Shown: piece by piece, positions 1 through 44,351 of the stretch
Position numbering within the stretch: position 1 is the first letter of the stretch
Layout of the letters: every line of letters starts with the position of its first letter
Assembly (NCBI GenBank): GCA_947632395.1
Contig: CANRPA010000005.1
Span: 1 to 44,351, forward strand
Source: an uncultured Bacilli bacterium
GTDB lineage: Bacteria; Bacillota_I; Bacilli_A; RF39; UBA660
Direction of reading: 5' to 3'
Length of the DNA stretch: 44,351 nt
Made by a program: the position numbers and the translations under genes
Notes under the pieces: generated by a model
Database searches by the model: none
What the model saw: the letters and a program-made list of their open reading frames with translations, nothing else
Told to the model about the DNA's origin: nothing

Positions 1-195
1 GTTATAGAATTAAATTATGATGTTAATTATAAATTTTCTTTTAATAAAACTGCTCCTCTTTTCAATCAAATAAATAATGACATAACTAGAAATTTAATCA
101 CTTATATTTATATTAATTATATAAACAAGGATAATAATATTAATCATTTTTTTGAAAATGAGATAAATGAAATTTTAAATGGAACAAATAATTAA
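1..195 (+). CDS. 3' end of a hypothetical protein (truncated by window)
   Basis: Frame 1 is open from base 1 to TAA at 193-195 and is followed by a terminator-like hairpin. Confidence 0.5.
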   Translation, partial: VIELNYDVNYKFSFNKTAPLFNQINNDITRNLITYIYINYINKDNNINHFFENEINEILNGTNN

Positions 196-219
196 TTATA
201 TAGTGATATTTAATAACAT

Positions 220-248
220 AAGCTTTTGAATTTTTTCAAAGGCTTTTT
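220..248 (+). terminator. Rho-independent terminator
   Basis: aagcttttgaa / ttcaaaggctt hairpin followed by a T run. Confidence 0.6.
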
Positions 249-397
249 ATATTACTTACTATAAAACTCAAAAGTTAAATTAAAATAATATTGAGGGAAA
301 TATATTTACATAACCTATTATATTGCAATCAGACTTATTTCTGTTCTTAATAAAAAAGAGAAAAATTAACGAAATTTATAAAAAATGCAAAAAAGTG

Positions 398-426
398 TTG
401 ATTTTTATAATTAAATAGCGTATAAT
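398..426 (+). promoter_or_regulatory. Sigma-A promoter of S10 operon
   Basis: TTGATT (398-403), 17-bp spacer, TATAAT (421-426). Confidence 0.75.
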
Positions 427-435
427 TTTTATATG

Positions 436-535
436 TGTGGCGTGCGTTGATGTGTAAGGTTGCTGATACACCAGGTTAAGTTGTTAGAAAAAATAATCTG
501 TGAATTAGGTTTTTACACGGAGCAAGTCTATACTA
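436..535 (+). promoter_or_regulatory. S10 operon leader RNA
   Basis: GC-richer 5' UTR with ggttgctga-acacc and ttttacacggag segments, resembling the Firmicute S10 leader. Confidence 0.55.
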
Positions 536-560
536 GATATAGGCGAAGGGAGGATACAAG

Positions 561-869
561 ATGTCAAAAACTAAAATTCGTATCAAATTAAAATCGTTTG
601 AACATAAAAGTTTAGACAAAGCTTGCGCTAAAATCGTTGAAACTGTTAAAAGAAATGGTGGTACAGTAGTTGGACCAGTTCCACTACCAACAGAAGTTGA
701 AAAAATCACTATCTTAAGAGCAGTTCACAAAGATAAAGATTCACGTGAGCAATTTGAGAGAAGAACACACAAAAGACTAGTAGATATCGTTGATCCATCA
801 AAGGAAACTATTGAAGCATTAGCTCATTTAGATATTCCAAGTGGTGTTGATATCAAAATAATTAAATAA
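561..869 (+). CDS. rpsJ: 30S ribosomal protein S10
   Basis: GPVPLPT and SREQFE motifs; first gene of operon. Confidence 0.99.
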
Positions 870-880
870 GGAGGATATAT

Positions 881-1696
881 ATGAAAGGAATCTTAGGTCG
901 TAAAATTGGAATGACTCAAGTATTTACTGAATCTGGTAAATTAATTCCTGTAACTGTTGTTGAAGTTGAAAAAAATGTTGTAACACAAATTAAAACAAAA
1001 GAAAATGATGGTTATGATGCAATTCAATTAGGATTTGGAAATACAAGAGAAAAGTTAGCGACTAAAGCTTCTGCTGGACATACAGCAAAAGCACAAACTA
1101 CACCTAAGCGCTTCTTTAAAGAAATAAAAGGTGTAGATATCAATTCATATACTCTAGGACAAGAAATATCAGCTGATATTTTTACTCCAGGAGAAGTGGT
1201 TGATGTAACTGGAACTACTAAAGGAAAAGGGTTCCAAGGTGTTATTAAAAGACATGGACAAAGTAGAGGACCTATGGGACATGGTTCACATTATCATAGA
1301 AGACCAGGTTCAATGGGAACAATGAGACCAATGCGTGTTTTCAAAGGTAAAAAATTAGCAGGACATATGGGAACACTTACAGTAACAATTCAAAACTTAG
1401 AAATAGTTGCTGTAGATATTGAAAATAATGTAATATTAGTAAGCGGTAATATACCAGGACCTAAAAAAGGTTTAGTAGTTATCAAGAGTGCTGTTAAAGG
1501 TAATGGTAAAGTAAACGAAATGGAAAACTTAATTTCTTATGATGAACCAGTAGTAGTTGAAGAACCAACAACTGAAGAAACTACTACAAAAGAAACACCA
1601 GTGGTTGAAGAACCTATAGCAGAGGAAGAATCTACTGTTGAAGAAACAGAAAATGAAGAATCTGCAGTAGAAGAAACTACTAAGGAAGAAAATTAG
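881..1696 (+). CDS. rplC: 50S ribosomal protein L3 with acidic C-terminal tail
   Basis: [22 protein letters not shown]. Confidence 0.99.
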
Positions 1697-1710
1697 TAGG
1701 GAGGATACAT

Positions 1711-2334
1711 ATGAACAAAATAGATGTATTAAACACAAATGGTGAAAAAGTAAAAGATATTACATTAAGTAAAGAAGTATTTGGTATTGTTCCAAATGAT
1801 GCAGTATTATACGATGCTATTAAATTAGCTCAAAATAATGCTCGTCAAGGTACTAGAGGAGTTAAAGGACGTTCTGATGTTTCTGGTGGAGGAAGAAAAC
1901 CATGGAGACAAAAAGGAACAGGTCGTGCTCGCCAAGGTTCAACTCGTGCACCACATTGGTATCATGGTGGTTGGGCATTTGGAAACCAAGTTAGAAATTA
2001 TGAAACTAAACAGAATAAAAAAGAAAGAATTATTGCTTTAAAATCTGCTTTAGCTTACAAAGTAATTAATAAAGAATTAATTATAGTTGATTCATTTGGA
2101 CTTGAATCAAATAAAACTAAAGATATGAAAAATATTTTAAATAACTTTAAAGTTGAAAGAAACGTATTAATAGTTGTTTCAGAATTAAATGATAATTTAA
2201 TATTAGCTACTCGTAATTTAAATAATGTTTTATTATTAGAAGCAAATGAAATCAACGTATTAGATTTAGTTTCTGCAAACTTAGTAATAGCAGAAGAAAG
2301 TGCTATTAAAGAAATAGAGGAGGCTTTAGCATAA
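1711..2334 (+). CDS. rplD: 50S ribosomal protein L4
   Basis: [19 protein letters not shown]. Confidence 0.99.
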
Positions 2335-2615
2335 TGAATAATTATAGAGATATAATAAAAGCTCCAATTATTACTGAAAAAACTGCAAATTTAAGCCAAA
2401 ATGGAAACATTGTAACTTTTAGTGTAGACCCTAAAGCTAATAAAACTCAAATTAAACAAGCTGTAGAAAAAATCTTTGATGTAAAAGTAGAAAGCGTAAA
2501 TACAATAAATGTTAAACCTAGAAAAAAAAGAGTAGGACGTTATGCTGGACTTACTAATAGAAAGAAAAAAGCTATAGTTACATTAAAAGAAGGAAGTTCA
2601 ATAGAACTTAACTAA
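2334..2615 (+). CDS. rplW: 50S ribosomal protein L23
   Basis: [14 protein letters not shown]; gene order. Confidence 0.99.
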
Positions 2616-2633
2616 TGTAAGGAGGGAATTAGA

Positions 2634-3464
2634 GTGGCAATCAAAAGTTATAAATCAACAACTAATGGTAGACGTGGAATGACTACTTTGGATAATACTG
2701 AATTAACTAAAGTAGCACCAGAAAAATCATTACTTGTTACATTAAAGAAAAATGGTGGTCGTAATAATCAAGGTAAAATAACTGTTCGTCATCAAGGCGG
2801 AGGAGCAAAAAGAAAATACCGTATTATTGATTTCAAAAGAGTTAAAGATGGTGTTGTAGGAACTGTAGCATCTATAGAATATGATCCAAACAGAACATCA
2901 AATATAGCTTTGATTAAATACGCAGATGGAGAAAAAACTTATATAATCGCTCCAAAAGGGTTAAAAGTTGGAGATAAAATTGAAAGTGGAGAAAAAGCAG
3001 ATATCAAAACTGGTAACTGTTTACCACTAGCAAATATTCCAGAAGGTACTTTAGTTCACTGTGTTGAATTAAAAGCTGGAAAAGGAGCACAAATGGCTCG
3101 TTCAGCAGGATCAAGTGTACAAATACTTGGTTTTGAAGGAAAATATGCATTACTACGTTTAACTAGTGGTGAAGTTCGTAAAGTATTAAGTACTTGCCGT
3201 GCAACTATTGGTGAAGTAGGAAATGAAGATAATGAATTAGTAAATTTAGGTAAAGCTGGTCGTAAAAGACATATGGGAATTCGTCCAACAGTTCGTGGAT
3301 CAGTTATGAATCCTAATGATCACCCTCATGGTGGTGGTGAAGGTAGAGCTCCAGTAGGACACAAAGGACCTCTTACACCTTGGGGAAAACCTGCACTTGG
3401 ATATAAAACTCGTAAAGGTAAAAAACAATCAGATGACTTAATAGTTCATCGCCGTAAAAAATAG
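2634..3464 (+). CDS. rplB: 50S ribosomal protein L2
   Basis: [18 protein letters not shown]. Confidence 0.99.
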
Positions 3465-3480
3465 GAAAGGATGGTAACTA

Positions 3481-3753
3481 ATGACTAGGAGTTTAAAAAA
3501 AGGACCTTTTGCAGATGAAAGTCTAATGAAAAAAGTTCAAAAGGTAAATGAATCTGAAAAAAAAGAAGTTATAAAAACTTGGTCACGCCGTTCAACAATA
3601 TTTCCTGAATTTATAGGTAACACATTTGCAGTTCATAATGGAAAAGAATTTGTTCCAGTATATGTTACTGAAGATATGGTAGGACACAAATTAGGTGAAT
3701 TCGTTGCTACTCGTAAATTCGGTGGTCACGGTGATGACAAAGATAAAAAATAG
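3481..3753 (+). CDS. rpsS: 30S ribosomal protein S19
   Basis: [17 protein letters not shown]. Confidence 0.99.
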
Positions 3754-3777
3754 AAAAACCTAGGAAGGAAGGAATTT

Positions 3778-4113
3778 ATGGAAGCAAGAGCAATCGCAAA
3801 AGGGCTTAGAATCCCTCCACGCAAAGCACGACTAGTAATTGATTTAGTACGTGGTAAAGACGTGGCAGAAGCAGAAAAAATTTGTAGTAATTACAATAGT
3901 GAAGCTGCTAGATTAACTTTAAAAGTGTTAACTTCAGCAGTAGCAAATGCTTGTAACAACTTAGGTTTAGATAAAACTAAATTATATGTTAGTAAAGCAT
4001 ATGTTGATGAAGGTCAAACATTGAAAAGAATGAATTTTGGTTCTCGTGGACATATAGATCCAATAAAAAAGAGAACATGTCATATTACAATTGTTGTAAG
4101 TGAAAAAAACTAA
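3778..4113 (+). CDS. rplV: 50S ribosomal protein L22
   Basis: PRKARLVIDLVRG, KRTCHITIVV. Confidence 0.99.
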   Translation: MEARAIAKGLRIPPRKARLVIDLVRGKDVAEAEKICSNYNSEAARLTLKVLTSAVANACNNLGLDKTKLYVSKAYVDEGQTLKRMNFGSRGHIDPIKKRTCHITIVVSEKN

Positions 4114-4131
4114 GGTAAAGGAGGAAAACTT

Positions 4132-4809
4132 GTGGGTCAAAAAGTTAGTCCAGTGGGACTTAGAATAGGCGTTAACAAATCTTGGCAATCAACTTGGTAT
4201 GCAGAAGGAAAAGATAATGCTAAGTATATTAAAAATGATGACAAGATTCGTAAAATGTTAGAGAAAAAACTAAAAGACGCATCAGTTTCAAGTATTCTTA
4301 TTGAAAGAGACACTAAGAAGACTAATGTTGTTATAAATACAGCTAAACCTGGAGTTGTTATTGGTCATGGTGGAGATGAAATTGATAAACTTAAAAATGA
4401 ATTGTCAAAACTAGTAGATGAAAATATTCAAATTTCAATAAAAGAAGTTAAAAATCCAGATTTAGATGCTGCACTAGTTGCAGAAAATATCGCACGCCAA
4501 ATAGAAGGTCGTGTATCATTTAGAATAGCTCAAAAAAGAGCAATTAGAAATACAATGAAAGCAGGAGCAAAAGGAATTACAACTTCTGTGTCTGGACGTT
4601 TAGGAGGAGCTGATATGGCTCGTACTGAAGGATATACAGAAGGTAGCGTTCCTCGTCATACTTTAAGATCTGATATTGATTATGCTTGGAAAGAAGCAAA
4701 TACTACTTATGGTAAAATTGGTGTAAAAGTATGGATTTGCAAAGGTGAAATACTTCCTGCAAAAAATAAGGGAGGTAATCAAGATGGCAGTAATTCCAAA
4801 AAGAACTAA
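4132..4809 (+). CDS. rpsC: 30S ribosomal protein S3
   Basis: [21 protein letters not shown]. Confidence 0.99.
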
Positions 4810-5212
4810 ACATCGTTGCGTACATAGACTTCCTTATGATGGAAAAGCAAAAGGAAATACAGAGTTACACTTCGGTGAATATGGTTTAATGGCACTTGAA
4901 GGAGCTTGGATTACAGATAGACAAATCGAAGCTGCCAGAATTGCTATGACTCGTTATATGAAACGTGGAGGAAAAGTTTGGATAAATATATTTCCACATC
5001 TTTCATTAACTAAAAAACCACTTGAAACTCGTCAAGGTAAAGGTAAAGGTTCTCATGATGCATGGGTTGCAGTAGTTAAACAAGGAAAAATTATGTTTGA
5101 AATAGCTGAAGTTGAAGAAGCTATAGCACGTGAAGCATTAAGACTTGCTATGCATAAACTTCCTGTCAAATGTAAATTTGTAAAAAAAGAAAGTGGTGAA
5201 AGTAATGACTAA
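4784..5212 (+). CDS. rplP: 50S ribosomal protein L16
   Basis: [12 protein letters not shown]; start moved to ATG 4784 behind GGAGG. Confidence 0.98.
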
Positions 5213-5399
5213 CAAAGAAATAAGAGAATTATCTAATGAGGAAATACTTTCAAAAATTGAAGAATCAAAAGAAGAATTATTTAACTTACGTTTGAAACAA
5301 GCAACAGGATCTTTAGAAAAACCTTCAAGAATAACAGAATTAAGAAAGTTAGTTGCACGTATGAAAACAATCTTACGTGAAAGAGAATTAACTAAATAA
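5205..5399 (+). CDS. rpmC: 50S ribosomal protein L29
   Basis: [12 protein letters not shown]; ATG 5205 preferred. Confidence 0.97.
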
Positions 5400-5410
5400 T
5401 AGGAGGAAAT

Positions 5411-5671
5411 ATGGAAGAAAAAAGAGCACACGAATTAGTTGGAACTGTTGTAAGTGATGTAAACGATAAAACTATTACAGTTTTAGTAGAAACTTACAAA
5501 AATGATAGATTATATAAAAAACGAGTTAAATATTCTAAAAAATATACTGCACATGATGAAAAGAACGAAGCTAAAAAAGGTGATAAAGTCCTTATAGCTG
5601 AAACAAGACCATTATCAAAAACTAAACATTTCCGTTTAGTAAAAGTTATAGAAAAAGCAATTATTTTATAA
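5411..5671 (+). CDS. rpsQ: 30S ribosomal protein S17
   Basis: [15 protein letters not shown]. Confidence 0.99.
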
Positions 5672-5696
5672 TTGAACGAGTGAAGGAGGATAATAT

Positions 5697-6065
5697 ATGA
5701 TTCAACAAGAAAGCCGTTTAAAAGTAGCTGACAACTCAGGAGCAAGAGAATTATCTGTAATTCGTGTTCTTGGAGGCTCAAAAGTTAAAACTGGAAATAT
5801 TGGAGATATAGTAGTTGCTACTGTAAAAAAAGCAACACCTAATGGAACTGTTGACAAAGGTAAAGTTGTTAAAGCAGTTGTAGTTAGAAGTAAATTTGGT
5901 CTAAGAAGAGAAGATGGATCATACATCAAATTTGATGATAACGCTGCTGTTATTGTTAAAGAAGATAAGAGTCCAGTTGGAACTCGTGTATTTGGACCAG
6001 TAGCACGTGAATTACGTGATTTAGGTTTTAATAAAATCATATCACTAGCTAAAGAAGTGTTATAG
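5697..6065 (+). CDS. rplN: 50S ribosomal protein L14
   Basis: [20 protein letters not shown]. Confidence 0.99.
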
Positions 6066-6082
6066 AGTTTGGAGGCAGAAAG

Positions 6083-6391
6083 ATGAATTTTAAAACTGGA
6101 GATAAAGTAGTTGTCATTTCTGGTAAGGATAAAGGTAAAGAAGGAAAAATCATAAGTGTATTACGTAACGAAAATAGAGTAGTTGTTGAGGGAATTAACA
6201 TGGTAAAAAAACATGTTAAAGGAAATGGACAACAAGCTGGAAGCATCAATGATGTAGAGGCACCTATTCATGCTTCAAACGTAATGATTATAGATCCTAA
6301 AACTAAAAAGCCTACTAGAATAGGACACAGTGTAAATAAAGACGGAAAGAAAATTAGAGTAACTAAAAAATCTAATTCAAGTCTTGATTAA
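6083..6391 (+). CDS. rplX: 50S ribosomal protein L24
   Basis: [14 protein letters not shown] (KOW motif). Confidence 0.99.
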
Positions 6392-6408
6392 TTGGAAGGA
6401 GGGTATAT

Positions 6409-6948
6409 ATGAACCGCCTAAAAGAAAAGTATGTTAAAACAATCGTATCCGATTTAATGAGTAAACATAATTATAAAAATATTATGGAAGTACCTAAATT
6501 AGAGAAAATCGTAGTTAATATTGGTTGTGGAGATGCTACTTCTAATTCTAAATTATTAGAAGCTGCTATGAAAGATCTTGAAATAATAACAGGACAAAAA
6601 CCAGTTGCTACAAAAGCTAAAAAATCAATAGCAGGATTTAAACTTAGACAAGGTCAAGCTATTGGTTGTAAGGTAACTTTACGTGGGGATAATATGTATA
6701 ACTTCTTAGATAAATTAATTAGTATTACATTACCTCGTGTAAGAGATTTTAGAGGTATATCTAATAAGGCATTTGATGGGAGAGGTAATTATACGTTAGG
6801 TTTAACTGAACAATTAATATTCCCAGAAATCGAATATGATAATGTAGTTAAAGTACGTGGTATGGACATAGTTTTTGTAACAAGTGCAAAAACTGATGCT
6901 GAAGCGTTAGAACTCTTAAAAGGTTTCGGAATGCCATTTAAGAAATAA
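6409..6948 (+). CDS. rplE: 50S ribosomal protein L5
   Basis: [16 protein letters not shown]. Confidence 0.99.
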
Positions 6949-6963
6949 ACTTAGGAGGAAATT

Positions 6964-7149
6964 ATGGCTAAGAAAAGTATGAAAATAAAAGCTAGCCGCG
7001 AACCAAAATTTGAAGTACGTAGATATACTCGTTGCAGTCGTTGTGGACGTCCACATGCTGTATTAAAAAAATACGGAATATGCAGAATTTGTTTTCGTGA
7101 ATTAGCTTACAAGGGACAAATACCAGGGATGAAAAAATCAAGCTGGTAG
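6964..7149 (+). CDS. rpsN: 30S ribosomal protein S14, short zinc-binding type
   Basis: 61 aa with CxxC...CxxC. Confidence 0.98.
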
Positions 7150-7171
7150 TTGATAAGAGAAGGAGGATATT

Positions 7172-7564
7172 ATGGTAACAGATCCAATCGCAGATATGCT
7201 TACTCGTATTCGTAATGCAAATCAAATGCGATATAAAGAAGTTGAAGTTCCCGCTTCAAAAATAAAGAATGAAATCGCTAGAATATTAAAATCTGAAGGA
7301 TTTATAACTGACTATAAAGTAAAGAAAAATAATATTCAAGACATCCTTGTTTTATCACTTAAATATGTAGACAAGGAACGTGTAATTACTGGACTTAAGA
7401 GAATTTCTAAACCAGGATTACGTGTATATGCAAAAGCAGAAGAAGTTCCTACAGTATTAAATGGACTTGGTATAGCAATTATCTCAACATCTAAAGGTGT
7501 TATGACAGATAAAGAAGCTAGAAAAGAATCATTAGGTGGAGAAGTTCTTGCTTATGTTTGGTAG
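7172..7564 (+). CDS. rpsH: 30S ribosomal protein S8
   Basis: [13 protein letters not shown]. Confidence 0.99.
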
Positions 7565-7579
7565 AAAGGAAGGAATCTT

Positions 7580-8113
7580 ATGAGTCGAGTTGGAAATAGA
7601 AAATTAAAAATACCAACTGGTGTAACTGTAGCCGTAGATGGAAATGTTGTTACTGTAAAAGGACCAAAAGGTGAACTTTCTACTGTAATAAATGAAAATA
7701 TTACTGTTAATGTAAATGATAATGAAGTTACTTTAACAAGAAAAAATGATAATTTTAAAAATTTTCATGGTACAGCTAATGCAAATATTAGAAATATGAT
7801 AATTGGTGTAACACAAGGATTTGAAAAAAAATTAGAATCTGTTGGTGTTGGTTATCGTTTTCAAATAAAAGGTGCACAGTTAGTAGTAACAGCTGGTTAT
7901 TCACATCCTGTTAATGTTGATGTTCCAGAAGGAATTAAATTAGAAAGTCCAAGTAATACAGAATTATTTATAAGAGGAATAGATAAACAATTAGTAGGAG
8001 AATTTGCAGCTAATGTAAGAAAAATTAGAAAACCTGAGCCATACAAAGGAAAAGGTATTCGTTATGCTGACGAACATATTCGTCGTAAAGAAGGAAAGAA
8101 AGCTTCTAAATAG
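7580..8113 (+). CDS. rplF: 50S ribosomal protein L6
   Basis: [11 protein letters not shown]. Confidence 0.99.
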
Positions 8114-8133
8114 TTAGAGTAAAGGAGAGAGTT

Positions 8134-8496
8134 ATGATCAAAAAAGTAGACCGTAATAGCGCTCGTGTTTCAAGACATGAACGTGTTAGAAATAAAGTAG
8201 TTGGTACATCAAGCGTTCCTAGATTGAATGTATATAGATCAAACAGTAATATTTTTGCTCAAATCATTGATGACGAAGCTTCTAAAACTTTAGTAAGTGC
8301 TTCTTCTATAGACAAAGAATTAAAACTTGAAAATGGTGGAAATATCGAAGCCGCACAAAAAGTAGGAGAATTGCTTGCTAAAAGAGCTAAAAAAGCAAAA
8401 ATATCAAAAGTAGTTTTCGATAGAGGTGGATATCTTTATCATGGACGTGTTGAAGCTTTAGCAAACGCAGCACGTGAAAACGGACTAGAATTCTAA
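8134..8496 (+). CDS. rplR: 50S ribosomal protein L18
   Basis: [13 protein letters not shown]. Confidence 0.99.
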
Positions 8497-8506
8497 TAGG
8501 AGGGTA

Positions 8507-9121
8507 ATGATGGAAAAAGAAATCGAAAAGGATCTTGAAGTAAAAGATACTGAAAATACTGAGAAATCAGAAAAAGTAGAAAAAACTGATAGAAAACCTC
8601 GTAAATCAAATGGTGAAAAACGTAGTCCACGTCAAAGACAACCAAAACTTTATGAAGAAGAAGTAATATCTATCGGACGTGTTACAAAAGTAACAAAAGG
8701 TGGACGTCATTTCCGCTTCTCAGCAGTTGTAGTAGTTGGAGATAAAAAAGGTAGAGTTGGACTTGGTACTGGAAAATCAAATGAAGTTCCAGATGCAATA
8801 AAAAAAGCAAGTCAAGCTGCAGCTAAAAATGTCGTAAAAGTATCTATAGTTGATGAGCGTACAATACCACATGAAGCAATTGGCGTATGTGGCGCAAGTA
8901 AAGTTATGTTAAAACCTGCTAATAAAGGTACAGGAGTTAAAGCTGGAGGACCAGTTAGATCAGTACTAGAAATGGCTGGTGTTAAAGATATCTTATCTAA
9001 ATCATTAGGATCAAGTACAAAAGTTAATATGGCATATGCAACACTTGAAGCATTAAAATCACAAAAAACATTAGAAGAAGTAGCTCGCCTACGTGGAAAA
9101 AAAGTAGAGGAGATTAGATAA
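8507..9121 (+). CDS. rpsE: 30S ribosomal protein S5 with charged N-terminal extension
   Basis: [10 protein letters not shown]. Confidence 0.99.
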
Positions 9122-9122
9122 T

Positions 9123-9566
9123 ATGAAATTACATGAATTACGTCCAAGTGAAGGTGCTTTTAAAACTAATAAAAGAGTTGGTCGTGGAGTAGCTTCAGGA
9201 CATGGAAAAACTAGTGGTAAAGGACATAAAGGACAAAATGCTAGAAGTGGCGGAGGAGTAAGACCTGGATTTGAAGGTGGACAATTACCATTATTCAGAC
9301 GTTTACCAAAAAGAGGTTTCTCAAACGCTATGTTTAAAGTTGAATATGCTACAATTAATGTAAGTGATTTAGAAAAATTTGAAAATGGAGCAGTTGTTAC
9401 TCCAGAATTATTAAAAGAAATGGGAATATTAAAAAAACAACTTGCAGGAGTTAAAATATTAGGTAATGGTGAATTAACTAAAAAATTAACTGTAAAAGCA
9501 AATAAATTCTCAAAATCAGCAATTGAAAAAATAGAAGCGATAGGTGGAAAAGCTGAGGTGATTTAA
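9123..9566 (+). CDS. rplO: 50S ribosomal protein L15
   Basis: [18 protein letters not shown]. Confidence 0.99.
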
Positions 9567-9567
9567 T

Positions 9568-10818
9568 ATGTTTGGAAGCGTCAAACAAATATTTACTTCA
9601 AAAAATCGTGATTTGTTAAAAAGAGTTTTATTCACATTATTCGCTTTACTAATATTTAAAATTGGAACAGCTATAGTTGTTCCAGGGGTTAATGTTAGTA
9701 CTTCGGGAATGTCATTTTTGGAAATAATAAATGCTATGAGTGGTGGAGCATTCTCAAATGCATCAATATTTGCACTTGGTGTTACACCATATATAACAGC
9801 GCAAATCATAATTCAATTATTATGTGCAGATATAGTTCCATATTTAGCAGAATTATCAAAACAAGGTGGCGTTGGTAGAAGAAAATTAAACCAAATAACT
9901 AGAGTTACAGGTATATGCCTTGGCTTTTTACAAGGATACCTATATTCATTTGCATATATAGGAAATGGAACTGCAATGGATTATATATTATATTCATTAA
10001 TTCTAACTGCAGGTACAGCACTTCTTATGTGGATAGCAGATGAAATAACTCTAAAAGGTATTGGAAATGGAATGTCATTGATAATAATGGCTGGTATTAT
10101 AAGTGTTTTACCTGGAATGTTTAAAGATTTATGGGTAGAATTAACAGTTAAAGGATTTTTAGGAATAATGACGTTTATTGCTTTTGTATTAGTATTTTTA
10201 GCGATTGTAGTAGGTGTTATTTATGTTGAAACAGCAGAAAGAAGAATACCTATTCAATATGCTAATAAATCAACTAGTACTTTAGGTAAGCAAAGTTATA
10301 TTCCATTTAAATTAAATAGTGCAGGAGTTATGCCAGTAATATTTGCATCTGCATTACTTTCAATACCACAAATTTTATCCGCAGTTATAAAGAAAGATGG
10401 TTTTACATTATTTGTACAAAAGTATTTATCATATACTAATGGTACAGGACTAATTTTATATATAATATTAATCTTTGTATTTGCATATTTATATACATTT
10501 ATGCAACTTAAACCCAAAGAAATGTCTGATAATTTAAATCAAAATGGCGGATACATACCAGGTATAAGACCAGGTAATGAAACTATAAAATATATAAACA
10601 CAGTGTTAACTAGAATAACAATTGTTGGTGCATCATTTTTAACATTGCTTGCAATACTTCCAATATTGTTTGATAAATTTTCTAATTTAGCAACTCAAGT
10701 TACTATTAGTGGTACAGGATTACTTATCGTAGTTGGAGTTGCACTTGAAATATTTAAACAATTTGAAAGTCAATTAATAAGTAGGACTTATACTAGAGGT
10801 AGGAGAGGAAGAAAATGA
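9568..10818 (+). CDS. secY: Preprotein translocase SecY
   Basis: SIFALGVTPYITA, GIGNGMSLII, IPGIRPG. Confidence 0.99.
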   Translation: MFGSVKQIFTSKNRDLLKRVLFTLFALLIFKIGTAIVVPGVNVSTSGMSFLEIINAMSGGAFSNASIFALGVTPYITAQIIIQLLCADIVPYLAELSKQGGVGRRKLNQITRVTGICLGFLQGYLYSFAYIGNGTAMDYILYSLILTAGTALLMWIADEITLKGIGNGMSLIIMAGIISVLPGMFKDLWVELTVKGFLGIMTFIAFVLVFLAIVVGVIYVETAERRIPIQYANKSTSTLGKQSYIPFKLNSAGVMPVIFASALLSIPQILSAVIKKDGFTLFVQKYLSYTNGTGLILYIILIFVFAYLYTFMQLKPKEMSDNLNQNGGYIPGIRPGNETIKYINTVLTRITIVGASFLTLLAILPILFDKFSNLATQVTISGTGLLIVVGVALEIFKQFESQLISRTYTRGRRGRK

Positions 10819-11477
10819 AAAATATAATTTTAATAGCTGCTCCTTCTGCTGGTAAAGGTACTGTGTCAAATTTTTTAACAAAAGAATATGGTATACCTCA
10901 TATATCTACTGGAGATATATTGAGAGAAAAAGCCAAAGAGGATTCAGATTTAGGTAGAGATATTAAATATAAAATTGACAATGGAATATTTGTTAGTGAA
11001 GATATAATTCTCGATATTCTAAAATCTAGAATTCAAGAAGAAGATTGTAACAATGGGTACATTTTAGATGGATTTCCACGAGATGTATCACAGGCAGAAA
11101 GTTATCAAAAAATACTTAAAGAAATAGGAAAAAATATTGGAGTAGTTATCGTTATAGATGTAAGTTTAGAAACTGCTCTAAAAAGAATTGCAGGAAGGGT
11201 AATATGTCCTAAATGCAAAAGCGTTTATAGCACTAATTCAGATGGTGTGAAACCTAAAGTAGATGGTATTTGCGATAAATGTAACGAACCACTTGTAAAA
11301 AGAGTAGATGATAACGAAGAAACATATATGAATAGATATAATACATATATGGAAAAGACATATCCATTAATAGAATATTATGAAAAACAAAATATAGTTT
11401 ATCATGTTGATGGTAATGTAAGTGTTGAATATACTCATAAACAAGTTAAAGAAATTTTAGGAGAAGAAAATGATTAA
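10815..11477 (+). CDS. adk: Adenylate kinase with zinc LID
   Basis: PSAGKGT, HISTGD, LDGFPR, two CxxC. Confidence 0.98.
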   Translation: MKNIILIAAPSAGKGTVSNFLTKEYGIPHISTGDILREKAKEDSDLGRDIKYKIDNGIFVSEDIILDILKSRIQEEDCNNGYILDGFPRDVSQAESYQKILKEIGKNIGVVIVIDVSLETALKRIAGRVICPKCKSVYSTNSDGVKPKVDGICDKCNEPLVKRVDDNEETYMNRYNTYMEKTYPLIEYYEKQNIVYHVDGNVSVEYTHKQVKEILGEEND

Positions 11478-12216
11478 CATTAAAACTCCAAGAGAGATAG
11501 AACTAATGCGCGTAGCTGGTGAAATAGTAGGTGATACACATAAGTATCTAATTCCGTTTTTAAAACCAGGAATTACTACTAAGGAAATAGATTCACTAGC
11601 ACGCGACTATATTATAAAAAGAGATGCGACTCCATCTTGTTATCATTATGAAGGTTATCCAGCAAATATCTGTATTTCAATTAATGAAGAAGTTGTACAT
11701 GGTATTGCTAGTAACAGAAAGTTATGTGATGGGGATATAGTTACTCTAGATATATGTGCTTGCTATAAAGGATATCATGGTGATAGTGCATGGTCATATC
11801 CAATTGGAAATATATCAGAGGAGAAAAAATATTTACTTGAACATACAGAAAAAGCATTATTTAAAGGTTTAGAACAAGTTAAATCAGGAGCTCGTGTTGG
11901 CGATATAGGATATGCTGTTGAAAAATATGCAACAGAACATAACCTAGGAGTAGTAAAAGAATTAGTAGGTCATGGTGTAGGAAATAAATTACACGAAGAT
12001 CCAGATGTTCCTAACTACGGTAAAAAAAATACTGGACCTATCTTAAAAGAAGGAATGGTTATTGCTGTAGAACCCATGTTAAATTTAGGAACTGCAGATG
12101 TTTATTTATTAGATGATGATTGGACAGTAGTTACTGCTGACAATCAGCCGTCAGCTCACTTTGAACATACAGTGTTAATTACCAAAGATGGATATGAAAT
12201 ATTAACAAAGAGGTGA
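11470..12216 (+). CDS. map: Methionine aminopeptidase type I
   Basis: GHGVG..LHEDP, AVEPM, SAHFEHT. Confidence 0.98.
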   Translation: MINIKTPREIELMRVAGEIVGDTHKYLIPFLKPGITTKEIDSLARDYIIKRDATPSCYHYEGYPANICISINEEVVHGIASNRKLCDGDIVTLDICACYKGYHGDSAWSYPIGNISEEKKYLLEHTEKALFKGLEQVKSGARVGDIGYAVEKYATEHNLGVVKELVGHGVGNKLHEDPDVPNYGKKNTGPILKEGMVIAVEPMLNLGTADVYLLDDDWTVVTADNQPSAHFEHTVLITKDGYEILTKR

Positions 12217-12219
12217 AAT

Positions 12220-12435
12220 ATGGCAAAAGAAGATGTTATTGAGATGGAAGGTAAAGTATTAGAGGTATTGCCAGGCTATGAATTTAAAGTAGAACTAGCA
12301 AACAAACATGTAATTACGGCACACGTTTCAGGTAAAATACGAATGAACATGATTCGAATTTTAGCTGGTGACACAGTAATGGTTGAATTATCAACTTACG
12401 ATTTAACACGTGGTCGTATAACCTACAGAAAATAG
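12220..12435 (+). CDS. infA: Translation initiation factor IF-1
   Basis: [18 protein letters not shown]. Confidence 0.99.
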
Positions 12436-12447
12436 GAGGTAAGAAAG

Positions 12448-12561
12448 ATGAAAGTTAAACCATCAGTAAAACCAATGTGTGAAAAATGTAAAGTTATTAA
12501 ACGTAAGGGTAAAGTAATGGTAATTTGTGAAAACCCAAAACATAAACAAAGACAAGGTTAA
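12448..12561 (+). CDS. rpmJ: 50S ribosomal protein L36 (not in ORF track)
   Basis: Hand translation [37 protein letters not shown], with GGAGG SD. Confidence 0.98.
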
Positions 12562-12576
12562 AATAGGAGGTGTTTT

Positions 12577-12942
12577 ATGGCACGTATTAAAGGTGTAAAT
12601 ATACCAGATAATAAAAGAATAGAAATTTCACTTACTTATGTATATGGAATTGGAAGAAGTCTTTCAAATAAAATCTTAAAAGACGCAAAAGTTAATCCAG
12701 ATACAAGAGCTGGAAAACTTACAAATGATGAATTAAATGCAATTCGTGATCAAGTTGATAAGTATATGACAGAAGGAGATCTTCGTCGTGAAGTAAATAT
12801 GAATATTAAAACTAAAATGGAAATAAATTCATATCAAGGAGATCGTCATAAAAAAGGTTTACCTGTAAGAGGTCAAAGAACAAATAGAAATGCTCGTACT
12901 CGTAAAGGTAAAGGTAAAGTAGTTGCTAATAAGAAAAAATAG
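12577..12942 (+). CDS. rpsM: 30S ribosomal protein S13
   Basis: [16 protein letters not shown]. Confidence 0.99.
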
Positions 12943-12965
12943 TTGTGATTAAAGGAGGATAAATT

Positions 12966-13349
12966 ATGGCTTATAAATCAAGAAAAAGAAAAGTGAAGAA
13001 AAATGTACCAGAAGGTAAAGCTTACGTTCATTCAACATTCAATAATACTATTGTAACAATTACTGATAATGATGGTAATGCAATAAGTTGGGCTTCTGCT
13101 GGGACTTTAGGTTTCAAAGGAAGTAAAAAGTCAACTCCATTCGCAGCTGGTATGAGTGCTGAAGCAGCAGGTAAAGCAGCATACGATATGGGTATGAGAA
13201 AAGTTGAAGTATTTGTAAAAGGTTTAGGATCAGGTAAAGAAACAGCAATCCGTTCACTTCAAACAGCAGGTTTAGAAATTACATCTATATCTGATGTTAC
13301 ACCTATACCACACAATGGATGTCGTCCACCAAAACGTCCACGTGGATAA
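12966..13349 (+). CDS. rpsK: 30S ribosomal protein S11
   Basis: [14 protein letters not shown]. Confidence 0.99.
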
Positions 13350-13363
13350 GAGGAGGAATGAAA

Positions 13364-14314
13364 ATGTTAAATTTTGAAAAACCAATATATAAAATAACTG
13401 AATATGTAGAAGATAAAAATTATGGTAAATTTGAATTAGAACCACTTGAAAGAGGTTTTGGTACAACTTTAGGTAATGCTCTTAGAAGAGTAATGCTATC
13501 TAGTATGCCAGGAAGTGCTATAGTAGCAGTAAAAATAGATGGAGTTATGCATGAATTCCAAACTATGGATGGTATAGTAGAAGACGTAACAACTATAGTT
13601 TTAAATTTAAAGAATGTAGTTGTTAAGAAAAATGTAGAAGAAGAAGTAATTCTTAAACTATACGCTGATAAAGAAGGTGTAGTAACTGCCGGAGATATCG
13701 AGGAAAACACAGATGTTGAAATTATTAATAAAGACCAAGTAATAGCAACTATTGCTAAAGGTGGAAAACTTGATATGGAATTAATAGTAGCAAATGGACG
13801 CGGTTATGTACCATCAACAGAAAATAAAAAATATATTGAAAATCAAAAAATAGGATTCATTCCAATTGATGCATTGTATTCACCAATTGAAAGAGTTAGT
13901 TATGAAATAGATAGTGCACGTGTTGGTCAAGATGCTAGTTATGATAAACTAATAATGGAAGTATTTACAAATGGATCAATTAGACCAGAAGAAGCTATGG
14001 CTCTTGCAGCAAAAATTATGATTGAACATTTAAATATAGTAACTAATTTAAGTGAAATAGCTGATATTACAGGAATAATGAACGCTAAGCAAGAAGATAG
14101 TAAAATAAAAAAATTAGAAACTTCAATAGATGATTTAGATTTCTCAGTAAGAGCATACAATTGTTTAAAAAGAGCTGGAGTTAATACTCTTGGGGATTTA
14201 ACAGCTAAATCAGAAGTAGAAATGATGAAAATTCGTAACTTAGGTAAAAAGTCTTTAAAAGAAGTAATCGATAAGATTAAGGATATGGGACTTAGATTCC
14301 GCGAAGACGATTAA
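13364..14314 (+). CDS. rpoA: RNA polymerase alpha subunit
   Basis: [17 protein letters not shown]; start moved to ATG 13364 behind AGGAGG. Confidence 0.99.
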
Positions 14315-14331
14315 TAGTTAGGAGGAATATT

Positions 14332-14688
14332 ATGGCTTATAGAAAATTAGGACGCAAAAATAAACATAGAAGAAGTATGCTTGCTAATTTGACTAAAGAT
14401 GTTATCATGAATGAAAGAATAGAAACAACAGAAACTAGAGCTAAAGAAGTTCGTAAATTTGTTGATAAAATGATTACTTATGGTAAAGATGGTTCTTTAG
14501 TATCAAGAAGAAAAGCATTAGCATTTTTACATAACAATGAAACAGTAGTTAAAAAAGTTTTTGATGATTTAGCTAAACGTTATGAAAATCGTAATGGTGG
14601 TTATACAAGAATTTTAAAACTTACTGAACGCCGTGGGGATGATGCTTTAATGGTTATTTTAGAGTTAGTTGAGGGAGATGCAAAATAA
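14332..14688 (+). CDS. rplQ: 50S ribosomal protein L17
   Basis: [16 protein letters not shown]. Confidence 0.99.
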
Positions 14689-14700
14689 TCTCTCTTTTTT
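14671..14700 (+). terminator. Terminator of ribosomal superoperon
   Basis: gagggagat / atctctctt hairpin plus T run. Confidence 0.6.
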
Positions 14701-14786
14701 CTTCTAACATATACAACTTGTCTAAATGCGTTGTAAAATAAGGGGTTTTGTGGTAACATAATGGTGTTAGAATAGGAGTTGGTAGT

Positions 14787-15488
14787 ATGATTAACTTTAT
14801 ATTATGCGAAGATAATGCGAAAGATAGAAAAATTGAAATATCAGTAGTAAAGGAATTTATTAAAGAAAATAAGATAGATGGAAAAATTCATTTATTTGAT
14901 GACTATGATAATAGATTTAATAGTATTATAAAAGAAAAACTACCTAATAAGATATATTTATTAGATATTGAAACACCTTCAGGTTCTGGTATAGATGCAG
15001 CAAGAAAAATAAGAAGGATAGATATGGATAGTGTAATTACATTTTTAACATCACATGAAGAATTAGGTAATATAGTATTAAAAAATGATTTAATGTATTT
15101 ATCATTTATAAATAAGTTTGATAATTTTTCTGATAGACTTAATAATTCATTAAAAAAATCATTATATGTATTAAATCAAAAACAAGCAATAAAATTTATC
15201 GATAGAAATATTTCATATACAATAAAATTAAATGACATTTTGTACATAACAACTGATAGTTTTGAAAGAAAAACAATAATTAAAACAGATTATTCTGAAT
15301 TTAAAGTTAATAAGACTTTATCAGAAATAGTTAATATGTTAGATGATAGATTTATTCAAACTCATAGAGCATGTTATATAAATTCTGATAGAAAAGTTAT
15401 GATTGATAAAAATACTAAAACAATCACATTTGATAACAATGAAACAATTTCTCTTCTTTCTGATAAATTTAAGAAAGTTGTGTGTTGA
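14787..15488 (+). CDS. AgrA-like LytTR response regulator
   Basis: Receiver motifs (LCEDN, LLDIE, SGIDAA, FLTSH) and LytTR FIQTHRACYIN. Confidence 0.93.
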   Translation: MINFILCEDNAKDRKIEISVVKEFIKENKIDGKIHLFDDYDNRFNSIIKEKLPNKIYLLDIETPSGSGIDAARKIRRIDMDSVITFLTSHEELGNIVLKNDLMYLSFINKFDNFSDRLNNSLKKSLYVLNQKQAIKFIDRNISYTIKLNDILYITTDSFERKTIIKTDYSEFKVNKTLSEIVNMLDDRFIQTHRACYINSDRKVMIDKNTKTITFDNNETISLLSDKFKKVVC

Positions 15489-15489
15489 T

Positions 15490-16809
15490 ATGATAGAAAA
15501 TTTATATTTAATTTTTGCCTGTATGATTCTAGTTTGTTCTCTTATATACGTATGGCATAAATTGTTAAATAAAAAGATTAATTTTACTGATTATAAATTA
15601 TATATTTCATTGGTTTCAATAACGGCTATTTCTTATTTTAATTTTTATATTGTAGATAAATTTATAAGAGTAATATTAATAACAATTGTTTTCATGTTTT
15701 TCTTTAGATATTTATTTAAAGAAAATCTACAAAAATGTATAATAACTCCGATTTTTTATCAAATATTATTAATGATAGTTGAAGCAATTTTTATGTTGTT
15801 AACAATAACAATATTTAAATTAAATTTAGGAACTTTTAGATATGAGTATGTTGGTACGTTCTTTTCTAATGTTGCAATTTCTATACTAACAATATTAATT
15901 GTAAATATTCCTATTACTAAAAAAATCTATAATATTATATTGAAATATGTAGAAAAAATTAAAAAGGAAATATTAATAATGCTTTCTTTGGGATTAATAT
16001 TTGTTTTTAATATAGTTGAAGTTATTACATATTATAAAGTTGATGTTAGAATTTTAGTAATAAGTAATATGATATTTATGTCATTTTGTTTTTTCATAAT
16101 GATATATTTGTTTAAAACACAAAGTAATTACAATAAAGTATCTAGTAAATATAATATAGCTACAAAAAGTTTGAATGATTATGAAGAAATGATGACAAAA
16201 TATAGAGTTGCAAATCATGAAAATAAAAATTTACTTAAAACAATTAGAGCTATGATTTTAAATAATGAAAAAGATATACCTAAATATATAGACACTATTG
16301 TTGAAGAAAAATATGAAGTAGATGATAAACTTTTATTTAAAATGAGTGTAATACCAACAGGTGGACTTAGGGCAACAATTTATTCAGAAATATTAAAAAT
16401 CAAAGAAAATAAAATAGACTATAATTTAAATATAGATAGAAAAATTAAATCAATAGATTTTATAGAAATGGATACTAATGTAATTTTAGATATATGTAAA
16501 ATTGTTAGTGTATTCATAGATAACGCAATAGAAGAAGTTAAAAATATAAAGAATAAATATATTGGAATAGATTTATATATGGATGATGACAAACTAAATA
16601 TAAAAATTTCCAATTGTTATAAAAGTAAAATAGAATTAGATAAAATTTTTGATGAAGGATATACAACAAAAGGTTCTGGACATGGTTATGGATTGCCTTT
16701 AGTAAAAGAAATAATAAAAAAGAATACTATATTTGAAAATCGATTAGAAATTACAGATGAAATATTTAGCCAAATATTGATTATTAAAATAAAAAAGAAT
16801 TACATTTAA
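15490..16809 (+). CDS. AgrC-like membrane sensor histidine kinase (GHKL)
   Basis: Multi-TM N-terminus, H-box HENKN, N-box IDNAIE, TTKGSGHGYGL; ATG 15490 preferred. Confidence 0.92.
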   Translation: MIENLYLIFACMILVCSLIYVWHKLLNKKINFTDYKLYISLVSITAISYFNFYIVDKFIRVILITIVFMFFFRYLFKENLQKCIITPIFYQILLMIVEAIFMLLTITIFKLNLGTFRYEYVGTFFSNVAISILTILIVNIPITKKIYNIILKYVEKIKKEILIMLSLGLIFVFNIVEVITYYKVDVRILVISNMIFMSFCFFIMIYLFKTQSNYNKVSSKYNIATKSLNDYEEMMTKYRVANHENKNLLKTIRAMILNNEKDIPKYIDTIVEEKYEVDDKLLFKMSVIPTGGLRATIYSEILKIKENKIDYNLNIDRKIKSIDFIEMDTNVILDICKIVSVFIDNAIEEVKNIKNKYIGIDLYMDDDKLNIKISNCYKSKIELDKIFDEGYTTKGSGHGYGLPLVKEIIKKNTIFENRLEITDEIFSQILIIKIKKNYI

Positions 16810-16827
16810 TTCAATGCAATTCTTTTT
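16792..16827. terminator. Bidirectional terminator between kinase and agrD
   Basis: aaaaagaattacatt / aatgcaattcttttt inverted repeat with 1 mismatch. Confidence 0.6.
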
Positions 16828-16828
16828 C

Positions 16829-16945
16829 TTATTTAATTAAACTTTCTGGACATTCTGGTTCATCAATCATTAAAAAAAAGCATGCTTGACTTCCAGTTTT
16901 AGCAGATCCTATGCCTAACATAGCTAATAAATTTGCAAAAAACAT
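16829..16945 (-). CDS. agrD: AgrD-like cyclic peptide precursor (not in ORF track)
   Basis: Hand translation MFFANLLAMLGIGSAKTGSQACFFLMIDEPECPESLIK; GAGGAGGA SD; directly downstream of agrB. Confidence 0.88.
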   Translation of the reverse strand: MFFANLLAMLGIGSAKTGSQACFFLMIDEPECPESLIK

Positions 16946-17002
16946 ACTTCTCCTCCTCTCTTTATTCTTTTATATATTTAAACCTCAAAATAAAGTTTAA
17001 AC

Positions 17003-17623
17003 CTAATTATTTAAAAAATCTGGATGATTCTGTAAAAACGTTATATAGTTGTTGTAAGGTAATTTGAATAATTTATAAACACAAGGTGATATTAAACAAT
17101 TTTCTAATATACTAGATAGTATTAAACAGTTAGAAATAAAATTGTTATTTATAAGAACTGCTATAAAAGAAAATGTAATAACTATTAAAGTAGATATAGT
17201 TTTATAAACCAATCTTCTTTTTTTATTTACTATGGGTCTTTTATATGTATCAGCAGGTGAATTTTTAAAAATAAATATAATATTTAAAATACAAATAATA
17301 ATTTTAACATAAATATTAATATCTATATTTCTACATAAAATTGGTATTTCTATAAATATAATAGTAGAGCTTACTAAACAAATCCAACTTTTAGTAGCAT
17401 GTAATCCAAATGCTGTAGTTCTTATAATATTAAATAGAATCATAAATATTAATACATCTTTAAATATTCCTAATAATAAAGAAATTACACAAATAATAAT
17501 TAATTTATAAGAAGTTAAATATATACTAGTTAAACCATATTCTATTTCTTTTAATTTACCTTCATCGTAATCATTATATTTTTTTATATAATTCATGCAA
17601 TTATTAATAATAAACTTTTTCAT
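17003..17623 (-). CDS. agrB: AgrB peptide-processing membrane protein
   Basis: IEYGL, RTTAFGLHA...C catalytic His/Cys, SPADTYKRP. Confidence 0.93.
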   Translation of the reverse strand: MKKFIINNCMNYIKKYNDYDEGKLKEIEYGLTSIYLTSYKLIIICVISLLLGIFKDVLIFMILFNIIRTTAFGLHATKSWICLVSSTIIFIEIPILCRNIDINIYVKIIICILNIIFIFKNSPADTYKRPIVNKKRRLVYKTISTLIVITFSFIAVLINNNFISNCLILSSILENCLISPCVYKLFKLPYNNYITFLQNHPDFLNN

Positions 17624-17953
17624 AAAACTTACCTCTTATGTTTACGATAAAATTATATAATGTAGCAACAAAATAATAAATATAAAATGCGTCAATGCAC
17701 AATATAATTGATTAATTCCAACAAATGTGATGTGCTATTTTGCACGTTTCCCCGTTTTAAACATTATAAATATGGTTTCATGTAATTTGACTTAATCTTA
17801 TATTTTAGGTGTGATAAAATGTTAATGTTTTCTATTTGATAAAATACTAGAAGCATGATTTTGTCGAAATTTGGAGAACGGTTATGTATACTATATGTAT
17901 AAATTTTATAGTATACTTAGATTGTAATTAAATAGAAGGGAGATGTGAGTGTA

Positions 17954-18169
17954 ATGATTACAGGTAAAGTAAAATGGTTCAACAATGAAAAAGGCTTTGG
18001 ATTTATCGAATATAATGAGCATGAGGATATATTTGTTCACTATTCATCAATTATGTCAGAAGGTTACAAAACTTTAGTTGAAGGACAATATGTAAAATTT
18101 GAACTTGTTAGAACAGATAAAGGATTACAAGCAAAAAATGTAGTAGAAATCAAGACAGCTTTAGTATAA
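17954..18169 (+). CDS. csp: Cold-shock protein
   Basis: [22 protein letters not shown]; alternative start GTG 17945. Confidence 0.97.
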
Positions 18170-18231
18170 TCAACTTTGTGAAATAAAACTATGTTAGTAT
18201 AAGTAGTTTTTTTTATGCAAAAATTTGAATT

Positions 18232-18259
18232 TTGACAAAAATAAAAAATATGCTATAAT
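18232..18259 (+). promoter_or_regulatory. Sigma-A promoter of hpf
   Basis: TTGACA, 16-bp spacer, extended -10 TGcTATAAT. Confidence 0.7.
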
Positions 18260-18281
18260 GAAATCAGAAAGGATTGATGCT

Positions 18282-18803
18282 ATGAAATTTAATATTCATG
18301 GAAAAAAGCTTGATGTAACTAGCTCAATTAAAAGTTACATAGAAGAAAAAATAGGGAGATTAGATAAATATTTTGGAAATCCTGATGACATAACAGCAAC
18401 CGTACTTATCAAACTAAGAGGAAATGATCAAGTAGTTGAAGTTACAATTAATGCAAATAAATATATGATAAGAGGAGAAGAATCTCATAAAGATTTATAT
18501 GCAGCGATAGATAAAGTTTCAGATAAAATGGAACGTCAAATAAGAAAAAACAAAACTAGAATGAGTAGAAGGGTTAGTAAAGATTTAGATTTTAATTTGA
18601 ATTTTGAAGAACCAGAAGAAAATAATAATGTCATTGTTAAAAGAAAGACTATACAAAATAAACCAATGGATGAAGAAGAAGCTATTTTACAAATGGAACT
18701 TTCTGGGCATGAATTCTTTGCCTTTAAAAATATGAATACAGATGATGTTAATATATTATATAAGAGAAAAGATGGAAATTATGGTATATTAGAAATTAAA
18801 TAG
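18282..18803 (+). CDS. hpf: Ribosome hibernation promoting factor (long HPF)
   Basis: DLYAAID, PMDEEEAILQMEL, YKRKDGNYG; ATG 18282. Confidence 0.96.
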   Translation: MKFNIHGKKLDVTSSIKSYIEEKIGRLDKYFGNPDDITATVLIKLRGNDQVVEVTINANKYMIRGEESHKDLYAAIDKVSDKMERQIRKNKTRMSRRVSKDLDFNLNFEEPEENNNVIVKRKTIQNKPMDEEEAILQMELSGHEFFAFKNMNTDDVNILYKRKDGNYGILEIK

Positions 18804-18887
18804 GAATTTTCCTATTTTTTTTAAATTTACTATTATTTTTACATAATATTTGATAAAATATATATATAAGACAAAGGAGAATGATAC

Positions 18888-21380
18888 ATGAAGTTTTTAA
18901 AAAAAATATTCAATCACGAATATAGAGAGTTAGAAAAATTTAAAGAAATAGCAAATCAAGTAATTGCGCTTGATGAAGAATATTCAAAATTATCAGATAA
19001 GGATTTGAAGCATAAAACAGAAGAATTTAAAAAAAGACTTGAAAATGGTGAAACACTTGAAGATATCAAAGTAGAAGCCTTTGCTACTGCACGCGAAGCC
19101 GCAAGTCGTGTAATAGGAGAAAAACCATATTATGTACAAATAATAGGTGGACTTGCAATTCACTATGGTAATATAGCAGAAATGAAAACAGGTGAAGGTA
19201 AAACTTTAACATCTACAATGCCTGCTTATTTAAATGCACTAACAGGTGAAGGTGTACACATAATAACAGTTAATGAATATTTAGCTGAGCGTGATGCAAA
19301 TTGGATGGGTGAAATTTATAGATTCTTAGGACTTACGGTAGGTATTAATTATCGTGAACTTTCAACTAATGATAAAAGAGAAGCTTATAATTGTGATATA
19401 TTGTACTCAACAAATAATGAAATAGGATTTGATTATTTAAGAGATAATATGGTAATAAAAGCAAGTGATAGAGTAGCACGCCCTTATAACTTTGCTATTA
19501 TAGATGAAGTAGACTCAGTATTAATAGATGAAGCTCGTACTCCACTTATTATATCAGGTGGATTTATGAAATCTGCTAATTTATATATGCAAACGGATAA
19601 ATTTGTTAAAGGATTAAAGGAAAATGATGGATATATATACGATGAAAAAACAAAAGCAGTATCACTTGATCAAAAGGGTATTGAAAAGGCAGAAAAAACA
19701 TTTGCTGTAGATAACCTATATGATATTAATAATACAAATTTAGTACACTTTATAAATCAAGCATTAAAAGCTAATTATGCTATGAAAATAGATGTAGATT
19801 ATGTAGTAAATGATGGAAAAATAGTAATAGTAGATCCATTTACAGGCCGTTTAATGCAAGGTCGTTCTTATTCAGATGGACTTCATCAAGCAATAGAGGC
19901 AAAAGAAGGAGTACAAATAAATGAGGAAACTAAGACTTTAGCAACTATTACATTTCAAAATTTATTTAGAATGTATAAAAAATTATCTGGTATGACTGGT
20001 ACAGCAAAAACAGAAGAAGAAGAATTTAGAGATATTTATAACATGTATGTTATTCAAATACCAACAAATAAGCCAATAGCTCGTAAAGATTATGGAGATT
20101 TATTATTTGCTACAAAAGAGGGTAAATATAAAGCAATAGTAAATGAAATAAAGGAACGTCATGAAAAAGGTCAACCAGTATTAGTAGGTACAATAGCAGT
20201 TGAAACAAGTGAATTAATAAGTGAAAGACTTAAAAAAATTAAAATTCCACATGAAGTATTAAATGCTAAAAATCATGCAAGAGAAGCAGAAATTATTGCT
20301 AAAGCAGGAGAAAAAGGAGCCGTTACAATAGCTACAAATATGGCAGGACGTGGAACAGATATCAAGCTTACAGACGAAGTAAAAGAACTTGGAGGACTTT
20401 TTGTAATAGGTACAGAACGTCATGAATCAAGACGTATAGATAATCAGTTAAGAGGTCGTTCAGGTCGTCAAGGAGACCCTGGAGAAAGCCAATTTTGTGT
20501 ATCATTTGAAGATGATCTTATGGTTAGATTTGGAACAGATAGAGCCAAATTAATGCTACAAAGAATAGGCTTTGGAGAAGATGTTTCAATAAGAAATAAA
20601 ATGTTATCAAGTTCAATAGAATCTGCCCAAAAAAGAGTAGAGGGTAATAATTTCGATACAAGAAAAACTTTACTTGAATATGATGATGTTATTAATGAAC
20701 AAAGATCAATAATATATGAAAAAAGAAATCAAATACTTGATATGGAATCTATTAAAGAAATAATAGAAGAAATGGTAGGAAATTTTGTTAAGGATATAGT
20801 TTATGGTCGTTTACAAGATGAAAAAGAATTAAATAGAAATGATAAATCAGAAATACTTGAAAAAATAAATGAACTTGTTAAAGATAAAGTAATCTTTGAT
20901 GAAATAGAGTATAAAAATTCTGATGAAATAATTGAATATCTAAGTCAAAAATTATTAACAGAATATCAAGATAAAGTTAAAAAGATACCAGAAGAGATTA
21001 CAAATGAATTTGAAAAGGCAATAACTTTAAGAGTAATAGATACATATTGGATGGAACATATAAATACTATGTCACATTTAAAAGAAGGAATACACCTAAG
21101 AGGTTATGGACAAAATAATCCACTAATGGAATATAAAAATGAAGGGTATGAACTATTTGATGAATTACTTGCTAGAATAGATGCTCAAGTAACTACATAT
21201 TTATTAAAAGCAGAAGTAAGGCAAAATAGTGAACGCAAAAAAGTAGCTGATAATGTATCAACTAATGAAGATAAAGTTAAACAAAAGAAAGCTACACCAA
21301 AAAGGGTACAGAAAATAGGTAGAAATGCCCCATGTCCTTGTGGTTCGGGCAAAAAGTACAAGAACTGTTGCGGAAAATGA
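18888..21380 (+). CDS. secA: Preprotein translocase ATPase SecA
   Basis: MKTGEGKT, DEVDS, ATNMAGRGTDI, C-terminal SEC-C motif. Confidence 0.99.
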   Translation: MKFLKKIFNHEYRELEKFKEIANQVIALDEEYSKLSDKDLKHKTEEFKKRLENGETLEDIKVEAFATAREAASRVIGEKPYYVQIIGGLAIHYGNIAEMKTGEGKTLTSTMPAYLNALTGEGVHIITVNEYLAERDANWMGEIYRFLGLTVGINYRELSTNDKREAYNCDILYSTNNEIGFDYLRDNMVIKASDRVARPYNFAIIDEVDSVLIDEARTPLIISGGFMKSANLYMQTDKFVKGLKENDGYIYDEKTKAVSLDQKGIEKAEKTFAVDNLYDINNTNLVHFINQALKANYAMKIDVDYVVNDGKIVIVDPFTGRLMQGRSYSDGLHQAIEAKEGVQINEETKTLATITFQNLFRMYKKLSGMTGTAKTEEEEFRDIYNMYVIQIPTNKPIARKDYGDLLFATKEGKYKAIVNEIKERHEKGQPVLVGTIAVETSELISERLKKIKIPHEVLNAKNHAREAEIIAKAGEKGAVTIATNMAGRGTDIKLTDEVKELGGLFVIGTERHESRRIDNQLRGRSGRQGDPGESQFCVSFEDDLMVRFGTDRAKLMLQRIGFGEDVSIRNKMLSSSIESAQKRVEGNNFDTRKTLLEYDDVINEQRSIIYEKRNQILDMESIKEIIEEMVGNFVKDIVYGRLQDEKELNRNDKSEILEKINELVKDKVIFDEIEYKNSDEIIEYLSQKLLTEYQDKVKKIPEEITNEFEKAITLRVIDTYWMEHINTMSHLKEGIHLRGYGQNNPLMEYKNEGYELFDELLARIDAQVTTYLLKAEVRQNSERKKVADNVSTNEDKVKQKKATPKRVQKIGRNAPCPCGSGKKYKNCCGK

Positions 21381-21605
21381 TTGTAAAATAAGGGCTTGCA
21401 AGCAATTTTTTAAAAAATAAAATATTTGCAAATTTGTAATTTGTTTGCCAAAAAAATTAAAAAAACTAAAAAATCATTTGAAATTAAAGGAAATGTTAAC
21501 CAGTAAAGTATGTTAACATTTTTTAATTTTTAGAAAAAAAACAAAAAGCATGTTCCTTTTAACATACATATATGATATAATGTATGTAGAAAGGAACAAA
21601 GAAAA

Positions 21606-22199
21606 ATGAATAAAGAAGATATTATATTAAATTTAGCTAAAAAAAATAATGGAATTATTACCACAAAAGAAGTAGTAAGTAAAAATATAAATAAGATTTT
21701 TTTGACAAGATTAGTTAATAACAAAAAACTAGAAAGAGTAAAAAAAGGTTTATATGTTTTGCCTTCTACTTGGGGTGATGAATATTTCAATTTAATTTAT
21801 GGAAATAATGCAGTTTTTTCTTATGAAACAGCTTTATATTTTTTAGAACTTTGCCAGTCGGTTCCAAGTGAATATCATATTACAGTAAATAGGGGATATA
21901 ATGGAAGTTTAAGGAAAATTAAAAAAGTGAAACTACATTTTGTGAAAAAAGAATTATTTGATTTAGGCTTAATTGAGATGAAAAGTCCTCAAGGACAATT
22001 TATAAAATGTTATAATGCAGAAAGATGTATATGTGATTTACTTAGGAATAGAGATAATCAAGATATAGAAATAATTAAATATGCTATAACAGAATATTTG
22101 AAGGATAAAAATAAGAGAAATATTCCTTTACTTCTTGATTATGCAAAAGTATTTAATATTCTAGATGATATCAATAAATATTTGGAGGTGCTAATATAA
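21606..22199 (+). CDS. abiEi: AbiEi antitoxin (type IV toxin-antitoxin)
   Basis: NGIITT wHTH, LERVKKGLY, FSYETAL, YNAERCICD; translationally coupled to toxin. Confidence 0.9.
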   Translation: MNKEDIILNLAKKNNGIITTKEVVSKNINKIFLTRLVNNKKLERVKKGLYVLPSTWGDEYFNLIYGNNAVFSYETALYFLELCQSVPSEYHITVNRGYNGSLRKIKKVKLHFVKKELFDLGLIEMKSPQGQFIKCYNAERCICDLLRNRDNQDIEIIKYAITEYLKDKNKRNIPLLLDYAKVFNILDDINKYLEVLI

Positions 22200-23053
22200 T
22201 GATTGATGCTGAAGATTTAAAAATTAAAGTAAAGACTAAAGCCCATGAAAATAACTTAGAACCTCAAGATATTATGCAAATGTATTTTTTTGAAAGGCTT
22301 TTATATAGAATATCAATAAGTGCATATAAATACAATTTTATATTAAAAGGTGGATTATTACTATCTGCAATATTTGGTGATGATCGTAGAACTACACAAG
22401 ATATGGATACTATGATAAAAGGAATTCCACTAGATGAAAGAAAAATAGAGAAAGTTATAAATGAGATTATTAATATAGATTGTGAAGATGGAATAAGTTA
22501 TAGTTTAAAGAAATCAAGAGAAATAAGATTAAATGATAAATATGGAGGAATTAGAGTAAACCTTCTAGGATATAAAGAACATTTACAAGTGCCACTATCT
22601 ATTGATATAACAGTAGGTGATCCAATTACTCCAAGAGAATTAGAATATAGATATAAATGTATGTTTGATGATTCTTATATTAACATTATGGCTTTTAATA
22701 TGGAAACTATTATTGCTGAAAAATTTGAAACATTCATTTCTGATAATATTATGAATACAAGAACGAAAGATTTTTATGATTTGTATATTTTATTAACTAG
22801 ATATTATGATAAAATTGATAAAAAAGTTTTAGTAAAGGCAATTAAAAACACTTTTGAAAGAAGAGAAACTGATTTTGATATAGATAAAATCATATATAAT
22901 TTTAGTAAAATAAAAGAAAGTGATAAGTTAAGATTAAATTTTAAAAATTATAAAAATAAAAAATCTTATGTATCTGATATTGATTATGATGAAATAATGA
23001 ATGCAATTAATTTGGTTATTGAATTATTAAAAAAAGAATTGGTTACAGTTTAG
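22199..23053 (+). CDS. abiEii: AbiEii nucleotidyltransferase toxin
   Basis: FILKGG, RTTQDMD, IAEK, RTKDFYD. Confidence 0.93.
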   Translation: MIDAEDLKIKVKTKAHENNLEPQDIMQMYFFERLLYRISISAYKYNFILKGGLLLSAIFGDDRRTTQDMDTMIKGIPLDERKIEKVINEIINIDCEDGISYSLKKSREIRLNDKYGGIRVNLLGYKEHLQVPLSIDITVGDPITPRELEYRYKCMFDDSYINIMAFNMETIIAEKFETFISDNIMNTRTKDFYDLYILLTRYYDKIDKKVLVKAIKNTFERRETDFDIDKIIYNFSKIKESDKLRLNFKNYKNKKSYVSDIDYDEIMNAINLVIELLKKELVTV

Positions 23054-23191
23054 AAAAGTGTTAACATTTTTGTTGACATTTTTTTATGGAAAAATTTTGA
23101 AATTTAACAAAAAAATAAGTTAATCAAAATAAGAAAAGGAGATGACTAACTATAAAAAGTCAACTCATTTTTCTCAAAAATCTTAAAAAGA

Positions 23192-23231
23192 TTTTTCAGA
23201 GTATTGAACACTTTGTCAACACTCTGAAAAA
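23192..23231. terminator. Bidirectional hairpin between convergent genes
   Basis: tttttcagagtattga / tcaacactctgaaaaa, 1 mismatch. Confidence 0.55.
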
Positions 23232-23309
23232 ATGTCATCTTTATGTTGACATTTTTTGCTACTTTTAAAAATAAAATTATTTGATTAGCATGATTGTTAG
23301 TTAAAGATA

Positions 23310-23771
23310 TTATAGTTTATATTTTTTAACATAATTATTAAATTGTGGTTTCCTATGATTTAGATAATTTAGAGCATTAGTTTTAATACTACTTATTCTA
23401 GATACATTATATAGAATTTTTTCTTGTTCTTCAGTTGTTACATATTTATAATTTAAATACTTTTTATATATAATTGGACTAACTCCTATAATTTTTTTAA
23501 AAGTTTCAGAAAAATATTCTAAAGAATTAAAACCATTTTTAAAAGCAATACTTAATATATAATTATCATTTTTGAAAAATAGTAAACTATTATATATTCT
23601 TATTATATTTATATATTCGTGTATTGAAATATTTAATTCCTTTTTAAATTTTTTCATAATATATGTTTTATTAAAATAAAATATTAAACTTAATTCTTCA
23701 ATAGTTATTTCTTTATTTATGTTTTTATTTAAATATTCTAAAATATTACATATTAAGTCATTAGAGTACAT
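23310..23771 (-). CDS. AraC-family regulator (HTH domain only)
   Basis: IAFKNGFNSLEYFSETFKKIIGVSP signature. Confidence 0.9.
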   Translation of the reverse strand: MYSNDLICNILEYLNKNINKEITIEELSLIFYFNKTYIMKKFKKELNISIHEYINIIRIYNSLLFFKNDNYILSIAFKNGFNSLEYFSETFKKIIGVSPIIYKKYLNYKYVTTEEQEKILYNVSRISSIKTNALNYLNHRKPQFNNYVKKYKL

Positions 23772-23881
23772 AAAATCACCTTTATTAATTAATTATAACA
23801 ATTTTTTGAATAAAAAGCCATTTTTGTTTAAGTTAATAGAAAAGTAGATGCTATAATTAGATTGTGAAAGGAGTGATATGC

Positions 23882-25231
23882 ATGGCATATTCAAGATGGG
23901 CGACTGAAGAAGAACTAAAGTCAAAATTAACCCAAATCAGTTATGATTCTGAAATAAAAAAATCAGGAATTCCTTTGATGTATGATGACAAATATCTTTA
24001 TATTAAAGATGATGAATCCCATACCATGGTTATAGGCTCAGCAGGAAGTGGCAAAACACAAACAACAATGCTAACTCAGTTAAGACTTGCTATTAAAGCA
24101 AATGAATCATTTGTAATTCATGATGTTAAGGGTGAGGTTTATGATTTATTATCTGGTGAACTAAAGAAACAAAATTACAATATAGTTGTGATTAATTTAG
24201 ACAATCCTACTGTAGGCAATAATTTTAATCCTTTAACTTTACCTTATGAATTATATAAGAAAGGTGAAAAAGATAAAGCTATTGAATTATTAGAAAGCAT
24301 TGGATATTATTTTTGTTGTAATGAAACATTTGATGTAAAAGCTGATCCATTTTGGGTAAATTCAGCTATCTCATTATTTATAGGTTTATCTTTATATCTA
24401 TTTGAAAATGCAACTGAAGAAGAAATAAATATTAGTAGTTTATTAAATTTAGTATCAGAATTTGAAAAATTATCAGAAGAAATTAAGAAAATGGATAAAA
24501 CATCAGCAATTTATATTAATTTGTCTAATATTGTTCTTGCCCCTAATGAAACAAGAGGAAGTATAATATCAGTATTTGTACAAAATATAAGATTATTTGT
24601 ATCAAGAGAATCATTATTAAAATTATTATCTTCAACAAATTTCAATATTGAAAATGTACAAAAAGACAAAACAGCTATATTTATAATTAGCAATAGTAAA
24701 TTTGTTTCAAAGAGATTAATTCCTTTAATTATTGAAGAATGTTATTTTGCTGCAACTATGACTAATGATAAAACTCGTAGATTAAATATAGTTTTAGATG
24801 ATTTTGAAAATTTGATTCCAATTAGAGAATTTAATAATATGTTGACACTTGCAAGAAGTAATAATATAAAATTTAGTATCTTTGTAAGAAGTATATTAGA
24901 ATTAAGAAATATTTATGGAGTAGAAGGTACTGAAATATTAAAAATGGTATTTGGAAATATCATATACTTATTAGCAAATGATATTGAAACATTACAAGAT
25001 ATTTCAAAACTATGTGGTAATCAAAAATCTGAATATGGAATAGAACCTTTAATTTCCGTTGAAGAATTAAAATTACTTAATACTTTTGAGGCTATTGTTT
25101 TAATTCCCAGAATTAATCCTATAAGAACTAAATTATTACCTGATTATAAAATTGATTGGAAATTTAGTGAAGAAAAAGTTCCTATGCAAGAGTTTAAAAA
25201 TAAAACTGTTAAAGCATTTTGTATAAAATAA
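23882..25231 (+). CDS. VirD4/TraG-like coupling ATPase without membrane anchor
   Basis: YSRWAT, Walker A GSAGSGKT, HDVKGE, FNPL, DPFW, LDDFENL; ATG 23882 behind AAGGAG. Confidence 0.82.
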   Translation: MAYSRWATEEELKSKLTQISYDSEIKKSGIPLMYDDKYLYIKDDESHTMVIGSAGSGKTQTTMLTQLRLAIKANESFVIHDVKGEVYDLLSGELKKQNYNIVVINLDNPTVGNNFNPLTLPYELYKKGEKDKAIELLESIGYYFCCNETFDVKADPFWVNSAISLFIGLSLYLFENATEEEINISSLLNLVSEFEKLSEEIKKMDKTSAIYINLSNIVLAPNETRGSIISVFVQNIRLFVSRESLLKLLSSTNFNIENVQKDKTAIFIISNSKFVSKRLIPLIIEECYFAATMTNDKTRRLNIVLDDFENLIPIREFNNMLTLARSNNIKFSIFVRSILELRNIYGVEGTEILKMVFGNIIYLLANDIETLQDISKLCGNQKSEYGIEPLISVEELKLLNTFEAIVLIPRINPIRTKLLPDYKIDWKFSEEKVPMQEFKNKTVKAFCIK

Positions 25232-25382
25232 AAATGTAATTTAACTTAAAAAGCACGATATGTTTGAGAAAGAAAATATTTCTAAACAATTAACAAAATA
25301 AGAAATTGTGATAGTAAACGAATGCAAACAATGTTTGCAAATTAGTCTTAAAAATAACAATAATATAATAAATACTGAAGCA

Positions 25383-25430
25383 TGTTCAACTTGTAAGACT
25401 GGTAAGAAATACAAAAATTGTTGTGGAAAA
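25383..25430 (+). repeat. Second copy of the secA SEC-C tail
   Basis: Reads CSTCKTGKKYKNCCGK versus SecA CPCGSGKKYKNCCGK. Confidence 0.8.
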
Positions 25431-25593
25431 GTGGTAATTTTTATAAGTTTTTGCGAAGTATAGGTCTTTGAAAAAATCATAAAAAAATCAAAAAAATTGA
25501 AAAATGTACACAAAAAGATTCAATTTATTCACAAAAATATCAAAAAAACGTAGAATCAGTGGTTTTCAATGGAACATTTTATGATAAAAGTGT

Positions 25594-25620
25594 AAATCAG
25601 CATTTGTGCTGATTTTTATT
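25594..25620 (+). terminator. Terminator-like hairpin
   Basis: aaatcagca / tgctgattt followed by T-rich sequence. Confidence 0.5.
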
Positions 25621-25923
25621 TCACTTAAATTAGAATATTTATAGTCAAATACATTTAAAATATATTTTTCCATATTTTTAAATGTTTTAAGCATTTTTTT
25701 CATATTCATACATTTAGAAACTTTGTTATTTTTACCATTAATATCTACGATTTTTAAATAATTTTTATAAAAAATACATTTTTTAAATTTAATAATAACA
25801 TTTTGTTGACAATTTCACCCTTTTGTTAATTTTTTGTTTAAAATTTAAAATATTTTCTTTTTTATTATAATGTGTTATAATTAATATGTTACAATAAAAT
25901 ATGATATGTTAGGGGTTGTACTT

Positions 25924-28900
25924 ATGAAATTATATGTAATGAATGGGAAACAAATAAATAAATATGCCTTACCATTTCAAAGTGAAGAATTTTATTCATT
26001 CGATTGCTTTTTTGATGGCTTTAGTGAAAAATGTACTATAACTTTACATAATATTAATAATATTTGGTACCTAAAAAGTAATGGTATGGTAAACGTTATA
26101 AACAATAATCAAAGTGTTTTAGATAAAATTCAATTAGTAGAGTATGGAATTTATTATATAAAAGTTCTTGGAATGAATAAATATGTTGGAATATATGCAA
26201 TGCCAAGTCAAGAAAAAAATTTATTAGAGTTTTCATACAAAAATATAAATAATATTACTATAGGTAATGGTTCAAATTGTAATATAAATTATAATAACCA
26301 ATTCATTTCAGGCGTGTATGCTACTATACAATTTAAAGCAAATGAGTGGATTATAAGTGGGAATGTAAACTCAAAAACTGGAATATTTGTTAATGATAAA
26401 AATGTCAAATCTGCAAAATTGAAGTATGGTGATGTTATTTTCATTTTTGGATTAAAAATAATTTGGATGCCAACTTTTTTAAAAATTAATAACCCTAACA
26501 ATATGGTTAAAATTACAGGGCTCAGTATATATATGAGTGAAGATATAGTTGATAATGTTAATGTACAAAGCGTAACTGATGAAGAATCTGCAATTGAATT
26601 ATATAAAGAGGATGATTATTTTTATCACATTCCTAGAATTAAAGAAACTATTGAAGAAGAAGAAATTTCAATAGACCCACCTCCAACTTCACAAATTCAA
26701 GAAGAAATGCCATTTTGGCTTACTTTAGGAACAAGTTTAACCCTTGTTGCATCATCTATAGTTATGATTTTTAATATATATAATAATGTTGTAGCAGGAC
26801 GAAATGTTTTAATGTTAATTCCACAAATAATAATGTTATTTGCAATGGTAGTTGGAAGTTTTGTTATGCCTAACTTACTAAAAAGATATCAAAAGAAAAG
26901 GGCTAAAAAAAGAGAAAAGTTAAGACAAACCAGATATAAAGAATATTTGGAAACAAAAAAACAAGAAATTGAAAAAATTTTAAGACATCAAAATGAAGTT
27001 TTACTTCAAAATAATTATAATGATATTAAATGTATAGAAGCTATAAGATCTAATAACCGTATTTTGTGGAGTAGAGAAATTTTTGATGATGATTTTTTAA
27101 ATATTAGATTGGGATTAGGAAATTTTCCCGCAAGTTTACATATTAATGCCCCAGAGGAACATTTTACTTTAGATAAGGATAATTTGTTTCAAGCAGTTTA
27201 TGATGTTGTTGATGCTTCAAAAATTTTAAAAAATGTTCCAATAACTTATTCCTTTCTAGAAAATAATATAAGTTCATTTATATTTAATAGTACTCAAAAA
27301 AATAATTATATAAACGATATAATGTTAAAATTGTTAACATTTCATAGTGGTACAGATTTAAAGATAGTTATTTTTACTAATAAAAATAGAGAAAATTTTT
27401 GGAATTACTTGAAAATTCTACCACATTGTTGGAATGATGAAAAAAGTGTGAGATTTTTTGCAACGGATTCTTCTGAAATTAATGAGGTATCAGCGGTTTT
27501 AGATGCAGAATTTAAACAAAGAAAGGAAATGTTCAGCAGTAATTCAGGTGAGTCAGAAAATATTGATAAGAACAAATGCTACAAAAATTTTATTCCATAT
27601 TATCTAATAATAACTGATGATTATCAAAATGCTAAAAATAGTCAAATAATATTGGATATTTTAAAAACTAAACAAAATTATGGATTTTCTTTATTAACTA
27701 TAGCAGATTCAATGAAGTCAATACCAAATAAATGTGAAAAATTTATTCAAATTGGTGAGAAAGATGGGTGCATATTAAATAAAGAATTAAATTCTAAATC
27801 ACAGCAAGAATTTTTAATTGAAAAATTACACACTATAGATATGGAAGAAATTTGCATGAAATTAGCTAATATTCCTCTTATGCCTAAAGATGGTCTTAAA
27901 GAGTTTCCAACATCTTTGCCTTTTTTAGAAATGTATAATGTGTCAAAGATAGAACAATTAAATATTTTAAATAGATGGCAAACAAATAATCCGGTTACAT
28001 CTTTATCAACTATTGTCGGTGTACATAAAGATATGGAATTATTTAAACTAGATTTGCATGAAAAACATCATGGACCACATGGCCTTGTTGCAGGTATGAC
28101 AGGATCAGGTAAATCAGAATTTATAATAACATATATTTTATCTATGGCTGTTAATTATCATCCATATGAAGTTCAGTTTGTTCTTATAGATTATAAAGGT
28201 GGTGGACTTGCTGGAGCTTTTGAAAATAAAGAAACAAATATTAGAATTCCACATTTAATAGGTACGATAACAAATTTGGATACTAGTGAAATGAATAGAA
28301 CGCTAGTATCTATAGATAGTGAATTAAAAAGAAGACAAAAGATTTTTAATGAAACAAAAGATTTGTTAGGTGAAAGTACTATTGATATATATAAATATCA
28401 AAGGTTATATCGTGAAGGAAGAGTAAAAAAACCAATGGCTCATTTGTTTATAATATGTGATGAATTTGCTGAATTAAAAAGCCAACAACCTGATTTTATG
28501 AATCAATTGGTTTCTACTGCAAGAATTGGTAGATCATTGGGTGTTCATTTAATATTGGCAACACAAAAACCTAGTGGCGTTGTAAATGATCAAATTTGGA
28601 GTAATTCTAAATTTAAGGTATGTTTAAAGGTTCAGGATAGAAGTGACAGTATGGAAATGTTGAAGAGACCTGAAGCTGCAAGTATAAAAGAGGCTGGAAG
28701 ATTTTATTTACAAGTAGGTTATGATGATTATTTTGATATTGGTCAGTCAGCATGGTGTGGAGCTAAATATGTTCCTGCCAATAAAATTATTAAAAAAATT
28801 GATGATTCTATTAGTTTTGTAAATAACACAGGATATACTATAAAATCAATAAATGATGCTGTAGTTAAAGAGGTATCTGCAGATTTAGGAGATCAATTAA

Positions 28901-30561
28901 CAAATATAGTAAAGCATATTTGTAATTTATCTGAAAAATACAATATTAAAACAGAAAAATTATGGTTAGATAAAATACCAGAGATTATTTACGTTAATAA
29001 ATTAAAAGAAAAATATAATTATAAAGCAAAACCATATTGCATTACTCCAATTATAGGTGAATATGATAGCCCTAGTACTCAATCACAAGGCCTTTTAAAT
29101 TTAGATTTGACATTTGGTGGTAATACTGTAATATATGGTCAAAGCGGAAGTGGTAAAGAAAATTTACTTTCAACAATAATATGGTCAACATTTATTGAGC
29201 ATACAACAGATGAAGTAAATATTTATGTAATAGATTGTGGTGCTGAAACACTTAAAATGTTTAGTAAAATTCCTCATGTTGGAGAAGTTGTTGATATAGG
29301 TGATTCGGACAAAATTTATGAAATTTTTAATTTAGCCTTTCAAGAAGTAGAAACTAGAAAAGAGCTTTTTTCTGATTATGCTGGAAATTATGTCAATTAT
29401 TGTCAAAATAGTGGTAATAAACTTCCTTTAATTATAATAATTATAAATAACTATGATAGCTTTATTGAATCGTATTCAAAATTATCTGAAGATGTACAAT
29501 CAATATATCGTGAATGTAGTAAATATGGTATAAAATTTATAATATCAACTGTTAACCCTTCAACTATACGTAGTAAGATGCTTCAAAATTTTGAAAATAA
29601 AATTTCTTTACAATTAGGTAGTGATGATGCTTATAGAAATTTATTTGGTGCTCCAAGAGGACTATTACCTTCTAAAGTCTTTGGAAGAGGAATTGTTCTT
29701 AAAGATAATAACTTTTATGAATTTCAAACTGCATATTTTACAAATCCAAATCAAATGAGTAATGTTTTAAGAACAGTATCTCAAAAATTAAACTCATATT
29801 ATACTAAAAAGGCAAAAAAAATATTTATAATACCTGAAAAGATTGGACTAAATTCAATAATTAAGGAATCAAAAGGATTATCTAAAATAGCATTAGGTTA
29901 TAATATTGAAAAGAAAGAAATTGAAACATATAATTTCATATCAAACAAAATAAATTTAATTTTGTCAGAAGAAATGAGTGAAAAAATAGATTTTATATAT
30001 GCATTAGTAAGACAATTTGCTATGAATGAAAAAACGAATATTATTATTCTTGATTTTGTCAATGCTTTTGAAAAAGAGATTTCTAACACTGTAAAATTTA
30101 ATAATAATTTTGATTCTATTTTTAATTCGATATATTCTAATTTAAAAAATGATAAAACAAGTAAAGTTAAAAACATGTATGTATTTATAGGGCCTGGTGC
30201 TATCAAAAACGTAGTAAGTGAAAATACTTATGAAATTATCAAAAAAATATTTACAAATGTAAATTCATTAGAAAACAATTTCTTTGTATTTGCAGATGAC
30301 TATGATAATATTAAAAATTTAAAATTAGAAGATTGGTTCCAATCTGGAGTCAACAATTCTAATGGTATATGGTTAGGTGAAGGTATTGCTAATCAAATGA
30401 TGATTAACGTTTCTGATTTATCTTTAGATGATAGAAAGAGAAGTTTCCCATATATGGGTTATACTATAGTAAATGGTAAAAGCAAATGTATAAAATGTGT
30501 ATTAGATGAAGAAATAAGTAATAATGAAGAAAAGGAGGCTATAGTATTAGATGAAAAATAA
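25924..30561 (+). CDS. essC: Type VII secretion ATPase EssC
   Basis: FHA-like N-terminus, 2 TM, HGPHGLVAGMTGSGKS, IDYKGG, DEFAEL, GRSLGVHLILATQ; further degenerate FtsK domains. Confidence 0.95.
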   Translation: MKLYVMNGKQINKYALPFQSEEFYSFDCFFDGFSEKCTITLHNINNIWYLKSNGMVNVINNNQSVLDKIQLVEYGIYYIKVLGMNKYVGIYAMPSQEKNLLEFSYKNINNITIGNGSNCNINYNNQFISGVYATIQFKANEWIISGNVNSKTGIFVNDKNVKSAKLKYGDVIFIFGLKIIWMPTFLKINNPNNMVKITGLSIYMSEDIVDNVNVQSVTDEESAIELYKEDDYFYHIPRIKETIEEEEISIDPPPTSQIQEEMPFWLTLGTSLTLVASSIVMIFNIYNNVVAGRNVLMLIPQIIMLFAMVVGSFVMPNLLKRYQKKRAKKREKLRQTRYKEYLETKKQEIEKILRHQNEVLLQNNYNDIKCIEAIRSNNRILWSREIFDDDFLNIRLGLGNFPASLHINAPEEHFTLDKDNLFQAVYDVVDASKILKNVPITYSFLENNISSFIFNSTQKNNYINDIMLKLLTFHSGTDLKIVIFTNKNRENFWNYLKILPHCWNDEKSVRFFATDSSEINEVSAVLDAEFKQRKEMFSSNSGESENIDKNKCYKNFIPYYLIITDDYQNAKNSQIILDILKTKQNYGFSLLTIADSMKSIPNKCEKFIQIGEKDGCILNKELNSKSQQEFLIEKLHTIDMEEICMKLANIPLMPKDGLKEFPTSLPFLEMYNVSKIEQLNILNRWQTNNPVTSLSTIVGVHKDMELFKLDLHEKHHGPHGLVAGMTGSGKSEFIITYILSMAVNYHPYEVQFVLIDYKGGGLAGAFENKETNIRIPHLIGTITNLDTSEMNRTLVSIDSELKRRQKIFNETKDLLGESTIDIYKYQRLYREGRVKKPMAHLFIICDEFAELKSQQPDFMNQLVSTARIGRSLGVHLILATQKPSGVVNDQIWSNSKFKVCLKVQDRSDSMEMLKRPEAASIKEAGRFYLQVGYDDYFDIGQSAWCGAKYVPANKIIKKIDDSISFVNNTGYTIKSINDAVVKEVSADLGDQLTNIVKHICNLSEKYNIKTEKLWLDKIPEIIYVNKLKEKYNYKAKPYCITPIIGEYDSPSTQSQGLLNLDLTFGGNTVIYGQSGSGKENLLSTIIWSTFIEHTTDEVNIYVIDCGAETLKMFSKIPHVGEVVDIGDSDKIYEIFNLAFQEVETRKELFSDYAGNYVNYCQNSGNKLPLIIIIINNYDSFIESYSKLSEDVQSIYRECSKYGIKFIISTVNPSTIRSKMLQNFENKISLQLGSDDAYRNLFGAPRGLLPSKVFGRGIVLKDNNFYEFQTAYFTNPNQMSNVLRTVSQKLNSYYTKKAKKIFIIPEKIGLNSIIKESKGLSKIALGYNIEKKEIETYNFISNKINLILSEEMSEKIDFIYALVRQFAMNEKTNIIILDFVNAFEKEISNTVKFNNNFDSIFNSIYSNLKNDKTSKVKNMYVFIGPGAIKNVVSENTYEIIKKIFTNVNSLENNFFVFADDYDNIKNLKLEDWFQSGVNNSNGIWLGEGIANQMMINVSDLSLDDRKRSFPYMGYTIVNGKSKCIKCVLDEEISNNEEKEAIVLDEK

Positions 30562-30805
30562 AGTATTAGTTGAGATAATAGTACCAGTACTTGATGAAAG
30601 ATATAGCCTTTTTTTACCAATAAATAAACGTATAGGTAAAATAATTACACTCATTAATAAAGCAATAACAGAATTATCAGGAAATTCATATGTTTTAAAC
30701 AATAGTGCATCATTATACAACAGAATAACAGGAGTTAGATATCAGGCTAACATGTTGATTAGTGAAACAGATATAAGAAATGGTGCTGTTTTGGTTCTTG
30801 ATTAA
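30551..30805 (+). CDS. YukD/EsaB-like ubiquitin-fold T7SS protein
   Basis: 84 aa, YSLFLP, ETDIRNGAVLVL; overlaps essC stop. Confidence 0.75.
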   Translation: MKNKVLVEIIVPVLDERYSLFLPINKRIGKIITLINKAITELSGNSYVLNNSASLYNRITGVRYQANMLISETDIRNGAVLVLD

Positions 30806-30824
30806 TAGATAGGGGGGGAAAACT

Positions 30825-32498
30825 ATGATTAAAAATTTAAAAATATTTACTAATAAAAAAAATCACAAATTTTCATTGAAAAAAGGTGTTACCTTTGCAG
30901 CAATGACTGTTTTAGTTACACTACCACTTGCTGCATGTTCAAAACAATCAAATTTAAATACAAATTTTAACGATAATGATAATGTTTATAGTGTAACTGA
31001 TGAATACAATAATTCAAATTCAAAAGATGATGGATTTAATGATTTAAATTCAGAAGATGTTGGATTTGAAGAAAATTTTGAACAAAACTATATTAATTCC
31101 TTTTTGAATTCAACTATAGTATTTGATAATGCTGATGTTGAAAATCTCAGTAATAAAATCAGTTCAATTAATGTAGATTTTAAATATTCAAATTTTTATA
31201 ATCTAGATGCTGCAATGAGCAAATATAATAATTTAAAAGAGATTAATGTAACAAATAACAATATTATAAAAATAAATTCAAATGATTTATTTGATATTGT
31301 TAAAAAAAATAATGATGAATATATGAAATCCTATAAGGGGAGTAAATATACACCATTATCGGATTCATTATTAAAACAAATTTGTAATTACTTGACTTTG
31401 AGTATTAATAGTGAAGTAGATAGTCATACAAATTATTCTGATTTGAATGAAAAAATTCAAAAATTAAAAATATTTAATTATAATGATTTTGCTTATGCAT
31501 TTTATGATAATAACATAGATATATTAGGAGTTAGTGTTAATTCTATACAGACAATAAATGAAGAAAATTCATTAGAAAGATTAATAACTCATGAAGGCAA
31601 ACATTTTATGCAATCAATAAAAAATGATTTTGATGGATCGTATACAATGCGTTATGGAATAAGTTATAAGTGGGATGATTTAGCTGTTAATAGTTTATAT
31701 AATGAATGGTTTTTTGAGGCAAGTGCAGAACAATTAACTATTAATCAAATAGGAAATGAAGGAAAATGTTTGTATGAAAGCGGCATAAATTTTTTAGAAA
31801 TGATAAAAACATCAACTCTTTTGTCTGAGAAAAATGGAATAAATGATTTAGAAAAGATTTCTCTACAGGGTGATTTAAATAATTTATTTGATTATTTTGG
31901 TTGCAACACAGAAAAAGAAAAAATGGAAGTTTTAAAACTTATGTTTGCTTACAATATAATTATAACTACAGATCCACAATCTTCTGTTAATGAATTTTAT
32001 GACAATTATAATAAGGAAAGTGGACATAAACTTAGTTACATAGATAAATTGGATTATAGTGATTATTTATTAAGCCCAATTTCAGAAGTGCTTTCAAAAA
32101 AATTTTACAAAAATTTGATTTATTCAATTAGAAATAAAGAAATAACTATTGAAGAATTATTTTCAATAATAAGTGTATTTGAAATGCAACTTAATAAACA
32201 GTGTAGATATTATGAAAGTTCAAAGACTAAATATTTAGAAAGTTTATATACAACATATAATGATATACAATCTGAATTGTTTGAATGTATATCATCAAAA
32301 TTAAAAATTTCAAAAGAAGATATACAAGAACTATATAATGCTTATTATAAAAATTTTAATACTCCAAATATAAAGTTTATGTTAGAAGATAAAAATTCAT
32401 TCTATAGTGAATTGTATAATAAAAATAAGTATTTTAGAATGGATAGCATTAATGCATATTATAATAAATATTTATCAGGAAATAACAAGAAATATTAG
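30825..32498 (+). CDS. Lipoprotein, putative zinc metallopeptidase
   Basis: Lipobox LAAC; HEGKH plus downstream FFEASAE. Confidence 0.6.
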   Translation: MIKNLKIFTNKKNHKFSLKKGVTFAAMTVLVTLPLAACSKQSNLNTNFNDNDNVYSVTDEYNNSNSKDDGFNDLNSEDVGFEENFEQNYINSFLNSTIVFDNADVENLSNKISSINVDFKYSNFYNLDAAMSKYNNLKEINVTNNNIIKINSNDLFDIVKKNNDEYMKSYKGSKYTPLSDSLLKQICNYLTLSINSEVDSHTNYSDLNEKIQKLKIFNYNDFAYAFYDNNIDILGVSVNSIQTINEENSLERLITHEGKHFMQSIKNDFDGSYTMRYGISYKWDDLAVNSLYNEWFFEASAEQLTINQIGNEGKCLYESGINFLEMIKTSTLLSEKNGINDLEKISLQGDLNNLFDYFGCNTEKEKMEVLKLMFAYNIIITTDPQSSVNEFYDNYNKESGHKLSYIDKLDYSDYLLSPISEVLSKKFYKNLIYSIRNKEITIEELFSIISVFEMQLNKQCRYYESSKTKYLESLYTTYNDIQSELFECISSKLKISKEDIQELYNAYYKNFNTPNIKFMLEDKNSFYSELYNKNKYFRMDSINAYYNKYLSGNNKKY

Positions 32499-32537
32499 AA
32501 ATAGCAAAAAAAAGTGTAAAGTTATTTAAAAAAATAT

Positions 32538-32565
32538 TGCAAAATTTTAACATGTGTGATATAGT
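32538..32565 (+). promoter_or_regulatory. Putative promoter of WXG100-like cluster
   Basis: TTGCAA ... TGaTATAGT extended -10. Confidence 0.5.
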
Positions 32566-32597
32566 AAAGACAAGGTAGGTTTGTAGATAATAAGGAG

Positions 32598-32900
32598 TTG
32601 ATTGTATTGACAAATGTTGTAGGAATAAATGAGCAAAAAATTGATAAATTAATCAATGAAATTTATTTCTACTCAAATAGAATTAAAATGGTTTTAGATC
32701 AGGCAGATTCTATAGTAGAAAATACAAATTCTTTTTATGATTGTGAAAGTGCAAAAATGTTTAGAAGTGCATTTGAGAAATATAAAAGGAACTTTAATAT
32801 TATCAACAAAAATATCTTAAGTTATTCTGACGATTTATCATCAGTTAAAAATTTTTATCGAAACAAAGCACAGATGTTTTCGGTAAATTTAAAAAAATAA
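32598..32900 (+). CDS. WXG100-like protein (degenerate motif)
   Basis: About 100 aa helical hairpin pattern, central YDCESA; T7SS context. Confidence 0.6.
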   Translation: MIVLTNVVGINEQKIDKLINEIYFYSNRIKMVLDQADSIVENTNSFYDCESAKMFRSAFEKYKRNFNIINKNILSYSDDLSSVKNFYRNKAQMFSVNLKK

Positions 32901-32919
32901 ATGTTAGGTGGTGAAAAAA

Positions 32920-33282
32920 ATGGGACTTTTCGGAGGAATAGGAGGAACAACTACAGCAATGAGTAAAGGTGCTTCTGATACAGGAATATCTGATTTAACT
33001 GTAGGTATATCTATATCAGGTATGGAGGCTTACATTCAACAATTAAAAGCAGATTTATTAGATACTTCAATCGAAAAAATTAATGATACATCAAATATGT
33101 TGAATGCAATAAATTCTGGTTGGCAAGGAGCTTCAAGGGATAGATTTATTGAAGATTTTAATGCTGCAAGAGAAGCAATTGCAAACGATTTAAGAGCAGA
33201 GTATAATGATTTGGCTGCAAGATTACAAGAGTTACAAGATAATTATTTTAGACAGGATGATGAATTATATGAAAAATTATAA
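32920..33282 (+). CDS. WXG100-family protein
   Basis: Central WQGAS, C-terminal YFRQD (YxxxD). Confidence 0.8.
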   Translation: MGLFGGIGGTTTAMSKGASDTGISDLTVGISISGMEAYIQQLKADLLDTSIEKINDTSNMLNAINSGWQGASRDRFIEDFNAAREAIANDLRAEYNDLAARLQELQDNYFRQDDELYEKL

Positions 33283-33296
33283 GGAGGTAAGAAATT

Positions 33297-33794
33297 ATGG
33301 CAAATTGGAATGTTGAAAGTTCAAAATCAGGTTGGGCTACGAATTCGATAGTTAATAATTTTAAATCACAAAGAGAGTCTACTAGAAGTGCTGGAATTGG
33401 TTCGGATATGTGGAGCCAGGTTGTTAAAGGTATTTCTAATTTCTTTAGTGGTGGTGGCTATAGTGTTGTTGGTATAAATGCAACTAAAGTTGAAGAAATG
33501 AGAAATGCTATAAGAGAGTATGTTAGAGCTATCCAAGCACATTTAGATGGTATAGATCCAACAACTAATGCTAATGGTGCTTTTAAAGGTGAAGAAATAC
33601 AAAATGCTGTCAGAAGTTACGTAGAAAGATTGAAACAATATTCTAAAGACTTAACATCACAATTACTCGCATTTAGCGATAAGTTAAAAGATGTTGCAGA
33701 TGCATGGGAAGCATATAATAAAAGTATGGCAGAGAATGTTACTTCTACTTCTTCTTCATTTGGTAATAATGGTGCTTATACTGAACAGAAGTAG
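33297..33794 (+). CDS. WXG100-like protein with N-terminal extension
   Basis: AFKGEE turn between long helices; VVGIN motif shared with neighbours. Confidence 0.6.
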   Translation: MANWNVESSKSGWATNSIVNNFKSQRESTRSAGIGSDMWSQVVKGISNFFSGGGYSVVGINATKVEEMRNAIREYVRAIQAHLDGIDPTTNANGAFKGEEIQNAVRSYVERLKQYSKDLTSQLLAFSDKLKDVADAWEAYNKSMAENVTSTSSSFGNNGAYTEQK

Positions 33795-33806
33795 TTGGTT
33801 GCGTTT

Positions 33807-34091
33807 ATGTCGGAATTAGATTTATTAAGCAGTTATAAAAATAAGTATATTCAATTATATAATGACATTAATAGAATAATAACTAATTTGAAATCTGCTA
33901 TTGATATGTTAGATTCTGCTTACAATAATTTTGAAAATTGCTATGTCGTGGATGATTATCCATACAATTCAGATGCAATAAAAAAAATTAAGCAAGAATT
34001 GGTAAATGAAAAAAATGATTTACAAAATAAAGTACTTTATTCAATAAATCTAAAAATTTCAGATTACAATAAAAGAATATCCAATTTATAA
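33807..34091 (+). CDS. Small helical T7SS-associated protein
   Basis: Coiled-coil hairpin pattern; operon context. Confidence 0.5.
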   Translation: MSELDLLSSYKNKYIQLYNDINRIITNLKSAIDMLDSAYNNFENCYVVDDYPYNSDAIKKIKQELVNEKNDLQNKVLYSINLKISDYNKRISNL

Positions 34092-34143
34092 ATCAATAAT
34101 TGATTTTATGCAGTTCACATATATATAAATAATAATCTGCAAG

Positions 34144-34174
34144 AACTAGATTATGAATAATCTAGTTTTATTTT
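34144..34174 (+). terminator. Intra-cluster hairpin or terminator
   Basis: aactagatta-tgaa-taatctagtt perfect stem followed by T-rich tail. Confidence 0.6.
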
Positions 34175-34187
34175 AGGAGGTAACAAA

Positions 34188-34478
34188 TTGATAAAAATTG
34201 ATACAAAAAAAGTCAATGAAAGTGGACATGATTTGATGTTGTTATCTGATGAATTAGGGCAATTAATAGATGAACTTTTTTTAAGGTTAACATGTATGAA
34301 TACTAAGACATTTGAATGGGTAGGTAAAGCAGCGGATGAATATATTAGAAATTTAAAAAATGAAAAAACTGAATATGTTATATTTAAAAATGAGTTACAT
34401 GATTTTGGAAAATATTTAACAGTTGTTGCAAATACATATGAATCAAAAATTGAAAGTTGTAGGTATGATAAAAAATGA
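34188..34478 (+). CDS. WXG100-family protein
   Basis: IKIDT start, central WVGKAA, 96 aa. Confidence 0.8.
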   Translation: MIKIDTKKVNESGHDLMLLSDELGQLIDELFLRLTCMNTKTFEWVGKAADEYIRNLKNEKTEYVIFKNELHDFGKYLTVVANTYESKIESCRYDKK

Positions 34479-34789
34479 CAAAATTACTTTTAAATACTAC
34501 TTTTTTAAAAAAAAATGTTATTGATAAGTTAGATTTATCTATTGATAGTTTACGTCAATGCTATTCTACATCATGTCGTCTTAATGTTCCAGATGATTTT
34601 GAATATCAAAATATGTTAAAATCACTAACTTATGATATTAATAAAATCAAGAATGAGATTTCTAATTTTAAGGATTCAATGGATAATAATGTTATTACAT
34701 ATGATAGGACTGAAGATAGTTTTGTTTCTACTGCTAATAATTTAGGAAAAAATGTTATAAAAAAAAGAACAACATTAATGTTAAAATAG
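34475..34789 (+). CDS. WXG100-like protein
   Basis: VPDDF turn, YDRTE (YxxxE); ATGA overlap with previous gene. Confidence 0.55.
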   Translation: MTKLLLNTTFLKKNVIDKLDLSIDSLRQCYSTSCRLNVPDDFEYQNMLKSLTYDINKIKNEISNFKDSMDNNVITYDRTEDSFVSTANNLGKNVIKKRTTLMLK

Positions 34790-34808
34790 AATAAAAGGTG
34801 GGATGTAA

Positions 34809-35687
34809 ATGTTTACTAAAAAATTTCTTCCAATTGGTACAATATGTAAAATTAATAAAGTCGATTCTTTGGTTATGATTATAGGTTATTTCATGTACAA
34901 ATATAATGATGGTATTGAAAAATATGATTATTCTGTATGTTTATATCCTGAAGGATTATATATGTCATCAAATTTATTTGGTATTAATCATGATGAAATT
35001 ATAGAAATAGTTAAAATTGGCTATATTAATGATAATTTTGAAAGTTTAAATAGTGAATTACATAAATATGAAATGTCTGTGCCTGTTAAGAGTGTTGAAA
35101 ATAAAATAGATATTTTATTTGATGAAAATGGTGTAGTTATAGGTGTAGGTAACGAAAAAATAGATTCATCTAATATTTCTAAAACTGAAAATAATTTGAA
35201 ATTTAATTCAAATGGAGTGGTTTTAGACGATGGAAATAGTACAAAACAAGGATCAAACTTTAAAACTAACTTAAAATTTGATTCAAATGGAGTTATTTTA
35301 GACGATGGAAATAGTACAAAACAAGGATCAAACTTTAAAACTAACCTAAAATTTGATTCAAATGGAGTTATTTTAGACGATGGAAATAGTACAAAACAAG
35401 AATCAAGTCCTAAAACTAATTTAAAATTTAATTCAAATGGAGTAGTTTTAGATGATGAAAATAGTACAAAACAAGAATCAAGTCCTAAAACTAATTTAAA
35501 ATTTAATTCAAATGGAGTAGTTTTAGATGATGAAAATAGTACAAAACAAGAATCAAGTCCTAAAACTAATTTGAAATTTAATTCAAGTGGAGTAGTTTTA
35601 GATGATGAAAATAGCAATAAACAAGAATCAAACTCTAAAACTAACTTAAAATTCGATTCAAATGGATTTGTTGTATCAGAAAATTAG
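34809..35687 (+). CDS. DUF4176 protein with C-terminal tandem repeats
   Basis: FLPIGT, VMIIG, YDY..CLYPEG, NHDEI..IGY. Confidence 0.88.
   Translation: MFTKKFLPIGTICKINKVDSLVMIIGYFMYKYNDGIEKYDYSVCLYPEGLYMSSNLFGINHDEIIEIVKIGYINDNFESLNSELHKYEMSVPVKSVENKIDILFDENGVVIGVGNEKIDSSNISKTENNLKFNSNGVVLDDGNSTKQGSNFKTNLKFDSNGVILDDGNSTKQGSNFKTNLKFDSNGVILDDGNSTKQESSPKTNLKFNSNGVVLDDENSTKQESSPKTNLKFNSNGVVLDDENSTKQESSPKTNLKFNSSGVVLDDENSNKQESNSKTNLKFDSNGFVVSEN
35193..35684 (+). repeat. 75-bp (25-aa) tandem repeat, 6 full units plus 1 partial
   Basis: Units start at 35193, 35268, 35343, 35418, 35493, 35568, 35643. Confidence 0.95.
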
Positions 35688-35803
35688 ATTATACTAAATA
35701 TTAAATAATCTAAATTTTAGACATATTAAATTTTTTGAAACTAATTTAAAAAACATAAAATTAAGTAATCTTATGAAATAAAAATATGAAGGAAATATTT
35801 TAG

Positions 35804-35837
35804 ATAACAACATCTAACTAAATGTTGTTATTTTTTT
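35804..35837 (+). terminator. Terminator ending T7SS cluster
   Basis: ataacaacat / atgttgttat plus T run. Confidence 0.7.
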
Positions 35838-36079
35838 GTTCAATATCAAGTAGTGTTGCTCAAAAAATTTGATATCATATATATATATATATAATAATCA
35901 GCATCAGAAACTTTATGATATAATACACTTGACAAATAAAATATATTATATATAAACATAAAAAGTGTAAAATTTTACATTTTTATAGAAAAAATATTCA
36001 TATTTTTAAAAATAAACATTCATTTTATGATATAATACACTTGAATAGTTATAATAATAAATGAGGGAGAGAGGATATA

Positions 36080-36799
36080 ATGGAGAAGAGAACAGATATA
36101 AAAACTCAGAATGGCACACTTTCAAATATTAATCAAGAAAAAATAGGATCAAAAAAATTTAAATTACAAATTGATGCAAAAAAAATTCTTTCAATTGTAG
36201 CTGCAGGTGCTATTTTTGCTGCTGGGTTTGGATTAGGAAAATCAATGGGTAAAACTGAAAATAAAGTTAATTTAGATCCAAATAAAATTATGGCAACTAT
36301 TGATTATGATGTAAATCCTGGTGATACATTATATGAAATAGTAGATAAATATTATAATGATGATTATGAAGGTTTATATGCATCAAAAGAAAATTTTGTA
36401 AAATCAATTATGGATCAAAATTCGTTAAATAATGATAAAATAATTACAGGTCAAAATTTAACAATTCCAGTAATTATTGATAAAGACAATCCATATTTTC
36501 AAGAAATAATTAGGATACAATCTAAAATAAATGAATTAGAAGAGAGTGCGAAATGGATTAAATATACTGTAAAATTAGATGATAGCTTATCAATTTTAGC
36601 AGGATGGGGTTGTGGAAGGACAGCAAGTGCTGAAGAACAAGAGGAAATACGTGAGCACAATAATTTGCCTTTAAATACTATTTATCCTGGTCAAGAAATT
36701 GAAATAATTAATCCTAAAATAGGTAATTTAAAAATAGAACTTAGAAAAGCACAACAAAATTTTAAAGAGTCTTTAATTAATAATAAAAAAACAAAATAG
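36080..36799 (+). CDS. Membrane-anchored protein with two LysM domains
   Basis: One TM; YDVNPGDTLYEIV...ITGQNLTIP and YTVKLDDSLSILA...IYPGQEIEI. Confidence 0.85.
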   Translation: MEKRTDIKTQNGTLSNINQEKIGSKKFKLQIDAKKILSIVAAGAIFAAGFGLGKSMGKTENKVNLDPNKIMATIDYDVNPGDTLYEIVDKYYNDDYEGLYASKENFVKSIMDQNSLNNDKIITGQNLTIPVIIDKDNPYFQEIIRIQSKINELEESAKWIKYTVKLDDSLSILAGWGCGRTASAEEQEEIREHNNLPLNTIYPGQEIEIINPKIGNLKIELRKAQQNFKESLINNKKTK

Positions 36800-36824
36800 G
36801 TTGCTATTTTGTTTTTAATTTATG

Positions 36825-37394
36825 TTAAACATCTCTTTTATTAAATTTTTTTAAATAATAATTTCTAAGTTCTTTAAATCTAGCATAATGTACTACTTCT
36901 CTTTGTCTTAAAAATGAAAGTGGTGCGAGTAAATCAGGATCATCAGTCATGTTCATTAAATGTTCATAAACAGCTCTAGCTTTTTGTTCTGCAGCCATAT
37001 CTTCAGTTAAATCAGCATGCCAATCACCAGTAGTAGCAAAGTAAGCGGCTGTAAATGGAACTCCATTTGCATCTACAGGGAATAAAGCATGATCATGACC
37101 AACATATTGACCTGTTAATCCATTATCAATTAACTCTTTAACACTTGCACCTTCCATAAGTTGTTTTACCATAGTTGCAATCATTTCTACATGTGCAAGT
37201 TCTTCTGTTCCAATATCATTTAAAAGTGCATAACCTTTTTCATCAGGCATAGTATATCTTTGATTTAAATATCTTAAAGCAGCAGAAAATTCTCCATTTG
37301 AACCACCATATTGTTCTAGAAGTGCTTTTGCCATTTTTAAATCTTTATTTTTAATATTTATAGGATATTCTAATTTTTTTTCATATTTCCACAT
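36825..37394 (-). CDS. cotJC: CotJC manganese catalase-family protein
   Basis: MWKYEKKLEYP, QYGG..GE, DIGTEELAH, REVVH. Confidence 0.95.
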   Translation of the reverse strand: MWKYEKKLEYPINIKNKDLKMAKALLEQYGGSNGEFSAALRYLNQRYTMPDEKGYALLNDIGTEELAHVEMIATMVKQLMEGASVKELIDNGLTGQYVGHDHALFPVDANGVPFTAAYFATTGDWHADLTEDMAAEQKARAVYEHLMNMTDDPDLLAPLSFLRQREVVHYARFKELRNYYLKKFNKRDV

Positions 37395-37403
37395 ATAAAC
37401 CTC

Positions 37404-37859
37404 CTAATTATCCCAAGGCCATGGCATATCGTCCCAAGCCCAAGGATATTTATTTAAACTATCAGAGTTTAAAACAATAGGGCCATATTTAGACTCATAT
37501 TGTTCCATTAAGCCTTCCTTTTGTTTTCTATATTGATTAAATAAATCAATTGCTTTTCTATCATCTGGATAAATATCTAAATAAAGATTTAAATCAACCA
37601 TTGCAAATCCCAAAGCATCTATATCAGTTAAAAGACTTGCTTGTTCATTCATAGGTTTAACATCATATGGAACTTTTATTTTATAAGGATCATATAGGTC
37701 CTTAAATAAGTTTCCTCTAATAAATCCATTATAGGGATCATATAAATTATTACTATCTTCATATGCTTCTTTATATATATTATTGTCTATGTTTTGATTA
37801 AAAAGATTATTATACATATTAGTATAATTGAATTTTCTAAAATCAGGGTAGTTATTCAT
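37404..37859 (-). CDS. cotJB: CotJB with N-terminal CotJA-like domain
   Basis: DLNLYLDIYP, YGPI, W.W...PWPW; N-terminal RGNLFKDLYDPY; ATG 37859 behind GGAGG. Confidence 0.88.
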   Translation of the reverse strand: MNNYPDFRKFNYTNMYNNLFNQNIDNNIYKEAYEDSNNLYDPYNGFIRGNLFKDLYDPYKIKVPYDVKPMNEQASLLTDIDALGFAMVDLNLYLDIYPDDRKAIDLFNQYRKQKEGLMEQYESKYGPIVLNSDSLNKYPWAWDDMPWPWDN

Positions 37860-37990
37860 AATTTTCCTCCTCAATCTATGTTATGAGATTAAACCATATA
37901 TGTATGGGTTAATGTCTACTAGGAAAAAAATAAAAAAAACTATAGACAAAAACACTATAATTTGTTAAAATATATTTCGTAAACGTTTAT

Positions 37991-38067
37991 GGCGAGTATG
38001 GTGAAGGGGTTAACACGGCGGATTGTGGTTCCGTTATGCTAGGGTTCGAATCCCTATACTCGCCCCA
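37991..38067 (+). tRNA. tRNA-His(GTG)
   Basis: 8-bp acceptor stem with G-1 (GGCGAGTA/TACTCGCC), GTG anticodon, TTCGAAT loop, encoded CCA. Confidence 0.97.
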
Positions 38068-39096
38068 TGTTGATTTAAAACTCGTATATTGGCGAGTTTT
38101 TTTATAACGATAAAAGTTAAATAAATAATAAAAAACTTCTTGCTAAACAATACATATTAAAATTTGTTTGATATAATATATGTAGTTAAACCATAATAAA
38201 ATGAGGTGTTATTGTGAATATTGAAAATATACAAAATGTTTTGTTTGAATGTTATTCAAAAGATTTATGTTATCCTAAAGTTCAAAACGAATGGAAGATG
38301 AAAATAAATGCTTTGGAATGTGTGCAATAACATCTCTAATTATTAATGATTATTTTGGTGGAGAATTTGTAAAATTCATGTGGATGGAATTAGTCATTAT
38401 TTTAATTTAGTAGAAGATAAAATTATAGATTTAACTTCAATTCAATTTAATCATGAAATTGATTATAAAGAATATCAAATTATAGATAGACAAAAAATAT
38501 TAACTGCTGATACAAAGACTAGATATCACATACTAAAGTCAAAATTAATTAAAGCATTATTAAAACAGGTAGATGAAAAAGTATATTCTTGTAAATCTTG
38601 TGATAAGTTAGTTGATAAATTTCCTAATGATGAAACAGTATTTCTTGGAAAAGATCAGACAATAGTATTAGTTGGAGAAGCACCTGCAAATAATGGTTGG
38701 AGAAAAAGTCATAAATTATGGTGTGATATAAATGGAAAAGTATTACCTAGTGGAGTTGTATTACAAAAGTTATTTGATATTATTGACAGAAATATTTTTG
38801 AAACTACATTTTTAGAATCAGTTAAGTGCTATCCACTTGAAAGAAAAAATTTAAAAACATGTTCTAGTAATTGTAAAGATATAATGTTAGAACAATTAAA
38901 AATATTAAATCCTAAATTAATCATTACTTTAGGAGAATTTCCAACTAGAAATTTACTTAATTTTAAATTTAATAAGTTTGCCGATGTAGTTGGCAATATA
39001 TATGAAGTTAATGGTTATAAAATATTACCTATTTATCATCCTAGTCCTATATCTCCAAAGAGTTATAAATGTAATGCTCCTATATTTGAAAATTTA
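38062..39096 (+). repeat. Direct repeat copy 1 (tRNA 3' tip, terminator, promoter, yunG-udg)
   Basis: Matches 41750-~42538 at offset 3688 up to the internal deletion. Confidence 0.93.
38077..38103 (+). terminator. tRNA terminator
   Basis: aaaactcg / cgagtttt plus T run. Confidence 0.8.
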
Positions 39097-39120
39097 AGAG
39101 ATTTATTGATAGATATATAG
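38214..39120 (+). pseudogene. YunG-like domain fused to uracil-DNA glycosylase (family 4-like); two frameshifts in the 5' part
   Basis: GTG 38214 behind GAGGTG; GMCAITSLIINDYFGGE and HYFN..IIDLT..QF lie in shifted frames; UDG motifs CKSC, VGEAP, VKCYP, IITLG, YHPS intact in 38380-39120. Confidence 0.72.
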
Positions 39121-39217
39121 TATTTTAAAAATTTATTTAGTATAATATATATAGTTAAAGGGCTAGTACAGACTTTAAAAAAGTTTTGTATTGGCTTTTT
39201 TAGATGCAGGTGATTTA

Positions 39218-39736
39218 ATGAAAAAAATTATATTTTTGAGTGGAATTCATGGTGTTGGTAAGGGATATATTGCAAAGCAAATAAAAAAGGAAATTAATAT
39301 ATCTATATATGAGGCAAGTGATTTAATTCGTTTAAATGGAGTATCAACTGATGAAAAGAAAAAAGTTAATAATGTGAAACTCAATCAAGAGTTATTAATA
39401 AATTCAATAAATAATTTAACGTGTAATGAAACTTTTATATTAAATGGACATACTTGCTTACTAACTTCAGATAATAAAATTGAATCTATAGATATAAGTT
39501 ATTTTAAAAAGATTCATATTATAGGGATCATATCTGTTTACGATGATATTAATATTATAGAAGATAGATTGTATGAGAGGGACAACATTCATTTTGATAA
39601 AATTACATTAAATAATTTACAAAATGCTGAAATTGAAAATACTAAGCAATTATCAGAAAAATTGCGTATTCCGTTATTATTATTTAAAAATGGCAACGAT
39701 ATTAAAAATTTAATTAACTTTATTACCAATTTGTAG
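39218..39736 (+). CDS. P-loop nucleotide kinase (adenylate-kinase-like)
   Basis: FLSGIHGVGKG, ASDLI, NQELL, LNGH, RLYERD lid; ATG 39218. Confidence 0.8.
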   Translation: MKKIIFLSGIHGVGKGYIAKQIKKEINISIYEASDLIRLNGVSTDEKKKVNNVKLNQELLINSINNLTCNETFILNGHTCLLTSDNKIESIDISYFKKIHIIGIISVYDDINIIEDRLYERDNIHFDKITLNNLQNAEIENTKQLSEKLRIPLLLFKNGNDIKNLINFITNL

Positions 39737-39746
39737 GAGGTTTATA

Positions 39747-41237
39747 ATGATAAAAGTATTATTAGATACAAATATAATTGTATATAGAGAAAGCGATAAT
39801 GTTTATAAAGAAAGAATTGGTGAATTATTTAAAATTATTGATAATAACCCAGACATGTATAAGTATATACATCCAATAATTAGACAAGAATTATTACAAA
39901 ATTTTCATAATGAAAAAAGAGATTTGCTACTTGATAGGTTGAGTTCATATAATGTGTTAGATAGCAGTAGAAATGTTGATTATAAATTAAAAATAATTAC
40001 TAATCCTTTAAACAAAACAGATAATGATCAAATAGACGATATAATTTTAAATCAACTTTATATTGGTAAAGTAGATTTTTTAGTTACTGAAGATAAAAAA
40101 ATAAAAGAAAAATCAATCTTACTAGGTATAGGTCATAAAGTAATGAACATTAATGAATTCATTTTTTCAAATAAAACAGAGAAAAGTATAAATCATAGTA
40201 TACTAGATATTTATAAAGTTAAGTTTGGTGATTTAGATATCAATGATTCTTTCTTCGATTCTTTAAAAAATGATTATCCCGGATTTTTAAGTTGGTATGA
40301 AAAAAAGAAACAAGAAGATGTATATTGCTATAAAGAACAAAATAAAATATTGGGATTATTGTTTTTAAAAAACGAAGAACCAGAGTTCGAAGATTACTCT
40401 GATATAAAGCCACCAATGAAGAAAAATAGAAAGTTAAAGATATCAACATTTAAAGTGGAAATCAGTGGTAAAAAAATTGGAGAAAGATTTATGAAAATAA
40501 TATTTGATCAAGCATTATTTTCAATGGTAGATGAAATATATGTCACAATTTATGATAATGATGAGAAAAAAATAAATCTAATAAGATATTTTGAAAAGTT
40601 TGGATTTCAATATTATGGAAAGAAGAATAATGAACTTGTATATGTTAGAAGTATGAGAAAGTTTTTTGACTGTGACTATCCATTAAAGAGCTATCCATAT
40701 TTTAAAAGAAATAATGATACATTTATAATTCCAATAAAGCCAAAATATCATACTTATTTGTTACCAGATTCAATATTACATAGAGAAACATATAATGATA
40801 TTCATATGCCTGTAGAATACGCAATAAATAAGTATTATATTACTAATTGTGGATGGTTAGAGATACCAAAGATTGGAGATAATGTTGTTTTTTACCGTAG
40901 CAAACAAGAAGGGGCTATAGCAAAATACTCTAGTGTTTTAACAACAATTGGAATTGTTACTAATATTTTTATTCCAAGAAATGCACAGGAATTAGTTGAT
41001 AAAGTTTCAGGAAGAACAGTTTATGATGAGAATGAGTTAAGAGCAACTTATAGCAAAAATACTTATGTTATTGAATTTGCTTATATTACAACGTTAGATA
41101 AAAAACTAAATTACGATTTTTGTAAAACAAATGGCATATTAGATGATGCTCCACGCGGAGTTTTGAAAATTGATAATTTAAGATTCCAAAAAATAATTGA
41201 ATTTGGAAAAATTGACACTAGTTTAATTATAAAGTAA
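39747..41237 (+). CDS. PIN + GNAT acetyltransferase + EVE/ASCH-like protein
   Basis: PIN LLDTNI...D...LVTEDK; GNAT LKISTFKV..GKKIGERF, FEKFGF; PUA-like IPIKPKYH...GDNVVFYRS. Confidence 0.75.
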   Translation: MIKVLLDTNIIVYRESDNVYKERIGELFKIIDNNPDMYKYIHPIIRQELLQNFHNEKRDLLLDRLSSYNVLDSSRNVDYKLKIITNPLNKTDNDQIDDIILNQLYIGKVDFLVTEDKKIKEKSILLGIGHKVMNINEFIFSNKTEKSINHSILDIYKVKFGDLDINDSFFDSLKNDYPGFLSWYEKKKQEDVYCYKEQNKILGLLFLKNEEPEFEDYSDIKPPMKKNRKLKISTFKVEISGKKIGERFMKIIFDQALFSMVDEIYVTIYDNDEKKINLIRYFEKFGFQYYGKKNNELVYVRSMRKFFDCDYPLKSYPYFKRNNDTFIIPIKPKYHTYLLPDSILHRETYNDIHMPVEYAINKYYITNCGWLEIPKIGDNVVFYRSKQEGAIAKYSSVLTTIGIVTNIFIPRNAQELVDKVSGRTVYDENELRATYSKNTYVIEFAYITTLDKKLNYDFCKTNGILDDAPRGVLKIDNLRFQKIIEFGKIDTSLIIK

Positions 41238-41291
41238 TACTAAATATAAAAATTATGTTATAATTAATTTATATAATAGGAGGGAATATTT

Positions 41292-41666
41292 ATGTGTAAA
41301 ATTTTAATTTCAATAAAACCTCAATATGTAAATGAGATTTTATCTGGTAGGAAAAAATATGAATATAGGAAAGTAAAAGCTAAAAAGGATAATGTAGATA
41401 AAATGATAGTTTATGCGACAGCCCCCATTATGAAAGTGGTAGCAGAAATAGAAATATTAAATATTTTAGAAGATGCTCCTAATTTAGTTTGGGAGCATAC
41501 AAAAAAGTATTCTGGAATTAGTAAATCTTTCTATGATAAATATTATGAAAATCGTGACATTGCGATTGCTTATCAATTGGGAAAAATAAAAAAATATGAT
41601 GAACCTAAAGAATTAAGTGAGTTAGGAATTTTATATAGCCCACAATCATTTGTTTATATTGATTAA
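41292..41666 (+). CDS. ASCH domain protein
   Basis: ISIKPQY..ILSGRKKYEYRK, YATAP, PQSFVY. Confidence 0.9.
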   Translation: MCKILISIKPQYVNEILSGRKKYEYRKVKAKKDNVDKMIVYATAPIMKVVAEIEILNILEDAPNLVWEHTKKYSGISKSFYDKYYENRDIAIAYQLGKIKKYDEPKELSELGILYSPQSFVYID

Positions 41667-41749
41667 AATTTAAAATAATGTTATACTTAACTCATCAAGT
41701 ATTTATGTAAATACTTTTACTACTTTGGTGCAAAACTCATATTCTTATT

Positions 41750-42538
41750 GCCCCATGTTGATTTAAAACTCGTATACTGGCGAGTTTTTTTATAACGATA
41801 AAAGTTAAATAAATAATAAAAAACTTCTTGCTAAACAATACATATTAAAATTTGTTTGATATAATATATGTAGTTAAACCATAATAAAATGAGGTGTTAT
41901 TGTGAATATTGAAAATATACAAAATGTTTTGTTTGAATGTTATTCAAAAGATTTATGTTATCCTAAAGTTCAAAACGAATGGAAGATGAAAATAAATGCT
42001 TTGGAATGTGTGCAATAACATCTCTAATTATTAATGATTATTTTGGTGGAGAATTTGTAAAATTCATGTGGATGGAATTAGTCATTATTTTAATTTAGTA
42101 GAAGATAAAATTATAGATTTAACTTCAATTCAATTTAATCATGAAATTGATTATAAAGACTATCAAATTATAAATGGAAAAGTATTACCTAGTGGAGTTG
42201 TATTACAAAAACTATTTGATATTATTGACAGAAATATTTTTGAAACTACATTTTTAGAATCAGTTAAGTGTTATCCACTTGAAAGAAAAAATTTAAAAAC
42301 TTGTTCTAGTAATTGTAAAGATATAATGTTAGAACAACTAAAAATATTAAATCCAAAATTAATTATTACTTTAGGAGAATTTCCAACTAGAAATTTACTT
42401 AATTTTAAATTTAATAAGTTTGCCGATGTAGTTGGTAATATATATGAAGTTAATGGCTATAAAATATTACCTATTTATCATCCTAGTCCTATATCTCCAA
42501 AAAGTTATAAAGGTAATATACCTATATTTAAAAAATTA
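41750..42538 (+). repeat. Direct repeat copy 2 with 246-bp internal deletion
   Basis: Begins gccccatgttg; lacks copy-1 38485-38730. Confidence 0.93.
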
Positions 42539-42598
42539 AAAGAGTTTGATAAAGAAATTATTAAATTGTTTGATAAAGAAATTATTAAATTCTCTTGA
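41902..42598 (+). pseudogene. Deleted second copy of yunG-udg
   Basis: Same two frameshifts; in-frame loss of 82 codons removes CKSC and the catalytic GEAP motif. Confidence 0.85.
42544..42591 (+). repeat. Perfect 24-bp tandem duplication
   Basis: gtttgataaagaaattattaaatt twice. Confidence 0.95.
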
Positions 42599-42650
42599 CA
42601 ACCATCTGAAATATGTTTATCATATCATTATGAAATGGAGGAAAATATAT

Positions 42651-42931
42651 ATGAAAAAAGATGAAAATCTATTTGGCATTTCTAAAGAAGAATTTAGGAG
42701 ACAATGTAGTATAAAAAATCTTGATGGTGATTTGACGCAATCTCCAATTGTTAAAGGTGAAACAGGGTTGGAACCATGTTTAAGAGGCGCAAAAAAATAT
42801 TAGAAGATCCTAAAATGCTAAAAATGGTAAGAAGTTTTTTAACTAATGGTGATTTAGTTAAAGATAAAGTCAATGAATCATCAAACTTTCCTACTGCACA
42901 AAAATCAATTACAAAATACTATAAGAAATAA
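42651..42931 (+). pseudogene. Small hypothetical gene split at an A7 run
   Basis: GGAGG SD, ATG 42651, stop at 42803; one extra A would extend the frame to TAA 42931. Confidence 0.45.
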
Positions 42932-43027
42932 AGTTAGAATATGATATTTAATATAAAAAATTATACTAAAGATTTTGGAATTAAAGTAATCTATTAAAGA
43001 GAAAAAAACAGTCATCAATAGTGAGAA

Positions 43028-44233
43028 TTATGACTGTCTTTTTATTTTTTTTATATACATTTTTAGTAGTAAAGGATAAAATAATTTTATGGGATAATAA
43101 ATTTTAGATATTTTTAAATCATATTCACCTGCAAATTCTAAAACTTGACCATTGAATTTTTCTTTAAAAATTGTTAAGTTATCATTAAGATTTCCATCTA
43201 CGCCACCTAGATTGCAGTAATGACAACCATTTTTTATAGAGAATTTTAATATTTCAAATACTACACCTGTGGAAACTCTTAATTTAGTTAAATTTAAACT
43301 ATTTCCTGCATATAGGTATTCACTTGTTCTAATTCCTTTTTTATTTTTTGGTAAAATTATTAAAGATGCAGATAATATCAAAGTATCATTATTTTCCTTT
43401 AATAGATTTTTTGCTTCTAATATTTCTTTTTCATCAGAATTATTTGACCTTAAAAATTCAATATATTTATTTAAATCAATTTTTCCAAAAACTAAATATG
43501 CTTGATCTTTGTAATTTTTCATTATTTTTCTAAAATAATCTTCATCTCTTAAATTTATACCTTGCTTTATTTCAGTTTGCTTTAGAAGATATACTAAGTC
43601 TGTAACTCTATCAATATCATTTGTTATTTCAAAAGTTATCCCTCTTTTTTCATGAAATGAACCTACATAATATTTAAATTTACTATTATATGTTTCTAAA
43701 AATTCCTCTTCAGTTAATATTTTAGAATTAATATCACAAAGAGGTGCAATTATATTATATTGAGGTTGTAGATTTTTTCCTATTTCCTTATTAATTCCGG
43801 TGGATCTATATCCTAAAGAAAGTAAATTTTTATTTTTTACATCATAATCTTTTGAATAATTATTAGCGATTTCTTTTTCCTTAATACTAAATTGTCTTAT
43901 ACAAAAATTAGGATCTATTTTAATTATATAGGCCTTATTTTCTTTAGCTAATTTTTTAATATTTATAGTCATTTCTTTTAAATCTTCAAAATTTGTAAAA
44001 TCTATCAAATATCCCCTAGGAACATAAAACATTTTTAAATTTTTAAATATTTTTTTTACTAATATTAAACATACCCCAATTAATTCTTGATTTTTATATA
44101 GTCCGCAATGAAAAGATTGCCAATTATTTTTTACATTTGCCCAATTATATTCTTGCATAAAACTTGCCATTGAATAATTTTCTATAAATTTATCATATTC
44201 TTCTTTTTCTAGATTTTTAGTAAATGTATACAT
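43028..44233 (-). CDS. FemABX/MurM-family peptidoglycan bridge aminoacyltransferase
   Basis: SFMQ..WANVK..W, YVPRG, IKIDP, LQPQY, YLYAG, NLGG, FKEKF, EFAGEYD. Confidence 0.93.
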   Translation of the reverse strand: MYTFTKNLEKEEYDKFIENYSMASFMQEYNWANVKNNWQSFHCGLYKNQELIGVCLILVKKIFKNLKMFYVPRGYLIDFTNFEDLKEMTINIKKLAKENKAYIIKIDPNFCIRQFSIKEKEIANNYSKDYDVKNKNLLSLGYRSTGINKEIGKNLQPQYNIIAPLCDINSKILTEEEFLETYNSKFKYYVGSFHEKRGITFEITNDIDRVTDLVYLLKQTEIKQGINLRDEDYFRKIMKNYKDQAYLVFGKIDLNKYIEFLRSNNSDEKEILEAKNLLKENNDTLILSASLIILPKNKKGIRTSEYLYAGNSLNLTKLRVSTGVVFEILKFSIKNGCHYCNLGGVDGNLNDNLTIFKEKFNGQVLEFAGEYDLKISKIYYPIKLFYPLLLKMYIKKIKRQS

Positions 44234-44351
44234 TTAAATAATCACCCCTATTCTTTCCATTGATTTTATTATAACATACGGCAGACGCTGTCCGCAACCT
44301 AATTTCTAATTTAGACCCCAAAAAAAGCAAACCTCACTTGAAATAGTTTGC

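Follow-up and report, generated by a model that had tools for sequence, protein, structure and literature searches.

[quoted passage not shown] The original prediction for the DNA analysed here assumed that the T7SSb of Firmicutes requires EsaA, EssA and EssB. This assumption is correct for T7SSb itself but cannot be extended to Firmicute T7SSs in general; eight further subtypes without EsaA, EssA and EssB were published in 2024, as presented in the main text of that classification (Garrett, Higginson and Palmer, PMC11217815).

The locus considered here lies within a 44,351-nt window, i.e., the whole stretch of DNA that was analysed (GCA_947632395.1, contig CANRPA010000005.1, positions 1-44,351, forward strand). 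The DNA comes from an uncultured Bacilli bacterium (GTDB Bacteria; Bacillota_I; Bacilli_A; RF39; UBA660), a small-genome gut bacterium represented by a metagenome-assembled genome (MAG; 92.56% complete, 78 contigs). With a probability of roughly 70%, the locus is a functional operon of a reduced, T7SSb-related T7SS, in which the conserved machinery consists only of EssC and a YukD-like ubiquitin-fold protein.

The operon and its EssC ATPase

Ten genes constitute a single tight operon on the + strand (25906-35687; Table 1): essC, the yukD-like gene, a lipoprotein gene, six small genes and a DUF4176 gene. Their assignment to one operon follows from the spacing, as no gap between neighbouring genes, some of which overlap, exceeds 99 nt, and from the terminator-like hairpins, which were found only upstream of essC (25323-25615). 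Scanning this AT-rich DNA for promoters gave no useful signal (100 sites vs. 98.4 expected). All ten genes are intact in the window, and each gene named in the original prediction proved to be real and to lie on the + strand where it had been placed. The start of essC had been set at 25924, which is an in-frame ATG six codons downstream of 25906 (the seventh codon). A VirD4-like gene located upstream of essC was considered as a part of the system and rejected, since it stands beside EssC in no relative and the hairpins lie between the two genes.

Table 1. Genes of the operon, with the length and the main features of each product
Feature	Position	Strand	Length (aa)	Description
essC	25906..30561	+	1551	two N-terminal FHA-like modules, two TM helices, FtsK/SpoIIIE ATPase domains
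YukD/EsaB-like ubiquitin-fold protein	30551..30805	+	84	11-nt overlap with the essC stop
Lipoprotein	30825..32498	+	557	predicted gluzincin-type zinc-metallopeptidase domain and helical C-terminal domain
Small helical protein 1	32598..32900	+	100	WXG100 superfamily, without WxG motif
Small helical protein 2	32908..33282	+	124	WXG100 superfamily, WQG, Gly/Ser-rich N-terminal extension
Small helical protein 3	33297..33794	+	165	distant WXG100 relative, long N-terminal extension
Small protein 4	33795..34091	+	98	no Pfam family
Small helical protein 5	34188..34478	+	96	best EsxA equivalent, WVG
Small protein 6	34475..34789	+	104	no Pfam family
DUF4176 protein	34809..35687	+		C-terminal tail of repeated F-[DNS]-x-[NDS]-G-x-[VIL] motifs

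The window EssC passes the NCBI T7SSb model TIGR03928 (966.5 bits, cut-off 778.4), matches the Pfam FHA and FtsK_SpoIIIE models (33.2 and 155.7 bits, respectively) and has TM segments at residues 270-288 and 301-319. Its closest solved relative is B. subtilis YukB (9qks; 406.5 bits, residues 228-1013); T. curvata EccC reaches 168.6 bits. Walker A motifs are found at 730 (GMTGSGKS) and 1078 (GQSGSGKE). The D2 Walker A reads GK[E/D] in 34 of 51 EssC proteins of the window's type, and GK[S/T] in those canonical EssC proteins that match the pattern. The phosphothreonine-binding residues of the FHA domain are not conserved across 43 EssC proteins of the window's type.

Missing partners, gene order and EssC phylogeny

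EssB (PF10140) has no match in the genome of the window (92.56% complete), and the model exceeded its cut-off in none of 27 genus genomes and in none of 151 family genomes (150 genera, each at least 90% complete), although with this model the EssB from a canonical locus of the same class reaches 171 bits. EsaA (TIGR03929) was not found in this genome or in the 27 genus genomes, and jackhmmer detected no EsaA homologue in the family loci. No six-frame ORF of the genome was matched at E <= 10 by HMMs built from 11 EssB and 11 EsaA proteins of canonical loci from the same phylum. For EssA (PF10661), the genome gave no match, and one of the 27 genus genomes was marginally over the cut-off, inside a 426-aa frame; a self-built EssA HMM reached at best E 0.0032 (16 bits) in the same genome as the window, on a 368-aa ORF. 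Both of these matches were judged spurious; EssA is a short protein, and both models of it are weak. Thus, the predicted absence of the canonical partners stands for essB and esaA, neither of which was found elsewhere in the genome, whereas for essA the searches returned only weak matches of this kind. Two candidates for EssB were rejected: weak YukC matches in five congeners span two genes of a pilus-type locus, and a 434-aa gene located upstream of essC in many congeners is ffh and not a divergent essB.

In ten non-family loci chosen for high TIGR03928 scores (L031-L040), EssB directly precedes EssC in every case, with a labelled EsxA in nine and a BLAST-labelled EsaA homologue in seven, in variable order. 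In contrast, no EssB or EsaA homologue stands beside EssC in the 26 family loci from other genera or in the loci of the genus, and the 26 loci contain no EssB homologue at all. Among 43 family loci (47 EssC proteins), only three gene clusters are widespread, namely the ubiquitin-like gene (41 loci), DUF4176 (21) and a WXG cluster (17); another cluster, of 217-262 aa proteins, occurs in 9 loci. The only widely shared machinery is EssC and the ubiquitin-like gene. The comparison of gene order across related MAGs, which had been proposed as a check, therefore reveals an EssB-less layout that is family-wide, and the complete ten-gene cassette occurs in at least five genera. Its ORFs are intact in genomes G015, G011, G005 and G018 and in four further genera, and it is present in 19 of the 26 loci found via the lipoprotein, at protein identities of 24-55%. 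Extending the search to the phylum yielded no families other than those of the class.

The EssC trees were calculated with FastTree or in the IQ-TREE "quick" mode (SH-aLRT only), and many of their rows were flagged for unusual composition. Family-type EssC is monophyletic in two trees (51 of 67 rows, support 99; 21 of 36 rows, SH-aLRT 100). In a rooted tree (IQ-TREE quick, 43 rows, actinobacterial outgroup), a canonical clade of 16 rows (SH-aLRT 100) unites the named Bacillales/Lactobacillales EssC proteins (Bacillus, Listeria, Limosilactobacillus and Enterococcus) with all 11 EssB-adjacent EssC proteins of the phylum and excludes that of the window. The window EssC does not nest within ordinary T7SSb; it belongs to the sister clade of 24 rows (support 100). 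The EssC of Brevibacillus laterosporus, which we take to be possibly a T7SSc protein, branches outside both clades. Agathobacter rectalis has a YukD-FHA/EssC locus without annotated EssB, and its EssC is separate from the window's type.

It could be argued that the system is an ordinary T7SSb whose EssB, EsaA and EssA are too divergent to be detected or lie on unassembled DNA. Since the genome is 92.56% complete and in 78 contigs, the absence of the partners, which is drawn from HMMs and MAGs, falls short of proof. Moreover, a Pfam scan of the same-class canonical locus, with the EssA model included, was blank on the proteins at the EsaA, EssA and YukD positions, and the absence of EsaA and EssA is therefore based mainly on gene order and on the self-built HMMs applied to one genome. 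The T7SSb score of EssC and its relationship to YukB would also fit such a view. Nonetheless, the explanation is improbable in the light of the 151 family genomes in which an EssB model that recognizes its same-class control remains below cut-off, the contrast in gene order between the family and the canonical loci, the blank phylum-specific HMMs and the position of EssC outside the T7SSb clade.

Proteins of the cassette

The 84-aa ubiquitin-like protein has no Pfam match, and weak PF08817 matches occur in 6 of 38 members of its family. When compared with canonical YukD-position proteins by hhalign, it reaches 87.5% probability (E 3.6e-6). Its AF2 model (pLDDT 94.5) has a beta-grasp fold, for which the top Foldseek match is the ubiquitin-like domain of EccD5 from ESX-5 (7np7, 7npt; E 1.2e-5, TMq 0.70-0.77), followed by ubiquitin and SUMO; the family profile found nothing meaningful among PDB sequences. 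Sequence and model together identify it as the predicted EsaB/YukD ubiquitin-like protein of the system.

The lipoprotein carries a lipoprotein signal peptide with the lipobox LAAC, and Cys38 is invariant (9/9 sequences). It matches no Pfam or NCBIfam model, and its own family comprises 464 representatives at E <= 0.001. None of 64 diverse homologues departs from H256, E257, H260 and E298, and at least 90% of them also retain E302; the HExxH motif and the downstream Glu, the putative third zinc ligand, of MA-clan gluzincins are thus present. Weak SprT-like matches were obtained for 5 of the 64 family members, none of them amounting to a Pfam family, and the family profile found nothing meaningful among PDB sequences. 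In the AF2 model (pLDDT 85.4, pTM 0.83), the best VIA-align matches are M1 aminopeptidases, with Z-scores of 8.3 (rmsd 4.7, 188 aligned), 8.1 and 7.9, the highest of which is in the middling range by the tool's own scale. M30, M36, M4, M9, M13 and M48 peptidases are matched as well, and approx. 30 of the 50 best matches are metallopeptidases, over residues roughly 148-380. Foldseek returned nothing at E <= 0.001, the best match being LTA4 hydrolase (E 0.042). A 44%-identical homologue in the ESM Atlas falls only into unnamed clusters, and the nearest named clusters (the M78, M90 and M26_C peptidase families and one DUF2300) have scores of 0.77-0.84 and serve as leads only. Overall, the modelled fold shows a middling resemblance to zinc metallopeptidases and may be thermolysin-like, and the lipoprotein is a predicted protease. 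Within the family, it is restricted to a single subclass of loci, and 6 of the 151 sampled genomes contain it. Stand-alone homologues have kept HExxH in 7 of 7 cases. The gene neighbourhoods of these seven are mutually unrelated and give no functional hint.

The DUF4176 domain (PF13780; 55.2 bits, cut-off 25) covers residues 6-76 of the last protein, the only copy in its genome. A 75-bp unit is repeated 6.4 times in the gene (35188-35666), and the protein has eight copies of the tail motif. At least two motif copies are found in 16 of 17 long DUF4176 proteins (mostly from cassettes of the window's type, membership having been checked for some) and in 1 of 19 short ones (mostly from other loci). 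DUF4176 proteins have been described as non-secreted chaperones of LXG toxins (PMC12482557).

All six small genes had been regarded as WXG100-like. The hhalign comparisons with canonical EsxA agree for proteins 1 (94.8%, E 5.3e-8), 2 (94.8%, E 5.1e-8), 3 (80.8%, E 1.3e-5; 96.2% against protein 1) and 5 (97.5%, E 6.6e-12), but not for proteins 4 (12.7%) and 6 (0.6%). Pfam WXG100 matches were obtained only for genes 1 (E 0.0022), 2 (E 2.3e-5) and 5, each below the gathering score, and protein 5 is also under the cut-off of TIGR03930. WxG is conserved throughout the families of proteins 2 (22/22 members) and 5 (26/26), and protein 5 is, by its sequence, the putative EsxA (WXG100) of the cluster. 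For protein 4, ten family members gave no Pfam match besides chance coiled-coil ones; it falls into one cluster with the 125-aa genes from toxin-bearing sister loci, and for one of these genes a weak YwqH-like match (E 0.0065) was obtained. No Pfam match was found in 14 members of the protein 6 family.

The original prediction went on to suggest that the small helical subunits perhaps make up a heteromeric conduit instead of exporting a toxin. In such a reading, the six proteins would assemble outside the cell or in the envelope, possibly with the lipoprotein. The six genes are conserved together in at least five genera, which is not the pattern of polymorphic toxin modules. An LXG toxin and an immunity array had been noted as missing at the outset; the cassette has no toxin or immunity genes by Pfam and NCBIfam models, and there is no LXG (PF04740) match in the genome at its 92.56% completeness. 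Such a conduit is nevertheless unlikely: none of the six proteins has a TM segment or a signal peptide, and four of them are related to WXG100 proteins, which are soluble secreted dimers or targeting partners in the studied systems reviewed in PMC11217815. In addition, paralogous loci in congeners, with the same EssC type, contain large toxin-like genes together with DUF4176; the product of one of them has 584 aa and C-terminal endolysin-like, Amidase_5 and NlpC/P60 domains.

A decaying or non-functional T7SSb remnant, deprived of its partners by genome reduction, is very improbable, because the small size of the family genomes (0.8-1.6 Mb) and the in-frame stops in some EssC copies of relatives (G017, G018 and G058) are outweighed by the ten intact genes of the window, by the long purifying selection implied by 19 intact cassettes with protein identities of 24-55%, by 104 invariant positions, D1 Walker A included, among 43 EssC proteins of the window's type, and by the retention of two or three such loci in genomes of approx. 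1 Mb.

Proposed mechanism and comparison with known systems

If the locus is a functional, reduced T7SS, its mode of action can be sketched by analogy. As in the B. subtilis YukB-YukD structure, the ubiquitin-like protein would sit as a clamp between the FHA modules of EssC and its DUF domain, and EssC multimers might constitute the membrane channel, with neither an EssB crown nor EsaA; an unrelated membrane partner may be encoded elsewhere in the genome. The four WXG100-type proteins would be secreted substrates or co-substrates, with protein 5 as the EsxA equivalent, proteins 4 and 6 might act as their partner proteins, and the DUF4176 protein as a cytoplasmic chaperone or adaptor. The lipoprotein would follow the Sec route, be attached by its lipid anchor to the outside of the membrane and be active as a zinc metallopeptidase, most likely on secreted proteins or on the wall around the exit site, loosely resembling a mycosin. 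It is tempting to combine these elements, tentatively, into a natural minimal T7SS in which the EssC multimer and the YukD-like clamp are the whole translocon. The cassette would then represent a non-toxin "housekeeping" use, exporting fixed WXG100-type heteromers that are processed or tethered at the surface by the lipid-anchored zinc protease (an independently arisen mycosin analogue), and the FDxNGxV tail of the DUF4176 protein would be a multivalent docking strip for cargo or EssC.

The combination of an FHA-bearing EssC and YukD without EssB and EsaA, maintained across a family, offers a natural minimal system for studying channel requirements and a small structural target. Furthermore, a family of HExxH proteins of the cell surface that had so far lacked annotation (464 representative clusters) becomes tied to protein secretion.

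The system resembles T7SSb in several respects: an EssC with FHA modules devoid of the phosphothreonine-binding residues, two TM helices and FtsK-type ATPase domains, which passes TIGR03928 and has YukB as its best solved relative; a separate YukD/EsaB-like ubiquitin-fold protein; WXG100 proteins; and DUF4176. It differs in that EssB and EsaA were not detected and the EssA matches are weak and judged spurious, in that the ubiquitin-like gene is found after essC and not before essB, and in its EssC, which lies outside the Bacillus/Listeria/Limosilactobacillus/Enterococcus clade and whose type mostly has GK[E/D] in the D2 Walker A. A short EssC variant from a neighbouring family of the same class (L025 and L042-L044) forms the sister clade of the window's type (SH-aLRT 100). 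It likewise has no EssB beside EssC and a small gene after it, but its EssC is approx. 250 aa shorter (1250-1300 aa) and is preceded by two genes of approx. 99 aa and a protein of approx. 700 aa with SLH and Big_2 domains.

With respect to the lipoprotein, T7SSa provides a parallel, as mycosin (MycP) is a membrane-tethered extracytoplasmic protease encoded inside the T7SS operon. However, MycP belongs to the subtilisin-like serine proteases and is anchored by a TM segment at its C-terminus, whereas the window protein is a lipoprotein that carries the zinc motif HExxH...E and has a predicted MA-clan-like fold. A lipoprotein metallopeptidase, such as the one predicted in the window cassette, appears in no T7SS subtype described in the main text of PMC11217815.

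Like the systems T7SSc to T7SSj, as characterized there, the window system keeps an ATPase (TsxC), a ubiquitin-like protein (TsxB) and a WXG100 protein (TsxA), with other or fewer partners; T7SSg has been called "relatively simple", and T7SSi also has WXG genes beside cargo, without a fixed core position (PMC11217815). The partners reported for T7SSc-j include the kinase TsxD, the PPM phosphatase TsxF, the DUF6382-FHA protein TsxJ, the Ig-like giant TsxI, the vWA protein TscE, the EspG-like TsxG, the DUF5050 propeller TsgL and the AAA+ protein TsfV (PMC11217815). None of these domains was found by Pfam in the ten operon proteins or the flanks, and none of them forms a recurring cluster among the 43 family loci. 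The T7SSg and T7SSh ATPases are described as lacking FHA (PMC11217815), which the window EssC possesses. It should be noted that the window's type is set apart from T7SSd-j by these descriptions and not by reference EssC (TsdC-TsjC) sequences. Literature searches found no paper on this arrangement and no "T7SSk". The idea of a stripped-down or new subtype has thus held up insofar as the system is a non-canonical, reduced T7SS; it looks like an undescribed variant, outside the T7SSa-j classification as given in the main text of PMC11217815. That classification drew on RefSeq, whereas the window's family is known here from MAGs only, and the published a-j catalogue is thereby extended into uncultured gut lineages.

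Organisation and surroundings of the operon

The original prediction of a reduced locus comprising essC, a yukD-like gene, a lipoprotein gene, six small genes and a DUF4176 gene was confirmed: the cassette consists of ten genes on the forward strand, and neighbouring genes overlap or are separated by no more than 99 nt. Within positions 25200-36200, terminator-like hairpins occur only 5' of the first gene, and because of this and the short or absent spacers, the ten genes are read as one operon, apart from the preceding VirD4-like gene. Each of them is present as a single copy in the genome, a 1.31-Mb assembly of 78 contigs (92.56% complete; the window is contig C5), and the GC content is approx. 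25%.

Coordinates and main features of the operon and its neighbourhood (hhalign, probability against ten canonical EsxA proteins)
Feature	Position	Strand	Details
agr-like quorum-sensing set	14787-17623		LytTR response regulator, GHKL histidine kinase, AgrB on opposite strand
secA	18888-21380		5' of AbiEi/AbiEii pair
AbiEi/AbiEii toxin-antitoxin pair	21606-23053	+	
AraC-type regulator	23310-23771	-	
VirD4/TraG-like coupling-protein gene	23864-25231	+	455 aa; T4SS-DNA_transf 124.6 bits; immediately 5' of essC
Terminator-like hairpins	25323-25339, 25594-25615		
Ten-gene cassette	25906-35687	+	
essC	25906-30561	+	1551 aa; FHA 33.2 bits; FtsK/SpoIIIE 155.7 bits; two TM segments
Second Walker A motif of EssC	~29137-29160		residue 1078
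Ubiquitin-like gene	30551-30805	+	84 aa
Lipoprotein gene	30825-32498	+	557 aa
Small gene 1	32598-32900	+	hhalign 94.8%
Small gene 2	32908-33282	+	hhalign 94.8%
Small gene 3	33297-33794	+	hhalign 80.8%
Small gene 4	33795-34091	+	hhalign 12.7%
Small gene 5	34188-34478	+	hhalign 97.5%
Small gene 6	34475-34789	+	hhalign 0.6%
DUF4176 gene	34809-35687	+	55.2 bits
Repeat in DUF4176 gene	35188-35666		75-bp unit x6.4
LysM membrane protein, then cotJC-/cotJB-like genes	36080-37874		immediately 3' of operon; cotJC-/cotJB-like genes on opposite strand

The VirD4/TraG-like protein, whose gene is set apart from essC by the hairpins, lacks a TM segment and scores 163 bits against the CD1115-family model (cut-off 250); it has a paralogue on contig C2 of the same genome (65884-67281, 38% identity), and no relative examined has such a gene beside EssC. 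The AbiEi/AbiEii pair and the AraC-type regulator lie between secA and the VirD4-like gene, and this stretch may be an island-like insertion. Further upstream, the agr-like set follows the ribosomal-protein/rpoA operon. On the other side of the cassette, the LysM membrane protein reaches 55.6 bits with a YneA-like model (cut-off 60), and the spore-coat genes that follow it suggest a spore-forming lineage, the small genome notwithstanding.

EssC and the canonical T7SSb partners

The EssC of the window exceeds the cut-off of the NCBI T7SSb EssC model TIGR03928 (966.5 vs. 778.4 bits), and its nearest solved structure is B. subtilis YukB (406.5 bits), followed by T. curvata EccC (168.6) and EccC5 (114.4). 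EssC proteins of the kind found in the window's family (the family type) retain FHA modules but not the phosphothreonine-binding residues (Arg, Ser and His at the relevant positions in 7, 15 and 17 of 43, respectively), a loss that the available part of PMC11217815 likewise reports for T7SSb EssC. At the second Walker A motif, 34 of 51 family-type proteins carry GSGK-E or GSGK-D; canonical EssC proteins that fit the pattern have GSGK-S or GSGK-T. Judged by this motif, the D2 domain of family-type EssC may be catalytically degenerate.

Canonical partners, originally noted as missing from the locus together with an LXG toxin, were sought throughout the genome and in relatives. PF10140 (EssB/YukC), PF10661 (EssA), TIGR03929 (EsaA) and PF04740 (LXG) have no match in the window's own genome. 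Among 27 genomes of the genus, neither EssB nor EsaA was found above cut-off, and EssA was found in one, marginally, within a 426-aa frame. Five weak EssB matches in the genus were rejected, as they straddle two genes of a pilus-type locus. EssB was likewise above cut-off in none of 151 family genomes (150 genera, each at least 90% complete). As a positive control, a locus from another family of the same class yielded a WXG100 gene (80.7 bits), genes for 725-, 138- and 73-aa proteins, EssB (171 bits) and EssC. Because the proteins at the EsaA, EssA and YukD positions of this control have no Pfam match, the absence of EsaA and EssA by HMM is weak evidence when taken alone. Custom profiles of 11 EssB, 11 EsaA, 10 EssA-position and 10 YukD-position proteins, all taken from canonical loci within the phylum, were run against six-frame ORFs of the genome; those for EssB and EsaA retrieved nothing at E ≤ 10, and the best EssA-position match (E 0.0032) lies within a 368-aa ORF.

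Of 399 genomes from the class, 63 have EssC-grade TIGR03928 matches, including 25 of the 51 from the window's family; a match was likewise obtained for 21 of the genus's 24 other genomes, often in two or three copies. In ten loci from other families with TIGR03928 above cut-off, EssB lies immediately 5' of EssC in every case, EsxA is labelled in nine and EsaA in seven, in variable order. EssB adjoins EssC in none of 26 loci from other genera of the family; in most of these, a ubiquitin-like gene does so, immediately after EssC in approx. 20.

FastTree, run on 67 EssC proteins, united the family type in one clade (51 rows, support 99), where the window's EssC belongs to a 12-row subclade, and the EssB-adjacent type in another (12 rows, support 100); a quick IQ-TREE search on 36 rows parted the two types by a branch with SH-aLRT 100. 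Named references were then included, namely EssC from plasmid records of B. mycoides (two), L. monocytogenes, L. fermentum and Enterococcus sp., taken from annotated or visibly canonical esxA-esaA-essA-esaB-essB-essC loci, with two actinobacterial EccC-like proteins as outgroup. The five references and 11 EssB-adjacent EssC proteins of the phylum formed one clade (16 rows, SH-aLRT 100), and the family type (21 rows, 99) together with short EssC proteins of a neighbouring family (3 rows) formed its sister clade (24 rows, 100), in trees that were quick searches with SH-aLRT only, with many rows flagged for unusual composition and TsdC-TsjC references not among them. Thus, the window's EssC does not nest within ordinary T7SSb.

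Two other EssB-less arrangements were observed. In another family of the same class (loci L025, L042, L043 and L044), two genes for approx. 99-aa proteins, a gene for an approx. 700-aa SLH and Big_2 protein, EssC (1250-1300 aa) and a gene for an approx. 80-aa protein occur together; this EssC is approx. 250 aa shorter than that of the window and sister to its type. In a cultured Lachnospiraceae (Agathobacter rectalis plasmid record NZ_CP143948.1), a locus with no EssB, EsaA or EssA annotated has the order WXG100, two Imm59 genes, EsaB/YukD, a 227-aa FHA protein and a 1169-aa EssC, with a mobile element immediately after EssC. This EssC branches as the sister of the canonical clade (SH-aLRT 92), not of the window's type.

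Proteins encoded beside EssC

The ubiquitin-like protein had no match in a Pfam scan; among canonical YukD-position proteins, PF08817 is matched by three of ten (best E 1.2e-10). A profile of its family (38 members) matches that of these canonical proteins with 87.5% probability (E 3.6e-6), and its AF2 model (pLDDT 94.5) has a beta-grasp fold whose top PDB matches are the EccD5 ubiquitin-like domain of the ESX-5 complex (E 1.2e-5, TMq 0.70-0.77) and then ubiquitin, SUMO and NEDD8.

Of the six small proteins predicted to be WXG100-like, four hold up. An iterative search seeded with canonical EsxA retrieved proteins 1, 2, 3 and 5, numbered in gene order (E 1e-14 to 1e-21), in line with hhalign, but not proteins 4 and 6, for which no Pfam family was found either. 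WxG is present in all members only for families 2 (22/22) and 5 (26/26). The suggestion that these proteins form a heteromeric conduit rather than serve toxin export gains no support, given that TM segments are predicted in none of the six, that four are WXG100 relatives and that sister loci contain toxin-like genes.

DUF4176 and WXG-like matches in the genome are confined to this operon. The repeats of the DUF4176 gene encode its tail, and cassette DUF4176 tails carry 2-13 copies of the motif F-[DNS]-x-[NDS]-G-x-[VIL], approx. 25-30 aa apart (also at 9066-10355 of locus L088 and 13839-15155 of L082, both from relatives); two or more copies are present in 16 of 17 long DUF4176 proteins vs. one of 19 short ones, which are mostly from other loci.

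In the lipoprotein, a signal peptide with lipobox (Cys38 invariant in 9/9 sequences) precedes a low-complexity linker; in its AF2 model, residues 1-82 stay under a pLDDT of 50, and most from residue 90 on exceed 90. Its sequence matched nothing in Pfam, NCBIfam or the PDB. Among 1.84 billion representatives, a profile search picked out 464 relatives with E ≤ 0.001, of which 326 reach E ≤ 1e-30; almost all have a length of approx. 550 aa. H256, E257, H260 and E298 are invariant in 64 diverse members, and E302 is kept in at least 90%. The best Foldseek match is LTA4 hydrolase (E 0.042), and M1 aminopeptidases head a VIA-align comparison with 48,161 chains, at Z 8.3 (rmsd 4.7, 188 aligned), 8.1 and 7.9, where values below 8 are often seen between unrelated folds. 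Metallopeptidases (M1, M30, M36, M4, M9, M13, M48 and minigluzincins) account for approx. 30 of the best 50 matches, spanning residues ~148-380, which include the motif. Taken jointly, motif and fold are good evidence, although not proof, for a predicted gluzincin-like peptidase.

The lipoprotein gene was found in 6 of 151 family genomes sampled. Among 26 loci found through it in species-representative genomes, 19 contain the cassette and seven a stand-alone homologue (L092, L094, L096, L097, L099, L100 and L104, six being from Clostridia-type MAGs and one from an Erysipelotrichaceae MAG; 23-27% identity). These retain HExxH and a lipoprotein or TM anchor, and neither EssC nor other T7SS genes occur nearby, their neighbours being unrelated. 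Because such homologues occur away from EssC, the cassette seems to have recruited the gene.

Conservation of the cassette and comparison with described systems

The order essC, ubiquitin-like gene, lipoprotein gene, small genes 1-6 and DUF4176 recurs, with minor rearrangements, in four congeners and four further genera, two of which have the lipoprotein-to-small-gene block inverted; the proteins share 24-55% identity with those of the window. When all proteins from 43 family loci with 47 EssC were clustered, only three clusters recurred widely, namely the ubiquitin-like gene (41 loci), DUF4176 (21) and a WXG cluster (17); a further cluster of 217-262 aa proteins occurred in nine. Cargo differs in other EssC subclades of the genus. 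One class of congener loci has an EsxA-like gene for a 90-aa protein and genes for 96- and 125-aa proteins, followed by a 630-1411 aa protein without a Pfam family, small genes and DUF4176, and a second class has a Zeta-toxin gene at its end. Elsewhere, in a different genus, a 584-aa protein with endolysin-like, Amidase_5 and NlpC/P60 C-terminal domains is encoded 3' of EssC. By their architecture, these proteins look toxin-like; none has LXG above cut-off. In congeners L013, L015, L019 and L020 (genomes of approx. 1.1-1.4 Mb), EssC loci are present as two or three paralogues, which are frequently arranged in tandem and frequently lie immediately 3' of ffh; ffh of the window's genome is on contig C26, where no T7SS locus occurs.

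In B. subtilis, as described in the available part of PMC12637312, the central channel is made of YukB, whose FHA and DUF domains hold YukD between them, with dimers of YukC as an outer crown. In the window's system, EssC and the ubiquitin-like protein would form the translocon core, and the WXG100-type proteins would be cargo or co-cargo. The DUF4176 protein might act as a cytoplasmic chaperone, a role shown for LXG toxins in the accessible portion of PMC12482557, and the lipoprotein, Sec-exported and lipid-anchored, would be a peptidase outside the membrane.

Gene content, conservation and EssC phylogeny support the predicted new or stripped-down T7SS subtype. Garrett, Higginson and Palmer defined T7SSc-j from RefSeq; according to the available text, all have the ATPase, most have a ubiquitin-like and a WXG100 protein, and each has its own partners (PMC11217815). 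None of the partners in the sets described there was found in the window's operon with Pfam or recurs in the family loci, and neither a T7SSk nor this arrangement was found described in the literature. A lipoprotein peptidase, as predicted here, has no counterpart among the T7SS subtypes described in that text. The locus is chiefly of value as a candidate natural minimal T7SS, to which a previously unannotated family of putative surface peptidases is tied.

What the first reader, a model, noticed from the sequence alone, without database searches (positions are those of the whole stretch)
39218..41666. Candidate uncharacterised defence or nucleic-acid modification operon: kinase + PIN-GNAT-EVE + ASCH
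Seen: three co-directional genes encoding a P-loop kinase, a 496-aa PIN-GNAT-PUA-like protein and a standalone ASCH protein. They sit between long direct repeats just downstream of a tRNA. Established: PIN domains are ribonucleases; GNATs include tRNA-acetylating toxins; PUA-fold EVE domains read modified bases; the ASCH protein YqfB hydrolyses N4-acetylcytidine; tRNA 3' ends are island hotspots. Inference: an acetylation writer/reader/eraser circuit in which ASCH counteracts the GNAT and PIN is the effector, possibly abortive anti-phage defence. I do not recognise it as a named, experimentally tested system.
Basis: partly seen in the sequence, partly recalled or inferred. Interest (0 to 1): 0.85.

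Follow-up and report, generated by a model that had tools for sequence, protein, structure and literature searches.

The report
Catalogued but untested PIN-GNAT-ASCH defence candidate
The three genes are real and belong together, but they are a member of a gene module that was already described by computer analysis and listed as an untested anti-phage candidate, here carried on a small inserted island next to a tRNA gene.

Summary
Observation confirmed: kinase (39218-39736), 496-aa protein (39747-41237) and ASCH protein (41292-41666), co-directional, between ~1-kb direct repeats that begin at the tRNA-His 3' end. A confident model (pLDDT 89) shows PIN (1-136), GNAT (151-305) and a PUA-like barrel (321-491).

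It is not unrecognised. The two core proteins hit PADLOC's candidate PDC-M11A/B at 4.7e-143 and 1.6e-44. Bell, Wolf and Koonin 2020 describe this operon, (PIN)-GNAT-EVE + ASCH + AAA_17 ATPase. A 2025 phage record labels PIN-less homologues GevT toxin/GevA antitoxin. I found no experimental paper.

Added here:
- ASCH adjoins the big gene in 77 of 80 loci, the kinase in 18 of 80.
- The partner is a sequence homologue of ZmASCH (E 1.7e-20, Z 16.9), not detectably of YqfB.
- The gene was found in 0 of 26 congeners.
- The tRNA-His flank is variable, with defence and recombinase genes in relatives.

Most likely a toxin-antitoxin-like defence module; the mechanism is inferred. New member of a known kind; interest moderate-low.

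The parts
37992..38067 (+). tRNA-His (GTG). Its last 6 nt (GCCCCA, 38062-38067) begin the left direct repeat.
   Evidence: ARAGORN; Rfam tRNA 59.2 bits; repeat start.
38062..39111 (+). Left long direct repeat: tRNA 3' end, a hairpin followed by a T-run (seen by eye), a spacer and a YunG-UDG family-4-like glycosylase gene.
   Evidence: 38062-38505 is about 98-100% identical to 41750-42190, and 38727-39111 is 95-97% identical to 42169-42551.
38380..39120 (+). YunG + UDG-superfamily gene (246-aa ORF as assembled). The intact homologue in congener G011 is 304 aa. The upstream YunG part is out of frame in the window.
   Evidence: Pfam UDG 1.6e-12 and YunG 2.9e-9; NCBIfam family-4 UDG below cut-off; 304-aa ORF in L102; contigs of 4 runs carry an extra T after 38296 or 41984.
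39128..39159 (+). 32-nt box upstream of the kinase gene, 88% identical to the box upstream of both UDG copies (38159-38190, 41847-41878). Possibly a promoter; this is inference.
   Evidence: Repeat family D4. The promoter scan as a whole was not above the shuffles (51 found, 47.9 expected).
39218..39736 (+). P-loop NMP-kinase-like protein (AAA_17). Accessory gene of the module.
   Evidence: A homologue is present in 18 of 80 loci, directly upstream and co-directional in 16.
39747..40154 (+). PIN domain (residues 1-136) of the 496-aa protein. Acidic residues D7, E48 and D97 are invariant; D94, E115 and D116 are kept in at least 90% of sequences.
   Evidence: VIA-align against VapC 5ecd_A Z 13.2; alignment A1 of 37 sequences.
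40197..40661 (+). GNAT acetyltransferase-fold domain (residues 151-305). E246-R247-F248, K250 and F253 are invariant, and G245 is kept in at least 90% of sequences, at the strand-to-helix turn where GNATs bind CoA. That placement is inferred from the fold.
   Evidence: Naa60 5hgz Z 13.6; Foldseek GNAT hits from 1.3e-5; PHROG 13728 'acetyltransferase' 8.3e-21; A1.
40707..41219 (+). PUA-like (ASCH/EVE superfamily) barrel (residues 321-491).
   Evidence: ZmASCH 5y6b_D Z 15.2, rmsd 2.2, 137 aligned.
41292..41666 (+). Standalone ASCH protein (PDC-M11B; GevA-like; ZmASCH-type). G19xK21xxE24xR26, Y41 and P117-Q118-S119 are invariant.
   Evidence: PADLOC 1.6e-44; profile against ZmASCH 1.7e-20; model pLDDT 95.3; Z 16.9; 42% identity to GevA; alignment A4.
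41672..41755 (+). Conserved post-ASCH segment ending in a second copy of the tRNA 3' end (GCCCCA at 41750-41755). Read as the right end (attR-like) of the islet.
   Evidence: Homologous segments in L001, L003 and the cassette-less congener G011. In G011 it is followed by the sequence that directly follows tRNA-His in L001 and L002.
41750..42551 (+). Right long direct repeat with the decayed UDG copy (ORF 42068-42598). Its 246-nt deletion removes the CxxC and GEAPA part of the gene.
   Evidence: Depth in run X1 is about 58 on the shared part against about 25 on the flanks and cassette, and a contig runs 39030-41807 across the junction.

Best explanation
This is a member of the computationally described, experimentally untested module called (PIN)-GNAT-EVE + ASCH + AAA_17 (Bell et al. 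2020). PADLOC lists it as the candidate PDC-M11. It was gained horizontally and sits in a 3.7-kb integrase-less islet at the 3' end of tRNA-His.

Proposed function: a two-component, toxin-antitoxin-like anti-phage module with an optional third gene.

Shown:
- The gene set.
- The folds.
- Conservation of the catalytic-type residues.
- Tight A-B gene coupling.
- Patchy, mobile distribution.
- Frequent restriction-modification neighbours.

Inferred:
- The 496-aa protein is the effector.
- Its PUA-like barrel docks it on a nucleic acid, probably RNA/tRNA or a modified base.
- The GNAT domain acetylates that target or a bound aminoacyl group.
- The PIN domain cleaves RNA.
- The ZmASCH-type ASCH protein, made in step with the effector, keeps it harmless until infection. 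It could do so by competing for or processing the same nucleic acid, or by reversing the mark.
- The kinase-like NTPase modulates the system and is dispensable in most lineages.
For: Identity:
- PDC-M11A 4.7e-143 and PDC-M11B 1.6e-44, both full length.
- Three domains by fold.
- Architecture matches the passages read in PMC7641849.

Linkage:
- ASCH is adjacent and co-directional in 77 of 80 loci, spanning Bacillota, Bacteroidota, Chloroflexota, Proteobacteria, spirochaetes and two archaea.
- Its ORF start overlaps the end of the big gene in 47 of those 77, by 23 nt in 30.
- The kinase is present in 18 of 80.

Active-site-type residues are conserved.

Defence context:
- Of 133 immediate neighbours in 73 loci, PADLOC type I methyltransferase matched 9 and type I specificity subunit 6.
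- Pfam matched N6_N4_Mtase 3, Eco57I 3, DNA_methylase 2, HNH_5 3, DUF1016_N 5 and Fic 2.

Phage homologues:
- PIN-less pairs lie directly after cI in lambdoid phages. One record names them GevT toxin and GevA antitoxin, with 37% and 42% identity to the window's proteins.

Dependence on the partner:
- L004 is the only locus away from a contig end that lacks ASCH. Its big protein has 10 changes at 105 columns conserved at 90% or more, against 0-1 in its nearest kin. G245R lies in the GNAT turn.

Accessory and mobile:
- 0 of 26 congeners and 6 of 80 genomes of other genera of the family have a match, only 2 of the 6 full length.
- Synteny in 10 congeners stops at the tRNA-His 3' end.
- The genes found there include a serine recombinase, AIPR and GmrSD_N.
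Against: - No experiment on this module was found. The 'toxin/antitoxin' label is a depositor's annotation whose source I could not find or read.
- Most immediate neighbours are not defence genes, and no matched background frequency was computed.
- The L004 argument rests on one locus.
- GC content does not mark the islet, and no integrase lies in the window downstream of the tRNA.
- The GNAT's closest solved folds are protein N-terminal acetyltransferases, which says nothing about a nucleic-acid substrate.
- The ribonuclease activity of ZmASCH was called weak by its authors and was measured at 100-fold enzyme excess (PMC5615036, section 14).
- ZmASCH Lys53 aligns to a variable column, which is Met47 in the window.
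Confidence: 0.6

Rival explanations
1. Writer/eraser circuit, analogous to DarTG. The GNAT puts an acetyl group on a nucleobase such as N4 of cytosine. The ASCH protein is an amidohydrolase that removes it. PIN acts when erasure fails. This is a special case of the toxin-antitoxin reading with an enzymatic antitoxin.
For: - ASCH-fold hydrolases that strip base modifications exist. YqfB is described as an N4-acetylcytidine amidohydrolase (PMC12707154, passages).
- BapA, a double-barrel protein compared by its authors to ZmASCH, removes glucose from glucosyl-5hmC in phage DNA (bioRxiv 10.64898/2026.02.25.707755, abstract and passages).
- YqfB is a fold match of the partner (9kyf_A Z 9.2, rmsd 2.5, 94 aligned).
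- The invariant polar residues K21, E24, R26, Y41 and S119 suit an enzyme.
Against: - No sequence-level match to YqfB at E<=1, whereas ZmASCH matches at 1.7e-20. ZmASCH also stands far above YqfB by fold (Z 16.9 against 9.2).
- The only activity reported for ZmASCH is nucleic-acid binding and weak ssRNA cleavage.
- No acetylated nucleoside has been linked to this family in anything I could read.
Confidence: 0.15
2. Self-marking DNA-modification accessory of restriction-modification systems. Bell et al. attribute this idea to Iyer et al. 2013. The GNAT acetylates a DNA base as an epigenetic mark, and the PUA-like and ASCH domains read it. The module acts with neighbouring type I R-M genes rather than as a suicide switch.
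For: - Type I R-M methyltransferase and specificity genes are the commonest immediate neighbours.
- Bell et al. report an ASCH-HsdS fusion and HTH-ASCH fusions, and suggest that ASCH binds modified DNA.
Against: - In the window no R-M gene adjoins the cassette. Most of the 133 neighbours are also not R-M genes, so the module can stand alone.
- The conserved PIN domain points to RNA. Bell et al. make the same point.
- The PIN-less phage version sits in an immunity-region slot without any R-M genes.
Confidence: 0.1
3. Lineage-specific composite with the adjacent glycosylase. The UDG-superfamily gene, kinase, PIN-GNAT-PUA protein and ASCH protein act together on hypermodified phage DNA. An ASCH-fold enzyme strips or alters a base decoration and the glycosylase excises the base, as with Brig3 and BapA.
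For: - The UDG gene lies directly upstream of the cassette in the window. In L001 the homology runs unbroken from the UDG gene to the post-ASCH segment (83.6% over 3387 nt).
- Precedent: the Brig3 glycosylase is helped by BapA.
Against: - UDG was matched by only 2 of 133 immediate neighbours.
- Congener G011 has the same UDG gene after tRNA-His without the cassette. L002 has the cassette after tRNA-His without UDG.
- No test of relatedness to the Brig glycosylases was made.
Confidence: 0.05
4. The module is not a defence system. It could be an addiction module that only stabilises the islet, or a housekeeping RNA-modification or turnover enzyme pair.
For: - No phenotype is known.
- The ZmASCH authors suggested a role in controlling cellular RNA (section 16).
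- The ASCH partner also resembles a domain fused to ribosomal protein L22 in NCBIfam PRK12279 (4.7e-13, below cut-off).
Against: - It was found in 0 of 26 congeners and is patchy in the family, so it is not housekeeping.
- It recurs beside R-M genes.
- It recurs in the prophage immunity region.
- Payne et al. selected it because it is embedded in BREX, DISARM or type I R-M loci.
Confidence: 0.1

Closest known systems
PADLOC phage defence candidate PDC-M11 (PDC-M11A + PDC-M11B), from Payne et al. 2024, bioRxiv 10.1101/2024.01.29.577857
   Same: Both core proteins match the models over their full length (4.7e-143 and 1.6e-44). The genes are adjacent and co-directional.
   Different: PDC-M11 is a two-gene definition; the window adds the kinase gene. 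The preprint calls its 145 candidates untested.
(PIN)-GNAT-EVE / ASCH / AAA_17 operons of Bell, Wolf and Koonin 2020 (PMC7641849)
   Same: - Same three genes and the same domain order.
- The same observation that ASCH is nearly always present and AAA_17 is frequent but not invariable. I measured 77 of 80 and 18 of 80.
- The same association with type I R-M genes.
   Different: - They call the C-terminal domain EVE. Here its best solved match is an ASCH protein.
- They wrote that none of the modules had been characterised. Here the ASCH partner proves to be a sequence homologue of the biochemically studied ZmASCH.
- The host lineage and the tRNA-His islet are new details.
GevT toxin / GevA antitoxin, as annotated in Escherichia phage PhiR47_2 (PV340567.1)
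   Same: GevT aligns to residues 159-495 (GNAT + PUA-like) at 37% identity, E 5e-54. GevA aligns to the ASCH protein at 42%, E 5e-38. The gene order is the same and the ORFs overlap.
   Different: GevT has no PIN domain and no kinase gene beside it. It is prophage-borne, directly after cI. I found no paper behind the names.
ZmASCH, the ASCH domain of a Zymomonas mobilis helix-turn-helix protein (PDB 5GUQ/5GUS; Kim et al. 2017, PMC5615036)
   Same: - Family profile E 1.7e-20 over 120 of 123 positions.
- Model Z 16.9, rmsd 1.9 over all 124 residues.
- Tyr47 and Ser128 of ZmASCH align to the invariant Y41 and S119.
   Different: - ZmASCH comes from an HTH fusion protein.
- Its Lys53 aligns to a variable column.
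- Whether its gene lies beside a GNAT-EVE gene was not checked.
- Its RNase activity is weak.
VapBC (PIN toxin) and TacAT/AtaRT (GNAT toxin) type II toxin-antitoxin systems
   Same: PIN fold with the acidic residues. GNAT fold. A tightly coupled small partner gene.
   Different: - PIN and GNAT are fused in one protein together with a nucleic-acid-reader domain.
- The partner is an ASCH barrel encoded downstream, not an upstream DNA-binding antitoxin.
- No match to the VapB, TacA or AtaR type of partner was seen.

Membership tests
PADLOC PDC-M11 | Protein matching a PDC-M11A model | tested here: met
   PDLC04422 4.7e-143, residues 3-495 on profile positions 2-500 of 501.
PADLOC PDC-M11 | Adjacent protein matching a PDC-M11B model | tested here: met
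   PDLC04425 1.6e-44. Same strand, 54 nt downstream.
PADLOC PDC-M11 | Protection against phage | not testable with these tools
   The authors list it among 145 untested candidates.
(PIN)-GNAT-EVE operon (Bell et al. 2020) | N-terminal PIN domain with acidic active-site residues | tested here: met
   VapC 5ecd_A Z 13.2, rmsd 2.3, 122 aligned. D7, E48 and D97 are invariant.
(PIN)-GNAT-EVE operon (Bell et al. 2020) | Central GNAT-like domain | tested here: met
   Naa60 Z 13.6 over residues 151-305; PHROG acetyltransferase 8.3e-21.
(PIN)-GNAT-EVE operon (Bell et al. 2020) | C-terminal EVE domain | tested here: inconclusive
   PUA-like barrel confirmed. The best solved match is ZmASCH (Z 15.2). No EVE entry is among the 50 rows shown, and the domain was not folded or searched alone.
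(PIN)-GNAT-EVE operon (Bell et al. 2020) | Neighbouring ASCH gene, and often an AAA_17 gene | tested here: met
   Pfam ASCH and AAA_17. Co-occurrence 77 of 80 and 18 of 80.
GevTA (record annotation) | Homology of both proteins to GevT and GevA | tested here: met
   37% identity, E 5e-54, and 42%, E 5e-38. GevT lacks the PIN domain.
GevTA (record annotation) | Toxicity of T neutralised by A | not testable with these tools
   Only the annotation was seen. No paper was found.
ZmASCH-type ASCH proteins | Sequence homology and conservation of Tyr47 and Ser128 | tested here: met
   E 1.7e-20. Y41 and S119 are invariant in 42 sequences. The Lys53 equivalent is not conserved.
YqfB-type N4-acetylcytidine amidohydrolase | Sequence-level relationship to YqfB | tested here: inconclusive
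   Not among the PDB chains with E<=1 for the family profile. Fold match Z 9.2 over 94 residues.
YqfB-type N4-acetylcytidine amidohydrolase | Catalytic residues of YqfB | not tested
   No residue-level structural alignment was available. I know the catalytic residues only from recall.
Type II TA, VapBC | Small upstream antitoxin with a DNA-binding domain | tested here: not met
   The upstream gene is a 172-aa P-loop kinase. The partner is a downstream ASCH barrel.
tRNA-inserted integrative island | Direct repeat of the tRNA 3' end at the far border | tested here: met
   GCCCCA plus following bases at 38062 and 41750. Synteny in 10 congeners ends at the tRNA.
tRNA-inserted integrative island | Integrase within the island | tested here: not met
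   No recombinase among the ORFs at 38068-44351. A serine recombinase sits at this site in congener G003.

The most novel reading that the evidence does not exclude
The module is an immune switch based on acetylation of a nucleic acid, with a DarTG-like logic. The PUA-like domain guides the GNAT to write an acetyl mark on RNA or DNA. The ZmASCH-type partner removes or masks the mark in uninfected cells. The fused PIN nuclease, and in some lineages the kinase, carry out or tune the response. In this lineage the neighbouring UDG-family glycosylase may have been drawn into the same pathway against hypermodified phage DNA.
Probability: 0.15. Interest if true: 0.8.

Novelty: new member of a known kind. 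Interest (0 to 1): 0.35.

Why it matters
The family is very large. It spans bacteria, archaea and phages, yet I found no published experiment on it.

A fused RNase-acetyltransferase-reader protein with an obligate ASCH partner would be a new biochemical logic for immunity if it is shown to work.

What this window adds:
- A compact three-gene version in a small-genome gut Bacillota lineage.
- A link between the partner protein and a solved, assayed protein (ZmASCH).
- One natural case suggesting that the big protein decays once the partner is lost.

It does not add a new kind of system.

Tried and rejected
- Complex prediction of the 496-aa protein with the ASCH protein returned no verdict (score 0.00 in both runs). 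It is evidence neither for nor against binding.
- A profile-profile comparison of the ASCH partner with the big protein's C-terminal domain gave E 0.065 and probability 0.85%. It is not significant, so I do not claim the two barrels are paralogues.
- A sequence search of the PDB with the big protein's profile found nothing meaningful (best E 0.093).
- Pfam and NCBIfam gave no hit for the big protein.
- The promoter and terminator scan of 37900-43100 was uninformative: 51 promoter-like sites against 47.9 expected, and 0 terminators. The hairpin after tRNA-His is by eye only.
- Rfam found only the tRNA in 37800-43100. The conserved post-ASCH segment matches no known RNA family, and its 14-nt core occurs once in the window.
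- GC content does not mark the islet.
- I considered the long repeats as an assembly artefact of mixed strains and think it unlikely. In run X1 a contig with no differences runs 39030-41807 across the right junction, and the shared repeat has about twice the depth of the flanks. X1 may be the source sample, so this is not independent.
- A joint 39178->41677 in X6 suggests a cassette-less form, but only 24 letters lie on its shorter side, so it is weak.
- The PADLOC 'VakA' hit of the kinase (1.2e-4) was not followed up.
- The FemAB gene on the right flank was not found near tRNA-His in 11 relatives, so the right border of the second repeat unit is unresolved. The contig ends at 44351.
- Literature searches that found no experimental work:
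  - 'PDC-M11' (two inventories read as passages)
  - 'GNAT-EVE'
  - GevT/GevA
  - 'PhiR47'
  - ASCH + antitoxin + acetyltransferase
  - ASCH + anti-phage
  - DefensePredictor preprint, no occurrence of the terms
- The library lacks most subscription journals, and supplements were closed.
- For the neighbour tally I used 133 of 147 ORFs. Loci L074-L080 were dropped only to fit the 50,000-residue limit. L045 had no neighbour ORF of 120 aa or more.


Full report
WHAT IS THERE

The window is the whole of contig C5 of a 1.31-Mb, 92.6%-complete, low-GC genome in 78 contigs. Its closest loci in public records come from uncultured Bacilli/Mollicutes-like gut MAGs.

Downstream of tRNA-His (37992-38067) lie, all on the + strand:
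- a YunG + UDG-superfamily gene (38380-39120)
- a P-loop kinase gene (39218-39736)
- a 496-aa gene (39747-41237)
- a 124-aa ASCH gene (41292-41666)
- a second, deleted copy of the spacer and UDG gene (41750-42551)

A FemAB gene follows on the minus strand, and then the contig ends.

THE THREE PROTEINS

The 496-aa protein has no Pfam or NCBIfam match at E<=0.1, so its architecture had to be shown by structure.

An AlphaFold2 model was built on 37 homologues (alignment A1). It has mean pLDDT 89 and pTM 0.88. VIA-align places three domains:
- Residues 1-136 on VapC PIN toxins (5ecd_A Z 13.2, rmsd 2.3, 122 of 132 aligned).
- Residues 151-305 on GNAT acetyltransferases (Naa60 5hgz Z 13.6, rmsd 2.8, 148 aligned).
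- Residues 321-491 on the ASCH protein of Zymomonas mobilis (5y6b_D Z 15.2, rmsd 2.2, 137 aligned).

Foldseek agrees.

Conserved residues in A1:
- The acidic residues D7, E48 and D97 are invariant, and D94, E115 and D116 are kept in at least 90% of sequences.
- An invariant E246-R247-F248 stretch, preceded by G245 (kept in at least 90% of sequences), sits at the strand-to-helix turn of the GNAT fold.

The kinase is AAA_17 (2e-12). It has invariant GxxGxGK, DGH and RD motifs, and its profile hits adenylate and UMP-CMP kinases.

The third protein is an ASCH barrel (Pfam 9.3e-5; model pLDDT 95.3).

IT IS A KNOWN, CATALOGUED MODULE

PADLOC's library gives PDC-M11A at 4.7e-143 for the big protein and PDC-M11B at 1.6e-44 for the ASCH protein, both over the full length.

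PDC systems are 145 'phage defence candidates'. Payne et al. derived them from genes embedded in BREX, DISARM and type I R-M loci, and state that they are untested (bioRxiv 10.1101/2024.01.29.577857, passages).

Bell, Wolf and Koonin 2020 (PMC7641849, passages) describe exactly this architecture:
- An EVE domain is fused to the C-terminus of a GNAT, often with an N-terminal PIN.
- 'Almost all' operons encode an ASCH protein and 'often' an AAA_17 ATPase.
- The PIN form lies near type I R-M and other defence genes.
- The PIN-less form lies in prophages.

They credit the first description to Iyer et al. 2013, which I could not obtain.

A tblastn search against phage records found 16 records. In lambdoid coliphages the PIN-less pair lies directly downstream of cI. 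In record PV340567.1 it is annotated 'GevT toxin' and 'GevA antitoxin'. The window's proteins are 37% identical (E 5e-54, residues 159-495) and 42% identical (E 5e-38) to these.

I found no paper behind those names and no experimental study of the module. The library lacks most subscription journals, and supplements were closed.

TESTS OF THE LINKAGE, RUN HERE

Of these, 591 were confirmed, and the best 80 were kept as loci.

With HMMs iterated on the ORFs of those 80 loci:
- An ASCH homologue is present in 77, always co-directional and adjacent.
- Two of the three misses (L015, L027) end at a contig edge.
- In 47 of the 77 the ASCH ORF start overlaps the end of the big gene, by 23 nt in 30 of them. 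A gap of 4-182 nt is seen in 18. In 9 the start was overcalled. In 3 the ASCH gene lies 68 nt upstream.
- The kinase homologue is present in 18 of 80, directly upstream in 16.

So the two-gene core is obligate and the kinase is accessory, as Bell et al. wrote.

The single real ASCH-less locus, L004, carries a full-length big gene. Its product departs from the family at 10 of 105 columns that are conserved at 90% or more (N9S, R14M, E15K, G25E, L153M, G245R, V266F, H335Y, D341N, E347K). Its nearest relatives depart at 0 or 1. This is what one expects if the effector decays or is disarmed once the partner is lost. It is one case only.

DEFENCE CONTEXT

I scanned the nearest ORF of 120 aa or more on each side of the module in loci L001-L073. 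That was 133 of the 147 such ORFs; the rest were dropped only for a size limit.
- PADLOC type I methyltransferase matched 9 and type I specificity subunit 6.
- Pfam matched Methylase_S 6, N6_Mtase 5, DUF1016_N 5, N6_N4_Mtase 3, Eco57I 3, HNH_5 3, DNA_methylase 2, Fic 2 and Resolvase 2.

I computed no matched background. This agrees with the published association but does not quantify it.

THE ASCH PARTNER

The family profile (42 sequences) hits the solved ZmASCH chains at E 1.7e-20 over 120 of 123 positions. YqfB is not among the chains with E<=1.

A search of 48,161 representative chains ranks ZmASCH first (Z 16.9, rmsd 1.9, all 124 residues). It is followed by af2351 (Z 11.8), PH0355 (Z 9.9) and YqfB (Z 9.2, 94 residues).

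[quoted passage not shown] They align with the invariant Y41 and S119 of the partner family. Lys53 aligns with a variable column.

ZmASCH binds nucleic acids and shows weak Mg-dependent cleavage of ssRNA at 300 nM enzyme to 3 nM RNA (section 14). Its PDB name, 'helix-turn-helix domain-containing protein', fits the HTH-ASCH fusions that Bell et al. report for alphaproteobacterial operons. I did not check its locus.

It stays possible, since ASCH-fold hydrolases that strip base decorations exist: YqfB and BapA.

THE ISLAND

The gene is accessory:
- The PDC-M11A model finds it in 0 of 26 other genomes of the genus (15 of the 27 genomes searched, G000 included, are at least 90% complete).
- It matches in 6 of 80 genomes of other genera of the family. 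Only 2 of these are full length, and 4 are short GNAT-only matches with a stop.

In 10 congeners the conserved block of Mn-catalase/CotJC-like gene, CotJB gene and tRNA-His (Pfam) ends at the tRNA 3' end. What follows differs between them:
- a serine recombinase (G003)
- an AIPR protein (G006)
- a GmrSD_N protein (G005)
- an ABC ATPase (G013)
- a beta-lactamase-like protein (G007)
- an oxidoreductase (G001)
- an ORF with no Pfam family (G017)

Congener G011 has the intact 304-aa YunG-UDG gene after the tRNA without the cassette.

In L002 the cassette follows tRNA-His directly. In L001 the homology to the window runs from the UDG gene to 12 nt past the right repeat start (38384-41762, 83.6%), with tRNA-His 1.7 kb upstream.

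The 84 nt after the ASCH stop are conserved in L001, L003 and G011 and end in TTATTGCCCCA, a second copy of the tRNA's 3' end. In G011 this is followed by the sequence that directly follows tRNA-His in L001 and L002.

I read this as a small integrase-less islet (38068-41755) bounded by a repeat of the tRNA 3' end, lying in tandem with either:
- a second, decayed unit, or
- the native flank that carries the same spacer and UDG gene.

That would explain the 'long direct repeats'. The structure is probably real:
- In run X1 a contig with no differences spans 39030-41807.
- The shared repeat has about twice the depth of the flanks and cassette (about 58 against about 25).
- X1 may be the source sample.

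HOW IT MOST LIKELY WORKS

Shown:
- A PIN-GNAT-PUA-like fusion with catalytic-type residues conserved.
- An obligate partner of the ZmASCH type, often with overlapping reading frames.
- An optional kinase.
- Mobility.
- R-M and prophage-immunity contexts.

Inferred:
- The big protein is a growth-arresting effector.
- The PUA-like domain directs it to RNA/tRNA or a modified base.
- It acetylates and/or cleaves that target.
- The ASCH protein restrains it until infection.
- The kinase tunes the system.

I put 0.95 on the identity of the module. I put about 0.55 on an anti-phage or addiction-type toxin-antitoxin role. No single chemical mechanism gets more than 0.2-0.3.

VERDICT

The finding is a correct observation of a real, conserved module. 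The module is already in the literature and in PADLOC as an untested candidate, so it is a new member of a known kind. Its remaining interest is that the family is huge and, as far as I could find, still uncharacterised at the bench.

Noticed in passing
window 38226-38400 and 41914-42090 (around 38296 and 41984): The N-terminal half of the YunG domain lies upstream of the 246-aa UDG ORF in another frame, in both repeat copies. Contigs of runs X6 and X7 have an extra T after 38296, and those of X1 and X3 have one after the equivalent 41984. Congener G011 has an uninterrupted 304-aa gene. The frameshift in the window is probably a consensus error.
   Followed up: partly
window 38380-39120; L001 4646-5368; L102 40-954: A divergent family-4-like UDG fused to a YunG domain sits at a variable, island-like site beside a defence candidate. 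It has a CxxC motif, GEAPA and HPSP. Given recent reports of antiviral DNA glycosylases, it could itself be a defence gene. Relatedness to the Brig glycosylases was not tested.
   Followed up: no
window 42068-42598: The second UDG copy has an in-frame 246-nt deletion that removes the part holding the CxxC and GEAPA motifs. Its 3' end diverges into a short repeated 'FDKEIIK' tail. It is likely a pseudogene.
   Followed up: partly
relatives: L093 632-2071, L094 5878-7878, L096 3359-5671, L095 291-2522: The tRNA-His 3' flank is a variable hotspot in the genus. Different congeners carry a large serine recombinase, an AIPR abortive-infection-type protein, a GmrSD_N protein or an ABC ATPase at this site.
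   Followed up: partly
L104 (Methanothermobacter prophage psiM100) 2504-3982: A full-length homologue with PIN (ORFD, 27.6% identity over residues 1-430) lies in the 'inserted fragment IFa' that the record marks in this archaeal prophage. The next ORF overlaps its end by 23 nt, the same overlap as in 30 bacterial loci.
   Followed up: no
window 36825-37874: Mn-catalase/CotJC-like and CotJB genes (spore-coat-associated families) occur in a 1.3-Mb genome whose nearest public records are labelled Mollicutes, Mycoplasma or Bacilli. This suggests a spore-forming or formerly spore-forming small-genome Bacillota lineage.
   Followed up: no
window 25906-30561: A 1551-aa ORF on the + strand, the largest in the window. 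Not examined.
   Followed up: no
window 41292-41666: The ASCH partner matches the C-terminal 'unknown domain' of NCBIfam PRK12279 (50S ribosomal protein L22/unknown domain fusion protein) at 4.7e-13, far below the family cut-off. So an ASCH barrel of this type is fused to a ribosomal protein in some organisms.
   Followed up: no
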